Source: Candidatus Aenigmatarchaeota archaeon
Lineage (GTDB): Archaea; Aenigmatarchaeota; Aenigmatarchaeia; QMZP01
Assembly (NCBI GenBank): GCA_016198605.1
Contig: JACQIG010000080.1
Coordinates: 1 to 39,197, forward strand
Direction: 5' to 3'
DNA length: 39,197 nucleotides
Shown: in pieces, positions 1 to 39,197 of the stretch
Position numbering within the stretch: position 1 is the first letter of the stretch
How the letters are laid out: the number at the start of each line of letters is the position of its first letter
Translations under genes and position numbers: made by a program
Notes under the pieces: generated by a model
Told to the model about the DNA's origin: nothing
Database searches by the model: none
Seen by the model: the letters and a program-made list of their open reading frames with translations, nothing else

Positions 1-2600
1 GTGAGGGCCCCCGACAATGTTAGTCCCCGACGTATTAGTGATGTTCCATGACGTATTAGTGATGTTCCATGACGTATTAGTGATGTTCCATGTGATGTTC
101 CATGTGTTGTTCCCAAAAGTGTCATTGGCATTGTTTGTGTTGTTGAAGTGGTTGTCAAATATCAGGTTGTTGCTTGATGGGGGGAGGCTATTGGCTATGG
201 TGAGCCCCACAGTATTCTGGGTGATGGTATTGCGTTGGACGATATTCTGCACGGATGTGAGCCTTAGAGATATCCCGGCGGAGTTGCCGGTGACCGTGTT
301 GCCAAAGATGATATTGCCGCCCGCGCTCTCAAGACTTATGGCATCAAAGGACCCTGATATACTGTTGCCCCTTACCGAATTGTAGTCCCCGCCAAGCGTC
401 AGGCCTTGGCCGTTGTTTGTAAACATGGAATTTTCTATCCTGTTGCCGCCACGAGTGGTGAACACCCCAAAACTGTTGCCAACAAGCGTGTCATTGGTGA
501 TCGTGTTGTTATAGCCGTCAGCGTTTATCCCCCTATCAAAGCCCTCTATCGCGCAGTTCTTTATTGTGGTGAAGTTGTAAGGCCCGGCATCAATGCCTGT
601 GCTGGAGGGGGTGCTATTACCAATGATGCTGAAGCCGCCGCAGTCCAGGGTCACGCCATTCGCGCCTATTATTATGCCACTGGAAGAGCAGTTAAGGCCC
701 TCTTCCAGAGTAGTATTTCCGGTTATGGTATCGCCGCAGGTAAGCACATCTATGAGAGGCGCGAAATCGCCGCCAATTGTTATGTTGCCCGAGGCATTAT
801 ACGGCAGTTTGGTGTCCCCAATGCCGTCGCCATCCAGGTCTGTCCCGTTATAGTCGCGCCAGAAGTTGCCAGCCAGGAATGGCCCGCCCACTATGTTGGT
901 GCCAGATGTCTTTGCGATGTTCCATGTATTGAGGCCGCTATCCTTCGCATTAAGCTGGTTGCCGAAGATGTTATTGTATATTGTATTGCCGCTTGCGTCC
1001 TCAAGCAGTATCCCAACGGGGCTGTTTTCCACAGAATTATCCCTGATCATGTTGGATGATGAGTTCAGTATCAGCAGGCCGGCTTCGCTGCTGCTGATAT
1101 AATTGGCCAGGACAGAGTTGTTGGAGCTCAGATCAATGATGACGCCGAATATGTTCATAGTCACATTATTTGACTGTATTAGGCTGTAGGTGGTGTTGTG
1201 CAGCTCAATATTTGCCTTGTTGCCTGTTATGTTTATCAAATAGGAGTTCTCTACAAAACCGGTATTGAATATGCTTCCTGACACGGTTATGTTTGACGAG
1301 TTCTCTATCATTAGGCCGTGGACGAAGCTGTCCGCTGAGCTTACGCCTGATATGCTTCCTGATATTGAATTGCTGAAGAAGATGCCTGTATCTGCGCCTG
1401 TTATCGTCCCCCCGCTTATACTGTTGCCTGATGTTGAAGTGATGAGATATCCGACAGCGACGTTGCTGACCGTGTTGTTTATGAATGTGCTCCTGTTTGT
1501 CGTGGCATTAAACCCGGCTGCCTGGCCCTCATGCACGATGTTGCCCTGGAACAGGTTGTCTTCCGATTCTATCTGCAGGTTGACAATATCCGGCCCACTT
1601 GCTGGATTGCTTATGTCATTGTAGAGGACGGAGTTGGAGTCCGCATTCACAAGCGAGAGGCCGTTGTTCATTGTGTTCCCGGAAAGCATGCTGTTGAATG
1701 TCAGCGTAAGTAGCACGCTGCCATTATCGTTGTTGATGATTCCATTGCCTGAAATTACATTGCCGTAGTTTGAATTCTTTACATCCACTCCTATGCCCAG
1801 GTTGTCGCTTATCCTGTTGCCATATATGGAGCTCGTATAGAGGCCGTTTGCCTTTATTCCGCCGAGGTTATGATGAAGATAGTTATCGGCTATTTCGTCA
1901 AAGTATGAAGTATCAATGTTTATGGCCTCCAAATAATTCAGCAGTTCACAGCCCCTTATCCTGGCACCATTCCTGAAAGCAACACCCAATCCTGTAGCCG
2001 CCTGCGTGCCCACAAGGACGGTTCCGTCACACCTGACAGTAACATTATTGCCTGTTATCTGCATCCCGTCAGGAATCTCATAAGTGCCTGGGCAGAACAG
2101 CGTGCTTGAGCCGATGCTCATGCCATTGACAGGCGTGGTGCATACGTGGCACGCAAAGGTGCACCCTGTCGTGCCTTCGTCGTCCCAGCCTGTCGCCTGG
2201 TTGCAAATGTTGCCCCCTCCCTGGTAGCTGCCAGACATAATTATGTCCTGCGCGCCATTGTCGCAGGCCTCATTGTCCGCCACTTTGCCACCTGTTCCGC
2301 TTATGTCCAGCCCGTTTGCGACATTGTCCTTGACTATGTTGTTAACAAGCATGCTGCTGTTGCCCTGCACGCTGATGCCATTGAGGTGGTACTCAAGGAT
2401 GCAGTTCTGCACCGTGACATTGTATGCCATTGAATCCAGGGTTATGCCACTTACTGTCCCATCACCGGTAAGCGTTGACCCGAGGCAGTCAAGTGTTATG
2501 TTGCTCTTTGTAACATTCACGGAAGCAGCGCCGTCAGAGGTTATGCACAGCACGTCTCCTGGCTCAGTGAAAAGCATCTCCCGCTCGATGTCGCCGTCTC
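1..2600 (-). other. Two further parallel beta-helix (PbH1/NosD-like) modules of gene C.
   Basis: Translation shows repeated ~22-aa turns (..[27 protein letters not shown].., ..[27 protein letters not shown]..). A NosD-like cap motif, [35 protein letters not shown], lies near 760-930, and a second cap begins at the window edge. Confidence 0.75.
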
Positions 2601-5600
2601 CACGCACGCTCCTGTCGCACCAACACTTGTCGCCAATGCCATCCTTGTCATAGTCCTCCTGCAGCGGGTTCTGCACAGAGGGGCAGTTGTCCACCTCGTC
2701 AAACACGCCATCGCAGTCCTTGTCGCCAGCGCAGATGAACTTTGCCGGGTTCACAACCGTGATGGTAGTGAAATCAGAGACAGGGCCGTTGCCTGCCACG
2801 TCATCCACGGTAAGCTTCACCCTGTATATCCCTTCCACATAATAGCCGGTGTCAAGGGTTGGGCTCTTGGTCACCAGGTCAACGTCATTGTCAGGTATGC
2901 CGTCAAGATCGGTGTCCCTTGTTATGTCTGTATCCCAGGTGTAGCTTGCGATGCCGTAATTGTCCGTGGACCACTGGGCGCTGAATTGCACTGGCTCCCT
3001 GACAAGGACATTCTGTGGTATGCCTGCAAATGCGTGTGGCGCTTCCGTATCGTCTTCCACAACGACCTGTACCAGCATCGTATCGGTGTCTGCGTTCCCG
3101 GCAGCGTCGCGGACTGTAAGCATCACTGTGTATGTGCCCGGGATATCGTAGCCCTTGGTGCTGTTGTACACACCTGTGAGTTTTTCTGAGGACGCGTTGC
3201 CTATGTGTGCGTCCCACTCATAGCTGACTATGTGGTCATTATCAAAAGATTCGCTCCCGTCAAAGAACACAGGATTGTTCACCCCCGCCCTCGCCATCTG
3301 GTCAGGGCCCGCAGCCGCCGTAGGCATCACGTTATCTGCTACTGTGAGCGGCTTGGAGGCATTGTTATTGAAGTAGCTCTTCTCCTGGAACTCATTGAAT
3401 GGCGATATTATGACGGTTATCTGGTGGGCGCCTGTTGTGGCATTCCATGTGACACTGACAGGGCCGGCTGAAAGGCCTGTCAGGTTGATCTCGTCGAAGC
3501 CTATCGTATCGTTACCGTCCCTGAATTCCACCTCGGCATCGATGGCATTGCCCTTGCCTATGTTGCTGATCAAGGCAGTTATCAGGACAGGATCCCCATG
3601 GTTCGGGCTGGCGGGCGAGAATGATATGTCCGGTTCGGTTACAGCCAGGTCAGGCAGCAGCTCAACGAAGAAAGCCGTCGCAGCAGACCTATTTGCCAGT
3701 CCCTGGCTGCTGGCATTTATCTTGGTCAAGTTTACCACTGCAGTAACATTGACGGAATAGACGTCCTCCAGGGACGTATTGGTGTAATTGTTGGCGTATA
3801 TGCCATCGCTCTCATTATAGTCGCCATGCTTGCCGTCATCATATAGAGTTATGTTTTCAAATGGCGTGGTGCCGTTCAGTGTGAAATTGGAGAACATGCT
3901 TATATCTGCGGTGACATTAGCCCCGGCCAGCGCTGTCCCGTTGTACTTGACCAGGGCGAATATAGTCACATTGTCTCCAGGCTCGTATGAGCTGTTGTCC
4001 GTGCCCGCAGAAACGAATAGCAGCGTCTGGTATGTTGCCATGGCGGAATATGCCGCCCCTTCAGTGCAGTTGACAGCGGTGGCATTGGAGATTACCATTG
4101 CCCAGTTGCCCGCTTCAGGTGACGCAATCACGTAAGTGACAGAATCATTGGCTCCCGTATAATTGATTGCCATGCCGTCAGCATCAGCAGGACCCACAAT
4201 GGACAGGTCAGGCCTTATCAGCCTCATGCTCAGGTTGTTCACGCACTCATCATAGTCAACTATCGTATCATTCCAGAAGGCCTGCACCTGGCTGTACTGC
4301 AGCTTGAAATTGGCGTTCATGCTGAGGCCGTCTATTGTGATATTGTGCTCGCCCCTTGTGCTCGCATTGGTGATGAGCCCTTCAAAGGGGCCGGCAAGCT
4401 GGTATGCCGTCCTGTTGAGCGTATCATTTATGTTCGCCAAGGACTCAGACGTGACAAGCAGCTGGCCATCTGGTCCAAGCAAGCCCTGGGCTGCGGAGGG
4501 GCATTGCCCGTCGTCCTCCAGCAGGGACCGCACGCAACTGACAGTCACGTCATCCTTGGCAAGCCACCAATGGTAGCTGCTGAGGCCCTTGACCTCTTTC
4601 TGCTGGACATTGTCAAGGCTGGAGCTTATCGTGCTGACAAGAAGGTCGCCTTCCCATATGAATGGCGATGTTAAAGTCACGTCTATGATCGGTATGGTTG
4701 CATGGGCGTGTATCAGCGTCAGAGGAAGGGCGAAGCTGCCTATCTTGGGCCCTACGCCCGCTATCGTATTATACTGGACCCTGTTGTTGAGGAAGTCATC
4801 CCCGCCTGGCCATGAGTACAGGGCCCATTCAGGGGCGGGATCCTTGCCGTTGAAATTGAGGTTCTTCAGGAATGTTGAGTCGGGCTCCATCTGCTTGATG
4901 GCGTCCCCAAGTATTATGTCAAGGAACGCCGTGGCCAGGTTGCCGAGCAGGTTTCCCACAACAGGCACCTGGGAGGCCAGGGAATTGATCACCGCCTTTG
5001 CCACCAGCGGGCCGTATTTCAGCAGGTCGCTGCCGTGCAGCGGGGCTCCTATGTCAATCTCCTTCCTCACGTCATTCCTGTAGCCGTAAGTGTCATAGTA
5101 ATGCGCCACCACGCCGCCCATGCCAGACCCCACAAGATCAACCTTGTCCACTCCTGTTTTCTGCTTTATCTCGTCTATCTGCTGGCCCACGGCCTTGGCG
5201 GAGGCCCTTATGTCCTGGTTGGCGAGCTTGAGGTTGATCACGTTGCTGCTCAGCCTCAGGTTTATCTTCAGCTCAGGGTAGCCGATAAGGCCCTCTCCAT
5301 CTCCCCCCTGTTTGGGAACTGCACCTGTGCTGTTCTGCGGATAATGGGAACACACAGAAGGGACGCCGCTCCCGGAATTTTGACCGGATTCTCCTGGGCA
5401 GAGCGCCTTAAAGCAATTGAGCCGCGGAACATTAAATCTGCTGTCTCTCTTTATTTTGTCCCCGCTTTTCTTGATTGCATCACGAATTTCCTGCGCTGTC
5501 ATGTCATTATCAAATGATTTTAATACTGCTGCACAGGCAGAAACATGGGGTGTTGCCATGGAAGTGCCCCTGGCACGGATAAAGTTCGTGCCCACCTTGA

Positions 5601-8600
5601 ATTCCTCATCATGGCACTCAAGGGTGTTTGAAAAGGTCTTTTTCTTTGCGATGAAACACAGATTGCCGTCATTGTTAACGTTAGGCGAGAATGCCGACAC
5701 TATCTCCTCAAAATTATTCAAGCCGTCAGGATTTCCTGATTCATCACCTCCGGGAGCAAGGATTTCAAGTGTCTTATCCCTGTTGGTATAGCCTGTTATC
5801 GCATCCTCCTTGTCCGTCGCCCCCACCGCTATGACATTCGGATTGCATGCAGGGGTCTCCACTGGTGGGGCTTTCCCAAATTTTCTTGCATTCCCGGCAG
5901 CTGCAACCAGGACCATGTCATACTGCTTATATGCACGCTCAAGCGCCTCTTCCACAGCCGCGTCATCCTCGCATTTGTTGCCTTCCGCTCTATCAAGCGG
6001 CTGGCCTATGCTCATGGAGATGACATTGATGTTGAACTGGTCCTTATGTCCTATGCACCAGTCAATGGCCGCCGCAAATGCAGCATCATCGCCGCCGGTG
6101 GGGTCATCTTTCTTTGATGCCGTCCCCCCAATGAATATTTTTACAGCGGCTATTTTTGCGCCCGGCGCTATGCCCCTGTAAACCGCATCGGTTGACGCTA
6201 TTATTCCTGCGACATGCGTTCCATGCCCCATCTCATCAAGCGGGTCAGCATCAGAGCCTACGCAATTGCCCATGCTATCCAATGCTGGGCACAGGTCTAT
6301 CCCCCCCACAACCTTGGGGCAAGTGCCCGACAAAAACTGGCCTTGGGTGCACCCGCCAAGGGCAGGGTGGGTGTAGTCAACCCCTGTGTCTATCACGCAA
6401 ACGGTCTGGCCTGACCCGGAACTGACGGATTCCAAAAAGCCCGCGTCAGGCGGGGGTATTTTTCTTGAATCAACAAGGGACAGGGTTTTTCTGCCCGGCC
6501 TGTCGATCTCCTCAACATCCGGATTGGCCAGCAGGCTTGCTAGGGCCTCTCTAGAGGCATATCCAGCAAAGCCGTTGATATTTTCATACCTATACGTAAG
6601 CCTGAAGCTCTCGGGCGGAAGCGAACCAAGCACCTTCTCCTGCAGCCTGCGTATCTCGCTCCTTGATGCCTCCAAATCGCCTTTGAATTCAGGCGAGGTA
6701 TAATAGTCATCCTTAAGGGAGACTGTCACTGCTATCTCGTCTGAAATTCCATCAAGATCTTTGAGGGTTATTTGCCTGGGGTTGGGGGCCCCATTGTCCA
6801 ATGCGGCCTCTGTGGACAAGGCAGACGGCTCCTCCTCTGGAGCCTGAATGGCCGAATCAGTGATATCCCCTTCGTCGTCCTTTGAGGCGCTGCCCTGGCC
6901 GTCACCACCTCCCCCTGCATCAGTCGGGTCATTGACCCTGAATGAGGGCAGTATTATGCTGGCCTTGAGATCACCCTCTATGACGCCTGACTTGCCTGCT
7001 ATTTTAGTGTCAATGACCTTGATCTCGCGCGGCGTGGTGGTCAGCGGCGGGTCCAGGTGCAGGATGATGTCCGACAGGTAAAGCGTGCCTTTCAGCTTTG
7101 CCGTGTTGTCCGAGAAGTCAGGCTTTATGTCCCTGACTATGAGATCAAACTTGGTTGAGGCTGATATGCCGGCCTTGTTGTAGCTTATGGTCTTGGAAAA
7201 GACAGTCGCCCTCCCTGGTATCTTTATCACACCTGTTTCCACCAGCGCCTGTATGGCAGGCTTCACCTTCTCCGGCAGCGGCACTGGGATTGAGATGTCC
7301 GCGATCTTGAATTCTTTCTTCAGCGGTATGTCAAGGCTGAACTTGTAATTGTCAAGCATCTGCTTCCAGAGCGTCTCAAAGAAGTTGTCGGAATCCACCA
7401 GCTCGAATATCTGGTCAATCTGCTCGTCCTTGAGGTAGACGTCTATCTGGTCAAGCGTGTTGATGAAATTGTTTATCACGGTCTGCAGGCCTGCCTGCTC
7501 CCTCGTCTTGTAGGATATGAGCACAAGCGTGTCCCTGAGGTCATTGAGGCTCCTCCTGACCTTGCTCTTCGCGTCCACCGCGCTGAATGTAGTGCTGTTG
7601 GCTAGGGCCCTCAGCTCCTTTATGTCCCTGTTGAGCGTTCTCGCCTGGTCAAGGACAAGGTAGATGTATGCAGCTGTCTCAAACTTTGGGTCCTTAAGCG
7701 GCAGAGTGAAGCCTACCTCAAGGTCAACAGGCTTCCTGAGGTCCACGGTGTAGACATTGTAGTCCGCGGCCTTTAAGGCCTCCTCTATCTTCTCCATCTC
7801 CTTGGGGCTCCTGAGGTAGTCGTGGATGAGCAGGACAGGGTTCCTCACGATAGTGATGGTCTTTGTGACACCCTTGGACCATGTGCCCTTGTCGTCGAGC
7901 GCCCTGAAGGTGACCGTCTGCATACCTGGGGAGTTGAATGTATACATGACAGTGGAGCCGTTGATTTCATTGCCCCCAATTATCCATTGGTTTGTCTGGA
8001 TGTAGCCATCAGTGTCAAAACCGTAGCCGTTGAACTCCACTGGCTCGCCTGTCACGGATACTATATCGCCATTCTCGTCAGCTTTCCCGTGTATGAACCT
8101 CACGAAGGCCGTGGGCGGCTTGTTGACAATAATGGTGTCGATTGAATTGGCTCCCAGTGGTGACCACAGGCCGCTCTTAGCCTTCACATTGATGCTTATG
8201 TGATGCGGATTGGCAGGAGGGAGTGTGGTGTTGAACGAAGGCTGGGAGCCTATCCTTCCCAGCTTATGGGAGCGCCACCAGTGGCCTACGATCTCATCAA
8301 GGGGGTCCCCGGGTTCCCCGTGGCCAGTGAAGTTTATGTCCTCGCCCACGGGGGCAAGGCCCATGGGTATTATCCTGTCTATTATGCCTTCGGGGGGCAT
8401 GGCATTGAATGCAGCATACAGTATATTGTCCACGGGGCCTGATGTCTCATTAAAACCGTCCATCCACGCTATGTATTGTCCGGCTTCAACAACGCCGTCG
8501 TCATTCGTGTCCCTGTATACGGTAGGGACAGTGCAGCCATTGCAGTTAACAGAGATGGCAGCGGAGAATCTGGTGTTATTGTCAGGCGCTTTGACATCGT

Positions 8601-10932
8601 GTTTAGTTATATTCTTGATACCCTCGCTTTCATTTATTATGTCGCTTCCTGTTTTTGTGGCGTTCCATGGCTCCGTATAGAACGTTATCGCGAACAGCTC
8701 GCCGGTGTCATAATTGATTGACAGGTTGACATGCGTGTTATTGGATTTAAGCGAATAGTTGTCCAGCTGCGGACTACCTGAAGTTATATATGTGTTGGGC
8801 AGGCCGGTGCCCTGGCCCATTGTATAGGTGGCTATGAGCTTGTTTTCGTCACCGTTGACAACGCTTCCGCCATTGCCTGTCTGGGTTCTGGACCACGACC
8901 TCTGGGGGGCGCCCTTGATTACCAGCTCGTAGCTTATAGTCACCCAGCCTTTCCTCCAGAGCCCGCGGTTGCAATAATGGACATTTACGTTGAAGGCGTT
9001 GGGGGTAAACAGCGCGACATTAACAGAATTATCTCCCTGGGTATCCCTTGAGAGCTCCTTGTAAGAGACTATCTCATAGGGGACGGGGGGCTGGTATTGG
9101 AGGGACTCATCCCTGCATTTCCTGGACAGGGTGCCGCCCCTCACAAATTTTTGGGATACCACGACAGTCTTGGTGTCATTAAACAATTCCCTGCCCAGGG
9201 CGGTTATCTCATAGGCGAAGCCCTGCGGTGGGCTCTGCGTGCCGGCCGCTGTTATGGCGTAACTGAATGGGTGGTTTATGGCCTCAGCGGCCTTCTTGCT
9301 GGCGTGCAGCTCAAATTCAGGCTCGCTGACTATCCACGCATAGAACTCCTGGCTTTTGTCCGTGATGAATATGTCGCTTCCAGGGTTTCCGTAATACGTG
9401 TTCCCGCCAAAGGTGATTGACATGTTGCTTATGCCGCTTATATTGGCATTGCACCCACTCCTGACGTTCACTATGAACTTGTCATAATCCATGTCATTGA
9501 CTATGCCAAACCCCTCAAGGATGCACGTGCCTGGGAGAGGGGGCAGGAACGACTGTTCGTCAACTGTGTCCGCTATGACCTTGTAGGTGAACGAATGGTT
9601 GATGCATGTGTGATTCTCTATGTGCTGGTTGGGTGCGCAAACAAGCCCCGTGCATATCCCTGCCGTGCAGACCTCTGCCGGCAAACAGTCATCATTTGTT
9701 GCGCAGGTAACTGGCATGAACGGGACCAAGGGCAGGAAATCGCCGCCATTGGCTATGTTGCCATTGTTATCATAGGGGATTTCTGTGTCCCCCAGGCCGT
9801 CGCTGTCCGTGTCGCTGCCGTTGTAATTGCTCCAGAAGTTGCCGCCAAGGAAGGGGCCACCCACAATGTTGGTGCCTGCCTGCTTTGGGATGTTCCAGGT
9901 GCTGGCGCTGACATTATAGGCTGTATTCATCGTATTATTGAAGAAGTTATTGAATATGGTATTGTTATTTGATTCTGAGATTGCAATGCCGAAATCATTG
10001 CTGAATATTGAGTTGTTATTGATGTTATTTAAAGATGAGTTGCTGACTTGAATGCCAGCAAAGTTAAATGATAGTGAATTGGAATGTACCAGATTATTGG
10101 AGGATGACGAATCCAGTATTATACCTATAAAACCCCCGCGTGCAATATTGCTTGCTATGGTGTTTGAACTGGAAGAAAGCAGATAGATGGGTGCTATCAT
10201 GTCCTGAATTATGTTTGAATTGACTGTATTGCCTGATGATGAGATGATAAATACCCCCGCATTGGCGCTTATGTTGCTATTGCTGTTATTAATAATATTT
10301 CCGCTAATTACGCCATTCGCAGACGAATTCAGTATAGCCCCAAAATAATTATTGTCAAACGTGTTGTTAGCTGTGTAGCTTGACGTCACCTGATAATAAT
10401 CGATCCCGGTGTTAAACATTTTTATTGTGCAGTTCCTGACGGTGACGTTTGATTTCCCCTGCGCTGATATGCCAAAACCAGTCCCATTGCCGGTTATAGC
10501 GTGGCCGCCGCAGTCAAGGGCAACGTCATTGGCTGTTACGTTTATGCAGTCGCCATCAGCCGTTATGTTGCTGGTCAGGTAGAAAGTGCCGTTCTTATCC
10601 AAGTCGGCGCAAAAAAGGGAGATGGTAAAATCGCACGCATCACCCACGCCGTCGCCGTCCGTGTCCACCTGGCTGGGATTGAATACCGTAGGACAATTAT
10701 CAAAACTGTCGTCAAGCCCGTCACAGTCCTGGTCCCCAGGACACAGCAAGGTTTCTGATGACCCATATGATTCCTCAATGACAACGGGCGCAGCCAGGGG
10801 TTCTGCATCGCCTGATGGGCCAGTCTGGACAATGGCCCGCTGGCCTGTTATGGAAGGGGAAAGGGCCATCAGGAATGCTGCGACCGAAAGGACAGAAACT
10901 AAGACTATTGTTACGCCTGCCACCCCAATCAT
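1..10932 (-). CDS. Giant secreted multidomain surface protein with an embedded I9-propeptide/S8 subtilisin module. It is 3'-partial: the C-terminus lies beyond the left window edge, and at least 3644 codons are present here.
   Basis: The minus-strand frame with codon low ends = 1 mod 3 is open from position 1 up to an in-frame stop at 11029-11031. The supplied ORF track omits it because no stop falls inside the window. The first ATG is at 10932 and reads [25 protein letters not shown], a hydrophobic signal or anchor. An alternative GTG at 10953 would add an Arg-containing n-region (VWINTR). The frame was verified at the start, at the S8 Asp codon (6388-6390) and at position 1. Plus-strand shadow ORFs keep a constant frame offset across the region, consistent with one continuous sense frame. 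Confidence 0.85.
   Translation of the reverse strand, partial: [3644 protein letters not shown]
29..115 (-). repeat. In-frame 21-bp tandem repeat: three perfect copies plus two truncated or decayed 12-bp copies, encoding WNITNTS units.
   Basis: gacgtattagtgatgttccat is identical at 29-49, 50-70 and 71-91. gtgatgttccat follows at 92-103 and gtgttgttccca at 104-115. The minus-strand translation reads ..[36 protein letters not shown]. Confidence 0.95.
2760..3340 (-). other. Two PKD-like beta-sandwich domains. A TSP3 Asp-rich repeat block lies immediately C-terminal, at ~2630-2745.
   Basis: Translations: ..[40 protein letters not shown].. and ..[36 protein letters not shown]... These are followed by [37 protein letters not shown], checked codon by codon over 2620-2760. 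Confidence 0.75.
3340..3660 (-). other. CARDB-like domain.
   Basis: Translation: [87 protein letters not shown]. This is the typical CARDB pattern: DL.v, G..v.i...v.N.G, and a terminal NN. Confidence 0.75.
4610..5290 (-). other. Alpha/beta-hydrolase (lipase/PGAP1-like) fold with a non-canonical nucleophile elbow.
   Basis: Codon-by-codon translation of 5101-5160 gives [20 protein letters not shown]. Canonical lipases read LVGHSMGG here. Downstream elements ..[10 protein letters not shown].. and ..[12 protein letters not shown].. (4621-4680) resemble the strand-loop motifs that carry the acid residue in this fold. Confidence 0.5.
5440..6420 (-). other. Peptidase S8 (subtilisin-like) catalytic domain with a complete triad.
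   Basis: Asp motif [18 protein letters not shown] (Asp codon 6388-6390). His motif [15 protein letters not shown] (His codon 6223-6225). Ser motif [18 protein letters not shown] (Ser codon 5560-5562). [12 protein letters not shown] lies between them. Confidence 0.92.
6440..6790 (-). other. Subtilase pro-domain (inhibitor I9-like).
   Basis: Translation ..[83 protein letters not shown].. lies directly N-terminal of the S8 Asp motif. The Y.Y..ingFag.....l..L...p.Ve.Ie pattern is typical of I9. Confidence 0.6.
7860..8150 (-). other. PKD-like domain.
   Basis: Translation: ..[89 protein letters not shown]. Confidence 0.65.
9720..10750 (-). other. TSP3 Asp-rich repeats followed by the first parallel beta-helix (PbH1/NosD-like) module.
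   Basis: Translation: [38 protein letters not shown], then ..[42 protein letters not shown].. and Asn/Ser-rich helical turns. It ends in the cap motif [35 protein letters not shown] (~9780-9900). Confidence 0.8.
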
Positions 10933-10977
10933 CCTTGTATTGATCCAAACCACCTTAAGCCCTACTTGGCAGGAAGA

Positions 10978-10985
10978 TTTATATA
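10978..10985 (-). promoter_or_regulatory. TATA-box-like element upstream of gene C.
   Basis: The minus strand reads TATATAAA. The candidate GTG start at 10953 is 25 nt downstream of the 3' end of the box (possibly leaderless). The ATG at 10932 is 46 nt downstream, with AAGGTGG (10950-10956) in between. Confidence 0.4.
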
Positions 10986-11033
10986 CTGAAGAAGCATTGC
11001 GATTGCCGAACCATGGATATATCCTATATTAAA

Positions 11034-14000
11034 TTAAAGCTCCCTGTATACAGGCTTCTCCCTATTGCTTCCTCCTGGCTGGGCAGGGCAGCTAGCGGCT
11101 TGCGCATCCGCAACCCATGTGTCTCCCTGGAACATGCCGTTTGCATTGCCCCCGAAAAGGACTGCATTGCCCCTGATCGTGTCATATGCCAGTCCCGCCT
11201 CTGCCCTACCTGAAGGGGCTGCTGTTGCATAGGCCAGCTGCCAGCTGGTGCCGTTCCAGGCCCATGTCTGGTTGGCATAATTGCCGCTGCTGTCCCCGCC
11301 GAAGAGGAGCATTTTGCACGCCTCCTGGCTGAAGGCCATGGCAGGCCAGCGAAGAGCAGGCGGACCTACTGTTATCTTCTGGGCCCAGGTGCTGCCATTC
11401 CATGCCCATGTGTCTCCAAGCTGGCCTGATGCATTGCGACCTCCGTATAATATGACCTCATTCCTAACAGGATCGTATACCATGGCATGCTGGAATCTTG
11501 CCGGCGGGCTTACAGAAGGGAACCTTTGGGTCCATGTCACTCCATTCCAGGCCCATGTCTGGTCCAGCAGCCCATTTTCAGCCGAGCCCCCGAAGAGGAC
11601 GGCCTCTTCCCTGGCTGGATCATATGCCATGGTTGCATGGAACATCTGCGGGGGGCTTGCCGCTGGGAATTTCTGCGTCCAGGCAGAGCCGTCCCACGTC
11701 CACGTGTCGCTGTAGCGGTTATCGTTTACGCCGCCGCCGAACATTACCACTTCCCCGCGCGCTGAGTCGTATACCATCGCATGCGTATCCCTTCTTGGTG
11801 GCTTGGCAGCCAGTGATTTTTGTGCCCAGCCTGTCCCGTTGAATACCCATGTATCATCCGATTCCCTTATCGTATCCCCGAGGAAGCCGCCGAACAGGAC
11901 AACCTCGCTCCTCAATCCGTCATAGGCCATTCCAAACCTGCTCCTTGGCGGAGGGCTTGGGGACGGCGATAGCTGCGTCCAGTTTACCCGGCCCGTCACT
12001 ACGTTAGGGTCAGTCTCGCCTGGATCCGTGGCGCCATTGCCATTTGCGTCCTCTGTGCCGTCAGGCACGCCATCGCTGTCGGTGTCTGTATTCAGGGGAT
12101 TCGTGGTTGAAGCAGGATCAGAGTCAGGCACGAAGATGGCAAGATTGGTCCCTGTGCCTTCCGGCGCCACCAGCCCCTTCTCCGTCCCGTCAAGTATGCC
12201 GTCCCCATCCGTGTCAGGGTTGGCAGGGTCCGTCTCCCCCGGGTCCACTATGCCGTTTGCATTCAGGTCCTCTGTTCCAGTGTTCCCGTCAGTCAGGCCG
12301 TCGTCATCGCAGTCATCGTCAAGGGGGCAGGGGTCCAGGGCGCCCACAAGGCCGTCGCCGTCGCTGTCCGCCACCAAAGACATGAAGTATGTCCAGTTCC
12401 AGTACTGCCCCGGGTCCGTGTGGTGGTTTATCCCACCGCCTTGCCCAGGGTCATTTGGGTCTGGAACCTGGTCGTGGCCTATTATGCCGCCTGAAGCCAG
12501 GGGGTCAGCCGGCGCTATGCCTGCAGGATGGACCAATGGAACGCTGTATTTCTGTGCAAGCCACGCGGCAACGCTGGCCGAAGCCATGTACATCTCTTCC
12601 GTGTATGCGTCAGGGTCGCTTACAAAGCCCTCGTGCTCTATGCCTATGGAATGGAGGTTGTAATTGAAATTGCCTGCATGGTAGGCCACGTCTTCCCCGC
12701 CAACCATTGCAGTGATTCCGCCTGCCCCGCTTATAACGTAATGCGCGCTTCTGCCCGCGGCCGGGTCTTGGAAGGTGTTGATCGCGCTTTGGTAGCTGCT
12801 TTCTGTCGTATGGATTATTATGTAATTGATGTCATAGCTGCTTTCCCTGTCGCTGTCCTGGTAGCCGTTTGTATGCGCAGGTGTCCAGATGGAGCCGGGA
12901 TAAATAGTCCCATTGAAGCCAAAGCGTTTCCATGAGTCATAAAACAAGAAAACGCCTCCTACAGATGGCTGGTCTCCTCCCCACTGGACGCCCGCATAAG
13001 GCGTATATGTAAACTGGCCGGCAACAGCCTTGTTGGCAGGTGTGACCATAACACCATCGAGTGTCATCTTCGCGACGCCCACCTGCCACCCGGAAACCGT
13101 GGATCCCGTATTTGTAAGCTGGTCATGATAAACGCGGAACCTTTCCGCCGCGCACGTGAGCTGCTGGCGCGCGGTCGTAGGGGAAATGCATCCCATAAGG
13201 AATCCCATTTGCGAATCAGACGGCCTGGTAGTCCTTGTCACCCCTGATATTTCCTTCTGGAGTGTGGCAAGTATCACCTTAGGGTTGATGAGATACTGGT
13301 CCGCTGCCTGCTTGATTACAACGGCAGCGTCAAATATAACGCCATCCACGTCCGGGACAGGCCGGCTGAAATAACTGTTTTGGGCTGACAAGAAGGCCCT
13401 TATGTCATTTGAGGACATGGAATCATAGTCCTCCAGCCCAGAGTCAGTTATGAATTCCGTATTATACGCTGATGTCACGTTGCCGGAGGAGTTGGTATTG
13501 AAATACAGCCGGCCTGAAAAGTTGCTCGCGCCAGCGCCGTTGAACGCCCTCATGTTCCAGCGGTAGTCAAATCCCTGCTGCAGGTAGCCCGCGGGCAGGG
13601 TGAAAGAGGTCCCGGCTATCTGGCCGTAATCAACCTCGCTGTCAAACACTAGGTTGCCTGGCCCGAAAGGCGACTGGCTTATGTATATTGCATAATAGCT
13701 GGCGCTTGGCGCTGCGCTCCAAGTGAATGTCGGCGTGGTGGTGGTTATTACCTCTCCTGGTGGGCCTGAAACTGTCCCAGGGGATATTGGCGTGGGCGGC
13801 GACTGCATTGTGCTTACTGAAAAATACCATGGATCAGTGAATCCGCTTGCGCCTGCGCCATTGAAGGAGCGCATGTTCCAGCGGTAGCTTTCGCCGTCCA
13901 GCAGGTAGCCCCCAGGGAGGGTGAAAGAATTGCTGTAAATCGGGCCGTAATCAAAGTCGCTGTCAAACACCAGCACACCAGTAGCTATGTTCCTAACGTA

Positions 14001-15581
14001 AAGGCCGTGGTAATCCGCATTGGAATCGCTGTTCCATTGGAACGTGGGGGTTGTCGCATTGATTATAGAACTGTTGGAAGGAGACAGATGAACAGGCGCG
14101 TCTGGCGGCAGGAGAGGCGCCTGGGGCGTTGCGCTGACCTCGTTTGAGAATGCGCCCTCGCCTATGGAATTCAGCGCTGTCACCTTGTAATAATATGTCA
14201 CGCCATTTGCAACCAGCGTGTTGTTGAACGTGGTGAAGGCTGATGATATTGTGGCATAGTATGACTCGCCCCCCAGGGATGTCCCGCGGTATATGTTGTA
14301 TTGCGCCACTGCCGAGCCGCCGTCAGAGGCCGGCGGGCTCCACCCAAGGAAAACGAAGCCGTTCCCCACATCAATAACAATGAGATTCTGCGGTGGCGTA
14401 GGTGTCGTAGCCGGCATGGGCACTGTCGCGCTCGCCTCGTTTGAGAACCCGCTGTCCCCGGCTGAATTGACAGCCTTAACCTTGTAATAATATGTCTGGC
14501 CAGCCACGAGGTTGGCCGTGTTGTTGAACGTCGTGCCTGGTGTCGCCGTGGTGAAATAAAGCGTCTCGCCTCCGGGGGACGTGCCCCTGAATATCTTGTA
14601 ATTGGTCACGGGAGAGCCGCCGTCGCTTGAGGGCGGGTCCCATGCCAGGAGTATGTGGCCAGGCCCGGCATCAGGCACGCGCAGGTTGAGCGGCGGCGAC
14701 GGGACAGTTGCCGGGTTCTGCGTAGTGAAGCCCCACTTTGGCGACCACTCGCCATAAAATGAGGCGCTCCTGCCGTGGACGGTCCAGTAGTAGGTTGTCC
14801 CGGCGCTTAATATACCCGGGGCAGGCTGGTATGAGGTAGACGATGTTTCCGCATTTATGGCGCAATTAGAGCATGTACTCACCGTAGGGTCTGTCGGCAG
14901 GGCGCTGGAGCTTGTGGAGACCATTATCCTGTATGACGTAGCGCCGCTGGCTGATGACCAGCTAAAGGTTGGTGTCATGGAAACGCCTGCAGCCCCGTTG
15001 GAGGGGGACGAAAGCGCAGGCGCAGGAAGTAGGTATTCCACAAAATCCTCGGCCACCCAGCCTGTTATGCCGCCAAAGCTGGCTTTCCAGAAATGGTAGA
15101 AGCCTCCCCCGCCGGTCGGCACGCCGTAAAAAGGCCCGCTCACCACAGTCCCTAGTGTGCCCTCAGGGACGCTTCCTATGTCCTGAAGGCCGGGAGGGTC
15201 GCTCCTGACGTTCAAGGGAGTGCCGTCTATGTAGGATACGAGGAGCCTGTCAGTTAGGCTGAACTTGGTGGAAGGCGTTATGGATACCTTAAGCAGGAAG
15301 TCCTCGGCTGACCAGCCCTCCAGGCCGTCAGACCACCTGACCTTATACCTGTTGAAGCTGTTGCAGAAAGCAGGGCCGCCAATCACTGTCCCGCGGCTCC
15401 CTGGAGCCTTGGAGCCTGTCTGCGCATCGCAGGCGTTTGGCCCGCGCACCACCAGGTTGCTGCCGCCCGTATTGAACACCTCTACGGTATCTCCTGCAGT
15501 GACGTGCGTGGCGTAGGCAAGCGTGACAAACATGAGAAGCAAAACTGCAGACCCTCCCAAGATCGCGGCTGTTTTTTTCAT
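11034..15581 (-). CDS. Secreted multidomain peptidoglycan hydrolase-like protein. Domain order: signal peptide, SH3b x2, FN3-type domains, orphan domain, Amidase_2 (N-acetylmuramoyl-L-alanine amidase), TSP3 repeats, Kelch propeller.
   Basis: The ORF-track frame is 11034..15659. I place the start at ATG 15579-15581 because MKKTAAILGGSAVLLLMFVTLAYA-THV is a classic Sec signal. A G7 Shine-Dalgarno-like tract (15587-15593) lies 5 nt upstream. The track start at 15657-15659 is a TTG lying inside the promoter palindrome. Confidence 0.9.
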   Translation of the reverse strand: MKKTAAILGGSAVLLLMFVTLAYATHVTAGDTVEVFNTGGSNLVVRGPNACDAQTGSKAPGSRGTVIGGPAFCNSFNRYKVRWSDGLEGWSAEDFLLKVSITPSTKFSLTDRLLVSYIDGTPLNVRSDPPGLQDIGSVPEGTLGTVVSGPFYGVPTGGGGFYHFWKASFGGITGWVAEDFVEYLLPAPALSSPSNGAAGVSMTPTFSWSSASGATSYRIMVSTSSSALPTDPTVSTCSNCAINAETSSTSYQPAPGILSAGTTYYWTVHGRSASFYGEWSPKWGFTTQNPATVPSPPLNLRVPDAGPGHILLAWDPPSSDGGSPVTNYKIFRGTSPGGETLYFTTATPGTTFNNTANLVAGQTYYYKVKAVNSAGDSGFSNEASATVPMPATTPTPPQNLIVIDVGNGFVFLGWSPPASDGGSAVAQYNIYRGTSLGGESYYATISSAFTTFNNTLVANGVTYYYKVTALNSIGEGAFSNEVSATPQAPLLPPDAPVHLSPSNSSIINATTPTFQWNSDSNADYHGLYVRNIATGVLVFDSDFDYGPIYSNSFTLPGGYLLDGESYRWNMRSFNGAGASGFTDPWYFSVSTMQSPPTPISPGTVSGPPGEVITTTTPTFTWSAAPSASYYAIYISQSPFGPGNLVFDSEVDYGQIAGTSFTLPAGYLQQGFDYRWNMRAFNGAGASNFSGRLYFNTNSSGNVTSAYNTEFITDSGLEDYDSMSSNDIRAFLSAQNSYFSRPVPDVDGVIFDAAVVIKQAADQYLINPKVILATLQKEISGVTRTTRPSDSQMGFLMGCISPTTARQQLTCAAERFRVYHDQLTNTGSTVSGWQVGVAKMTLDGVMVTPANKAVAGQFTYTPYAGVQWGGDQPSVGGVFLFYDSWKRFGFNGTIYPGSIWTPAHTNGYQDSDRESSYDINYIIIHTTESSYQSAINTFQDPAAGRSAHYVISGAGGITAMVGGEDVAYHAGNFNYNLHSIGIEHEGFVSDPDAYTEEMYMASASVAAWLAQKYSVPLVHPAGIAPADPLASGGIIGHDQVPDPNDPGQGGGINHHTDPGQYWNWTYFMSLVADSDGDGLVGALDPCPLDDDCDDDGLTDGNTGTEDLNANGIVDPGETDPANPDTDGDGILDGTEKGLVAPEGTGTNLAIFVPDSDPASTTNPLNTDTDSDGVPDGTEDANGNGATDPGETDPNVVTGRVNWTQLSPSPSPPPRSRFGMAYDGLRSEVVLFGGFLGDTIRESDDTWVFNGTGWAQKSLAAKPPRRDTHAMVYDSARGEVVMFGGGVNDNRYSDTWTWDGSAWTQKFPAASPPQMFHATMAYDPAREEAVLFGGSAENGLLDQTWAWNGVTWTQRFPSVSPPARFQHAMVYDPVRNEVILYGGRNASGQLGDTWAWNGSTWAQKITVGPPALRWPAMAFSQEACKMLLFGGDSSGNYANQTWAWNGTSWQLAYATAAPSGRAEAGLAYDTIRGNAVLFGGNANGMFQGDTWVADAQAASCPAQPGGSNREKPVYREL
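11041..11055. repeat. 15-nt element tccctgtatacaggc with a perfect 12-bp palindrome, CCTGTATACAGG, at 11043-11054. It overlaps the last codons of gene B.
   Basis: Read directly from the sequence. The minus strand encodes ..EK-P-V-Y-R-E-L-stop. An identical 15-mer lies at 16519-16533. Confidence 0.95.
11110..11990 (-). other. Kelch-type beta-propeller (about six blades).
   Basis: Six repeats of the form P.PR..HAMVYD..R.EVVLFGG.......L.DTWAWNG..W.Q. Examples: ..PPRRDTHAMVYDSARGEVVMFGGGVNDNRYSDTWTWDGSAWTQ.. and ..PPARFQHAMVYDPVRNEVILYGGRNASGQLGDTWAWNGSTWAQ... Confidence 0.85.
12000..12390 (-). other. Thrombospondin type-3-like calcium-binding Asp-rich repeats.
   Basis: Translation: DSDGDGLVGALDPCPLDDDCDDDGLTDGNTGTEDLNANGIVDPGETDPANPDTDGDGILDGTE...NPLNTDTDSDGVPDGTEDANGNGATDPGETDPN. 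Confidence 0.8.
12395..12840 (-). other. Amidase_2 / PGRP-type N-acetylmuramoyl-L-alanine amidase domain.
   Basis: Translation: YDINYIIIHTTESSYQSAINTFQDPAAGRSAHYVISGAGGITAMVGGEDVAYHAGNFNYNLHSIGIEHEGF..YTEEMYMASASVAAWLAQKYSVPL...GIIGHDQV...HTDPGQYW. This matches the family hallmarks I.iH.t, ahy.i...G.i, AyHAg..N..siGIE..G, GH and DPG. The frame was checked at 12393-12404 and 12831-12836. Confidence 0.85.
14125..14700 (-). other. Two fibronectin type III domains.
   Basis: Translations: PSPPLNLRVPDAGPGHILLAWDPPSSDGGSPVTNYKIFRGTSPGGE..GQTYYYKVKAVNSAGDSGFSNEASA and PTPPQNLIVIDVGNGFVFLGWSPPASDGGSAVAQYNIYRGTSLGGE..GVTYYYKVTALNSIGEGAFSNEVSA. Confidence 0.85.
15030..15500 (-). other. Two bacterial SH3 (SH3b)-like domains.
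   Basis: Translations: GDTVEVFNTGGSNLVVRGPNA..GSRGTVIGGP...YKVRWSDGLEGWSAEDFL and ..GTPLNVRSDPPGLQDIGSVPEGTLGTVVSGP....FWKASFGGITGWVAEDFV. These fit the l.vRs.p, G.v and gWv....l pattern. Confidence 0.65.
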
Positions 15582-15657
15582 ATTTACCCCCCCAACAGGC
15601 GCATTTTCATGAATGTCGTAGCAAAGAGCCAGATATTCCACGGGTTTAACCTGAATC

Positions 15658-15682
15658 AACTTTAAAGTTTATAAATCCCCGT
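15658..15682. promoter_or_regulatory. Shared divergent promoter/operator region between gene B and the regulator. It has a 12-bp palindrome, AACTTTAAAGTT, abutting a palindromic TATA box, TTTATAAA.
   Basis: AACTTTAAAGTT (15658-15669) and TTTATAAA (15668-15675) are each their own reverse complement. Purine-rich BRE-like flanks lie on both sides. The regulator ATGs at 15691 and 15697 lie 16 and 22 nt downstream of the box, suggesting a leaderless mRNA. For gene B the same box would give a 5'UTR of about 60 nt ending in the G7 SD-like tract. Confidence 0.5.
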
Positions 15683-15690
15683 TTTACAGG

Positions 15691-16491
15691 ATGGATATGA
15701 AGCATGATGCGCTGTTCCCGGTAAGCAGCTCCACAAAGGAGCAGATAATAGCAGTCCTGTCAGGCGAGTGGCCCCTGTCGGCGAGGAAGGTTTACACAAG
15801 GCTCCTGAAAAAACACAACATTTCCTTGACCTACCAGGCCGTGCATAAGGCCCTCAGGGAGCTTACCGAAAGCAGCATCTTGGAAAGGGAGGGCACAGGC
15901 TACAGGCTTGCGGAAGCATGGATCGCGCATCTGGGAAATTTCAGCCAGAAGATGAAGGATGAGTATGACAGCGTACATGTTGCCAGGGAGACCAGGGCCC
16001 TGCACAGGTTTGTCTTCACGAAGCATTCGGACTTTGTCAGATTCCACCTGGACCTTGCCCGGAAGCTCCTCGAATCAGGCAAGCAGGTGAAGATGACATT
16101 CCATATGAGGCACGTGATATACCCCTTCCTTTTGCTTGCCGTCGAGGAACACGGGAAGTTCAAGGAGCTGCTGGGGAAATCAGAATGGGTAATCCTCTCA
16201 AAAAACGCGACAGCCATGGACGAGTGGTGCGCAAAGTACTGGAGGAGGCTGGGAGTGAAAGTCACGCTAGGTGCTGATGTCGCAACCAACTCCATCCTCA
16301 TCGTCACCAATGACTACATAACCGATGCGCGCCTGCCAAAAAAGGCCCTTGGGGCGTGGGACAAGCTATTTGAATCGGTGAACGTCAAGAATTTTGACGC
16401 TAATAGGATGAATGAAATAATACTTGAGCAGAAATTTGAGACAGTTGCCACCGTCTTCAGGGACAGGAAAATAGCCGACATGCTGGCCTGA
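15691..16491 (+). CDS. Winged-helix-turn-helix transcriptional regulator (MarR/TrmB-like N-terminus) with an uncharacterised C-terminal domain of about 190 aa.
   Basis: Complete ORF, translated line by line. The N-terminus reads KEQIIAVLSGEWPLSARKVYTRLLKKHNISLTYQAVHKALRELTESSILEREGTGYRLAEAW, which fits helix, helix, recognition helix and wing. The true start may be the second ATG at 15697 (MKHDALF) if the mRNA is leaderless. Confidence 0.8.
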   Translation: MDMKHDALFPVSSSTKEQIIAVLSGEWPLSARKVYTRLLKKHNISLTYQAVHKALRELTESSILEREGTGYRLAEAWIAHLGNFSQKMKDEYDSVHVARETRALHRFVFTKHSDFVRFHLDLARKLLESGKQVKMTFHMRHVIYPFLLLAVEEHGKFKELLGKSEWVILSKNATAMDEWCAKYWRRLGVKVTLGADVATNSILIVTNDYITDARLPKKALGAWDKLFESVNVKNFDANRMNEIILEQKFETVATVFRDRKIADMLA

Positions 16492-16494
16492 TGG

Positions 16495-16499
16495 TTTTT
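16495..16499 (+). terminator. Oligo-T tract just after the regulator stop codon; a possible archaeal-type terminator.
   Basis: The sequence tga-tgg-TTTTT-gg follows the stop codon at 16489-16491. Confidence 0.3.
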
Positions 16500-16511
16500 G
16501 GATGGGCGCAA

Positions 16512-19500
16512 TCATAAATCCCTGTATACAGGCGGCTCCGTCCCGCCGCCCCCGGGCGGGAGCACGCTTATGGCGACTTCTTCCCGGTCTGACAGGCTTC
16601 CGTCCGTGGCTGCAAACGTTACCGTGTAAGTGCCCGCGCTATTCGCGGCCCATTCAAAATAGCCTGTGCCGGCGTCAAAATAATGCGGTTCAGGCAGGAC
16701 AGAAGCCGCATTGGTGCTGAACAGCATGGCGTCGCCGTCGGGATCAGAGGCTGAAAGCTGTATTATGAGTGTCCCGCCATCAGGCACTGTCCTGTTCCCT
16801 ATTGCTTCCATCACCGGGGGATTGTTTGGCTGGCAGGCCACTATGGCCTTGCCACCCATGTTCATCTTCTCGGCTATGTCCTTCGCCCTTGTAGTATCTA
16901 CGGATATGAGGGATTCGGCCTCTGCTATAGCCTGGCTTACTGTGGTGGAATTGGACAATGGCGTCAGGTTTACCTGCGTCTGAAGGAACAGCTTGCGCGA
17001 GGCCAGGTTAAGCCACAATGCAAGCAGCTGCCTGTTTGCCTGCTGCAGCATGCTGGGCTTCTTCACGTCGAGTATCATGCACATTGCCTTGAAGCTGGTG
17101 GTGTTGTCAAAGAAGTCAGTCATGTTGTGTATCCTGGCCAGGTAGGATTCCATGGAGGACCTGTTCTCGTTATTGAAGTTGCCATTGCATGGCTGCGACC
17201 AGTACCCTGCGGTGCGAGGGTCGCATACGCCTATGCCGCTGGTATTGTCAAATATTGTGATAGTCTCCTCGTCTGACAGGAGCCCATCCGTCACATTGAA
17301 CAGCACCATGTACGTGCTGGAATCATTAGCCTGCCTTGTCCACTGGAAGAAGCCTGTGGCGGGATCAAAGAGGAATGGCCCCTGCAGCACGGAGCCTGCA
17401 TTTGTCCCGAATGCAAGGGTGTCATTGTCAGGGTCGCTTGCTGACAGCATTATGGCGAGGGTCTCATTCCTTGCCACGGACTTGTTGCCTACCGCATCCA
17501 GCACGGGCGGGCGGTTCACGCGCAGGTCAATGACCGTTATTGCTATCATCTCGCTGTCGTTGGCCAGGCCGTCCGAGACGCTGAAGGTGACGCTGTATAT
17601 GCCTGAATCATTCAGTGTCGGAATCCACTCAAACAGGCCTGTTGCTGCATTAAAAGCAAATGCACTCGGGAGCACGGAGCCGGCATCCGTCGTGAATATT
17701 AATGTGTCATTGTCCGGGTCAGCTGCAGACAGCTGTATGGCAAGGGACTCATTCTCCCCGACAGTCCTGTTGCCCACCGGATCCAATACAGGTGGCCTGT
17801 TTGTGGCGTTTATTTGCATATCCCTTACGGTTATGGATATGGTTTCGTTATCCGCAAGCTGCCCGTCGGATACATTGAATGTCACGCTGTATATGCCTGA
17901 ATCATTAAACGTGGGCGTCCACTCAAACAAGCCAGTTGCTGCATTGAAGGCGAACTGACTGGGCAGTATGGAGCCCGCATTTGTCCCGAATGCGAGAGTG
18001 TCGTTGTCCGGGTCCGCCGCCATGAGCTGGATGAGCAATGTCTCATTCTCATCAACTGTCCTGTTGCCTATTGCATCAAGGACAGGAGGCCTGTTTAGCG
18101 GGACATCAACCACCGTTATGGTCACAATCTCGGCATCGGCCAGCTGGCCATCGAATGCGATGAACGTGATATTGTATTCTCCGGCGTCATCAAATGTCGG
18201 GATCCAGGAGAACAGTCCTGCTGTCTCATTGAAGGCGAACGGGCCGGGCAGGACAAGGCCCGCATCGGTGTTGAATATTATGGTGTCATTGTCCGGGTCG
18301 CTTGCAGTGAGCTGTATGGCAATGCCCTCATTCTCGTTTACCGTCCTGTCCCCCACCGGGTCCAGCACCGGGGGCCTGTTTACGTCAAGTATGGTGATGG
18401 AAACAGCCTGCGAGTCAGCCAATATGCCGTCCCCGACTGTAACCAAAACAGAAAGGAATCCTGCATCATCAAATCCCGTCTGGAACAGGAAGGCGCTGCC
18501 GTTCTGGACGAACACCGTGTCGTTGATGAAGACGGTGAGGTTATTGTCATCGTTGGCGGGGGCATTCTGGTTGTCAGGGTCGCTGGCAACGGCCAGGATC
18601 ACTGCTGTCTCTGTCTCATTGACCGTTACATCAGGCATGAAGTCCAATACAGGCGGCCTGTTGGTGTTCAGGACCTCTATTGTTATTGCCTCGCTGCCAG
18701 TCTGGTTGCCGTTCGTGACATTGAACAGGACCGAATAATTGCCTGAATCGTCAAACGCCGGCGTCCAGCTGAACAGCCCTGTGGCCGCGTTGAAGGAGGG
18801 CTGGCTTGGCAGCACGGACAACGCGTCTGTTCCGAACAGCAGTGGCGCGCCGGCGGGGTCAATTGCGGTGAGCTGTATGTCCAGCGTGGCGTTCTCTGCC
18901 GTAGCCCTGTCACCCACAGGATTCAGTATCAGCTGGCCTGGGACTGCCACGAGGACCGTTATGTTCCTTGAGACGTTTGCAAGGCTGTCTGATACGGTCA
19001 CCTGCACCTGGTATGTGCCTGGCTGCACGCTGTCATCCACGAACACGCTCCTGAAGCCTGAAGACAGATCTCCTGACAGGTTGAAGGTCCCGGATGCAAA
19101 CGCGAATGTGAGGTTGCCCGCCCTCATGAACTCCTCCAGCGGGATGACCGAAACAGTGAATGAGTCACTGTCGGAGGCGCCGAACACGTCTGTCACGCTC
19201 ACGTTTATCCCGCTGGTGCCTATCTGGCCCGGGACGGCAGAGCAGGCCAGCACGTGGCCCGATGCAACAGAGCAGTTCAAGACGCCCGTATTGCCCTGTC
19301 CTGCCACGGCATAATCAAGCTCCGCGATGTCCTGCTCATTGTCCCTTGTGAACTCCAGCAGGTCCATCAGCAGCGTGCCGTTTTCAAATATCGCCTCATC
19401 GGGGATGCCTGCCATCTCTGGCGGCGTGTTGAACAGTATCAGGGTAAAGTTATATGAATCCTCCATCTTCGTCCCATCCCTGTTGACCAGGGTGGCATTG

Positions 19501-22500
19501 TCGCCGTCTACAGCCATGAACAATACCCTGAACAGCCCTTCAGGGTGGCTTGAAGTCGCGGAATTCCATTCAAATATGTTGGCGAGCGCTGCCTGGTTCT
19601 CAGGTCCTGGGAGGACCCTTGCATTGCTGAGCCTTGTGAATTCATCCATCCATGCGCTTCCGTCAAAGAACTGCACCTTCATCAGCAGGCCCACTGTGGT
19701 GTTGGAAAACTCGTTGTTCTGCAGCTTGGACTCTGTCCCGTCCTCAACGAACATGTTTATGCACTGCACATTGCTGTCCGCAAGGCCATCGCTCACCTTA
19801 AGGCAGACCTCAGACCTTCCTGCATCAAGGCCCGTTACGGAGAGGGACCTGCCTGTTATTGTTGCCATTGCCTTCTGGGTATCACCCTGTGAGACTATTG
19901 AATGGGTTATTGCATCACTCTCCATGTCAGTGCCAAAGAAGCCCAGGTCAATGCTCCTGACCTGGCCGGGCTCAAGGCTCATGTCAGGGATGTTCCTCAG
20001 CTGCGGGGGCTGGTTTGGAACGGCGTGGGTTGCCTCTGGCGTGGAGACAGCTTCAAAGCCGTCCGTACATGTTACCCGGGTTGTAATAACTGCATCTGGC
20101 ATTCCCGCCACAAGCGCAGAAGCCAATCCATTATCTATTTCCATATCTATGGTGCTGTTGTCCGCTGAAAGCGTGCAGGATATTGCCTGGCTATCGGCAT
20201 CTGAAACCTTTACGAGGACTTCAAACGCGTGCTCACCAAGAACATCCCTGAATGCCTGCCCGGAGACGGCAGGCCCTGAGTTGACAAGCACCGTGGTGTC
20301 CATGATTCTTCCGTCTGCGTCTATGTATCGCAGGTGGAACGCTCCAGGGCTGCTGAACGCGACAGCGCTGTTATTTATCCTTATGCTGGGTATGCACCTG
20401 CTTGTCTCGTCAACGCAGAAGGTTGTGTCGCCTGATATGCTGACTGAAGATCCTGGCGCTAGTATGCCGCCCTGGTAATCATCAAATATGGCCGCTTCAG
20501 GCTCAACGCCAAATTCTATGTCCACGTTCTGGCTGTTGACCTGCTCATTGCCCAGCACATCCACGCAGCTTACATAGGCCCTTGTAAGGTTTGTTATCTT
20601 GTCCTTTGACGGGTCCACCTTCGTGAGGTTGCCAAGGTTGCAGTTGGCAAATTCCCCTGCAACGGCGCACTCATTCTCCAAAAGCGAGTAGCTCCTGTCC
20701 TTGTGGAACCTGTTGAGCAAGTCCTTGCCCCACCTGCACCTCATTCCAGGCTCCCCCTGGATGGCGGCAATGGTCTTGGAATCGTCCACAGCATCAACAA
20801 GGCCGGCCGTGTCTGAAGCAAGGGCAAATAGCCTTGTAGCAGGCGGCGCGGAGTCTGTCGTGTAGTTGCCGGATATGGAAAGGCTTGCCAGGCTCTTCCC
20901 GTCCGACAGGAATGCAAACCAGGTATGCAGCATATCATCCTTTTCGGCCGCGAATGAGCAGCCTGGGTTGAGCCTTTCAGTGGACTGGCAGTATGTGCCG
21001 CCTGAGCAGCCATTGATGCCACCAGCCTGGTTGGTCTTGCAGACATACAAGGTGAGCAGGTCGCCGTCAGGGTCAAACGCATTAGTCCTTATGCCCACCC
21101 TTTCACCGCCCTTTATCTCTTCCGCATTGTCAAACGCCCCTGACAGGGTGGGCCTCGTGTTCTGTGCAACCTTGGAGAGGCCTGAGGGCGTGGCGGGCGT
21201 GAGCCTGACAGTCTGGGTGTAGAAATACACGTCCCTGCCTGTCTTTACATTAAGGTATAATGAGTCAAACAGGTCAAATACCCTTGACGCCATGATGGCC
21301 GAATCACCCAGCCCATCCTCTGCATCCAGGCCGAGCACGTACCTGCCGCCTTCGGTATTATTGTATATTGATTTGTAGAGGCTACCTGTGCTGCTAACGT
21401 TCAGAAGCTGTGTTGAATTGTCTGGTTTTGTAAGCATTAACGCTACATTGTTTATATTATTATCCAGGTCTATTATCTCCGACCTGATGCTGACATTTTC
21501 CCCATAGCCCTGTATCTCTGGCGAGTCAAGGTATTGTATGCCAGGGCCTGCGTTCACATATATCTTCCTTGCACCCTGGTTGTTGGACTCGCTTGTCTCT
21601 ATTATTGCATCATCCGCATCAGGGAAAACCACGAACTCGTAAAGGCCCGCAAGCTCGCTTGTGTCCCAGGAGACGCTCCACATGTCTGACGAGAACGGGT
21701 GCATTGTAAGCGTTTCCCTCTTGAATTCAGTCACAGCTCCTGTGGCAACGTTCCTTGCGTATACGGTGAAGTCAAAGCCCTCTGCAAACAGCTCGCCGGC
21801 GTTCCTCATTGTGAAGTTCAGGCGGACTGTCTCCCCCTGGTCAACCGTGTATGTGCACTCGCCCCTTGTCTGGTTGCCGCAGTCGCACAGGGACTGGTTT
21901 GCGAAACACGTGAGGTTGCCCTGTGACACCGCAAGCATGTGCGAGTAGTTGAGGTTTGTCACCTCAAGGTCTGTTGACCTGACAGGCACAAAGTGGTCAA
22001 GGGTTATGTCGGCATCTATGTTGAAACTGGCCGCCTTGAGCGTTATCAGGTTGCTTTCGCTCTTTGTGAATTCATTCCTGAGCACATTGCCCGCAACCGG
22101 CAGCCCGTTCACCCACATGTTTGACGTTCCTGTCCTGGATACCCTTATTTCCTGAACAGTGGAATCCACCCAAAGGTCTTTCCTGAAGTATATTGCCTTC
22201 TCATTGCCCGGGCCCACCTGGACAACGCCCCACTGCGTGTCATCAAGGAACTTGTTGCTCGCCTGGTCATCATTGAAATTGGAGCCCCTCAGCCAGTTCT
22301 TGTCATCCAGGAGCTCGTTCCAGACGCTGGACAGTTGCAGGCGCGTCTCATTGCTGACCGTGGCAGGTATGGCCAGGTCAACCTCCAGGTTCTTTGTCTC
22401 AAACGGAAGGACTGCCAGCGGTATTGACCTGAGGGTGACCTCGTTCCTGTTCCTGAAGTCCACGACGGATATCCTCATGGTGAAGTCAAGCCTCTTGTCA

Positions 22501-25500
22501 TACTTGTTCTCCACCCTGATCCTTGCTGTCACATCTTCGCCGGGCAGGACAAAGAATGGTTCCCTGTCTGGTATTACAGCCCTCTCCCTCATGCCGAAGA
22601 CCGTGAAGAAGACGTCCCTCTCGGGCTCTATCACAGTCCCGCCAGTCCTGACCTTGCCTGAGTATACCCTGCTGTCCGTGTCTGGTATTGATCCTATTGC
22701 GGATATTATGTTCTCCTGCGCCTGCTTCAGGCCGGAGGTTATGCTGATGGGCGACCAGCCAGGATAGCCTGAGCCCTGGAACTCGCCATTGAGGTAGACG
22801 TCCGTAGTGAATGACTGGTCTCCAAGCACCATCTCCGCCCTCGTGACATCCCTCGGCACGAAGAAGTGCTTCCTGTATTTGCTGTCCTCGCCGGTGGGCA
22901 GCGTGTCACCCCAGTGGTAGTCTCTCGTCCCCTCGGCAAGAATCTCCTGCTGCGTTGCCTCCCTGTTCCTGTTCCAGAGCCTGTCGGGGAAGGAGAAAAC
23001 CCTCTCCACCTGCACTGCAAGCCTTGACCTGAGCGGGACATCGCTGGGTATTATCACGCGGAAGGAGAGGTTGATGCTTGACTGCGGCGGTATTGTCCTC
23101 GGCGTGGTGTCGGTCTTAAGGTCCACCTTCTTGTTCTGCGGCGTGACAAGGGTCACTTTTATCACGTCCACCGTGGCAGGGTCGTCATCATTATTGGTGA
23201 CGGTGAAGTTGACGGCCTCCTCGAACTGCCTCCTCAGCAGGCCGTTTTCCCCTATCCCTGTTATGTCCAGCTGGAAGGCCTCCGGTATGGGTTCCACTGT
23301 GGTGTTCTGGATGTAATCAACCGTCACTGAATCATAGAACGTGATGTCAAACTGCCTGTGGGGCCCTAGGGAATACAGGTCAAACTGGCTGTTTCCCCCT
23401 ACTTTCAGCTCGTCAAAGTTTGGCGTCCAGCCGAATTCTATGTCAGCGCATTCCGTAACCTGGCTTGTCTTGAGCTCCCCGTTGATCCAGCTCGTGACAC
23501 CTGAGGGCGGCTCGGTGGCGCAGAACTGGCCGCAGCAGCAGTTCTGCTGCAGCTTGATCTTCTGCTCGGATTTTATCAGCGTCTTGGGTATCCATACAAG
23601 CTTCCTCAGGAAGGACTCCTCAAAGCCGCAGCCAAAGCCCTCATCGCAGACGATGCAGTTGATGCCATGCTGGAAGTCCTGGTCCCCCCACGGCCCGGGG
23701 TCGGTGAACAGCGTGACATTGGAGCTGTCATAAAGGCTTGACGCCGGCAGGTCAGAGGCAAAGCGCCTGCCGCCAAGGAAGCCCTCGTCGGACTGCTGGG
23801 GCCACAGCTCTGCTATGTTGGACCTGTCATATTCATTATCTCCCAATGTGTGCTTCTCCACTCCCTTGACAAGCAGCATTGCTTCCAGCGGGACGCCGTC
23901 AGGAATGTAAACCTTGTATTTCCTTGAGACTGTCTGGCCTGGCGGAAGGTTGAAGCCGTTGGTGTCGGTGAACAGGCTGATTATCCTTGCGCTGTCAAAC
24001 GTCGGGACTGTTATGTTGACAGAGGCGTTCCCGACGGTCTTCTGCCCTGTCTCAGGGCCCTGGTCAAACAGCTCTATGGCTATCCTGTCTATGTTGAACG
24101 CCCTCCTGTTGTTGTTGGTCACGCTCACATCCACGTCCTCTACGTACCCGGGCTTCAGCTCCAGGCCGAACTTGTTGTCTATCTGCAGCTGTATGGCAGG
24201 CTTATCCGGCTTCACTATGTCATAATCCATCCTGAGTATGTTGGTGAACCTCCTGATTTCCCCCGAGCCCACTATCGTGTTTGTCTCGTTCGGCACGAGG
24301 TTGTATATCGGGCACCAGTTCTGCACGCAATTGAAGACGCGGGACATTGTGCCGTTGAAGAACACCCTGTAGGAGCCCTTGTATTCAAACGTGGTGTTCG
24401 GGTCCACGAACAGGTCAAAGGTGTTCCCGCCGAGCTGCGGCCTGTTTATGAATATTGGCGCTCCCTTGGAGCCGCTTATCAGTGTATTCTCCCCGCAGCC
24501 AGCCTCACCCAGCTCGTAGAAGTATGAGGGGTTGACGTTCTCCTGCTTGCTGGCGCGGACTCCCAGCAGCGCGCCATCAGGCATGTCCTGCGGCACGTCT
24601 ATGTCATATTCCAGCTCTATTGCGGACTGGCTTCCTATCCTCTTGCCTTTCAATATGATGTCAAGGGTATCGCACCTGGTGCCTGACCGCCTCAGGACCT
24701 GCGCGTCCTTGGGGCCATCCAGGAACAGCTGGGTAATCTTATTGCCATTGGATCCGTTGAAAGCGGAAAGCTCCACCCTGCCTATGTCAACCTGCTTCCT
24801 TGCGAAATTGATTACCTGCACATTGACAGGCTCAAAGTAACCCTTCCTCAACTGTATGTGCGTGAAGTTGTTGGATCCGAACACAAGGTCCAGGTCGGCG
24901 TCAGCGTCCAGGTCAGCAAGGGCTGGCCTGTAGTCAAGCCTGCCTGGTATGGACAGGTTGAATCCTGTCATGTTCCATGCAGGATCAGTTGAATTGCCAA
25001 TGTTTTGCAGCGTTATTATGCCGCTCCCGCTTCCAACCATTGCATCAAAGTCGCCGTCCCCATCAAGGTCCTTTATGTCAGGCGCTGCATTGGAGCCGAG
25101 GCCTATGCCTGTAAGGTTGAAGCCATTTGGGGCCCAGTCGGGGGCTGCCAGGGTTCCTGTGTTTTCATAGCCCATAAGGTTCCCGAACTGGTTGCCAATA
25201 ATAAGATCCAGATCAGCGTCCCCGTCCAGGTCGGCGAACCTGGGGATTGCACGGAATGTCTCCGCCACTTTTGAAAGGTTGAAGCCGAATTCTGCCCAGG
25301 AACCCTTGACTATGAATTCATTCTGGCCCGTGCCCGGGTTAAAGACATTTTGCCCTACAAATACCCTCTTGTAGGCCCTAAGCTTGCCGTGCGTATCTCC
25401 TACAACCAGGTCTGCAAGCGTGTCCCCGTCCAGGTCTGCAAATTCAGGTGCTGAGCGGGCACCAACGTCAAGCGTGGAGACGGCTATTGTCTGGCGGTTT

Positions 25501-28500
25501 ACCCCTCCTACATTGATGATGGGAAGCTCTGAAGTTGTCCAGTCAATATCAAGCCAGTCCTCAGGTTCCCAGGCAGGGGCTGAATTGGTTCCTGTGTTCC
25601 TGAAGCTCTCAAGCTTGCCATCCAGCGAGCCGATTACAACGTCCAGGTCGCCATCCCTGTCGTAATCCACAAATTCCGGTATTGCGTCATATTCCATGCT
25701 GAAACCTTCAAGGGCCCATGCCGTTGGCGTGAAGGCGCCGCCCGCGTCCTGGTAGGAAGCCAGGAAATTGATGTTGTGCTCCCTTGAAAGGACGTTAAGC
25801 TCAAACGGCCCCTGCGCTATCACCTCAGAAGACACATTGTTGTTGCTTTCGTCCTCATGCGTTATCACATTGCTGGAATCAGCCGCTATCCTGACGCTGT
25901 GGGCCAGCTGGCTGGAGCGCGGCATCTCAAACAGGAACGTCATGGGCTGGCCCTGGTGGGCAAGCAGGGATATTGTCCTGGTCTCCATCAGCACGCCGTC
26001 CAGGTAGAAGCTCACGTTGAAGGGCTCTGTCCTTATGTCACCGCCATTGCTTATGGTTGAGCTTACCGATACTATGTCCCTCTCCGCAGGGAAATTAGGC
26101 GCTGTTGTTATGCCGCCTGCCGCTATCTCTTTCCACCTGAATACAGTGCTATGCCTGTTGTTCGCCTCGGACACCTCATTGGCTGCAGAGCCTTCCAGTA
26201 TGAGGCCTGATGCCTGGACTGACGGCATCGCTGACAGGTTAGCGCCAGGCCCCGCCTCGGCGTGCAGCAGGCTTGACGGGAAGAACTGGCCTGTCAGGTT
26301 GAAGCCGCCATCCGCGGTCACGTTAAGGATGTCACCCACCGTCATTATGTCTGTGACCCCGTCAGCCAGCCTGTCAAAGGACTCTGACTGCGTAACCACC
26401 CTTGAGGTGATGTCAAATGCCGTCTGCTCAAATACCGTAGTGGTCCTTGTCACGGTGAGCCTGAATATGCCAGGATAGAACTGGAACAAGTCAGCGCCCG
26501 CGCCTACGTTGAATGACAGGGGCGGCGTTATTGTAAGCGTATTTGCGCCAACATTTATACCCGTAATCGCGTGGAACGTCTCCCCTTCTATCCTTATTGT
26601 ATCATTCACTGCCAGGCCTGCCACTGAATTCACAGCCAGCGCAGTGGAGCCGCCTGCGTGGAACTGCCTCAGCTCTGTCCTGAAGACATCCCTGTTGGTG
26701 ATGCTTGCGGACATCTCATTACCTGCTATGCCTGGCGTGTTGGAAACGAATGCAAGGCCATCGCTGGACATTACCCTGGCAGTGGATTCGCTGTCATTCC
26801 TTCCGTAATCTATGTAATAGTCAATCCTGTGGTCGCCAGGCGTTATCGCATCCCAGTCTACCGCTGCGATAAGCACGCCCGAAGCTGTGTGGTTTATTAG
26901 TGACCTGCCCGCAAACCTCTCCACTATCACAGAATCATTGTTGTCCAGGAATATGACGCTGTCATAACCGTTTATGTCATGGCCGCCATCGTTCATCTCC
27001 TCAAAGAACAGCCTTATAACATTGTCAGAGGGGTTGTCAATGCCTATCCCCTTGGTGAACTTGGTGCAGAAAGACCCGTAGCCATAGTCAAACTTCAGGT
27101 CCTCCTGGCTCGGTAGGACCTCAAATGCCGCGAACATGGCGCTGTTTGCAAGGTTTGTGTCCCCTGAAGCGACATCTGATACGACAGTGGAGATATTGTA
27201 GCCCCCCTGAGAACGGGACTTAGAGTCAGCAAGCGTATGCTGGAATGTGAATATTGTGCCCTCTCCCGGATTCACGTTGCCCATGTTAGTGTTGGGGTTG
27301 ATGAATCCATCGCACAGGCCGGCATTGAAATCCGGGCTTGCCGGTGTGCAGTTTATCCTGGTGTCTATTGGCGCTACGCCATCGCATCCCCTTCCCTGGA
27401 AAGTGAATTCGCTGAGCGTGGAGCTATAAGAGTTGTCTGCGCCCACATTACTGATATTGGTCCTTATTTGTATGACCTCACCTTCTGTGAATACAGTCTT
27501 CCTGTTGCCGTTCAGATCTGTGAAGAAGATCTCCTCATTGCTCAGGTCAGTAGGCGGGAAGGTTGCGATGGTGTTGGATAGGACATTGTTGGTGTAATCG
27601 GTCTCCAGGTCGTCCAGCAGCGGGTTCACTATGGCTGTCACATTGGCGATTCCGCCTACCACGGCCGGCAGGGTGAACCCGACTGACACGGAAGCCGTGC
27701 CAAAGGCGCCAATGTTGAATGTGGTGTAGCTCCTGCAGTTTTGCGGGCAGCCGAATATGACCGGGTTCCCATCTACCAGCAGCTGTATCTTCACGCCATT
27801 AATTGCAATATTATTAAGGTTCCTTATAGTGACCCTGGCTGCTGCGCCTTCGCCCGGAACAGGCGGGAAGGAGAAGCCCTCAAAGGTTATGGCGGTTGGC
27901 GTGAAATCCGGCACTACAACGAAGTTGTCGGTGAAGTCCCTGTCTGTCTTTATCTTTGTCGGGTTTATGTTCCTGCTGTTGGCTGTGATGTCATTCATGT
28001 TGGAGACATCATCGCTAAGGAGGAAGCTTGTCCTCGGCGTGTTGAAATCCCCGAGCAGCGTGTAGTTGATGCTGGTGACGGCTGATATGTCTGTTGCGGA
28101 GTTCGGGATCACCTTGTATCTCATCTTAAAACTCTCCCTTGGATTGAGCAGGTCCAGGCTGTCAAACACCTGCATGACCTCGGTCATGTTGAACTCCCTG
28201 GGGCTGATCCCCGCCTCCCCAGTGTAGCCCCGGAAACTGCATCCTAGGTGGGGGAAGCCGCAGCCACCGCTGGTGCAGGTCTGCTTGCATATCTGGTTGG
28301 GGAACTGGAAGAAGTATGCGTTCCTCGTGTTGCCGCTGTCCGTGGGCGTCTCAAGGAAGAAGATGTCGGCATAGAATATCTGCTCGCAGAAGAAATCCAG
28401 GCAGATCGGGTAGCCTCCCCTGATGAAGTCCGTGTCATTCCCCCAGAACTCCGTGACGTTAAGGCTGTCCATCTCCCTTGACCAGGGGTCCTGTATTGTG

Positions 28501-31500
28501 GTGAAGACCTCTACCGGCCTCCTTGGAGGGCTAGGCAATGGCACGGAAGACTTGCTTATCCTCAGGCTGTTCATCACAAAGGTCAGGTCTCCGTTGTCGC
28601 CGCCAGCTATCAGGTCAATGTCGTTGTCCCTGTCGTAATCGCCTGATGTCAGCCCGAATGCATTGGGCACGTTTGCAACTATGAAGGGGTTGGTGACCAG
28701 CCCTCCCTCCCTGGAGAAGAACATCCTTATGTTGCCGTCAAAGCTGAGCGTGAACAGGTCAAGCTTGCCTGAGTAATCCACGTCTGCCGTGGTCAGGCCA
28801 TGTGCAAAGGCGCCTACGTCAGTGAACACGAAGCCGTTGTATTTCCCTTCCTCAAACACCAGCCTCTCCACCTGGCCGAGCCTGTCACCCACCATTATGT
28901 CCACCTGGCCGTCAAGGTCATAATCCCCAGTGGTTATGCCGAATGGGAGGTCCCTGGTAGTGATCGTCTGGTTGAACACCATTGACTCGTTGGTGACGCC
29001 GGGGGCGGTCATGTTGTTGGCATATATATTCACCTGGCCCAGCTGTGTCCCGACTACGACATCAAATATATTGTCGTTGTTGAAATCTGAAACCGCAAGA
29101 CCGTATGCCCAGTCATCAAGGTCCAGCAGCGTTATGTTGTTCACGAACACGCCCTGGCTGTTGTTGTAGAATTGCACCTTCCCGCTCTCTGTCCCGACCA
29201 GCAGGTCAGGATATCCGTCCCTCTCAAAGTCTGCCGAGGCCATGCCCCATGCCGTTTCGCCTATGTCATCTATCAATACCTGGGTGAAGTTGACGTTCTT
29301 CGTCTTGTTGTTGTTCGTGTAGAATATCCCATTGTTCTTGTACATGACTATCCTGCCCGTGTCGGTCCCTGCAACGAAGTCAATCTTCATGTCATTCTGG
29401 AAGTCGTTGCTCGTAAGGCCCCTGACCCTCTCACCGGGTATCGGTTCCAGCGGCCTCGGGCTGAAGAACAGCAGGTCCGGTATCTGCTCCGGCACGAACT
29501 TCTTGGTAAGGAATGTGGCGTTCAATATGTTGTTGGACCTGTCCGGGTCTGCCGGCAGGTTGAGCGTGTTGGCCTCTGCAAACACTGTCCTGTTGCCCAG
29601 CTGGCCTGCCGTCTGCCAGTTCACAGAGACATTCACCAGCCCGCCGGCAGGCACGGTGATGTCCTTGAAGTCTATCCTGTTATCTATGTCCACGGAATCC
29701 CTGTAGAAGCTTATCCTCACCCCGCTTGCATCAAACTGGTTCAGGCCCTGTATTGTTGCGGTGACATTGACCACCTGGCCTTCAAACACCGGAGCAGGTG
29801 GGTTGAAGTGCATGGCAACAACGGCAAGGTCAGGCCCGTCAATGAATATGCCTGCTGACGCATTGTTGTTCAGGTAGCTTGACTCAAAGGTGCCGGAGGA
29901 CCTCTCTATATTGACAACCACTGTCTTGTTCCCTGCAAATCCTGTTGTATCCCAGGCTATGCTTGCGTTCTCCTCGCCGGTTATGTTAAGCGAATCCCTT
30001 CCCACTTCAATCCCGTCCGCAGTGAAGGACACATTCACGCCATTTGCGAACTTGCCTCCTGTGTTTCTTATGAGCGCAGTCACATTGACCGGGGATCCTG
30101 TTATTGTTGTGGCTGGTGGCTCAAATGTTATGTCCTGGGCGCTTACAGTCAGGTCAGGCCCTGGGAGGACAGTCAGGTTTGTCAAGGAGGATATGACATT
30201 GCCAGCCTGGTCTGTCGCCGTAATGTTAGCCGTGAATGTGCCTGCGTTTGGCGGACCTTTGAAAGTGGCTGTAAAGATGTCACCCGAGCCTGATAGCACT
30301 ATGGATGAATTGAAGGGCAAGGAAGCCGACACGGATTTGACGGCTATGTCATCCGTTGCATTCACCCTTACCAATATGATGTCATTGGTGAATGCATTCT
30401 CAAATTCTATCATGTTTATGGCAGGCAGAGACTGGTCTATTACAAAGCTCCCTTCCATGCTTGCAGTATTGCCTGCAGAGTCAGCAGCGCTTATGCCGAT
30501 GGAGAATGCGCTTGTGATAGAGCCGTTTGACCTGAACCTGTAAGCTCCGCTCCTCCTGCCCCTCGGGTCTGTCGCGAGGGTGAACCTGCTGTCATTTATG
30601 CCGAAGGAGGAGATGTTGCTGAAGCCCGCGTCCACCGTCCCGAATATCTCGGCCTCCGGCTTCGTGACAAATGCGCCGCCCACGGCGAAGTTGTCTATCG
30701 TTATGTTAAGGCGCGTGTTGTCCACGACGAATATGTCTGAGAGCTTCCCTACGGCATGCACGCCGTCTGTTGTGGTTATGTTAACCCTGGTAAACCCGTC
30801 AAATACGGTTGTGTCCCACACAAGTTCAGAGGCATTGCCCGCATTTGCTATCTCCACCCATTCCCCCTGCAGGAAGTATTGGGCAGGGTTGTCCTCAAAC
30901 CGCGGCGCAAATTCAGAAGGCTGCCAGTAGTACAGTGTGGAATCCACGGGGCCCTCATTATCGTTGTTAACGGAGAATTTTATGGTATTGTTCCCGCCCC
31001 ACTGGGAGGTGCCGTTGGGCTGGAAGATGGTTATTATCGGCACATCATTTATCACGTCTATGAACTCCGACTGCTCCGGCGATGAGTTTGCGTTATTGTT
31101 CCTGTCTTTTGCTGATACGAAGAATGTTATGTTGTTGCCCTGCCTAAGGTCCCAGTCCACATCCGTCCTGTTAAGTGTTGCCCTGAATGTGTTCCCACCC
31201 AGGAAAGCCATGCTCCTGTTTCCTTGCATACCTGCAACACCAAAGAATAACCTGGCTGAGCTGGTGTCCACGCCCACTCCTACATCAAATATGTTCACAG
31301 TGAAGTCAACATTGGCTGAATTCTCCCTTATGTCAGCTGGTATAAGCGTTATGGTGGAGAACGTCGGAGCTATCTGGTCTAGTATCACAGATATTGATTC
31401 GTTGGCCTCGTTATTTGACCTGTCAAGATCCAGTCTGGCATTGTTTGGGTCAATCTGCGCTATTATTGTGTGGTTGCCGACAGCGGCCTTCCAGTTGACA

Positions 31501-34500
31501 GACGCATTGGCAGCAGAGCCAGCAGCTATGTTGATGCCGCTGTTGCCAATCAGCACGCTTGCATTGTCAAGGAAGAATGATACAGTCACGCCATTCACAT
31601 CCACGCTGCCAAGGTTCCTCACTAGGGCCTTTATGGCAACAGTATCCGCCTCCAGCGGCGTGTCATCGGAGAAGGAGATGTCTCCAGGGAATATGGCCAG
31701 GTCTGTGTAGACGTTCAGGAACCTTGCAGAACTTATGCCATTGCCAATCCCATCGCTGCACCTCATCTGCCATGTCTTCCTCCCCTCTGAAATGCCTGTT
31801 GCAGTAATATTTGTCTCTACTGACTCATTTGCCTGCGTGGTGGAGAATATGGTGCTGCCTATCACTAAAGAGCACGTAAAGTTATCTTCTTCTACATCTT
31901 CAACTGCAAAGGTAAACGTCTGGTTTGGTATTGTCATATTAGTCTCATCAGGTGGCGCTATCAGAGTCACAACAGGCAGGTCATTCACGCTGTTCACGAA
32001 TACAAAGAATGACGCCTGTGCTGTCAATCCGCCTGTGTCTATAGCCTCTACAAATATCTCCGAGGAGCCGAATTCATTTGGAGCGGGATCCGTGCAATTG
32101 ACAAACCTGTCTCCTGCTATGGAGCATGATATCAGCGATGCATTGCTTTGTGACAGGATGGAGAAGTTGAGCTGGCTGCCGCTATCCTCCACATCAGAAG
32201 CGAAAGCGAACAGGTCAATCCAGTTGTCAGCGGGGTTCTGGTCCTCATTTATGGTCTGGTTGGGTATTGGTCCCAGCACAGGCTGGTCATTGACGGGCTC
32301 CACGATTACCCTGAACCCTCCAAACCCTTTTGTGGAGCCGTCAAATGCGGATATGGCTATGTCAGAGGACCCGAACTGGTTCGGCGCTGGCGTGGTGCAG
32401 TTTATGAAGCGGATGTCAAACAGGGAGCATGATATCAGGCCCGGGTTTGACTGCGCCTCTATTGCAAAGGCAAGGTCGGTCAGGTTCTGCTCCACGTCAG
32501 TGGTGAAGGCAAACAGGTCTATCGTGAAGTTCGGTTCCGTGTCCTCAAGGACGCTCTGGTTGGGGATGCCAGCAATGGCCGGCGGGTTGTTGGTTGTTAT
32601 CGTAAGCGTGCTCACATTGGTGGCAAGCAGCTTGTCAAATGTCACGTTGACCTTGACAGGGTAGTCGCTTGGAGCGGCCGGGGCCCTGAACCTTATGTTG
32701 TAGCTGCCTGCCTGGTCTGTTATGGCAATGAAATCTGACAAGTCTGTCATGAATGGGGCCGGGTCCGCGGAGCCGCTTATGCCAAGCGAGCTGAACCTTA
32801 TCCTCCCGTCTCCTCCTTTCCCGCCTGTCTCGCCCTCGCAGACATTAAGGAAGAAGGCATCCCCGCCCTTTGCCTTAACAGTATTGTTTGACAGCAGCCG
32901 CTCTTTTGCCACAAGATGTATGGAACCTCCGGAGCCGCCCCCGGTTGGGTGGAACGCCGGGTTGCTGTTGCCATCCTCCCCGTTGGACAGTACCTGCCCC
33001 TGGCTGGCATTGATAGTGCCGGCGAAGATGAATATTATGCCCCCTCCGCTGCCGCCCCTGGTCCCGGAGTAGTGGCTCTCCCCGCCTGCTGAACCAAGGA
33101 ACATCCTGGAAAGATCAGGCGTGCCATATATCCCGCCTCCCTGGCCTTCGTCGTTCCCCCCATCCTCGCCCTTCAAGCCTAGGGTCCCATAGCCTCCGCC
33201 TCCTGATGGCGAATCTCCAGTGCAACCTACACAGGCATCAGGGCCCCCGCCCCCCCCTCCGCCGCCGTTGGACTGGTTGGATATAGCGCCTTCGCCGGTG
33301 AAGCTTTCGCCCTGGAGGCCTCCTGCCCGCGAGCAGGAGTTGGTGGGCCTCGTAAGGCTCCTGTAGCCCTTGCCAGAGGCATCAATTTTCCCGCCGGCGT
33401 TTATTTCCACCCTGCCGGTGGCCCTGAAGGCAACCACTCCTCCGGTTGTCCCGTCCCACGGCCTGGCGGTTATGCTGCCGGAATTGATTACCACGTCAGT
33501 GAACTGGGGCACCCTTATTATGTTTGCCCTGTCCGCACCGCCGGTGGAATAGCTGTTCTCAAGGGCCGTGTCAAATGTTATGATGTTGCCTAGTGCCGAC
33601 CTCACTTTCTTGAACTCAAACACGCCGGCATCCTGGCCGCGAAGCTGGATGACCAGCACTTCATCGCCGGCAGCGAAGCCCACTGTGCTGCCGACAGCCG
33701 CGCTTGTGGACGTGTTTGGCGCATTGGACGCCAGGGAGGTGTACGTATTGACTATGAGGTTTGAGTTGATAGTGAGGTTGCCGTCAGACCCATCACCGAG
33801 TATCTGGAACTTCTTCAGGGGCGTGCCATTCAGGAAACCTGCCACCTCCACCCCTTCCACTGGCGTGCCATTGGAAAGCGTGACAAACCCTGAGACGTTT
33901 ACAGGGAAGCTGATGAACGTGGTGGATGGCAGCAGCGCCTCTGATATGGACAGCTGGTCAACAAGGAATGTGTCGTTTGATTTTGCAATGTTCAGGTCGG
34001 CGTCCCTTGCCTCAACAAACGCGGCCCATATGCCTGTCTTGTTTACCAGGGCTGCCGGAGCCGTGAACAGGTTGCCGGCGCCGGCGCCATTGACCCTCTC
34101 CAGCACCGCAATGCCGTCAGGGTCAATCAGCGTGAAATTGACGAACAGCAGGTTGTTGTCCGGGTCGTCAACCCTTGCCTGCAGCGTAAGGTTGAAGGTC
34201 GTATTGGTGAACAGCCCAGGCAATGTCTTGATCTCCCTTATTATGGGATCCGTCTTGGTCTGGTAAGAGAACAGGGCGGAGCTGGCGCTGTTGTTTGCAG
34301 GGTCGGCTGCTGTCACGAAATATGTCACCGTCACTGGATTGACTGATGCGGGGATTACGCCTTCAAATATGCCTGACTGCCCGGTGCCCGAAAGCTGGAC
34401 CATCGGGACGCTTATGAACGAGCCTGAGCCAGGCCTGAAGGAAAGGTTTATTGACGCTATGGCCGCATTGTCTGAAGCGATCGCCTGTATGGTGACGTTC

Positions 34501-37500
34501 TCTGTGGGCGTCACCTGCCCGCTCACCTGCGTCACGCTTGATATCACCGGCAGGTCGCCATCGGCTATGTAGGCTTGTTCAGAGGAATTAATTGCATTGC
34601 CTGACACGTCCTGCGCATTTATGAAGAATGTCACGCCAGTTGTAAAGCCGGGGGCCGGTATGACTGCCACTGAACCGAAGCCGGCGGCAAACAGCAGGGA
34701 GTTGGCCATCAGCACATCGCCGTCCGTGGCCGAGTTCCAGCTGCTTCCACCCACATCAGAGGACGGCGGCCAGAAGCCCAGGCCGACGACTCTCCCCTGG
34801 TTTATCCCCTTTGTCGCAACCAGTACCCTGCCGTCTCCCCAGTTGGCTACAGTGTCAGAGCCCGAAGTCGCCGCAGTGGCCGCAGCCCTGGAGCTCCCGG
34901 TTGATAAAGTGTTGAATCCCTTCAGTATCGGATGGCCTGGCTGCAATATGCTGACAGAGCTGCTGCCTCCTGCACTGCCGCTGCCTGGGGGGATTGTATA
35001 GTAATTGCCTGCGGCAAACCTCCCTTGCAGCTCAAGGCAGCCGCCATTGTATGAAAACACAGCCGTGACAACCCCTCCGCCATTGTCAACGTAATCCGCC
35101 AGGGCATTGCCCAGCTGGACCGAATTGGCATAGCAGTTATCGCTCCATGTTATTACAGCATCATAATCCTGCAGCTGCGACAGGGTAGGCGTGGATGAGC
35201 TGGCAGCCATGGTGTCAACGCTCCTTATGAAGCTGAACTGCAGCAGCTTGCTGCGCACATCGTCAAGAAGCCCCTGTGAATCTGCGCCAAGCACCAGGAC
35301 GTCAATCTTCCTGCCTATTAAGGCGCTTGAAAGGTTTATGGGAACGCTGCTGAAGCTGCCATTGCCATGCCTGAAGAACAGCGACGCGTTCCCTACCCTT
35401 ACATTGTCCTCAATGTCAGCGAACACTTCCACCGGCGCAGTGGCATTCGGGAACGGCGGGTCTATCCCTATGCCGGTTATGTTTGGCGGATCCCCGTCGG
35501 CGACAAAGCTTTTCATGGCTGTCGCTGTCTCAAAGCCGTGGTTGTCCTGGGCCGAAATGAAGTAGGAGACGTTCAGCGTGGCATTGAAGCCGGGTATTGT
35601 GGCGGAATACGCGCTACCGCTGCTGGACATGCTTATGCCGTCAAAGCAGCTCGCAAGGCTTGTGCACCTTCCCGCCGCCTGTATTTCGAACATGGCCTTC
35701 ATCTCTGCTGCCGTCAGCGACCGGTTGAACACCATCGCCTCATCTATCATCCCACGGAAGCACCTGCCGGGGTCGTCAGTGCAGCCTATCCGTATTGGTC
35801 CCGGCTGCGTATTGGCAGGCACGCCGGCGGACAATGGCGACTCCTGCACGAATTCGCCATTCATGTAGAACTTCACTGTAGTTCCGCCTTCGTATGTTAG
35901 TGCGACCTGGGTCCACTTATTCAGCGGCGCTGACGGACCGGAAGTCTGGAACGCGTCATCGCACCAGAACGCCATTGACAGCTGGCCATTGCTCTTTATT
36001 GACAGGAGGGAGCCCTGGCCAGTGCATGAAATTGCCCCATAGGCGACTATCCCATTGTAAGTCGCGTCAGGGTAGGCCGTGGGATAAATCCATGCCGCCA
36101 TAGTCCTCGGGCTGTTCCCCATGGGAAGGTCGGTTGCGCTGGCCCTCCTGACATAGTCATTTATCCCGTCAAGGCTGAATGCCTCACCCATTGCCCCTGC
36201 ACCGAATCCTGCGCCGTTCTGCAGGAAACCCTGGTTGCTGCCAGCCACGTCATCGGCATTCCCTTCGGCAGGCCACCAGCTGGCAGGCTCCTGTGGGAAG
36301 CCTGTGCATACGTTTTCCGGGCTGCACTCGCTGAACCCGCCTGAATTAAACAGGGACTCTATTTCCACGGCGGACAATGCCCTGTCAAATACCATTGCGT
36401 CATCTACCTGGCCATTCAGGTTGGCGCCGCAGTAACTGCTTCCGCCTATCTGGAGCGTATTGCTGGATGCCAATGAGCCTGTCCTTGGACCGCTGTTGCG
36501 CAGGACGCCGTCAACATAGATGCTTGACGCTGTGCCATTGAAAGTACCGGCAACATGGTGCCATTGCCCATCATTTATCGCTATGTCGGCATCTAGCCAC
36601 GGCCCCGCTCCTATCCAGAAGCCCGGCTTCCCTGCCCCCGCAACATTGTTCTCATTGAGCCACATTATGTAGCCCGAGCTTGCGCACCCGTTTGTCTTCA
36701 CCAGGACGTTTGCCGAAGCCTTTGCGTCCAGCGTCTTTACCCATGCCGATACGGTTACTTCCGAGGATGGGTTAAGGTTTGGATTGCTGGGAACGTCCAC
36801 CCTTCCGCTGATCCCGTCAAGGTTGAATGCCTCGCCTGATTTCCCTGCAGCGAAGCCCGCGCCGCCAACCAGCACCCCTCCATTGCCGCCAGCAACGTCA
36901 GCAGCAGCCCCGTCCGCCGGCCACCAGGCAATCAGGCCAGAAGGCGGCTGCACGCAGGATGCCTGGGAACAGGAAAGCTCGCGCTCCATGCTGAAGAACA
37001 GGGTCGCATTTGAGACGGCGAAATCATCCGTGATGCCAGCCATTATTGAGACGTCCTGGTTTAGGTTGGGGAATATTGGCGTCTGGGTGATGTTCTCTAT
37101 GTCAGGGTGGGTTGTGGTGTCAAATGAGAAAGCCCCTGATCCTACTGTCGTGAAATCAAGATCGGTTATATTAACGAAATAGCCCACCATAGTTGTGGCA
37201 TTAGTCGGGGGTATTGATGCCTTGTATGTTCCGTTCAGGCTGTTGCCAGAGACGCGCGCCATCTGCACGCTCTGCAGCTGGCCTCCGCCTGCCTGGAAGA
37301 AGAGCCTTGATTCAAATATGCCCGAATTGTCGCTTGCATTGGCCTCTACCGTGATGTTCCTCTCAGCGCTCTGGAAGCCGCTGATGTTTGTGATGCCTTC
37401 CAGCACAGGAGGCGTTATGTCAGCCACCCTGCCCGTCAGCGTAACGGTCAATACGCCCTCGTCAGGGTCGTTTGACCTGAACGTGATGTTTCCCGTAAGG

Positions 37501-39197
37501 TTCCTCGGGACCGAGGTGTCAACCTTCACTTCAAACGTCAGGTTTGAGCCTCCCGGGACACTAATTGCGTTTGCGGATACGGGCACTGAAACGCCAAGCA
37601 CGTTACCTGCCGTGGTCCCGATGGTCTTATCAAGCGTGAATGTAGCGTTCCCGCTGTTCCTGTAATACCTGACGTCCCTGGTTGAGTAAGTTGTGATAAC
37701 CAGATCCTCCAGGCCATCCGAGTCAAAGTCAAAATTGTCAGCAGCACCATGGTTATTGGTGTCAAACAATGGCGTGGGTCTCATTGTAAATGTCACGCCA
37801 TTCCCTGCGCCCTTGTAAAAGTGGTATTCCCCATCCCCGCCGCCGTTGGCAATGATGTCCAGGTTACCGTCATTGTCAAAATCCGCCACCGTCACCCCAT
37901 AGGGATCATTGGAGGACGCGGCTGTGTCAAACAGGAACGTCTGGTTGAACGTCCCATTGCCGCTGCCCAGATATGCTGTTATTGTCCCGCCGGCGTTTTC
38001 TGCATAGGCAAAATCCATCTTGCCATCCCCGTTCAGGTCTCCCGCGTCCTTGCCGCGGCCCGCGCTGCCCGGGGCATTAAGGGTTATGGTAGACCTTGTG
38101 AAGCCGCCAAGGCCATCCCCTGCGAACAAGTATAAATCGTTATTGTTTCCTGACACAACAAAGTCCAGCTTTCTATCAGTTGTGTAGTCGCCAACAGCAA
38201 TATCCATCACCCAGGAGCTCATGCTGAAGCTTGTCCCTATCCTTGCGGGGGACTCAAAGGTATTATTGCCCCTGTTCCTGGCAATATACATGAAATTGTC
38301 GCCGGGGTTCCCGGTCACAAAATCCAGGTCCCCGTCCTCGTCAAAATCCCCTATGCCAGTCCCCCTGCTGTCAAAGCCAAAGGCCAGTATATTGACAAGC
38401 GGGCCAAAGGAGCCGTTGCCATTTATGCTGGAAAAGTAATGGTTCCCGGAATCATCGCTTGCGATTAGGTAGGCGCCTGATATTATTGACAGGTTGATGT
38501 TGGTGAATTCCAGGAAAGGCGGGATTGCAATGGTTGATTCAAGCGCGTGGTTGCCCCTGTTGGCCACAGTGAAGTTCTGCCTGACATCGCTTCCCGTGGC
38601 TATGGTGCCGAAATCAAGGCTGCCTGGCGTGACATCTATGTCAGGTATTAATATGCTGACAATGAATGCTTCTGATGTGTTCTGGTTTCCCGCAATGTCT
38701 GTTGCTGTTATCTGGAATGTGAAGTTTGACGTGGCGCCTGACAGGTCAACCGCAGCATAATAAGTGTTGTTTTGCGCGGGGCTCATGGCGGATGTAATGG
38801 AAGGGCCTCCTAAAGAGTAGTTTATGATGACCGATGCTATCCTGGAATCGTCCGTTGCTTGCGCCGTGATATTTATGATGTCATCCACAGATGGCATTGG
38901 CGGCGTGTGGGTTATGCTGAACAGGCTCGGGTTGGCTATATCACTTACGTCAAATGCCACAGGTATTCTTATCAACGGGTTTACAGGGTCGTTTGACGTT
39001 ATAGTAATATTCCTTGTTGCATTTAACGGGATTGAAGTGTCGAATGTCAGCTCCACATCAACTGACTGGCCCGGCTGCACTACTACCCTCAGGCCTGCTG
39101 ACAACGGGCCTGATATGCCCATCCTGTCACTGCTGCCAACAGGAACCCCTATTATCTGCCCCGGCTGGAATGTCCCGTCGCCGTTGCCTTGGAAGTA
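16512..39197 (-). CDS. Giant surface or adhesin-like multidomain protein. It is 5'-partial: the N-terminus lies beyond the right window edge, and at least 7561 codons are present here.
   Basis: The ORF track gives 16512..39122. I translated the 25 codons from 39123 to 39197 in the same frame and found no stop. They read YFQGNGDGTFQPGQIIGVPVGSSDR, which contains a GNGDGTF FG-GAP/VCBS-type motif. No signal peptide follows the ATG at 39122. Confidence 0.9.
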   Translation of the reverse strand, partial: YFQGNGDGTFQPGQIIGVPVGSSDRMGISGPLSAGLRVVVQPGQSVDVELTFDTSIPLNATRNITITSNDPVNPLIRIPVAFDVSDIANPSLFSITHTPPMPSVDDIINITAQATDDSRIASVIINYSLGGPSITSAMSPAQNNTYYAAVDLSGATSNFTFQITATDIAGNQNTSEAFIVSILIPDIDVTPGSLDFGTIATGSDVRQNFTVANRGNHALESTIAIPPFLEFTNINLSIISGAYLIASDDSGNHYFSSINGNGSFGPLVNILAFGFDSRGTGIGDFDEDGDLDFVTGNPGDNFMYIARNRGNNTFESPARIGTSFSMSSWVMDIAVGDYTTDRKLDFVVSGNNNDLYLFAGDGLGGFTRSTITLNAPGSAGRGKDAGDLNGDGKMDFAYAENAGGTITAYLGSGNGTFNQTFLFDTAASSNDPYGVTVADFDNDGNLDIIANGGGDGEYHFYKGAGNGVTFTMRPTPLFDTNNHGAADNFDFDSDGLEDLVITTYSTRDVRYYRNSGNATFTLDKTIGTTAGNVLGVSVPVSANAISVPGGSNLTFEVKVDTSVPRNLTGNITFRSNDPDEGVLTVTLTGRVADITPPVLEGITNISGFQSAERNITVEANASDNSGIFESRLFFQAGGGQLQSVQMARVSGNSLNGTYKASIPPTNATTMVGYFVNITDLDFTTVGSGAFSFDTTTHPDIENITQTPIFPNLNQDVSIMAGITDDFAVSNATLFFSMERELSCSQASCVQPPSGLIAWWPADGAAADVAGGNGGVLVGGAGFAAGKSGEAFNLDGISGRVDVPSNPNLNPSSEVTVSAWVKTLDAKASANVLVKTNGCASSGYIMWLNENNVAGAGKPGFWIGAGPWLDADIAINDGQWHHVAGTFNGTASSIYVDGVLRNSGPRTGSLASSNTLQIGGSSYCGANLNGQVDDAMVFDRALSAVEIESLFNSGGFSECSPENVCTGFPQEPASWWPAEGNADDVAGSNQGFLQNGAGFGAGAMGEAFSLDGINDYVRRASATDLPMGNSPRTMAAWIYPTAYPDATYNGIVAYGAISCTGQGSLLSIKSNGQLSMAFWCDDAFQTSGPSAPLNKWTQVALTYEGGTTVKFYMNGEFVQESPLSAGVPANTQPGPIRIGCTDDPGRCFRGMIDEAMVFNRSLTAAEMKAMFEIQAAGRCTSLASCFDGISMSSSGSAYSATIPGFNATLNVSYFISAQDNHGFETATAMKSFVADGDPPNITGIGIDPPFPNATAPVEVFADIEDNVRVGNASLFFRHGNGSFSSVPINLSSALIGRKIDVLVLGADSQGLLDDVRSKLLQFSFIRSVDTMAASSSTPTLSQLQDYDAVITWSDNCYANSVQLGNALADYVDNGGGVVTAVFSYNGGCLELQGRFAAGNYYTIPPGSGSAGGSSSVSILQPGHPILKGFNTLSTGSSRAAATAATSGSDTVANWGDGRVLVATKGINQGRVVGLGFWPPSSDVGGSSWNSATDGDVLMANSLLFAAGFGSVAVIPAPGFTTGVTFFINAQDVSGNAINSSEQAYIADGDLPVISSVTQVSGQVTPTENVTIQAIASDNAAIASINLSFRPGSGSFISVPMVQLSGTGQSGIFEGVIPASVNPVTVTYFVTAADPANNSASSALFSYQTKTDPIIREIKTLPGLFTNTTFNLTLQARVDDPDNNLLFVNFTLIDPDGIAVLERVNGAGAGNLFTAPAALVNKTGIWAAFVEARDADLNIAKSNDTFLVDQLSISEALLPSTTFISFPVNVSGFVTLSNGTPVEGVEVAGFLNGTPLKKFQILGDGSDGNLTINSNLIVNTYTSLASNAPNTSTSAAVGSTVGFAAGDEVLVIQLRGQDAGVFEFKKVRSALGNIITFDTALENSYSTGGADRANIIRVPQFTDVVINSGSITARPWDGTTGGVVAFRATGRVEINAGGKIDASGKGYRSLTRPTNSCSRAGGLQGESFTGEGAISNQSNGGGGGGGGPDACVGCTGDSPSGGGGYGTLGLKGEDGGNDEGQGGGIYGTPDLSRMFLGSAGGESHYSGTRGGSGGGIIFIFAGTINASQGQVLSNGEDGNSNPAFHPTGGGSGGSIHLVAKERLLSNNTVKAKGGDAFFLNVCEGETGGKGGDGRIRFSSLGISGSADPAPFMTDLSDFIAITDQAGSYNIRFRAPAAPSDYPVKVNVTFDKLLATNVSTLTITTNNPPAIAGIPNQSVLEDTEPNFTIDLFAFTTDVEQNLTDLAFAIEAQSNPGLISCSLFDIRFINCTTPAPNQFGSSDIAISAFDGSTKGFGGFRVIVEPVNDQPVLGPIPNQTINEDQNPADNWIDLFAFASDVEDSGSQLNFSILSQSNASLISCSIAGDRFVNCTDPAPNEFGSSEIFVEAIDTGGLTAQASFFVFVNSVNDLPVVTLIAPPDETNMTIPNQTFTFAVEDVEEDNFTCSLVIGSTIFSTTQANESVETNITATGISEGRKTWQMRCSDGIGNGISSARFLNVYTDLAIFPGDISFSDDTPLEADTVAIKALVRNLGSVDVNGVTVSFFLDNASVLIGNSGINIAAGSAANASVNWKAAVGNHTIIAQIDPNNARLDLDRSNNEANESISVILDQIAPTFSTITLIPADIRENSANVDFTVNIFDVGVGVDTSSARLFFGVAGMQGNRSMAFLGGNTFRATLNRTDVDWDLRQGNNITFFVSAKDRNNNANSSPEQSEFIDVINDVPIITIFQPNGTSQWGGNNTIKFSVNNDNEGPVDSTLYYWQPSEFAPRFEDNPAQYFLQGEWVEIANAGNASELVWDTTVFDGFTRVNITTTDGVHAVGKLSDIFVVDNTRLNITIDNFAVGGAFVTKPEAEIFGTVDAGFSNISSFGINDSRFTLATDPRGRRSGAYRFRSNGSITSAFSIGISAADSAGNTASMEGSFVIDQSLPAINMIEFENAFTNDIILVRVNATDDIAVKSVSASLPFNSSIVLSGSGDIFTATFKGPPNAGTFTANITATDQAGNVISSLTNLTVLPGPDLTVSAQDITFEPPATTITGSPVNVTALIRNTGGKFANGVNVSFTADGIEVGRDSLNITGEENASIAWDTTGFAGNKTVVVNIERSSGTFESSYLNNNASAGIFIDGPDLAVVAMHFNPPAPVFEGQVVNVTATIQGLNQFDASGVRISFYRDSVDIDNRIDFKDITVPAGGLVNVSVNWQTAGQLGNRTVFAEANTLNLPADPDRSNNILNATFLTKKFVPEQIPDLLFFSPRPLEPIPGERVRGLTSNDFQNDMKIDFVAGTDTGRIVMYKNNGIFYTNNNKTKNVNFTQVLIDDIGETAWGMASADFERDGYPDLLVGTESGKVQFYNNSQGVFVNNITLLDLDDWAYGLAVSDFNNDNIFDVVVGTQLGQVNIYANNMTAPGVTNESMVFNQTITTRDLPFGITTGDYDLDGQVDIMVGDRLGQVERLVFEEGKYNGFVFTDVGAFAHGLTTADVDYSGKLDLFTLSFDGNIRMFFSREGGLVTNPFIVANVPNAFGLTSGDYDRDNDIDLIAGGDNGDLTFVMNSLRISKSSVPLPSPPRRPVEVFTTIQDPWSREMDSLNVTEFWGNDTDFIRGGYPICLDFFCEQIFYADIFFLETPTDSGNTRNAYFFQFPNQICKQTCTSGGCGFPHLGCSFRGYTGEAGISPREFNMTEVMQVFDSLDLLNPRESFKMRYKVIPNSATDISAVTSINYTLLGDFNTPRTSFLLSDDVSNMNDITANSRNINPTKIKTDRDFTDNFVVVPDFTPTAITFEGFSFPPVPGEGAAARVTIRNLNNIAINGVKIQLLVDGNPVIFGCPQNCRSYTTFNIGAFGTASVSVGFTLPAVVGGIANVTAIVNPLLDDLETDYTNNVLSNTIATFPPTDLSNEEIFFTDLNGNRKTVFTEGEVIQIRTNISNVGADNSYSSTLSEFTFQGRGCDGVAPIDTRINCTPASPDFNAGLCDGFINPNTNMGNVNPGEGTIFTFQHTLADSKSRSQGGYNISTVVSDVASGDTNLANSAMFAAFEVLPSQEDLKFDYGYGSFCTKFTKGIGIDNPSDNVIRLFFEEMNDGGHDINGYDSVIFLDNNDSVIVERFAGRSLINHTASGVLIAAVDWDAITPGDHRIDYYIDYGRNDSESTARVMSSDGLAFVSNTPGIAGNEMSASITNRDVFRTELRQFHAGGSTALAVNSVAGLAVNDTIRIEGETFHAITGINVGANTLTITPPLSFNVGAGADLFQFYPGIFRLTVTRTTTVFEQTAFDITSRVVTQSESFDRLADGVTDIMTVGDILNVTADGGFNLTGQFFPSSLLHAEAGPGANLSAMPSVQASGLILEGSAANEVSEANNRHSTVFRWKEIAAGGITTAPNFPAERDIVSVSSTISNGGDIRTEPFNVSFYLDGVLMETRTISLLAHQGQPMTFLFEMPRSSQLAHSVRIAADSSNVITHEDESNNNVSSEVIAQGPFELNVLSREHNINFLASYQDAGGAFTPTAWALEGFSMEYDAIPEFVDYDRDGDLDVVIGSLDGKLESFRNTGTNSAPAWEPEDWLDIDWTTSELPIINVGGVNRQTIAVSTLDVGARSAPEFADLDGDTLADLVVGDTHGKLRAYKRVFVGQNVFNPGTGQNEFIVKGSWAEFGFNLSKVAETFRAIPRFADLDGDADLDLIIGNQFGNLMGYENTGTLAAPDWAPNGFNLTGIGLGSNAAPDIKDLDGDGDFDAMVGSGSGIITLQNIGNSTDPAWNMTGFNLSIPGRLDYRPALADLDADADLDLVFGSNNFTHIQLRKGYFEPVNVQVINFARKQVDIGRVELSAFNGSNGNKITQLFLDGPKDAQVLRRSGTRCDTLDIILKGKRIGSQSAIELEYDIDVPQDMPDGALLGVRASKQENVNPSYFYELGEAGCGENTLISGSKGAPIFINRPQLGGNTFDLFVDPNTTFEYKGSYRVFFNGTMSRVFNCVQNWCPIYNLVPNETNTIVGSGEIRRFTNILRMDYDIVKPDKPAIQLQIDNKFGLELKPGYVEDVDVSVTNNNRRAFNIDRIAIELFDQGPETGQKTVGNASVNITVPTFDSARIISLFTDTNGFNLPPGQTVSRKYKVYIPDGVPLEAMLLVKGVEKHTLGDNEYDRSNIAELWPQQSDEGFLGGRRFASDLPASSLYDSSNVTLFTDPGPWGDQDFQHGINCIVCDEGFGCGFEESFLRKLVWIPKTLIKSEQKIKLQQNCCCGQFCATEPPSGVTSWINGELKTSQVTECADIEFGWTPNFDELKVGGNSQFDLYSLGPHRQFDITFYDSVTVDYIQNTTVEPIPEAFQLDITGIGENGLLRRQFEEAVNFTVTNNDDDPATVDVIKVTLVTPQNKKVDLKTDTTPRTIPPQSSINLSFRVIIPSDVPLRSRLAVQVERVFSFPDRLWNRNREATQQEILAEGTRDYHWGDTLPTGEDSKYRKHFFVPRDVTRAEMVLGDQSFTTDVYLNGEFQGSGYPGWSPISITSGLKQAQENIISAIGSIPDTDSRVYSGKVRTGGTVIEPERDVFFTVFGMRERAVIPDREPFFVLPGEDVTARIRVENKYDKRLDFTMRISVVDFRNRNEVTLRSIPLAVLPFETKNLEVDLAIPATVSNETRLQLSSVWNELLDDKNWLRGSNFNDDQASNKFLDDTQWGVVQVGPGNEKAIYFRKDLWVDSTVQEIRVSRTGTSNMWVNGLPVAGNVLRNEFTKSESNLITLKAASFNIDADITLDHFVPVRSTDLEVTNLNYSHMLAVSQGNLTCFANQSLCDCGNQTRGECTYTVDQGETVRLNFTMRNAGELFAEGFDFTVYARNVATGAVTEFKRETLTMHPFSSDMWSVSWDTSELAGLYEFVVFPDADDAIIETSESNNQGARKIYVNAGPGIQYLDSPEIQGYGENVSIRSEIIDLDNNINNVALMLTKPDNSTQLLNVSSTGSLYKSIYNNTEGGRYVLGLDAEDGLGDSAIMASRVFDLFDSLYLNVKTGRDVYFYTQTVRLTPATPSGLSKVAQNTRPTLSGAFDNAEEIKGGERVGIRTNAFDPDGDLLTLYVCKTNQAGGINGCSGGTYCQSTERLNPGCSFAAEKDDMLHTWFAFLSDGKSLASLSISGNYTTDSAPPATRLFALASDTAGLVDAVDDSKTIAAIQGEPGMRCRWGKDLLNRFHKDRSYSLLENECAVAGEFANCNLGNLTKVDPSKDKITNLTRAYVSCVDVLGNEQVNSQNVDIEFGVEPEAAIFDDYQGGILAPGSSVSISGDTTFCVDETSRCIPSIRINNSAVAFSSPGAFHLRYIDADGRIMDTTVLVNSGPAVSGQAFRDVLGEHAFEVLVKVSDADSQAISCTLSADNSTIDMEIDNGLASALVAGMPDAVITTRVTCTDGFEAVSTPEATHAVPNQPPQLRNIPDMSLEPGQVRSIDLGFFGTDMESDAITHSIVSQGDTQKAMATITGRSLSVTGLDAGRSEVCLKVSDGLADSNVQCINMFVEDGTESKLQNNEFSNTTVGLLMKVQFFDGSAWMDEFTRLSNARVLPGPENQAALANIFEWNSATSSHPEGLFRVLFMAVDGDNATLVNRDGTKMEDSYNFTLILFNTPPEMAGIPDEAIFENGTLLMDLLEFTRDNEQDIAELDYAVAGQGNTGVLNCSVASGHVLACSAVPGQIGTSGINVSVTDVFGASDSDSFTVSVIPLEEFMRAGNLTFAFASGTFNLSGDLSSGFRSVFVDDSVQPGTYQVQVTVSDSLANVSRNITVLVAVPGQLILNPVGDRATAENATLDIQLTAIDPAGAPLLFGTDALSVLPSQPSFNAATGLFSWTPAFDDSGNYSVLFNVTNGNQTGSEAITIEVLNTNRPPVLDFMPDVTVNETETAVILAVASDPDNQNAPANDDNNLTVFINDTVFVQNGSAFLFQTGFDDAGFLSVLVTVGDGILADSQAVSITILDVNRPPVLDPVGDRTVNENEGIAIQLTASDPDNDTIIFNTDAGLVLPGPFAFNETAGLFSWIPTFDDAGEYNITFIAFDGQLADAEIVTITVVDVPLNRPPVLDAIGNRTVDENETLLIQLMAADPDNDTLAFGTNAGSILPSQFAFNAATGLFEWTPTFNDSGIYSVTFNVSDGQLADNETISITVRDMQINATNRPPVLDPVGNRTVGENESLAIQLSAADPDNDTLIFTTDAGSVLPSAFAFNAATGLFEWIPTLNDSGIYSVTFSVSDGLANDSEMIAITVIDLRVNRPPVLDAVGNKSVARNETLAIMLSASDPDNDTLAFGTNAGSVLQGPFLFDPATGFFQWTRQANDSSTYMVLFNVTDGLLSDEETITIFDNTSGIGVCDPRTAGYWSQPCNGNFNNENRSSMESYLARIHNMTDFFDNTTSFKAMCMILDVKKPSMLQQANRQLLALWLNLASRKLFLQTQVNLTPLSNSTTVSQAIAEAESLISVDTTRAKDIAEKMNMGGKAIVACQPNNPPVMEAIGNRTVPDGGTLIIQLSASDPDGDAMLFSTNAASVLPEPHYFDAGTGYFEWAANSAGTYTVTFAATDGSLSDREEVAISVLPPGGGGTEPPVYRDL
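16519..16533. repeat. Second copy of the 15-nt element tccctgtatacaggc (palindrome CCTGTATACAGG at 16521-16532). It overlaps the last codons of gene A.
   Basis: Read directly from the sequence. The minus strand encodes ..TEP-P-V-Y-R-D-L-stop. Confidence 0.95.
16565..18945 (-). repeat. Array of seven He_PIG/cadherin-like Ig repeats. The DNA period is 282-294 bp. The array is interrupted between repeats 6 and 7 by a non-repeat insert of about 132 aa (16833-17228).
   Basis: Repeat-initial Asn codons of NRPPVLD are at 18660, 18378, 18093, 17799 and 17514. Consensus: NRPPVLD.vGNRTV.ENE.L.IQL.A.DPDNDTL.F.T.AGS.LP..F.FN.ATGLF.W.PT..DSG.Y.V.F.VSDG. The DNA string cgctgtatatgcctgaatcatt recurs at 17591 and 17885. 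Confidence 0.85.
21990..24860 (-). other. About 2.9 kb of repeated modules I cannot assign to a family: Ig-like beta-sandwich plus jelly-roll-like segments, and a Cys-rich segment.
   Basis: Related segments recur. Examples: ..DVSVTNNNRRAFNIDRIAIELFD..QTVSRKYKVYIPDGVPLEAMLLVKGVE.., ..VNFTVTNNDDDPATVDVIKVTLV..SSINLSFRVIIPSDVPLRSRLAVQVE.. and ..ARIRVENKYDKRLDFTMRISVVD..TKNLEVDLAIPATVSNETRLQLSS... Each is followed by segments such as YRKHFFVPRDVTRAEMVLGDQSFTTDVYLNGEFQG or AIYFRKDLWVDSTVQEIRVSRTGTSNMWVNGLPVAG. Confidence 0.5.
24870..25690 (-). other. FG-GAP/VCBS repeat region 3 (integrin-alpha-like propeller).
   Basis: Translations: EFVDYDRDGDLDVVIGSLDGKLESFRNTG, PEFADLDGDTLADLVVGDTHGKLRAY, PRFADLDGDADLDLIIGNQFGNLMGYENTG, PDIKDLDGDGDFDAMVGSGSG and PALADLDADADLDLVFGSNN. 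Confidence 0.85.
28570..29430 (-). other. FG-GAP/VCBS repeat region 2.
   Basis: Translations: SNDFQNDMKIDFVAGTDTGRIVMYKNNG, SADFERDGYPDLLVGTESGKVQFY, VSDFNNDNIFDVVVGTQLGQVNIY, TGDYDLDGQVDIMVGDRLG and SGDYDRDNDIDLIAGGDNGDLTF. Confidence 0.85.
29510..30170 (-). other. Pair of CARDB domains. Further CARDB-like units lie at ~31380-31720 and ~21540-21960.
   Basis: Translations: GPDLTVSAQDITFEPPATTITGSPVNVTALIRNTGGKFANGVNVSF..SYLNNNAS and GPDLAVVAMHFNPPAPVFEGQVVNVTATIQGLNQFDASGVRISFY..DPDRSNNILN. Confidence 0.8.
31960..32600 (-). other. Two cadherin-like/Ig domains ending in VNDQPV and VNDLPV.
   Basis: Translations: NNPPAIAGIPNQSVLEDTEPNFTIDLFAFTTDVEQ..FRVIVEPVNDQPVLGPIPNQTINEDQNPADNWIDLFAFASDVED..FVFVNSVNDLPV. 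Confidence 0.7.
32760..33810 (-). other. Glycine-rich beta-solenoid-like module containing a poly-Gly (G8) run.
   Basis: Translation: ..GDGSDGNLTINSNLIVN..GGVVAFRATGRVEINAGGKIDASGKGYRS..NGGGGGGGGPDACVGCTGDSPSGGGGYG..GGSGGGIIFIFAGTINASQGQVLSNGEDG..GGGSGGSIHLVAKERLLSNNTVKAKGGD..GGKGGDGRIRF. Confidence 0.55.
34685..35320 (-). other. ThuA/class-I glutamine-amidotransferase-like (flavodoxin-fold) domain embedded in the adhesin.
   Basis: Translation: RKIDVLVLGADSQGLLDDVRSKL..LSQLQDYDAVITWSDNCYANSVQLGNALADYVDNGGGVVTA..ILQPGHPILKGF..RVLVATKGINQGRVVGLGFWP. The pattern is a short strand, a helix, then yDavi...., L..yv..GGG.v and HPi..G. Confidence 0.45.
35665..36940 (-). other. Two LamG / concanavalin-A-like lectin domains.
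   Basis: Translations: LIAWWPADGAAADVAGGNGGVLVGGAGFAAGKSGEAFNLDG..VTVSAWVK..DGQWHHVAGTFNGTASSIYVDGVL..GQVDDAMVFDRALSAVEIESLF and SWWPAEGNADDVAGSNQGFLQNGAGFGAGAMGEAFSLDG..MAAWIYP..KWTQVALTYEGGTTVKFYMNGEF..GMIDEAMVFNRSLTAAEMKAMF. Confidence 0.85.
37640..38480 (-). other. FG-GAP/VCBS repeat region 1.
   Basis: Translations: GIGDFDEDGDLDFVTGNPGDNFMYIARNRGNNTF, VGDYTTDRKLDFVVSGNNNDLYLFAGDGLGGF, AGDLNGDGKMDFAYAENAGGTITAYLGSGNGTF, VADFDNDGNLDIIANGGGDGEYHFYKG and DNFDFDSDGLEDLVITT. Confidence 0.85.

Follow-up and report, generated by a model that had tools for sequence, protein, structure and literature searches.

A minus-strand gene on a contig binned as Aenigmarchaeota probably encodes a Sec-secreted and, as we read its domains, probably bifunctional murein hydrolase of a DPANN archaeon, which would act on bacterial cell walls. 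We analyzed the whole 39,197-nt stretch of DNA, referred to here as the window. Its ORF listing gave a minus-strand frame of 1,541 codons at 11034..15659. The true start is the ATG at 15581, which yields 1,515 aa and a product identical to GenBank MBI4020452.1, named N-acetylmuramoyl-L-alanine amidase [Candidatus Aenigmarchaeota archaeon]. Residue numbers follow the 1,541-codon reading; subtracting 26 converts them to MBI4020452.1 numbering. At least 12 domains are packed into about 1,500 residues, and a literature search on the accession or locus tag of the hydrolase locus found nothing relevant. The features of the locus are as follows.

11034..15581, minus: predicted secreted multidomain peptidoglycan hydrolase, 1,515 aa, whole gene (ORF and exact NCBI protein match; stop codon 11034-11036)
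15510..15581, minus: putative Sec-type signal peptide MKKTAAILGGSAVLLLMFVTLAYA, then T, with presumed cleavage after AYA (inspection of the sequence)
15015..15494, minus: two tandem SH3b (SH3_3-like) wall-binding domains (BLAST homology and AF2/Foldseek; sub-threshold in Pfam)
14733..14978, minus: Ig-like domain, Rha78A_N-like (Pfam PF25788, E 4e-9)
14112..14699, minus: two fibronectin type III domains (Pfam fn3, E 3.2e-22, two stretches; DNA repeat D3)
13500..14099, minus: two more Ig/fn3-like repeats, ~100 aa each (direct repeat D1; weak Pfam matches)
12912..13469, minus: Module A, a lysozyme-like domain without database annotation, probable glycan-strand hydrolase (residues 731-916; AF2 and Foldseek)
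12444..12836, minus: Amidase_2 (PF01510), zinc N-acetylmuramoyl-L-alanine amidase (residues 942-1072; Pfam E 1.8e-25)
12810-12812, 12636-12638, 12474-12476 and 12414-12416, minus: catalytic-site codons of H950, E1008, H1062 and D1082, respectively
12003..12350, minus: Asp-rich thrombospondin-type-3-like (Ca-binding) repeats (NCBIfam CglD repeat region, E 6e-27; direct repeat D5)
11100..11912, minus: Kelch beta-propeller, ~6 blades (Pfam PF24681, E 2.5e-29, plus Kelch_3 and Kelch_4)
11037..11054, minus: C-terminal tail P-V-Y-R-E-L (palindrome CCTGTATACAGG at 11043-11054)
15582..15696, no strand: divergent intergenic region with a palindromic TATA-like TTTATAAA and a candidate operator TCAACTTTAAAGTTTA
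15697..16491, plus: winged-helix-like protein, 264 aa, HY367_03910, divergent to the hydrolase gene and its candidate dedicated regulator

Architecture of the predicted secreted protein

The predicted signal peptide, read by eye, combines a basic n-region with a hydrophobic core some 18 residues long, followed by an A-x-A site. Downstream, SH3_3 (PF08239) scored below the Pfam cut-off of 27 bits in both units (13.6-14.6 bits, E 0.039-0.08, for unit 2; 10.9 bits, E 0.56, for unit 1). BLAST aligned the region at 34% identity (E 2e-8) with the double SH3_3 region of a homologue, P0045, which is a bona fide SH3_3 protein (E 8.7e-16). In addition, Foldseek matched an AlphaFold (AF2) model of the region (pLDDT 69) to tandem SH3b domains of peptidoglycan hydrolases, including YrvJ, a Trichomonas vaginalis NlpC/P60 protein and the phiSM101 endolysin, with E 3e-6 to 1e-3 and probability 1.00. 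Judged by homology and modeled fold, both N-terminal SH3b domains are real despite their sub-threshold Pfam scores. The description of a Sec-secreted protein with two SH3b-like domains in the first-pass annotation is thus borne out, on inspection for the signal peptide and on homology and fold for SH3b.

The stalk is repetitive at the DNA level. Direct repeat D3 runs across the fn3 pair with a spacing of 297 nt, and D1 (129 nt, 77% identity, spacing 321 nt) marks the two further repeats, where matches to Ig_Rha78A_N and fn3 are weak. In the Kelch propeller, repeats D2, D4 and D7 are spaced by about 145 nt or multiples of it. The reported fusion to FN3, TSP3 and Kelch modules is present: fn3 and Kelch pass Pfam thresholds, and the TSP3-like assignment comes from the CglD match, with Pfam TSP3_bac reaching only E 0.06. 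The best Kelch homologues that carry names are few and all bacterial (Planctomycetota, Baltobacteraceae, Frankiaceae), with listed identities of 33-48%. A homologue search with the Kelch/TSP3 part returned only bacterial-type double-propeller proteins, none of which has a PVYR[E/D]L tail.

The tail is encoded by an exact palindrome, CCTGTATACAGG, and the neighboring giant gene has the same ending at 16521-16532; the window holds two matches where 0.12 would be expected. PVYREL was absent from the 253 homologues examined. GC3 is 0.648 in the hydrolase gene and 0.633-0.693 in its neighbors. Codon-usage deviation is small (0.083 versus 0.049-0.064 for the neighbors) and therefore gives no sign of chimeric assembly or very recent transfer.

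Two candidate catalytic domains

Amidase_2 was matched far above its cut-off (90.2 versus 26 bits), with profile positions 3-130 of 131 covered. The Pfam match at 12444-12836 thereby supports the span of 12395-12840 first given for a murein amidase, and all six sequence hallmarks cited for a zinc amidase (IIIHTTE, AHYVI, AYHAG, SIGIEHEG, GHDQV and DPG) occur in the ORF. When the zinc ligands were aligned, as had been proposed, H950, H1062 and D1082 proved intact; an alignment of 86 family sequences shows no exception at these three positions or at the catalytic E1008 (100% each), with H1080 97% and Y974 95% conserved. D1082 falls just outside the Pfam envelope, within a conserved block at 12366-12905. 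A single-sequence search of the PDB with the amidase gave nothing at E 0.001, and at E 10 only AmpD aligned meaningfully. AmpD E116 and D164 (PDB 1j3g) align with E1008 and D1082, and the K162/D164 positions of AmpD with the H-x-D motif H1080/D1082, which we take to be the counterpart of LytA H147/D149. Fifteen PHROG endolysin/amidase families also match this domain.

Directly upstream of Amidase_2 lies the domain that we call Module A. It has no match in Pfam, NCBIfam or PHROG, and none in Pfam even at E 10. Searching PDB sequences with a profile returned nothing, and no sequence profile links the domain to GH73 or GH23; its relatives matched SLT_4 and SLT only at E 0.037-0.054. Module A is 60-73% identical to many metagenome proteins, and its family comprises 2,654 representative clusters. 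The AF2 model (pLDDT 84) gave best Foldseek matches to GH73 enzymes (LytB/AtlE/SagB), g-type lysozymes and MltC/E/F, with E no better than 0.015 and TM of 0.3-0.4; the top three had probabilities of 0.91-0.99 at TM ~0.4. Structural matches among viral proteins were of the SLT/GEWL/glucosaminidase type, and nearly all top PDB and viral fold matches are peptidoglycan-cleaving lysozyme-like enzymes and their relatives. The Glu of an LQKE motif (about residue 803) is invariant in 67 aligned sequences (23 + 44).

The company that Module A keeps points in the same direction. In 44 members, the accompanying domains were M23 (14), Amidase_3 (5), C39_2 (5) and Amidase_2 (2), and at least half of the multidomain relatives bear M23, Amidase_3, Amidase_2 or C39-like domains. 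Named relatives are mixed, two being bacterial (including Anaerolineales and Planctomycetota) and one archaeal. One protein with Ig-like repeats and Module A, P0378, has a bacterial context with a TonB-dependent receptor, so this combination occurs in bacteria too. On the modeled fold, Module A is probably a second catalytic, glycan-cleaving domain, and its position beside Amidase_2 makes the protein a likely bifunctional hydrolase of glycan strand and peptide stem. The first-pass annotation, correct on the amidase and the two SH3b-type domains, missed this second probable catalytic domain at residues 731-916.

Origin of the locus, proposed action and alternatives

NCBI assigns the contig to a Candidatus Aenigmarchaeota MAG, a label that rests on metagenome binning. 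The only genes on the contig are three that encode giant surface proteins and a single small one; ribosomal, tRNA and other marker genes were all absent from it. The closest comparison is P0265, a 1,790-aa protein of the archaeal MAG GCA_053536175.1 encoded on a 63.6-kb contig (JAIYHU010000003.1) with archaeal Sec61-beta. It is 41% identical to the hydrolase over 968 aa (66% in Module A, 49% in Amidase_2), has an equivalent N terminus in the signal peptide region and shares the order SP-SH3b-Ig-fn3-...-Module A-Amidase_2. By contrast, P0265 has PA14 where the hydrolase has two Ig-like repeats and MopE-like Cys-rich repeats where the hydrolase has TSP3 and Kelch, and it lacks the PVYREL tail; its genome has a GC content of 41%, versus 54% here.

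The small gene encodes a winged-helix-like protein that is 100% identical to an NCBI Aenigmarchaeota MAG protein and matches no Pfam or NCBIfam family. It is 42% and 31% identical to two paralogous regulator-like genes that lie divergent beside P0265, and the divergent pair of hydrolase and regulator-like gene is thus conserved on the Sec61-beta contig. The contig of another family member encodes GGGP synthase, replication factor A (RFA) and KaiC-type ATPases. In the intergenic region 15582..15696, the TATA-like TTTATAAA (15668-15675) follows an AAAG and stands 25 nt ahead of the neighbor's ATG, and the candidate operator TCAACTTTAAAGTTTA is at 15656-15671; no sigma-70-like site was seen there. 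A Shine-Dalgarno-like G-run precedes the hydrolase ATG. The homologous intergenic region of locus L023 contains a perfect operator-like palindrome, TCAAC-N6-GTTGA.

In a neighbor-joining tree, the amidase fell in a 17-member clade with P0265 and all three named archaeal sequences (Thermoplasmatota, Halocatena, Haladaptatus) and with no named bacterium, at a moderate bootstrap of 62%; the phylogeny called for earlier thus groups it with archaeal sequences. The two flanking giant proteins contain 196 N-X-S/T sequons, versus 90 occurrences of the reversed S/T-X-N motif and an expectation of 91, with N-X-T preferred; the enrichment reaches z 7 and 13 and the reversed motif is at expectation. The hydrolase shows no N-X-S/T enrichment (z 0.2) and P0265 is nearly sequon-free (1 observed, 22 expected). 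Kelch homologues, mostly without names and bacterial where named, gave an observed/expected ratio of 1.97. Since repeat motifs can mimic sequon enrichment, we relied only on the directional test on the two giants. Whole-protein scans of species-representative genomes and JGI metagenomes found no homologous locus and only amidase relatives of ~30% identity, mostly from Verrucomicrobiota, which indicates that the lineage is poorly sampled. The genomic contexts of P0033 and P0034 carried no taxonomic information. Among the contexts of P0059 and P0075, an MJ0711_N domain adjoins P0059, a hint only. One threshold match to an Rfam L19-Flavobacteria leader (2511-2543) lies inside a coding region and was taken as chance. 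As the named relatives of Kelch are bacterial and those of Module A mixed, the gene is, judging from sequence, a mosaic largely of bacterial descent. Taken together, the bin label, the P0265/Sec61-beta pair, the GGGP synthase/RFA contig, the TATA-like box with no sigma-70-like site and the sequons of the giants agree with the archaeal genome context suggested at first pass.

An archaeal producer is not known to make murein itself, so bacterial cell walls would have to be the target of the enzyme. We infer secretion, both enzymatic activities, the substrate, the regulator's role and the ecological purpose along the following lines. The signal peptide would direct export, and the two N-terminal SH3b domains would dock the protein on peptidoglycan, with the ~500-residue Ig and fn3 stalk as a spacer. 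Module A, with its invariant Glu, would cut the glycan strand, while Amidase_2 would take the stem peptide off MurNAc, using zinc held by H950/H1062/D1082, the catalytic E1008, and H1080 and Y974. The TSP3-like Ca-binding repeats, together with the Kelch propeller, probably have a tethering or orienting role, with the producer's surface or some other ligand as the point of attachment. The winged-helix-like protein probably controls expression by binding at or beside the shared TATA element. Such an enzyme could serve to breach the wall of a bacterial host or prey, to kill competitors or to scavenge wall fragments.

Were the contig mis-binned and derived from a murein-containing bacterium (for example, of Chloroflexota or Planctomycetota), the protein would be an ordinary autolysin or an interbacterial weapon. 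The named bacterial matches of Module A and Kelch, the lack of a phylogenetic marker gene on the contig and the sequon-poor hydrolase would fit this. We nonetheless consider it quite unlikely, because the family of the contig's only small gene recurs on the Sec61-beta contig and on the GGGP synthase and RFA contig, the hydrolase-regulator pair is conserved on the former, the TATA-like box stands at an archaeal distance in a region with no sigma-70-like site, the flanking giants show directional sequon enrichment, the amidase clusters with archaeal sequences and synonymous-site composition is uniform across the contig. Scarcely credible, in our estimate, is the reading as a phage or provirus endolysin gene, or as mobile-element cargo, that is no cellular tool. 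The 15 PHROG families would favor it, as would the enrichment of archaeal hydrolases on plasmids and small contigs (Strock et al., PMC12352652). Against it, none of the window's four genes looked phage-like or like part of a mobile element, PHROG gave no match for Module A and an archaeal virus would have no murein to lyse. Phage endolysins sit in a viral lysis cassette and are short, typically two-domain proteins; no viral gene was seen in the window, and the hydrolase, with 1,515 aa, signal peptide, stalk and propeller, does not resemble one.

Two further alternatives accept an archaeal producer. The protein might be a murein-recognizing adhesin or sensor, like non-catalytic PGRPs, that holds the archaeon on a bacterium without hydrolysis. 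Its long Ig/fn3 stalk with TSP3 repeats and Kelch propeller is adhesin-like, as are its giant neighbors. Non-catalytic PGRPs, however, typically lose the zinc-binding Cys or Asp, whereas here all zinc ligands and catalytic residues are kept, at 95-100% conservation in the family, as is the invariant Glu of Module A, making this reading very improbable. It is also unlikely that the substrate is something other than bacterial murein, such as the pseudomurein of a methanogen host or an envelope glycopeptide of the producer or of an archaeal host. In cultivated DPANN archaea, the known hosts are, to our knowledge, other archaea to which they attach; the gene lies between giant adhesin-like surface proteins, as would be expected of a host-interaction locus; and the lysozyme-like fold class of Module A takes in chitinases. 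But Amidase_2 enzymes cleave specifically the lactyl-L-Ala amide of MurNAc, a bond that pseudomurein does not contain. Pseudomurein-making classes are the source of only two archaeal hydrolase homologues (Strock et al., PMC12352652). Moreover, SH3b is present in place of the pseudomurein-binding module PMBR, which is absent, and the fusion partners of Module A (M23, Amidase_3 and Amidase_2) are murein enzymes.

Known wall hydrolases and biological meaning

Staphylococcus Atl combines an amidase with a GH73 glucosaminidase; its amidase belongs to the Amidase_2 family and its wall-binding repeats are not SH3_3. Like Atl and pneumococcal LytA/LytB, the hydrolase would unite stem-peptide amidase and glycan hydrolase in one secreted, wall-targeted protein, and the best structural matches of Module A are LytB, AtlE and SagB. 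It differs in that its producer has no wall to remodel, in its domain order and Ig/fn3, TSP3 and Kelch accessories, and in that Module A is not recognizable as GH73 by sequence.

About 5% of archaeal genomes encode modular peptidoglycan hydrolases (Strock et al. 2025, PLoS Biol, PMC12352652). These enzymes resemble MBI4020452.1 in having a murein-free producer, catalytic and wall-binding domains, a Sec signal, a patchy distribution and bacterial-type modules, and Amidase_2 and SH3_3 are both on the domain lists of that study (PMC12352652). The part of its S2 Table available to us includes an Aenigmatarchaeota LysM and Amidase_2 protein with a Sec signal (MBS3052716.1); among the at least three Aenigmatarchaeota entries listed in that part, MBI4020452.1 was not found (PMC12352652). 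To count as a modular hydrolase in that study, a protein needed one or more catalytic domains for murein cleavage and one or more wall-binding domains, both as defined by Pfam (PMC12352652). The catalytic domain of MBI4020452.1 passes, and its SH3b domains, though supported by fold and homology, lie below the Pfam cut-off, so the screen would not have scored it. The protein differs further in its second, lysozyme-like domain, its terminal TSP3 repeats and Kelch propeller and its length of ~1,500 aa. Two haloarchaeal M23 enzymes were assayed by Strock et al. (PMC12352652); the activity of MBI4020452.1 is a predicted one.

Large extracellular proteins with murein transglycosylase domains have been described in Woesearchaeota and Pacearchaeota (Castelle et al. 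2021, PMC8204110; Vigneron et al. 2022, PMC9723730) and read as tools to attach to or prey on bacteria (PMC8204110, PMC9723730). They too are very large DPANN proteins, predicted to be extracellular, whose lysozyme-superfamily domain has been proposed to bind bacterial walls or degrade them. They are recognized by SLT/GH23 models, whereas Module A reaches SLT models only at E ~0.04-0.05 and in its relatives alone; the hydrolase, from an Aenigmarchaeota bin, adds Amidase_2 and SH3b. Archaeal murein hydrolases are therefore already known (Strock et al. 2025; Castelle et al. 2021), and ours is a further, unusually elaborate example, less surprising in the light of these precedents than the first-pass annotation implied. 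The locus adds to the catalog a likely bifunctional hydrolase, the Module A family and a conserved divergent candidate regulator, which suggests controlled deployment of a weapon. Module A, recurring with M23 and amidase domains, could represent a new family of peptidoglycan glycosidases.

Tentatively, and with considerable doubt as to the whole, the regulator and hydrolase may together form a "wall-breaching" module that is regulated and conserved within the lineage in some DPANN archaea, pairing an unrecognized murein glycosidase family (Module A, ~2,650 clusters, no Pfam model) with an archaeal-enriched Amidase_2 clade. If so, this Aenigmarchaeote would live on or prey on bacteria, not archaea, and the PVYR[E/D]L tail that the giant surface proteins share would point to a new route by which this lineage sorts or anchors them. 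Archaeal wall hydrolases are of interest as new antibacterial enzymes. For most DPANN archaea, Aenigmarchaeota included, we know of no established hosts or lifestyles; a secreted enzyme acting only on bacterial walls would be a rare sequence-level clue to physical contact between an archaeon and bacteria.

Gene content of the contig and the zinc amidase

The window is nearly filled by three very large genes on the minus strand, together with one small gene on the plus strand. The second of the three encodes the multidomain protein studied here (the hydrolase), whose residues are numbered by a 1,541-codon reading; subtracting 26 gives the numbering of the GenBank protein.

Table. Genes of the window and the uncharacterized domain Module A
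About 1-11028, minus: giant gene 1, open frame running off the window start, >3,644 aa (surface protein at 1-10932)
11034-15581, minus: hydrolase gene (ATG at 15581; longer reading to 15659), GenBank MBI4020452.1, 1,515 aa
12912-13469, minus: Module A, residues 731-916 of the hydrolase, a conserved domain of ~185 aa
15691/15697-16491, plus: small gene, winged-helix-like, 264-266 aa, 100% identical to HY367_03910, an NCBI protein of a "Candidatus Aenigmarchaeota archaeon" MAG
16515-39197, minus: giant gene 2, frame reaching the window end, >7,536 aa

Giant gene 1 carries NosD/beta-helix repeats, an S8 subtilase and PKD domains, and giant gene 2 carries LamG, FG-GAP, CARDB, He_PIG and Big_9 domains. 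The hydrolase gene is thus clustered with genes for giant surface proteins of adhesin- or protease-like type. Giant surface proteins of this sort are a known trait of DPANN genomes. The S8 subtilase (~5136-7833, minus strand; D-H-S motifs DTGVDY, HGTHVAG and GTSMATPH) seems to interrupt an alpha/beta-hydrolase-like region, splitting it in two. The nucleophile elbow of this region reads GSGMGG in place of the usual GHSMGG, so that its lipase-like part may be inactive. No tRNA was found in the window, and the sole Rfam match, an L19-Flavobacteria leader at 2511-2543 (31.7 bits against a cut-off of 31.5), lies inside giant-gene coding sequence and is almost certainly due to chance.

GenBank already carries MBI4020452.1 as an automatically annotated N-acetylmuramoyl-L-alanine amidase. 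Every motif on which the first-pass annotation had based its Amidase_2 assignment is present, and Pfam Amidase_2 matches residues 942-1072 (12444-12836) (E 1.8e-25; 90 bits, where the cut-off is 26). Aligned with 86 relatives, the domain shows no variation at its Zn ligands (H950, H1062 and D1082) or at the catalytic E1008, and H1080 and Y974 are conserved at 97% and 95%, respectively. In the alignment with AmpD (PDB 1j3g), E1008 corresponds to E116, and HHTDPG to the RKTDPG segment containing K162 and D164. Judged by these conserved zinc-binding and catalytic residues, the domain is predicted to be an intact zinc amidase; the same residues argue against a decayed domain or a PGRP-like binder. 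By inspection, the N-terminus of the protein, MKKTAAILGGSAVLLLMFVTLAYA, looks like a Sec signal peptide.

Accessory domains and a second catalytic candidate

The two fn3 domains, the Ig-like domain and the Kelch propeller all score above their Pfam thresholds, bearing out the fn3 and Kelch fusion named earlier. The TSP3 part of that fusion is less clear-cut: the Asp-rich stretch resembles the TSP3-like repeat region of CglD (E 6e-27), but its best match to Pfam TSP3_bac reaches just E 0.06. Similarly, both SH3b units are sub-threshold for Pfam SH3_3, though the pair is backed by homology and by fold. The region is 34% identical to the two bona fide SH3_3 domains of P0045, a protein of Amidase_2 plus two SH3_3 domains that belongs to the same amidase clade, and its AlphaFold model (pLDDT 69) retrieves the tandem SH3b domains of wall hydrolases (E 3e-6 to 1e-3), including YrvJ, a Trichomonas vaginalis NlpC/P60 protein and the phiSM101 endolysin.

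Module A, which precedes Amidase_2, is a second catalytic candidate that the first-pass annotation overlooked. Searches of Pfam, NCBIfam and PHROG gave no match for it. It is 60-73% identical to many metagenomic proteins, some labelled Anaerolineales, Woesearchaeota or Planctomycetota, and a profile search of 1.84 billion representatives returned 2,654 clusters. Its AlphaFold model is confident (pLDDT 84), and wall hydrolases of lysozyme fold make up almost all of its best structural matches (GH73 LytB/AtlE/SagB, g-type lysozymes, MltC/E/F, and phage SLT, GEWL and glucosaminidase proteins), with weak scores (E 0.015 or worse, TM ~0.4). A few relatives match SLT models weakly (E ~0.04). The Glu of an LQKE motif is invariant in 23 members and in 44 further ones. 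Among 44 multidomain members, the fusion partners include Peptidase_M23 (14), Amidase_3 (5), C39-like peptidase (5) and Amidase_2 (2). From the fold class, the invariant acid and these co-occurring domains, Module A is most likely a glycan-strand hydrolase, and its family is a candidate new peptidoglycan glycosidase family present in bacteria and archaea. The protein would therefore be bifunctional, and in that respect would resemble staphylococcal Atl.

Archaeal setting and the paired small gene

The hydrolase has a collinear homologue, P0265, a protein of 1,790 aa on a 63.6-kb contig of a separate NCBI assembly (JAIYHU010000003.1, GCA_053536175.1). Its domains follow the order SP-SH3b-Ig-fn3-PA14-Module A-Amidase_2, and the two proteins share 41% identity over 968 aa; the P0265 contig encodes an archaeal-type Sec61-beta. 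Two homologues of the small gene (42% identity, E 3e-81; 31%, E 5e-40) adjoin P0265 directly upstream in divergent orientation, which makes the hydrolase and its neighbour a gene pair conserved in two genomes whose GC contents lie far apart (54% versus 41%). The small-gene family has a third member, P0122, whose contig also carries GGGP synthase, replication factor A and KaiC-type ATPases.

The 115-bp region between the divergent genes contains the palindromic TATA-like TTTATAAA, which follows an AAAG and lies 25 nt before the ATG of the small gene. No sigma-70-like promoter was found in this interval, and such sites occur at chance level over 10800-16700. The corresponding region beside P0265 holds a perfect TCAAC-N6-GTTGA palindrome (9937-9952 of its locus, L023); in the window the motif recurs at 15656-15671 with one mismatch, overlapping the TATA-like box, where chance alone would give ~0.003 such matches in 115 bp. 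It is a candidate operator for the winged-helix-like protein.

Both flanking giants are about twofold rich in N-X-S/T (shuffle z-scores of 7 and 13). The enrichment is directional (196 N-X-S/T against 90 S/T-X-N and 91 expected), is spread along their length and favours N-X-T, a pattern consistent with heavy N-glycosylation, as expected for N-glycosylated archaeal surface proteins. A check on Kelch homologues revealed that Kelch repeat motifs can mimic such enrichment, and we therefore give this line less weight. Besides the bin label, it is one of four independent lines, with the P0265 pair, the P0122 contig and the intergenic region, that support the archaeal context already noticed in the first-pass annotation, and we consider it improbable that the contig is mis-binned. 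In the hydrolase itself, N-X-S/T shows no such excess (z 0.2), and those relatives of its Kelch part that are named are bacterial, which fits a mosaic of bacterial descent; its GC3 matches that of the neighbouring genes, which gives no sign of a recent arrival or an assembly chimera. P0265 (L023 10001-15373) has a single N-X-S/T against 22 expected, with the reversed motif occurring 20 times, a strong depletion that suggests selection against N-glycosylation of a secreted enzyme in an N-glycosylating host.

In a neighbour-joining tree, the amidase pairs with P0021 (70% bootstrap) within a 17-member clade (62%) that also holds P0265 and all three named archaea (Thermoplasmatota, Halocatena and Haladaptatus) and no named bacterium. 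Since most members are unnamed sequences, this archaeal enrichment is only suggestive. P0021, the amidase relative nearest in sequence (62% identity), has the C-terminal end ...IPGFEIIIVICALVLVLFLRRKNRF. The likeness of this end to an archaeal PGF-CTERM/archaeosortase sorting signal is a hint that P0021 is archaeal as well.

The tail P-V-Y-R-[E/D]-L ends both the hydrolase and giant gene 2. Its coding DNA is both times the exact 12-nt palindrome CCTGTATACAGG (11043-11054 and 16521-16532), with 14/14 nt identical when the next two bases are counted; the palindrome has 2 matches across the window against 0.12 expected. The tail occurs in 0/253 fetched homologues. It may serve as a tag at the C-terminus, for sorting or anchoring, or it may reflect a site that acts as DNA or RNA right before the stop codon.

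Predicted mode of action and published precedents

Modular peptidoglycan hydrolases occur in ~5% of archaeal genomes, are prominent in Nanoarchaeota, Thermoplasmatota and Halobacteriota, and carry signal peptides in 32% of cases; the table entries include an Aenigmatarchaeota LysM+Amidase_2 (Sec) protein, and bactericidal activity was shown for two haloarchaeal enzymes (Strock et al. 2025, PMC12352652). Large extracellular murein-transglycosylase proteins have been described in Woese- and Pacearchaeota, with bacterial hosts or prey proposed (Castelle et al. 2021, PMC8204110; Vigneron et al. 2022, PMC9723730). Given these precedents, the concept of an archaeal murein hydrolase is already established, and the present protein is a further member, less novel than the first-pass annotation had supposed; the annotation's interpretation is otherwise supported by the intact amidase, the SH3b pair and the archaeal setting. 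Compared with the published proteins, this one stands out for its size and architecture, for the unannotated Module A, for its Kelch/TSP3 end and for being paired, in a conserved arrangement, with a putative regulator. A screen at Pfam thresholds would miss it on account of the low scores of its SH3b domains.

Once exported through Sec, the protein would dock on peptidoglycan by its SH3b pair, with the Ig/fn3 stalk as a spacer between this binding end and the catalytic pair. Cleavage of glycan strands would fall to Module A and removal of stem peptides to Amidase_2; the TSP3 repeats and Kelch propeller would tether or orient the protein. The winged-helix-like neighbour is the probable transcriptional regulator, acting at the shared TATA. 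Because the producer would be without murein, we infer that the substrate must be bacterial, and the enzyme could serve in host or prey penetration, competitor killing or scavenging. Two leads are, in our judgement, the most useful: the candidate new glycosidase family represented by Module A, and the regulator-hydrolase pair with its conservation.

Follow-up and report, generated by a model that had tools for sequence, protein, structure and literature searches.

Two genes of an uncultured DPANN archaeon encode large, secreted and otherwise unrelated proteins that end in the same residues, and part of this ending is specified by an identical stretch of DNA with a perfect palindrome at its core. 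The locus thus raises the question whether the ending is maintained as a peptide, as a DNA site, as an RNA signal or merely as a leftover of common descent. Very large surface proteins are believed to be the means by which DPANN archaea hold on to host cells and exploit them. The window analysed here comprises 39,197 nt and is the entire contig of an Aenigmarchaeota MAG. Our preferred answer, to which we assign a probability of roughly one half, is a lineage-specific C-terminal peptide tag under selection for its amino acid sequence, with the palindrome being incidental.

Genes of the contig and their shared C-terminal tail

The genes and sites considered here are listed in Table 1. Gene C additionally encodes TSP3, NosD beta-helix, PKD and subtilase S8 domains. 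As genes A and C run off the contig ends, only two C-termini of these genes are observable, namely those of A and B, and both bear the tail. The sequence-only reading that drew attention to the locus had spoken of two giant proteins, a term which does not suit the product of gene B in view of its length; it is large rather than giant.

Table 1. Positions of genes, tails and palindrome-related sites in the 39,197-nt window.
Feature	Position	Strand	Description
Gene A	16512..39197	-	>7561 aa, N-terminus off contig; FG-GAP, Laminin_G_3, He_PIG and Big_9 repeats
Gene B	11034..15581	-	~1515 aa; Sec-type signal peptide MKKTAAILGGSAVLLLMFVTLAYA, fn3, Amidase_2, Kelch propeller
Gene C	1..10932	-	>3644 aa, C-terminus off contig; N-terminal hydrophobic anchor
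Putative regulator	15691..16491	+	266 aa; N-terminal winged helix, overall TrmBL2-like architecture
Gene A tail	16515..16556	-	14 codons PGGGGTEPPVYRDL; stop TGA 16512-16514
Gene B tail	11037..11078	-	14 codons PGGSNREKPVYREL; stop TAA 11034-11036
15-nt identical stretch, A copy	16519..16533		tccctgtatacaggc; palindrome CCTGTATACAGG at 16521-16532 = codons P-V-Y-R
15-nt identical stretch, B copy	11041..11055		tccctgtatacaggc; palindrome CCTGTATACAGG at 11043-11054
9/12 palindrome match	15679..15690		CCGTTTTACAGG; between TATA-like TTTATAAA (15667-15674) and regulator start
Third exact copy of GTATACAGGGA	8510..8520	-	in frame inside gene C, aa 801-808, PTVYRDTN

The minus-strand ORFs of genes A and B end in ...LPPGGGGTEPPVYRDL and ...AQPGGSNREKPVYREL, respectively, and both translations confirmed the common PVYR[DE]L-stop, which reads PPVYRDL-stop in A and KPVYREL-stop in B. 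The shared ending is therefore real, although it is wider than the six residues originally claimed: an ungapped tail of 14 residues with the consensus PGGxxxExPVYR[DE]L is identical at 10 of 14 positions between the two proteins, and its D/E position represents a conservative change. The computed chance that PVYR[DE]L is common to two C-termini is about 2e-8, which indicates that the coincidence of the peptides is real. On the nucleotide level, a repeat finder aligned 51 nt at 71% identity across the tail-coding ends, and identity between A and B amounts to 53% over the 30 nt upstream of the core (P ~0.003 against in-frame random pairs).

As the sequence-only reading had stated, the upstream domains are unrelated, being He_PIG/Big_9 repeats in A and a Kelch propeller in B. 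Each of the two proteins carries the tail behind a complete final domain. In A, this domain is the last Ig-like repeat of ~95 aa, and the tail comes after its terminal strand (EEVAISV), at the place where earlier repeats carry an NRPPVLD linker. Kelch homologues stop at DTWTWG, and gene B has a 23-aa extension beyond this point. An AlphaFold model of gene B showed the propeller with a pLDDT of 92.7 and its last strand at residues 303–308, while the last 20 residues, with pLDDT values of 67 and then 46, lacked secondary structure; the model thus predicts that the tail of gene B is disordered. Neither tail contains a hydrophobic run of at least six residues, only two residues separate PVYR from the stop codon, and a basic cluster is absent from the extreme C-terminus, where the tails end in RDL and REL.

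A rather unlikely alternative is that the tail is a neutral or vestigial leftover of common descent which serves no function itself. Paralogous genes for surface proteins may, for instance, have exchanged their 3′ ends, and the tail could then be what is left of the beginning of an additional, truncated Ig-like repeat transferred in this way. The resemblance of the NRPPVLD linkers of A to the tail sequence EPPVYRDL, the ordinary divergence of the flanks and the existence of two copies only, with no recurrence found elsewhere, would all agree with such an origin. However, gene B has no He_PIG repeat beside its tail and yet shows the same 14-residue register after its Kelch domain. Furthermore, conservation is stronger over the last six codons than over the preceding eight (15/18 versus 14/24 identical bases, Fisher P = 0.08; at the flank rate, no more than three differences in 18 bases would be seen with P = 0.024), and the final Leu was kept through two nucleotide changes.

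Search for further tails

A HMMER search of representative proteins with the last 1200 aa of A yielded 25,631 matches, and no VYR[DE]L ending was found among the best 150 of these relatives of the repeat region; a query with the C-terminal 200 aa of A found three weak matches. The tail was likewise absent from 120 Kelch homologues of B, the best homologue of the Kelch end showing at most 48% identity. In the GTDB species genomes, which do not include the MAG itself, the fixed-codon motif followed by [DE]L-stop gave 13 matches, all attributable to chance as they are located in short ORFs or end in TGG. A degenerate version of the extended tail had a single chance match in the JGI metagenomes, antisense to an ABC ATPase, and viral contigs contributed three chance matches. 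A literature search with the peptide strings returned nothing relevant, and no orthologue of A or B was found for a comparison of synonymous sites. These null results have to be read against the properties of the motif: searches of collections and homologues are insensitive to a bare motif of six residues, and by our own estimate a motif of 6–14 residues is too short to become significant when libraries comprise 2 to 6 billion sequences. The evidence for the tail consists of two instances on one contig of the MAG.

Codon choice and the 12-bp palindrome

The identity of 15 nt between the A and B sites was confirmed (Table 1). The 12-mer CCTGTATACAGG within it equals its own reverse complement and occurs exactly twice in the window. 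The dyad is confined to these 12 bp, and the flanks show no further symmetry. Because the dyad ends there, an att site, a target-site duplication of an inserted cassette and a shufflon-type recombination site were dropped as explanations; a variable region of a DGR was dropped because the DNA identity is shorter than a VR-sized stretch. Read-through past the TGA of gene A was rejected as well, since the in-frame continuation is the antisense of the regulator gene, which has homologues.

The codons of the tail argue for selection at the peptide level, since the conserved P, G, G and L are encoded by different codons in A and B and all five nucleotide differences found at the ten conserved residues are synonymous (CCC/CCA, GGG/GGA, GGC/GGA and TTA/CTT), with Leu being retained despite differing at two positions. 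The sequence-only reading had considered identical codons for P-V-Y-R together with perfect dyad symmetry hard to explain by peptide selection alone. This argument did not survive calculation, and the need for selection at the DNA level which it implied found no support: under the codon usage of the contig, identity of the four PVYR codons has P = 0.025, but across the conserved residues of the tail 5/9 share the same codon against 3.6 expected (P = 0.27), and a run of at least four identical codons has P = 0.10. Nor is the window rich in perfect 12-bp palindromes (8 seen versus 9.6 expected).

The palindrome is probably incidental and a by-product of codon choice, because the P and R codons CCT/AGG and the V and Y codons GTA/TAC are mutually reverse-complementary and because AGG and TAC dominate in the contig, accounting for 79% of Arg and 61% of Tyr codons, respectively. 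The striking palindrome and the identical codons are thus largely explained by codon usage. An extra constraint at the nucleotide level may nonetheless act on the PVYR codons, since their synonymous sites are all identical (4/4), whereas 4/5 differ at the other conserved tail residues, and since the probability that one PVYR receives a palindromic encoding is 0.02. The sequence GTATACAGGGA has three exact copies in the window, and four matches were found with at most one mismatch versus 0.52 expected; the third exact copy encodes a match inside gene C which is not significant as a peptide (E = 0.54).

The adjacent putative regulator as a possible ligand of the palindrome

The palindrome could also be a DNA operator bound by a dimer of the TrmB-like regulator encoded next to gene A, possibly in addition to encoding the peptide. 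Binding to dyad-symmetric sites is established for dimeric members of the TrmB family. In such an arrangement, the B copy would control the promoter of gene C, and the A copy would serve as a roadblock or boundary between the convergent genes A and regulator. We consider this improbable, for reasons which emerge from both the regulator and the sites.

The position of the regulator gene was confirmed: its ORF stops 29 nt short of the A palindrome. The corresponding protein in NCBI, MBI4020453.1, is annotated from the second Met (15697). In an AlphaFold model, residues 15–73 form a winged helix (pLDDT 70–87) consisting of helices 15–25, 31–42 and 48–60 and a hairpin of strands 64–67 and 70–73, and the N-terminal winged helix-turn-helix that characterises the TrmB family is thus predicted for this protein. 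TrmBL2 (5bpi) was its best fold match in the PDB (E = 3e-5), with a TM of 0.29 on a model of mean pLDDT 61. The sequence had neither a Pfam match nor a PDB sequence match, and its homologues comprised the self match plus two proteins at 27% and 39% identity. The sole homologue with genomic context is not syntenic, is not located beside giant genes and lacks a similar site; look-ups of the exact sequence gave no further contig context. As modelled, the regulator resembles TrmBL2 in its winged helix, long helix and C-terminal alpha/beta domain, and it differs from the family in lacking a sequence match to it and in that the sites on this contig lie inside coding sequence. TrmB operators such as TACT-N-AGTA or TATCAC-N5-GTGATA are unlike CCTGTATACAGG.

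The arrangement of the sites themselves is suggestive in part. The same perfect 12-bp dyad occurs twice where nothing comparable is expected, with all PVYR codons identical and palindromically encoded at the P values given above. The B copy is situated ~110 nt upstream of the gene C ATG and ~70 nt upstream of a TATATAAA box, that is, ahead of the AT-rich boxes preceding gene C. The TACAGG half-site described in the sequence-only reading was confirmed at 15685-15690, directly before the first ATG of the regulator, and a 9/12 match to the palindrome in front of the same gene (Table 1) occupies the classic position of an archaeal repressor site between TATA box and start. Matches with up to three mismatches number 21 in the window versus 14 expected, so that the chance of finding one inside the 110-nt regulator promoter is ~0.05.

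Nevertheless, both exact copies of the palindrome are found at the same codon offset from the stop and within a longer conserved peptide whose other codons differ, which a site acting in DNA only does not predict. Downstream of the A copy there is no promoter; what follows is merely a convergent gene with its 3′ end, and the dyad ends where the flanks begin. The low TM value, the modest confidence of the regulator model, the missing Pfam and PDB sequence matches and the context of the one informative homologue likewise speak against an operator. As to the operator proposal, the neighbour models as a winged-helix protein and a 9/12 copy precedes its gene; the argument from codon identity and dyad symmetry proved statistically weak.

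RNA structure at the stop codons

An RNA hairpin, or a signal for termination or translation at the stop codon, was the third candidate put forward, and we regard it as the most improbable of the explanations discussed here. A stem of 4 bp with a loop of 4 nt can be drawn two codons before the stop. Its folding energy of -4.4 kcal/mol is no better than that of shuffled sequences (z = -0.6 and -0.8), and when the 70-nt contexts are folded, neither the minimum-energy nor the centroid structure contains it. The contexts as a whole likewise show no advantage over shuffles (z = +1.0 and +1.1). Neither copy coincides with a terminator-like site, there was no Rfam match, and the two stops are not followed by a common T-tract. 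The element thus does not qualify as an intrinsic terminator or structured RNA element, which would show a stem-loop more stable than shuffles followed by a T-tract.

Proposed role of the tail

Among the three candidates of the sequence-only reading, the C-terminal tag is best supported, by the differing codons, the synonymous changes, the position of the tail after complete domains, its predicted disorder and its location at the site where related giant proteins bear known sorting modules; the operator and the hairpin fared less well. We propose that A and B share a homologous 3′-terminal module of ~45–50 nt encoding a flexible tail of 14 residues, which would act as a short linear motif dependent on a free carboxyl terminus. 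After Sec export, for which B carries the signal peptide, the terminal hexapeptide might be bound by a receptor at the surface or by a processing enzyme. Such binding could attach the far ends of these proteins to the cell envelope or to one another; alternatively, it could mark the proteins for C-terminal processing. The tail would then fill the role which T9SS, MYXO-CTERM, dockerin or transmembrane-anchor modules have in similar architectures. The 39-kb window contains no gene for a receptor, a sortase-like enzyme or a PDZ protein.

More tentatively, one can speculate that the tail represents a new prokaryotic signal, namely an ultra-short tag for docking or sorting that lacks a transmembrane segment, is carried by giant surface proteins of a DPANN (Aenigmarchaeota) lineage and would be read by a receptor or processing enzyme. 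The extension of this idea, in which the PVYR core would double as a palindromic operator of the TrmB-like regulator, appears very improbable. With two copies on one contig, the tail is a lead and not yet a discovery. If the proposal is true, a recurrent free-carboxylate tail lacking a transmembrane segment would provide a new handle on the surface proteome of such lineages and on finding the receptor that holds their surface proteins.

Comparison with known C-terminal signals

Many of the 150 best relatives of the A repeat region end in recognisable sorting or anchoring modules, and sampled ends were confirmed as T9SS type A sorting domains or MYXO-CTERM. When the C-terminal 150 aa of A and B were compared with the NCBIfam models, in a scan that detected the controls, no sorting-domain match emerged; the only match was sub-threshold (16.8 bits versus a cut-off of 37) and located in the Ig repeat, outside the tail. 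In the absence of a hydrophobic run, a basic tail and an NCBIfam match, the tail is indeed unlike PGF-CTERM, PEP-CTERM and LPXTG, as had been proposed.

Sortase-type signals are tripartite, being composed of a signature motif, a transmembrane helix and a basic cluster. Like them, the tail of A and B is a short signature at the very end of otherwise unrelated multidomain surface proteins that are exported via Sec; a Pro/Gly-rich linker precedes it, and it is portable between domain architectures. It differs from them in that it ends two residues past the motif, with neither hydrophobic segment nor basic cluster, and in that no processing enzyme is seen in the 39-kb window. Pairs of small C-terminal sorting domains and their sortase-like enzymes named in the abstract of a preprint include LPXTG/sortase, PEP-CTERM/exosortase, PGF-CTERM/archaeosortase A, GlyGly-CTERM/rhombosortase and MYXO-CTERM/myxosortase (bioRxiv 10.1101/2023.06.07.544157).

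The T9SS (TIGR04183) and dockerin-like ends occupy the same position in proteins with repeats of the He_PIG/Big_9 type. In contrast to the tail, which has 14 residues and is predicted to be disordered, they are folded domains of 60–100 residues, and the tail gave no match to the T9SS C-terminal sorting domain (~70–100 aa, TIGR04183). Moreover, T9SS is a bacterial outer-membrane system, whereas the present host is an archaeon. A KDEL-type retrieval signal was discarded too, as neither YRDL nor YREL conforms to the PROSITE ER-retention pattern [KRHQSA]-[DENQ]-E-L and an archaeon has no ER.

In its mode of action only, the tail may be compared by analogy with ligands that present a free carboxylate, such as PDZ ligands (e.g. 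the YxF tail of OMPs recognised by DegS), substrates of tail-specific proteases and the KDEL-type [DE]L-COOH retrieval signal of eukaryotes. With these it would share a very short motif formed by the last residues, an acidic residue followed by Leu, and a flexible extension.

A tail shared by two large secreted proteins

Genes A and B, two large minus-strand genes, end in PPVYRDL-TGA and KPVYREL-TAA, respectively, and their DNA is identical over 15 bases (16519-16533 in A, 11041-11055 in B). This element contains a perfect palindrome, CCTGTATACAGG, which has exactly two occurrences. A sequence-only reading had reported the endings, the 15-nt identity and the palindrome, and all were found where it had placed them. 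With the amino-acid composition of the contig, the probability of PVYR[DE]L at two C-termini by chance is about 2e-8; the shared ending is real. That reading overlooked that the proteins are alike over a longer stretch than the DNA: an ungapped alignment of the tails covers 14 residues (PGGGGTEPPVYRDL and PGGSNREKPVYREL; 10/14 identical). A repeat finder extended the DNA match to 51 nt with 71% identity, and upstream of the identical core a further 30 nt show 53% identity as compared to 27% in random in-frame A/B pairs (P about 0.003). Together, the alignment, the extended match and the upstream identity indicate that the 3' ends of A and B comprise a homologous module of about 45-50 nt.

Gene content of the contig

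Four genes occupy the window, which is an entire contig (39,197 bp) of an Aenigmarchaeota MAG.

Features of the contig
Feature	Position	Strand	Description
Gene C	1-10932	minus	>3644 aa; N-terminal hydrophobic anchor, TSP3, NosD beta-helix, PKD, subtilase S8; C-terminus off contig
Third exact copy of GTATACAGGGA	8510-8520	minus	in frame within gene C, aa 801-808, PTVYRDTN
Gene B	11034-15581	minus	about 1515 aa; Sec-type signal peptide, fn3, Amidase_2, Kelch propeller
Putative regulator	15691-16491	plus	266 aa; convergent with A, divergent from B
Gene A	16512 to beyond 39197	minus	>7561 aa; FG-GAP, Laminin_G_3, many He_PIG/Big_9 repeats; N-terminus off contig

As the contig ends within gene C, the C-terminus is visible in just two large secreted proteins, and both (2/2) carry the motif. 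The visible end of gene C (1-360, minus strand) has tandem N-glycosylation-sequon-like repeats (NNTWNITWNITNTSWNITNTSWNITNTSGTN) just short of the contig end, and this repeat may have caused the assembly break. Residues 942-1072 of gene B, between fn3 and Kelch, match Amidase_2 (N-acetylmuramoyl-L-alanine amidase; E = 2e-25); such a predicted domain in a secreted protein of a DPANN archaeon suggests action on bacterial peptidoglycan. The regulator is 100% identical to MBI4020453.1 (HY367_03910) of a 'Candidatus Aenigmarchaeota archaeon' MAG at NCBI. From that NCBI record it is included in a collection of 5.8 billion protein clusters, in which a search with the C-terminal 250 aa of gene B gave no self match; perhaps the MAG's large genes were left unannotated or dropped. 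The frame of gene A stays open for 65 codons past its TGA across a hydrophobic stretch (15888-16511, minus), and a 136-aa ORF (15900-16310, minus) lies in frame with it; both were judged to be artefacts antisense to the regulator gene, for which homologues exist. An Rfam match to the L19-Flavobacteria ribosomal leader (2511-2543, minus; E = 0.024) has a marginal score (31.7 bits, gathering score 31.5) and, as it falls within archaeal coding sequence, that of gene C, is almost certainly a false positive.

Position and recurrence of the tail

The Ig-like repeats of gene A, about 95 aa each, end in ...ITV followed by an NRPPVLD linker, and the last one ends in ...AISV with only LPPGGGGTEPPVYRDL after it. 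Kelch homologues stop at DTWTWG, beyond which gene B has a 23-residue extension. For the C-terminal 330 aa of gene B, an AlphaFold model based on a 61-sequence alignment gave a confident propeller (pLDDT 92.7, pTM 0.90) with the last strand at residues 303-308; the final 20 residues are without secondary structure, their pLDDT falling to 67 and then 46. Neither tail contains a hydrophobic run, as the sequence-only reading had noted for the region after the motif. Its position beyond the final domains, the predicted disorder in B and this lack of a hydrophobic run characterise the tail as a probable short linear motif, i.e. a flexible extension with a conserved hexapeptide at its end.

The third GTATACAGGGA copy has V-Y-R codons matching both tails and lies in a region of gene C without Pfam domain. 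It is not significant at the peptide level (E = 0.54) and may be due to chance or be a relic, perhaps of a former C-terminus. No orthologue or further tail-bearing protein was found; this absence is weak evidence, as a hexapeptide by itself was beyond the searches and this contig was the only one of the MAG covered.

Level of selection

At conserved residues outside PVYR, the codons in A and B are CCC/CCA (P), GGG/GGA and GGC/GGA (G) and TTA/CTT (L), with TGA/TAA as stops. The codons of conserved residues differ at five nucleotides in total, each time synonymously, which is the signature of peptide-level selection. The last six codons share 15/18 bases as compared to 14/24 in the eight codons before (Fisher P = 0.08), which fits a functional core. 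Identical codons had been considered hard to explain by peptide selection, a view that codon usage in all four genes does not bear out: AGG makes up 79% of Arg and TAC 61% of Tyr codons, and two independent PVYR peptides would agree in all four codons with P = 0.025. Among nine conserved degenerate tail positions the same codon is used in 5 (3.6 expected, P = 0.27), and a run of at least four identical codons has P = 0.10. We conclude that shared descent and peptide selection suffice for the nucleotide identity; the leftover excess is mild (P roughly 0.02-0.1, judged post hoc) and is compatible with a DNA-level function without demanding one. It is possible, if doubtful, that the tail is a shared remnant without function.

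The codon pairs CCT/AGG and GTA/TAC automatically produce the palindrome, the probability that one PVYR is encoded palindromically being 0.02, and perfect 12-bp palindromes are not enriched (8 seen, 9.6 expected). Codon choice probably gave rise to it as a by-product. That it serves as an operator for the regulator, maybe in addition to coding for the peptide, is a minority hypothesis which we consider improbable. The AlphaFold model of the regulator, from three sequences, shows a confident winged helix at residues 15-73; the best PDB fold match is archaeal TrmBL2 (E = 3e-5), with a TM of only 0.29 and a model pLDDT of 61, and neither Pfam nor PDB sequences gave a match. Archaeal repressor sites usually lie between the TATA box and the gene start, where a 9/12 copy of the palindrome, CCGTTTTACAGG (15679-15690; chance about 0.05), separates a TATA-like TTTATAAA (15667-15674) from the regulator start, and downstream of the B copy there are AT-rich boxes that precede gene C. 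However, both exact copies stand at equal codon offset from the stop as part of a longer conserved peptide, the A copy faces only a convergent gene's 3' end, and the dyad does not continue into the flanks. Moreover, the only distant homologue of the regulator with genomic context has neither adjoining giant genes nor a similar site. Another perfect 12-bp palindrome, AACTTTAAAGTT, overlaps the same TATA-like element, both lying within 15658-15674, in the 110-nt divergent B/regulator promoter. The spacing from this element puts the transcript start near the second ATG of the regulator (15697, the NCBI start), suggesting a leaderless mRNA.

An RNA hairpin or termination-coupled signal, likewise proposed earlier, was rejected and is highly improbable: the hairpin has a stem of at most 4 bp with a 4-nt loop (-4.4 kcal/mol; z-scores -0.6 and -0.8) which is absent when the 70-nt contexts are folded at minimum energy, these contexts fold no better than shuffles, and neither copy has a terminator-like site or an Rfam match.

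The most likely explanation, with a probability of about 0.5, is that the tail represents a lineage-specific portable C-terminal peptide tag of secreted surface proteins, which would probably act as a docking or processing signal dependent on a free C-terminus.

Comparison with known sorting signals

With the C-terminal 1200 aa of gene A as query, a full HMMER search yielded 25,631 relatives of the repeat region. Among the best 150, the VYR[DE]L ending is absent and many have recognisable sorting or anchoring modules at the C-terminus: sampled relatives were confirmed to carry a T9SS type A sorting domain (TIGR04183) or MYXO-CTERM, and other ends resemble dockerin or a transmembrane helix with a basic tail behind it. 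In public data, unrelated giant repeat proteins have two more recurrent C-termini, ...RNADYKAIYEKKLAEIKERQKQ and ...GYRNRDYYEKVKLQIGNPDGKRYRRMKK (P0134, P0136, P0138, P0164 and P0146, P0148, P0235), each preceded by a hydrophobic segment; these could represent conserved anchor tails that are as yet undescribed. None of the sorting-domain models in NCBIfam matches the C-terminal 150 aa of A or of B, and their tail differs from every known sorting signal. Nevertheless, it holds the position where similar proteins normally bear such a signal, as in T9SS or MYXO-CTERM proteins, and by analogy may be their counterpart.
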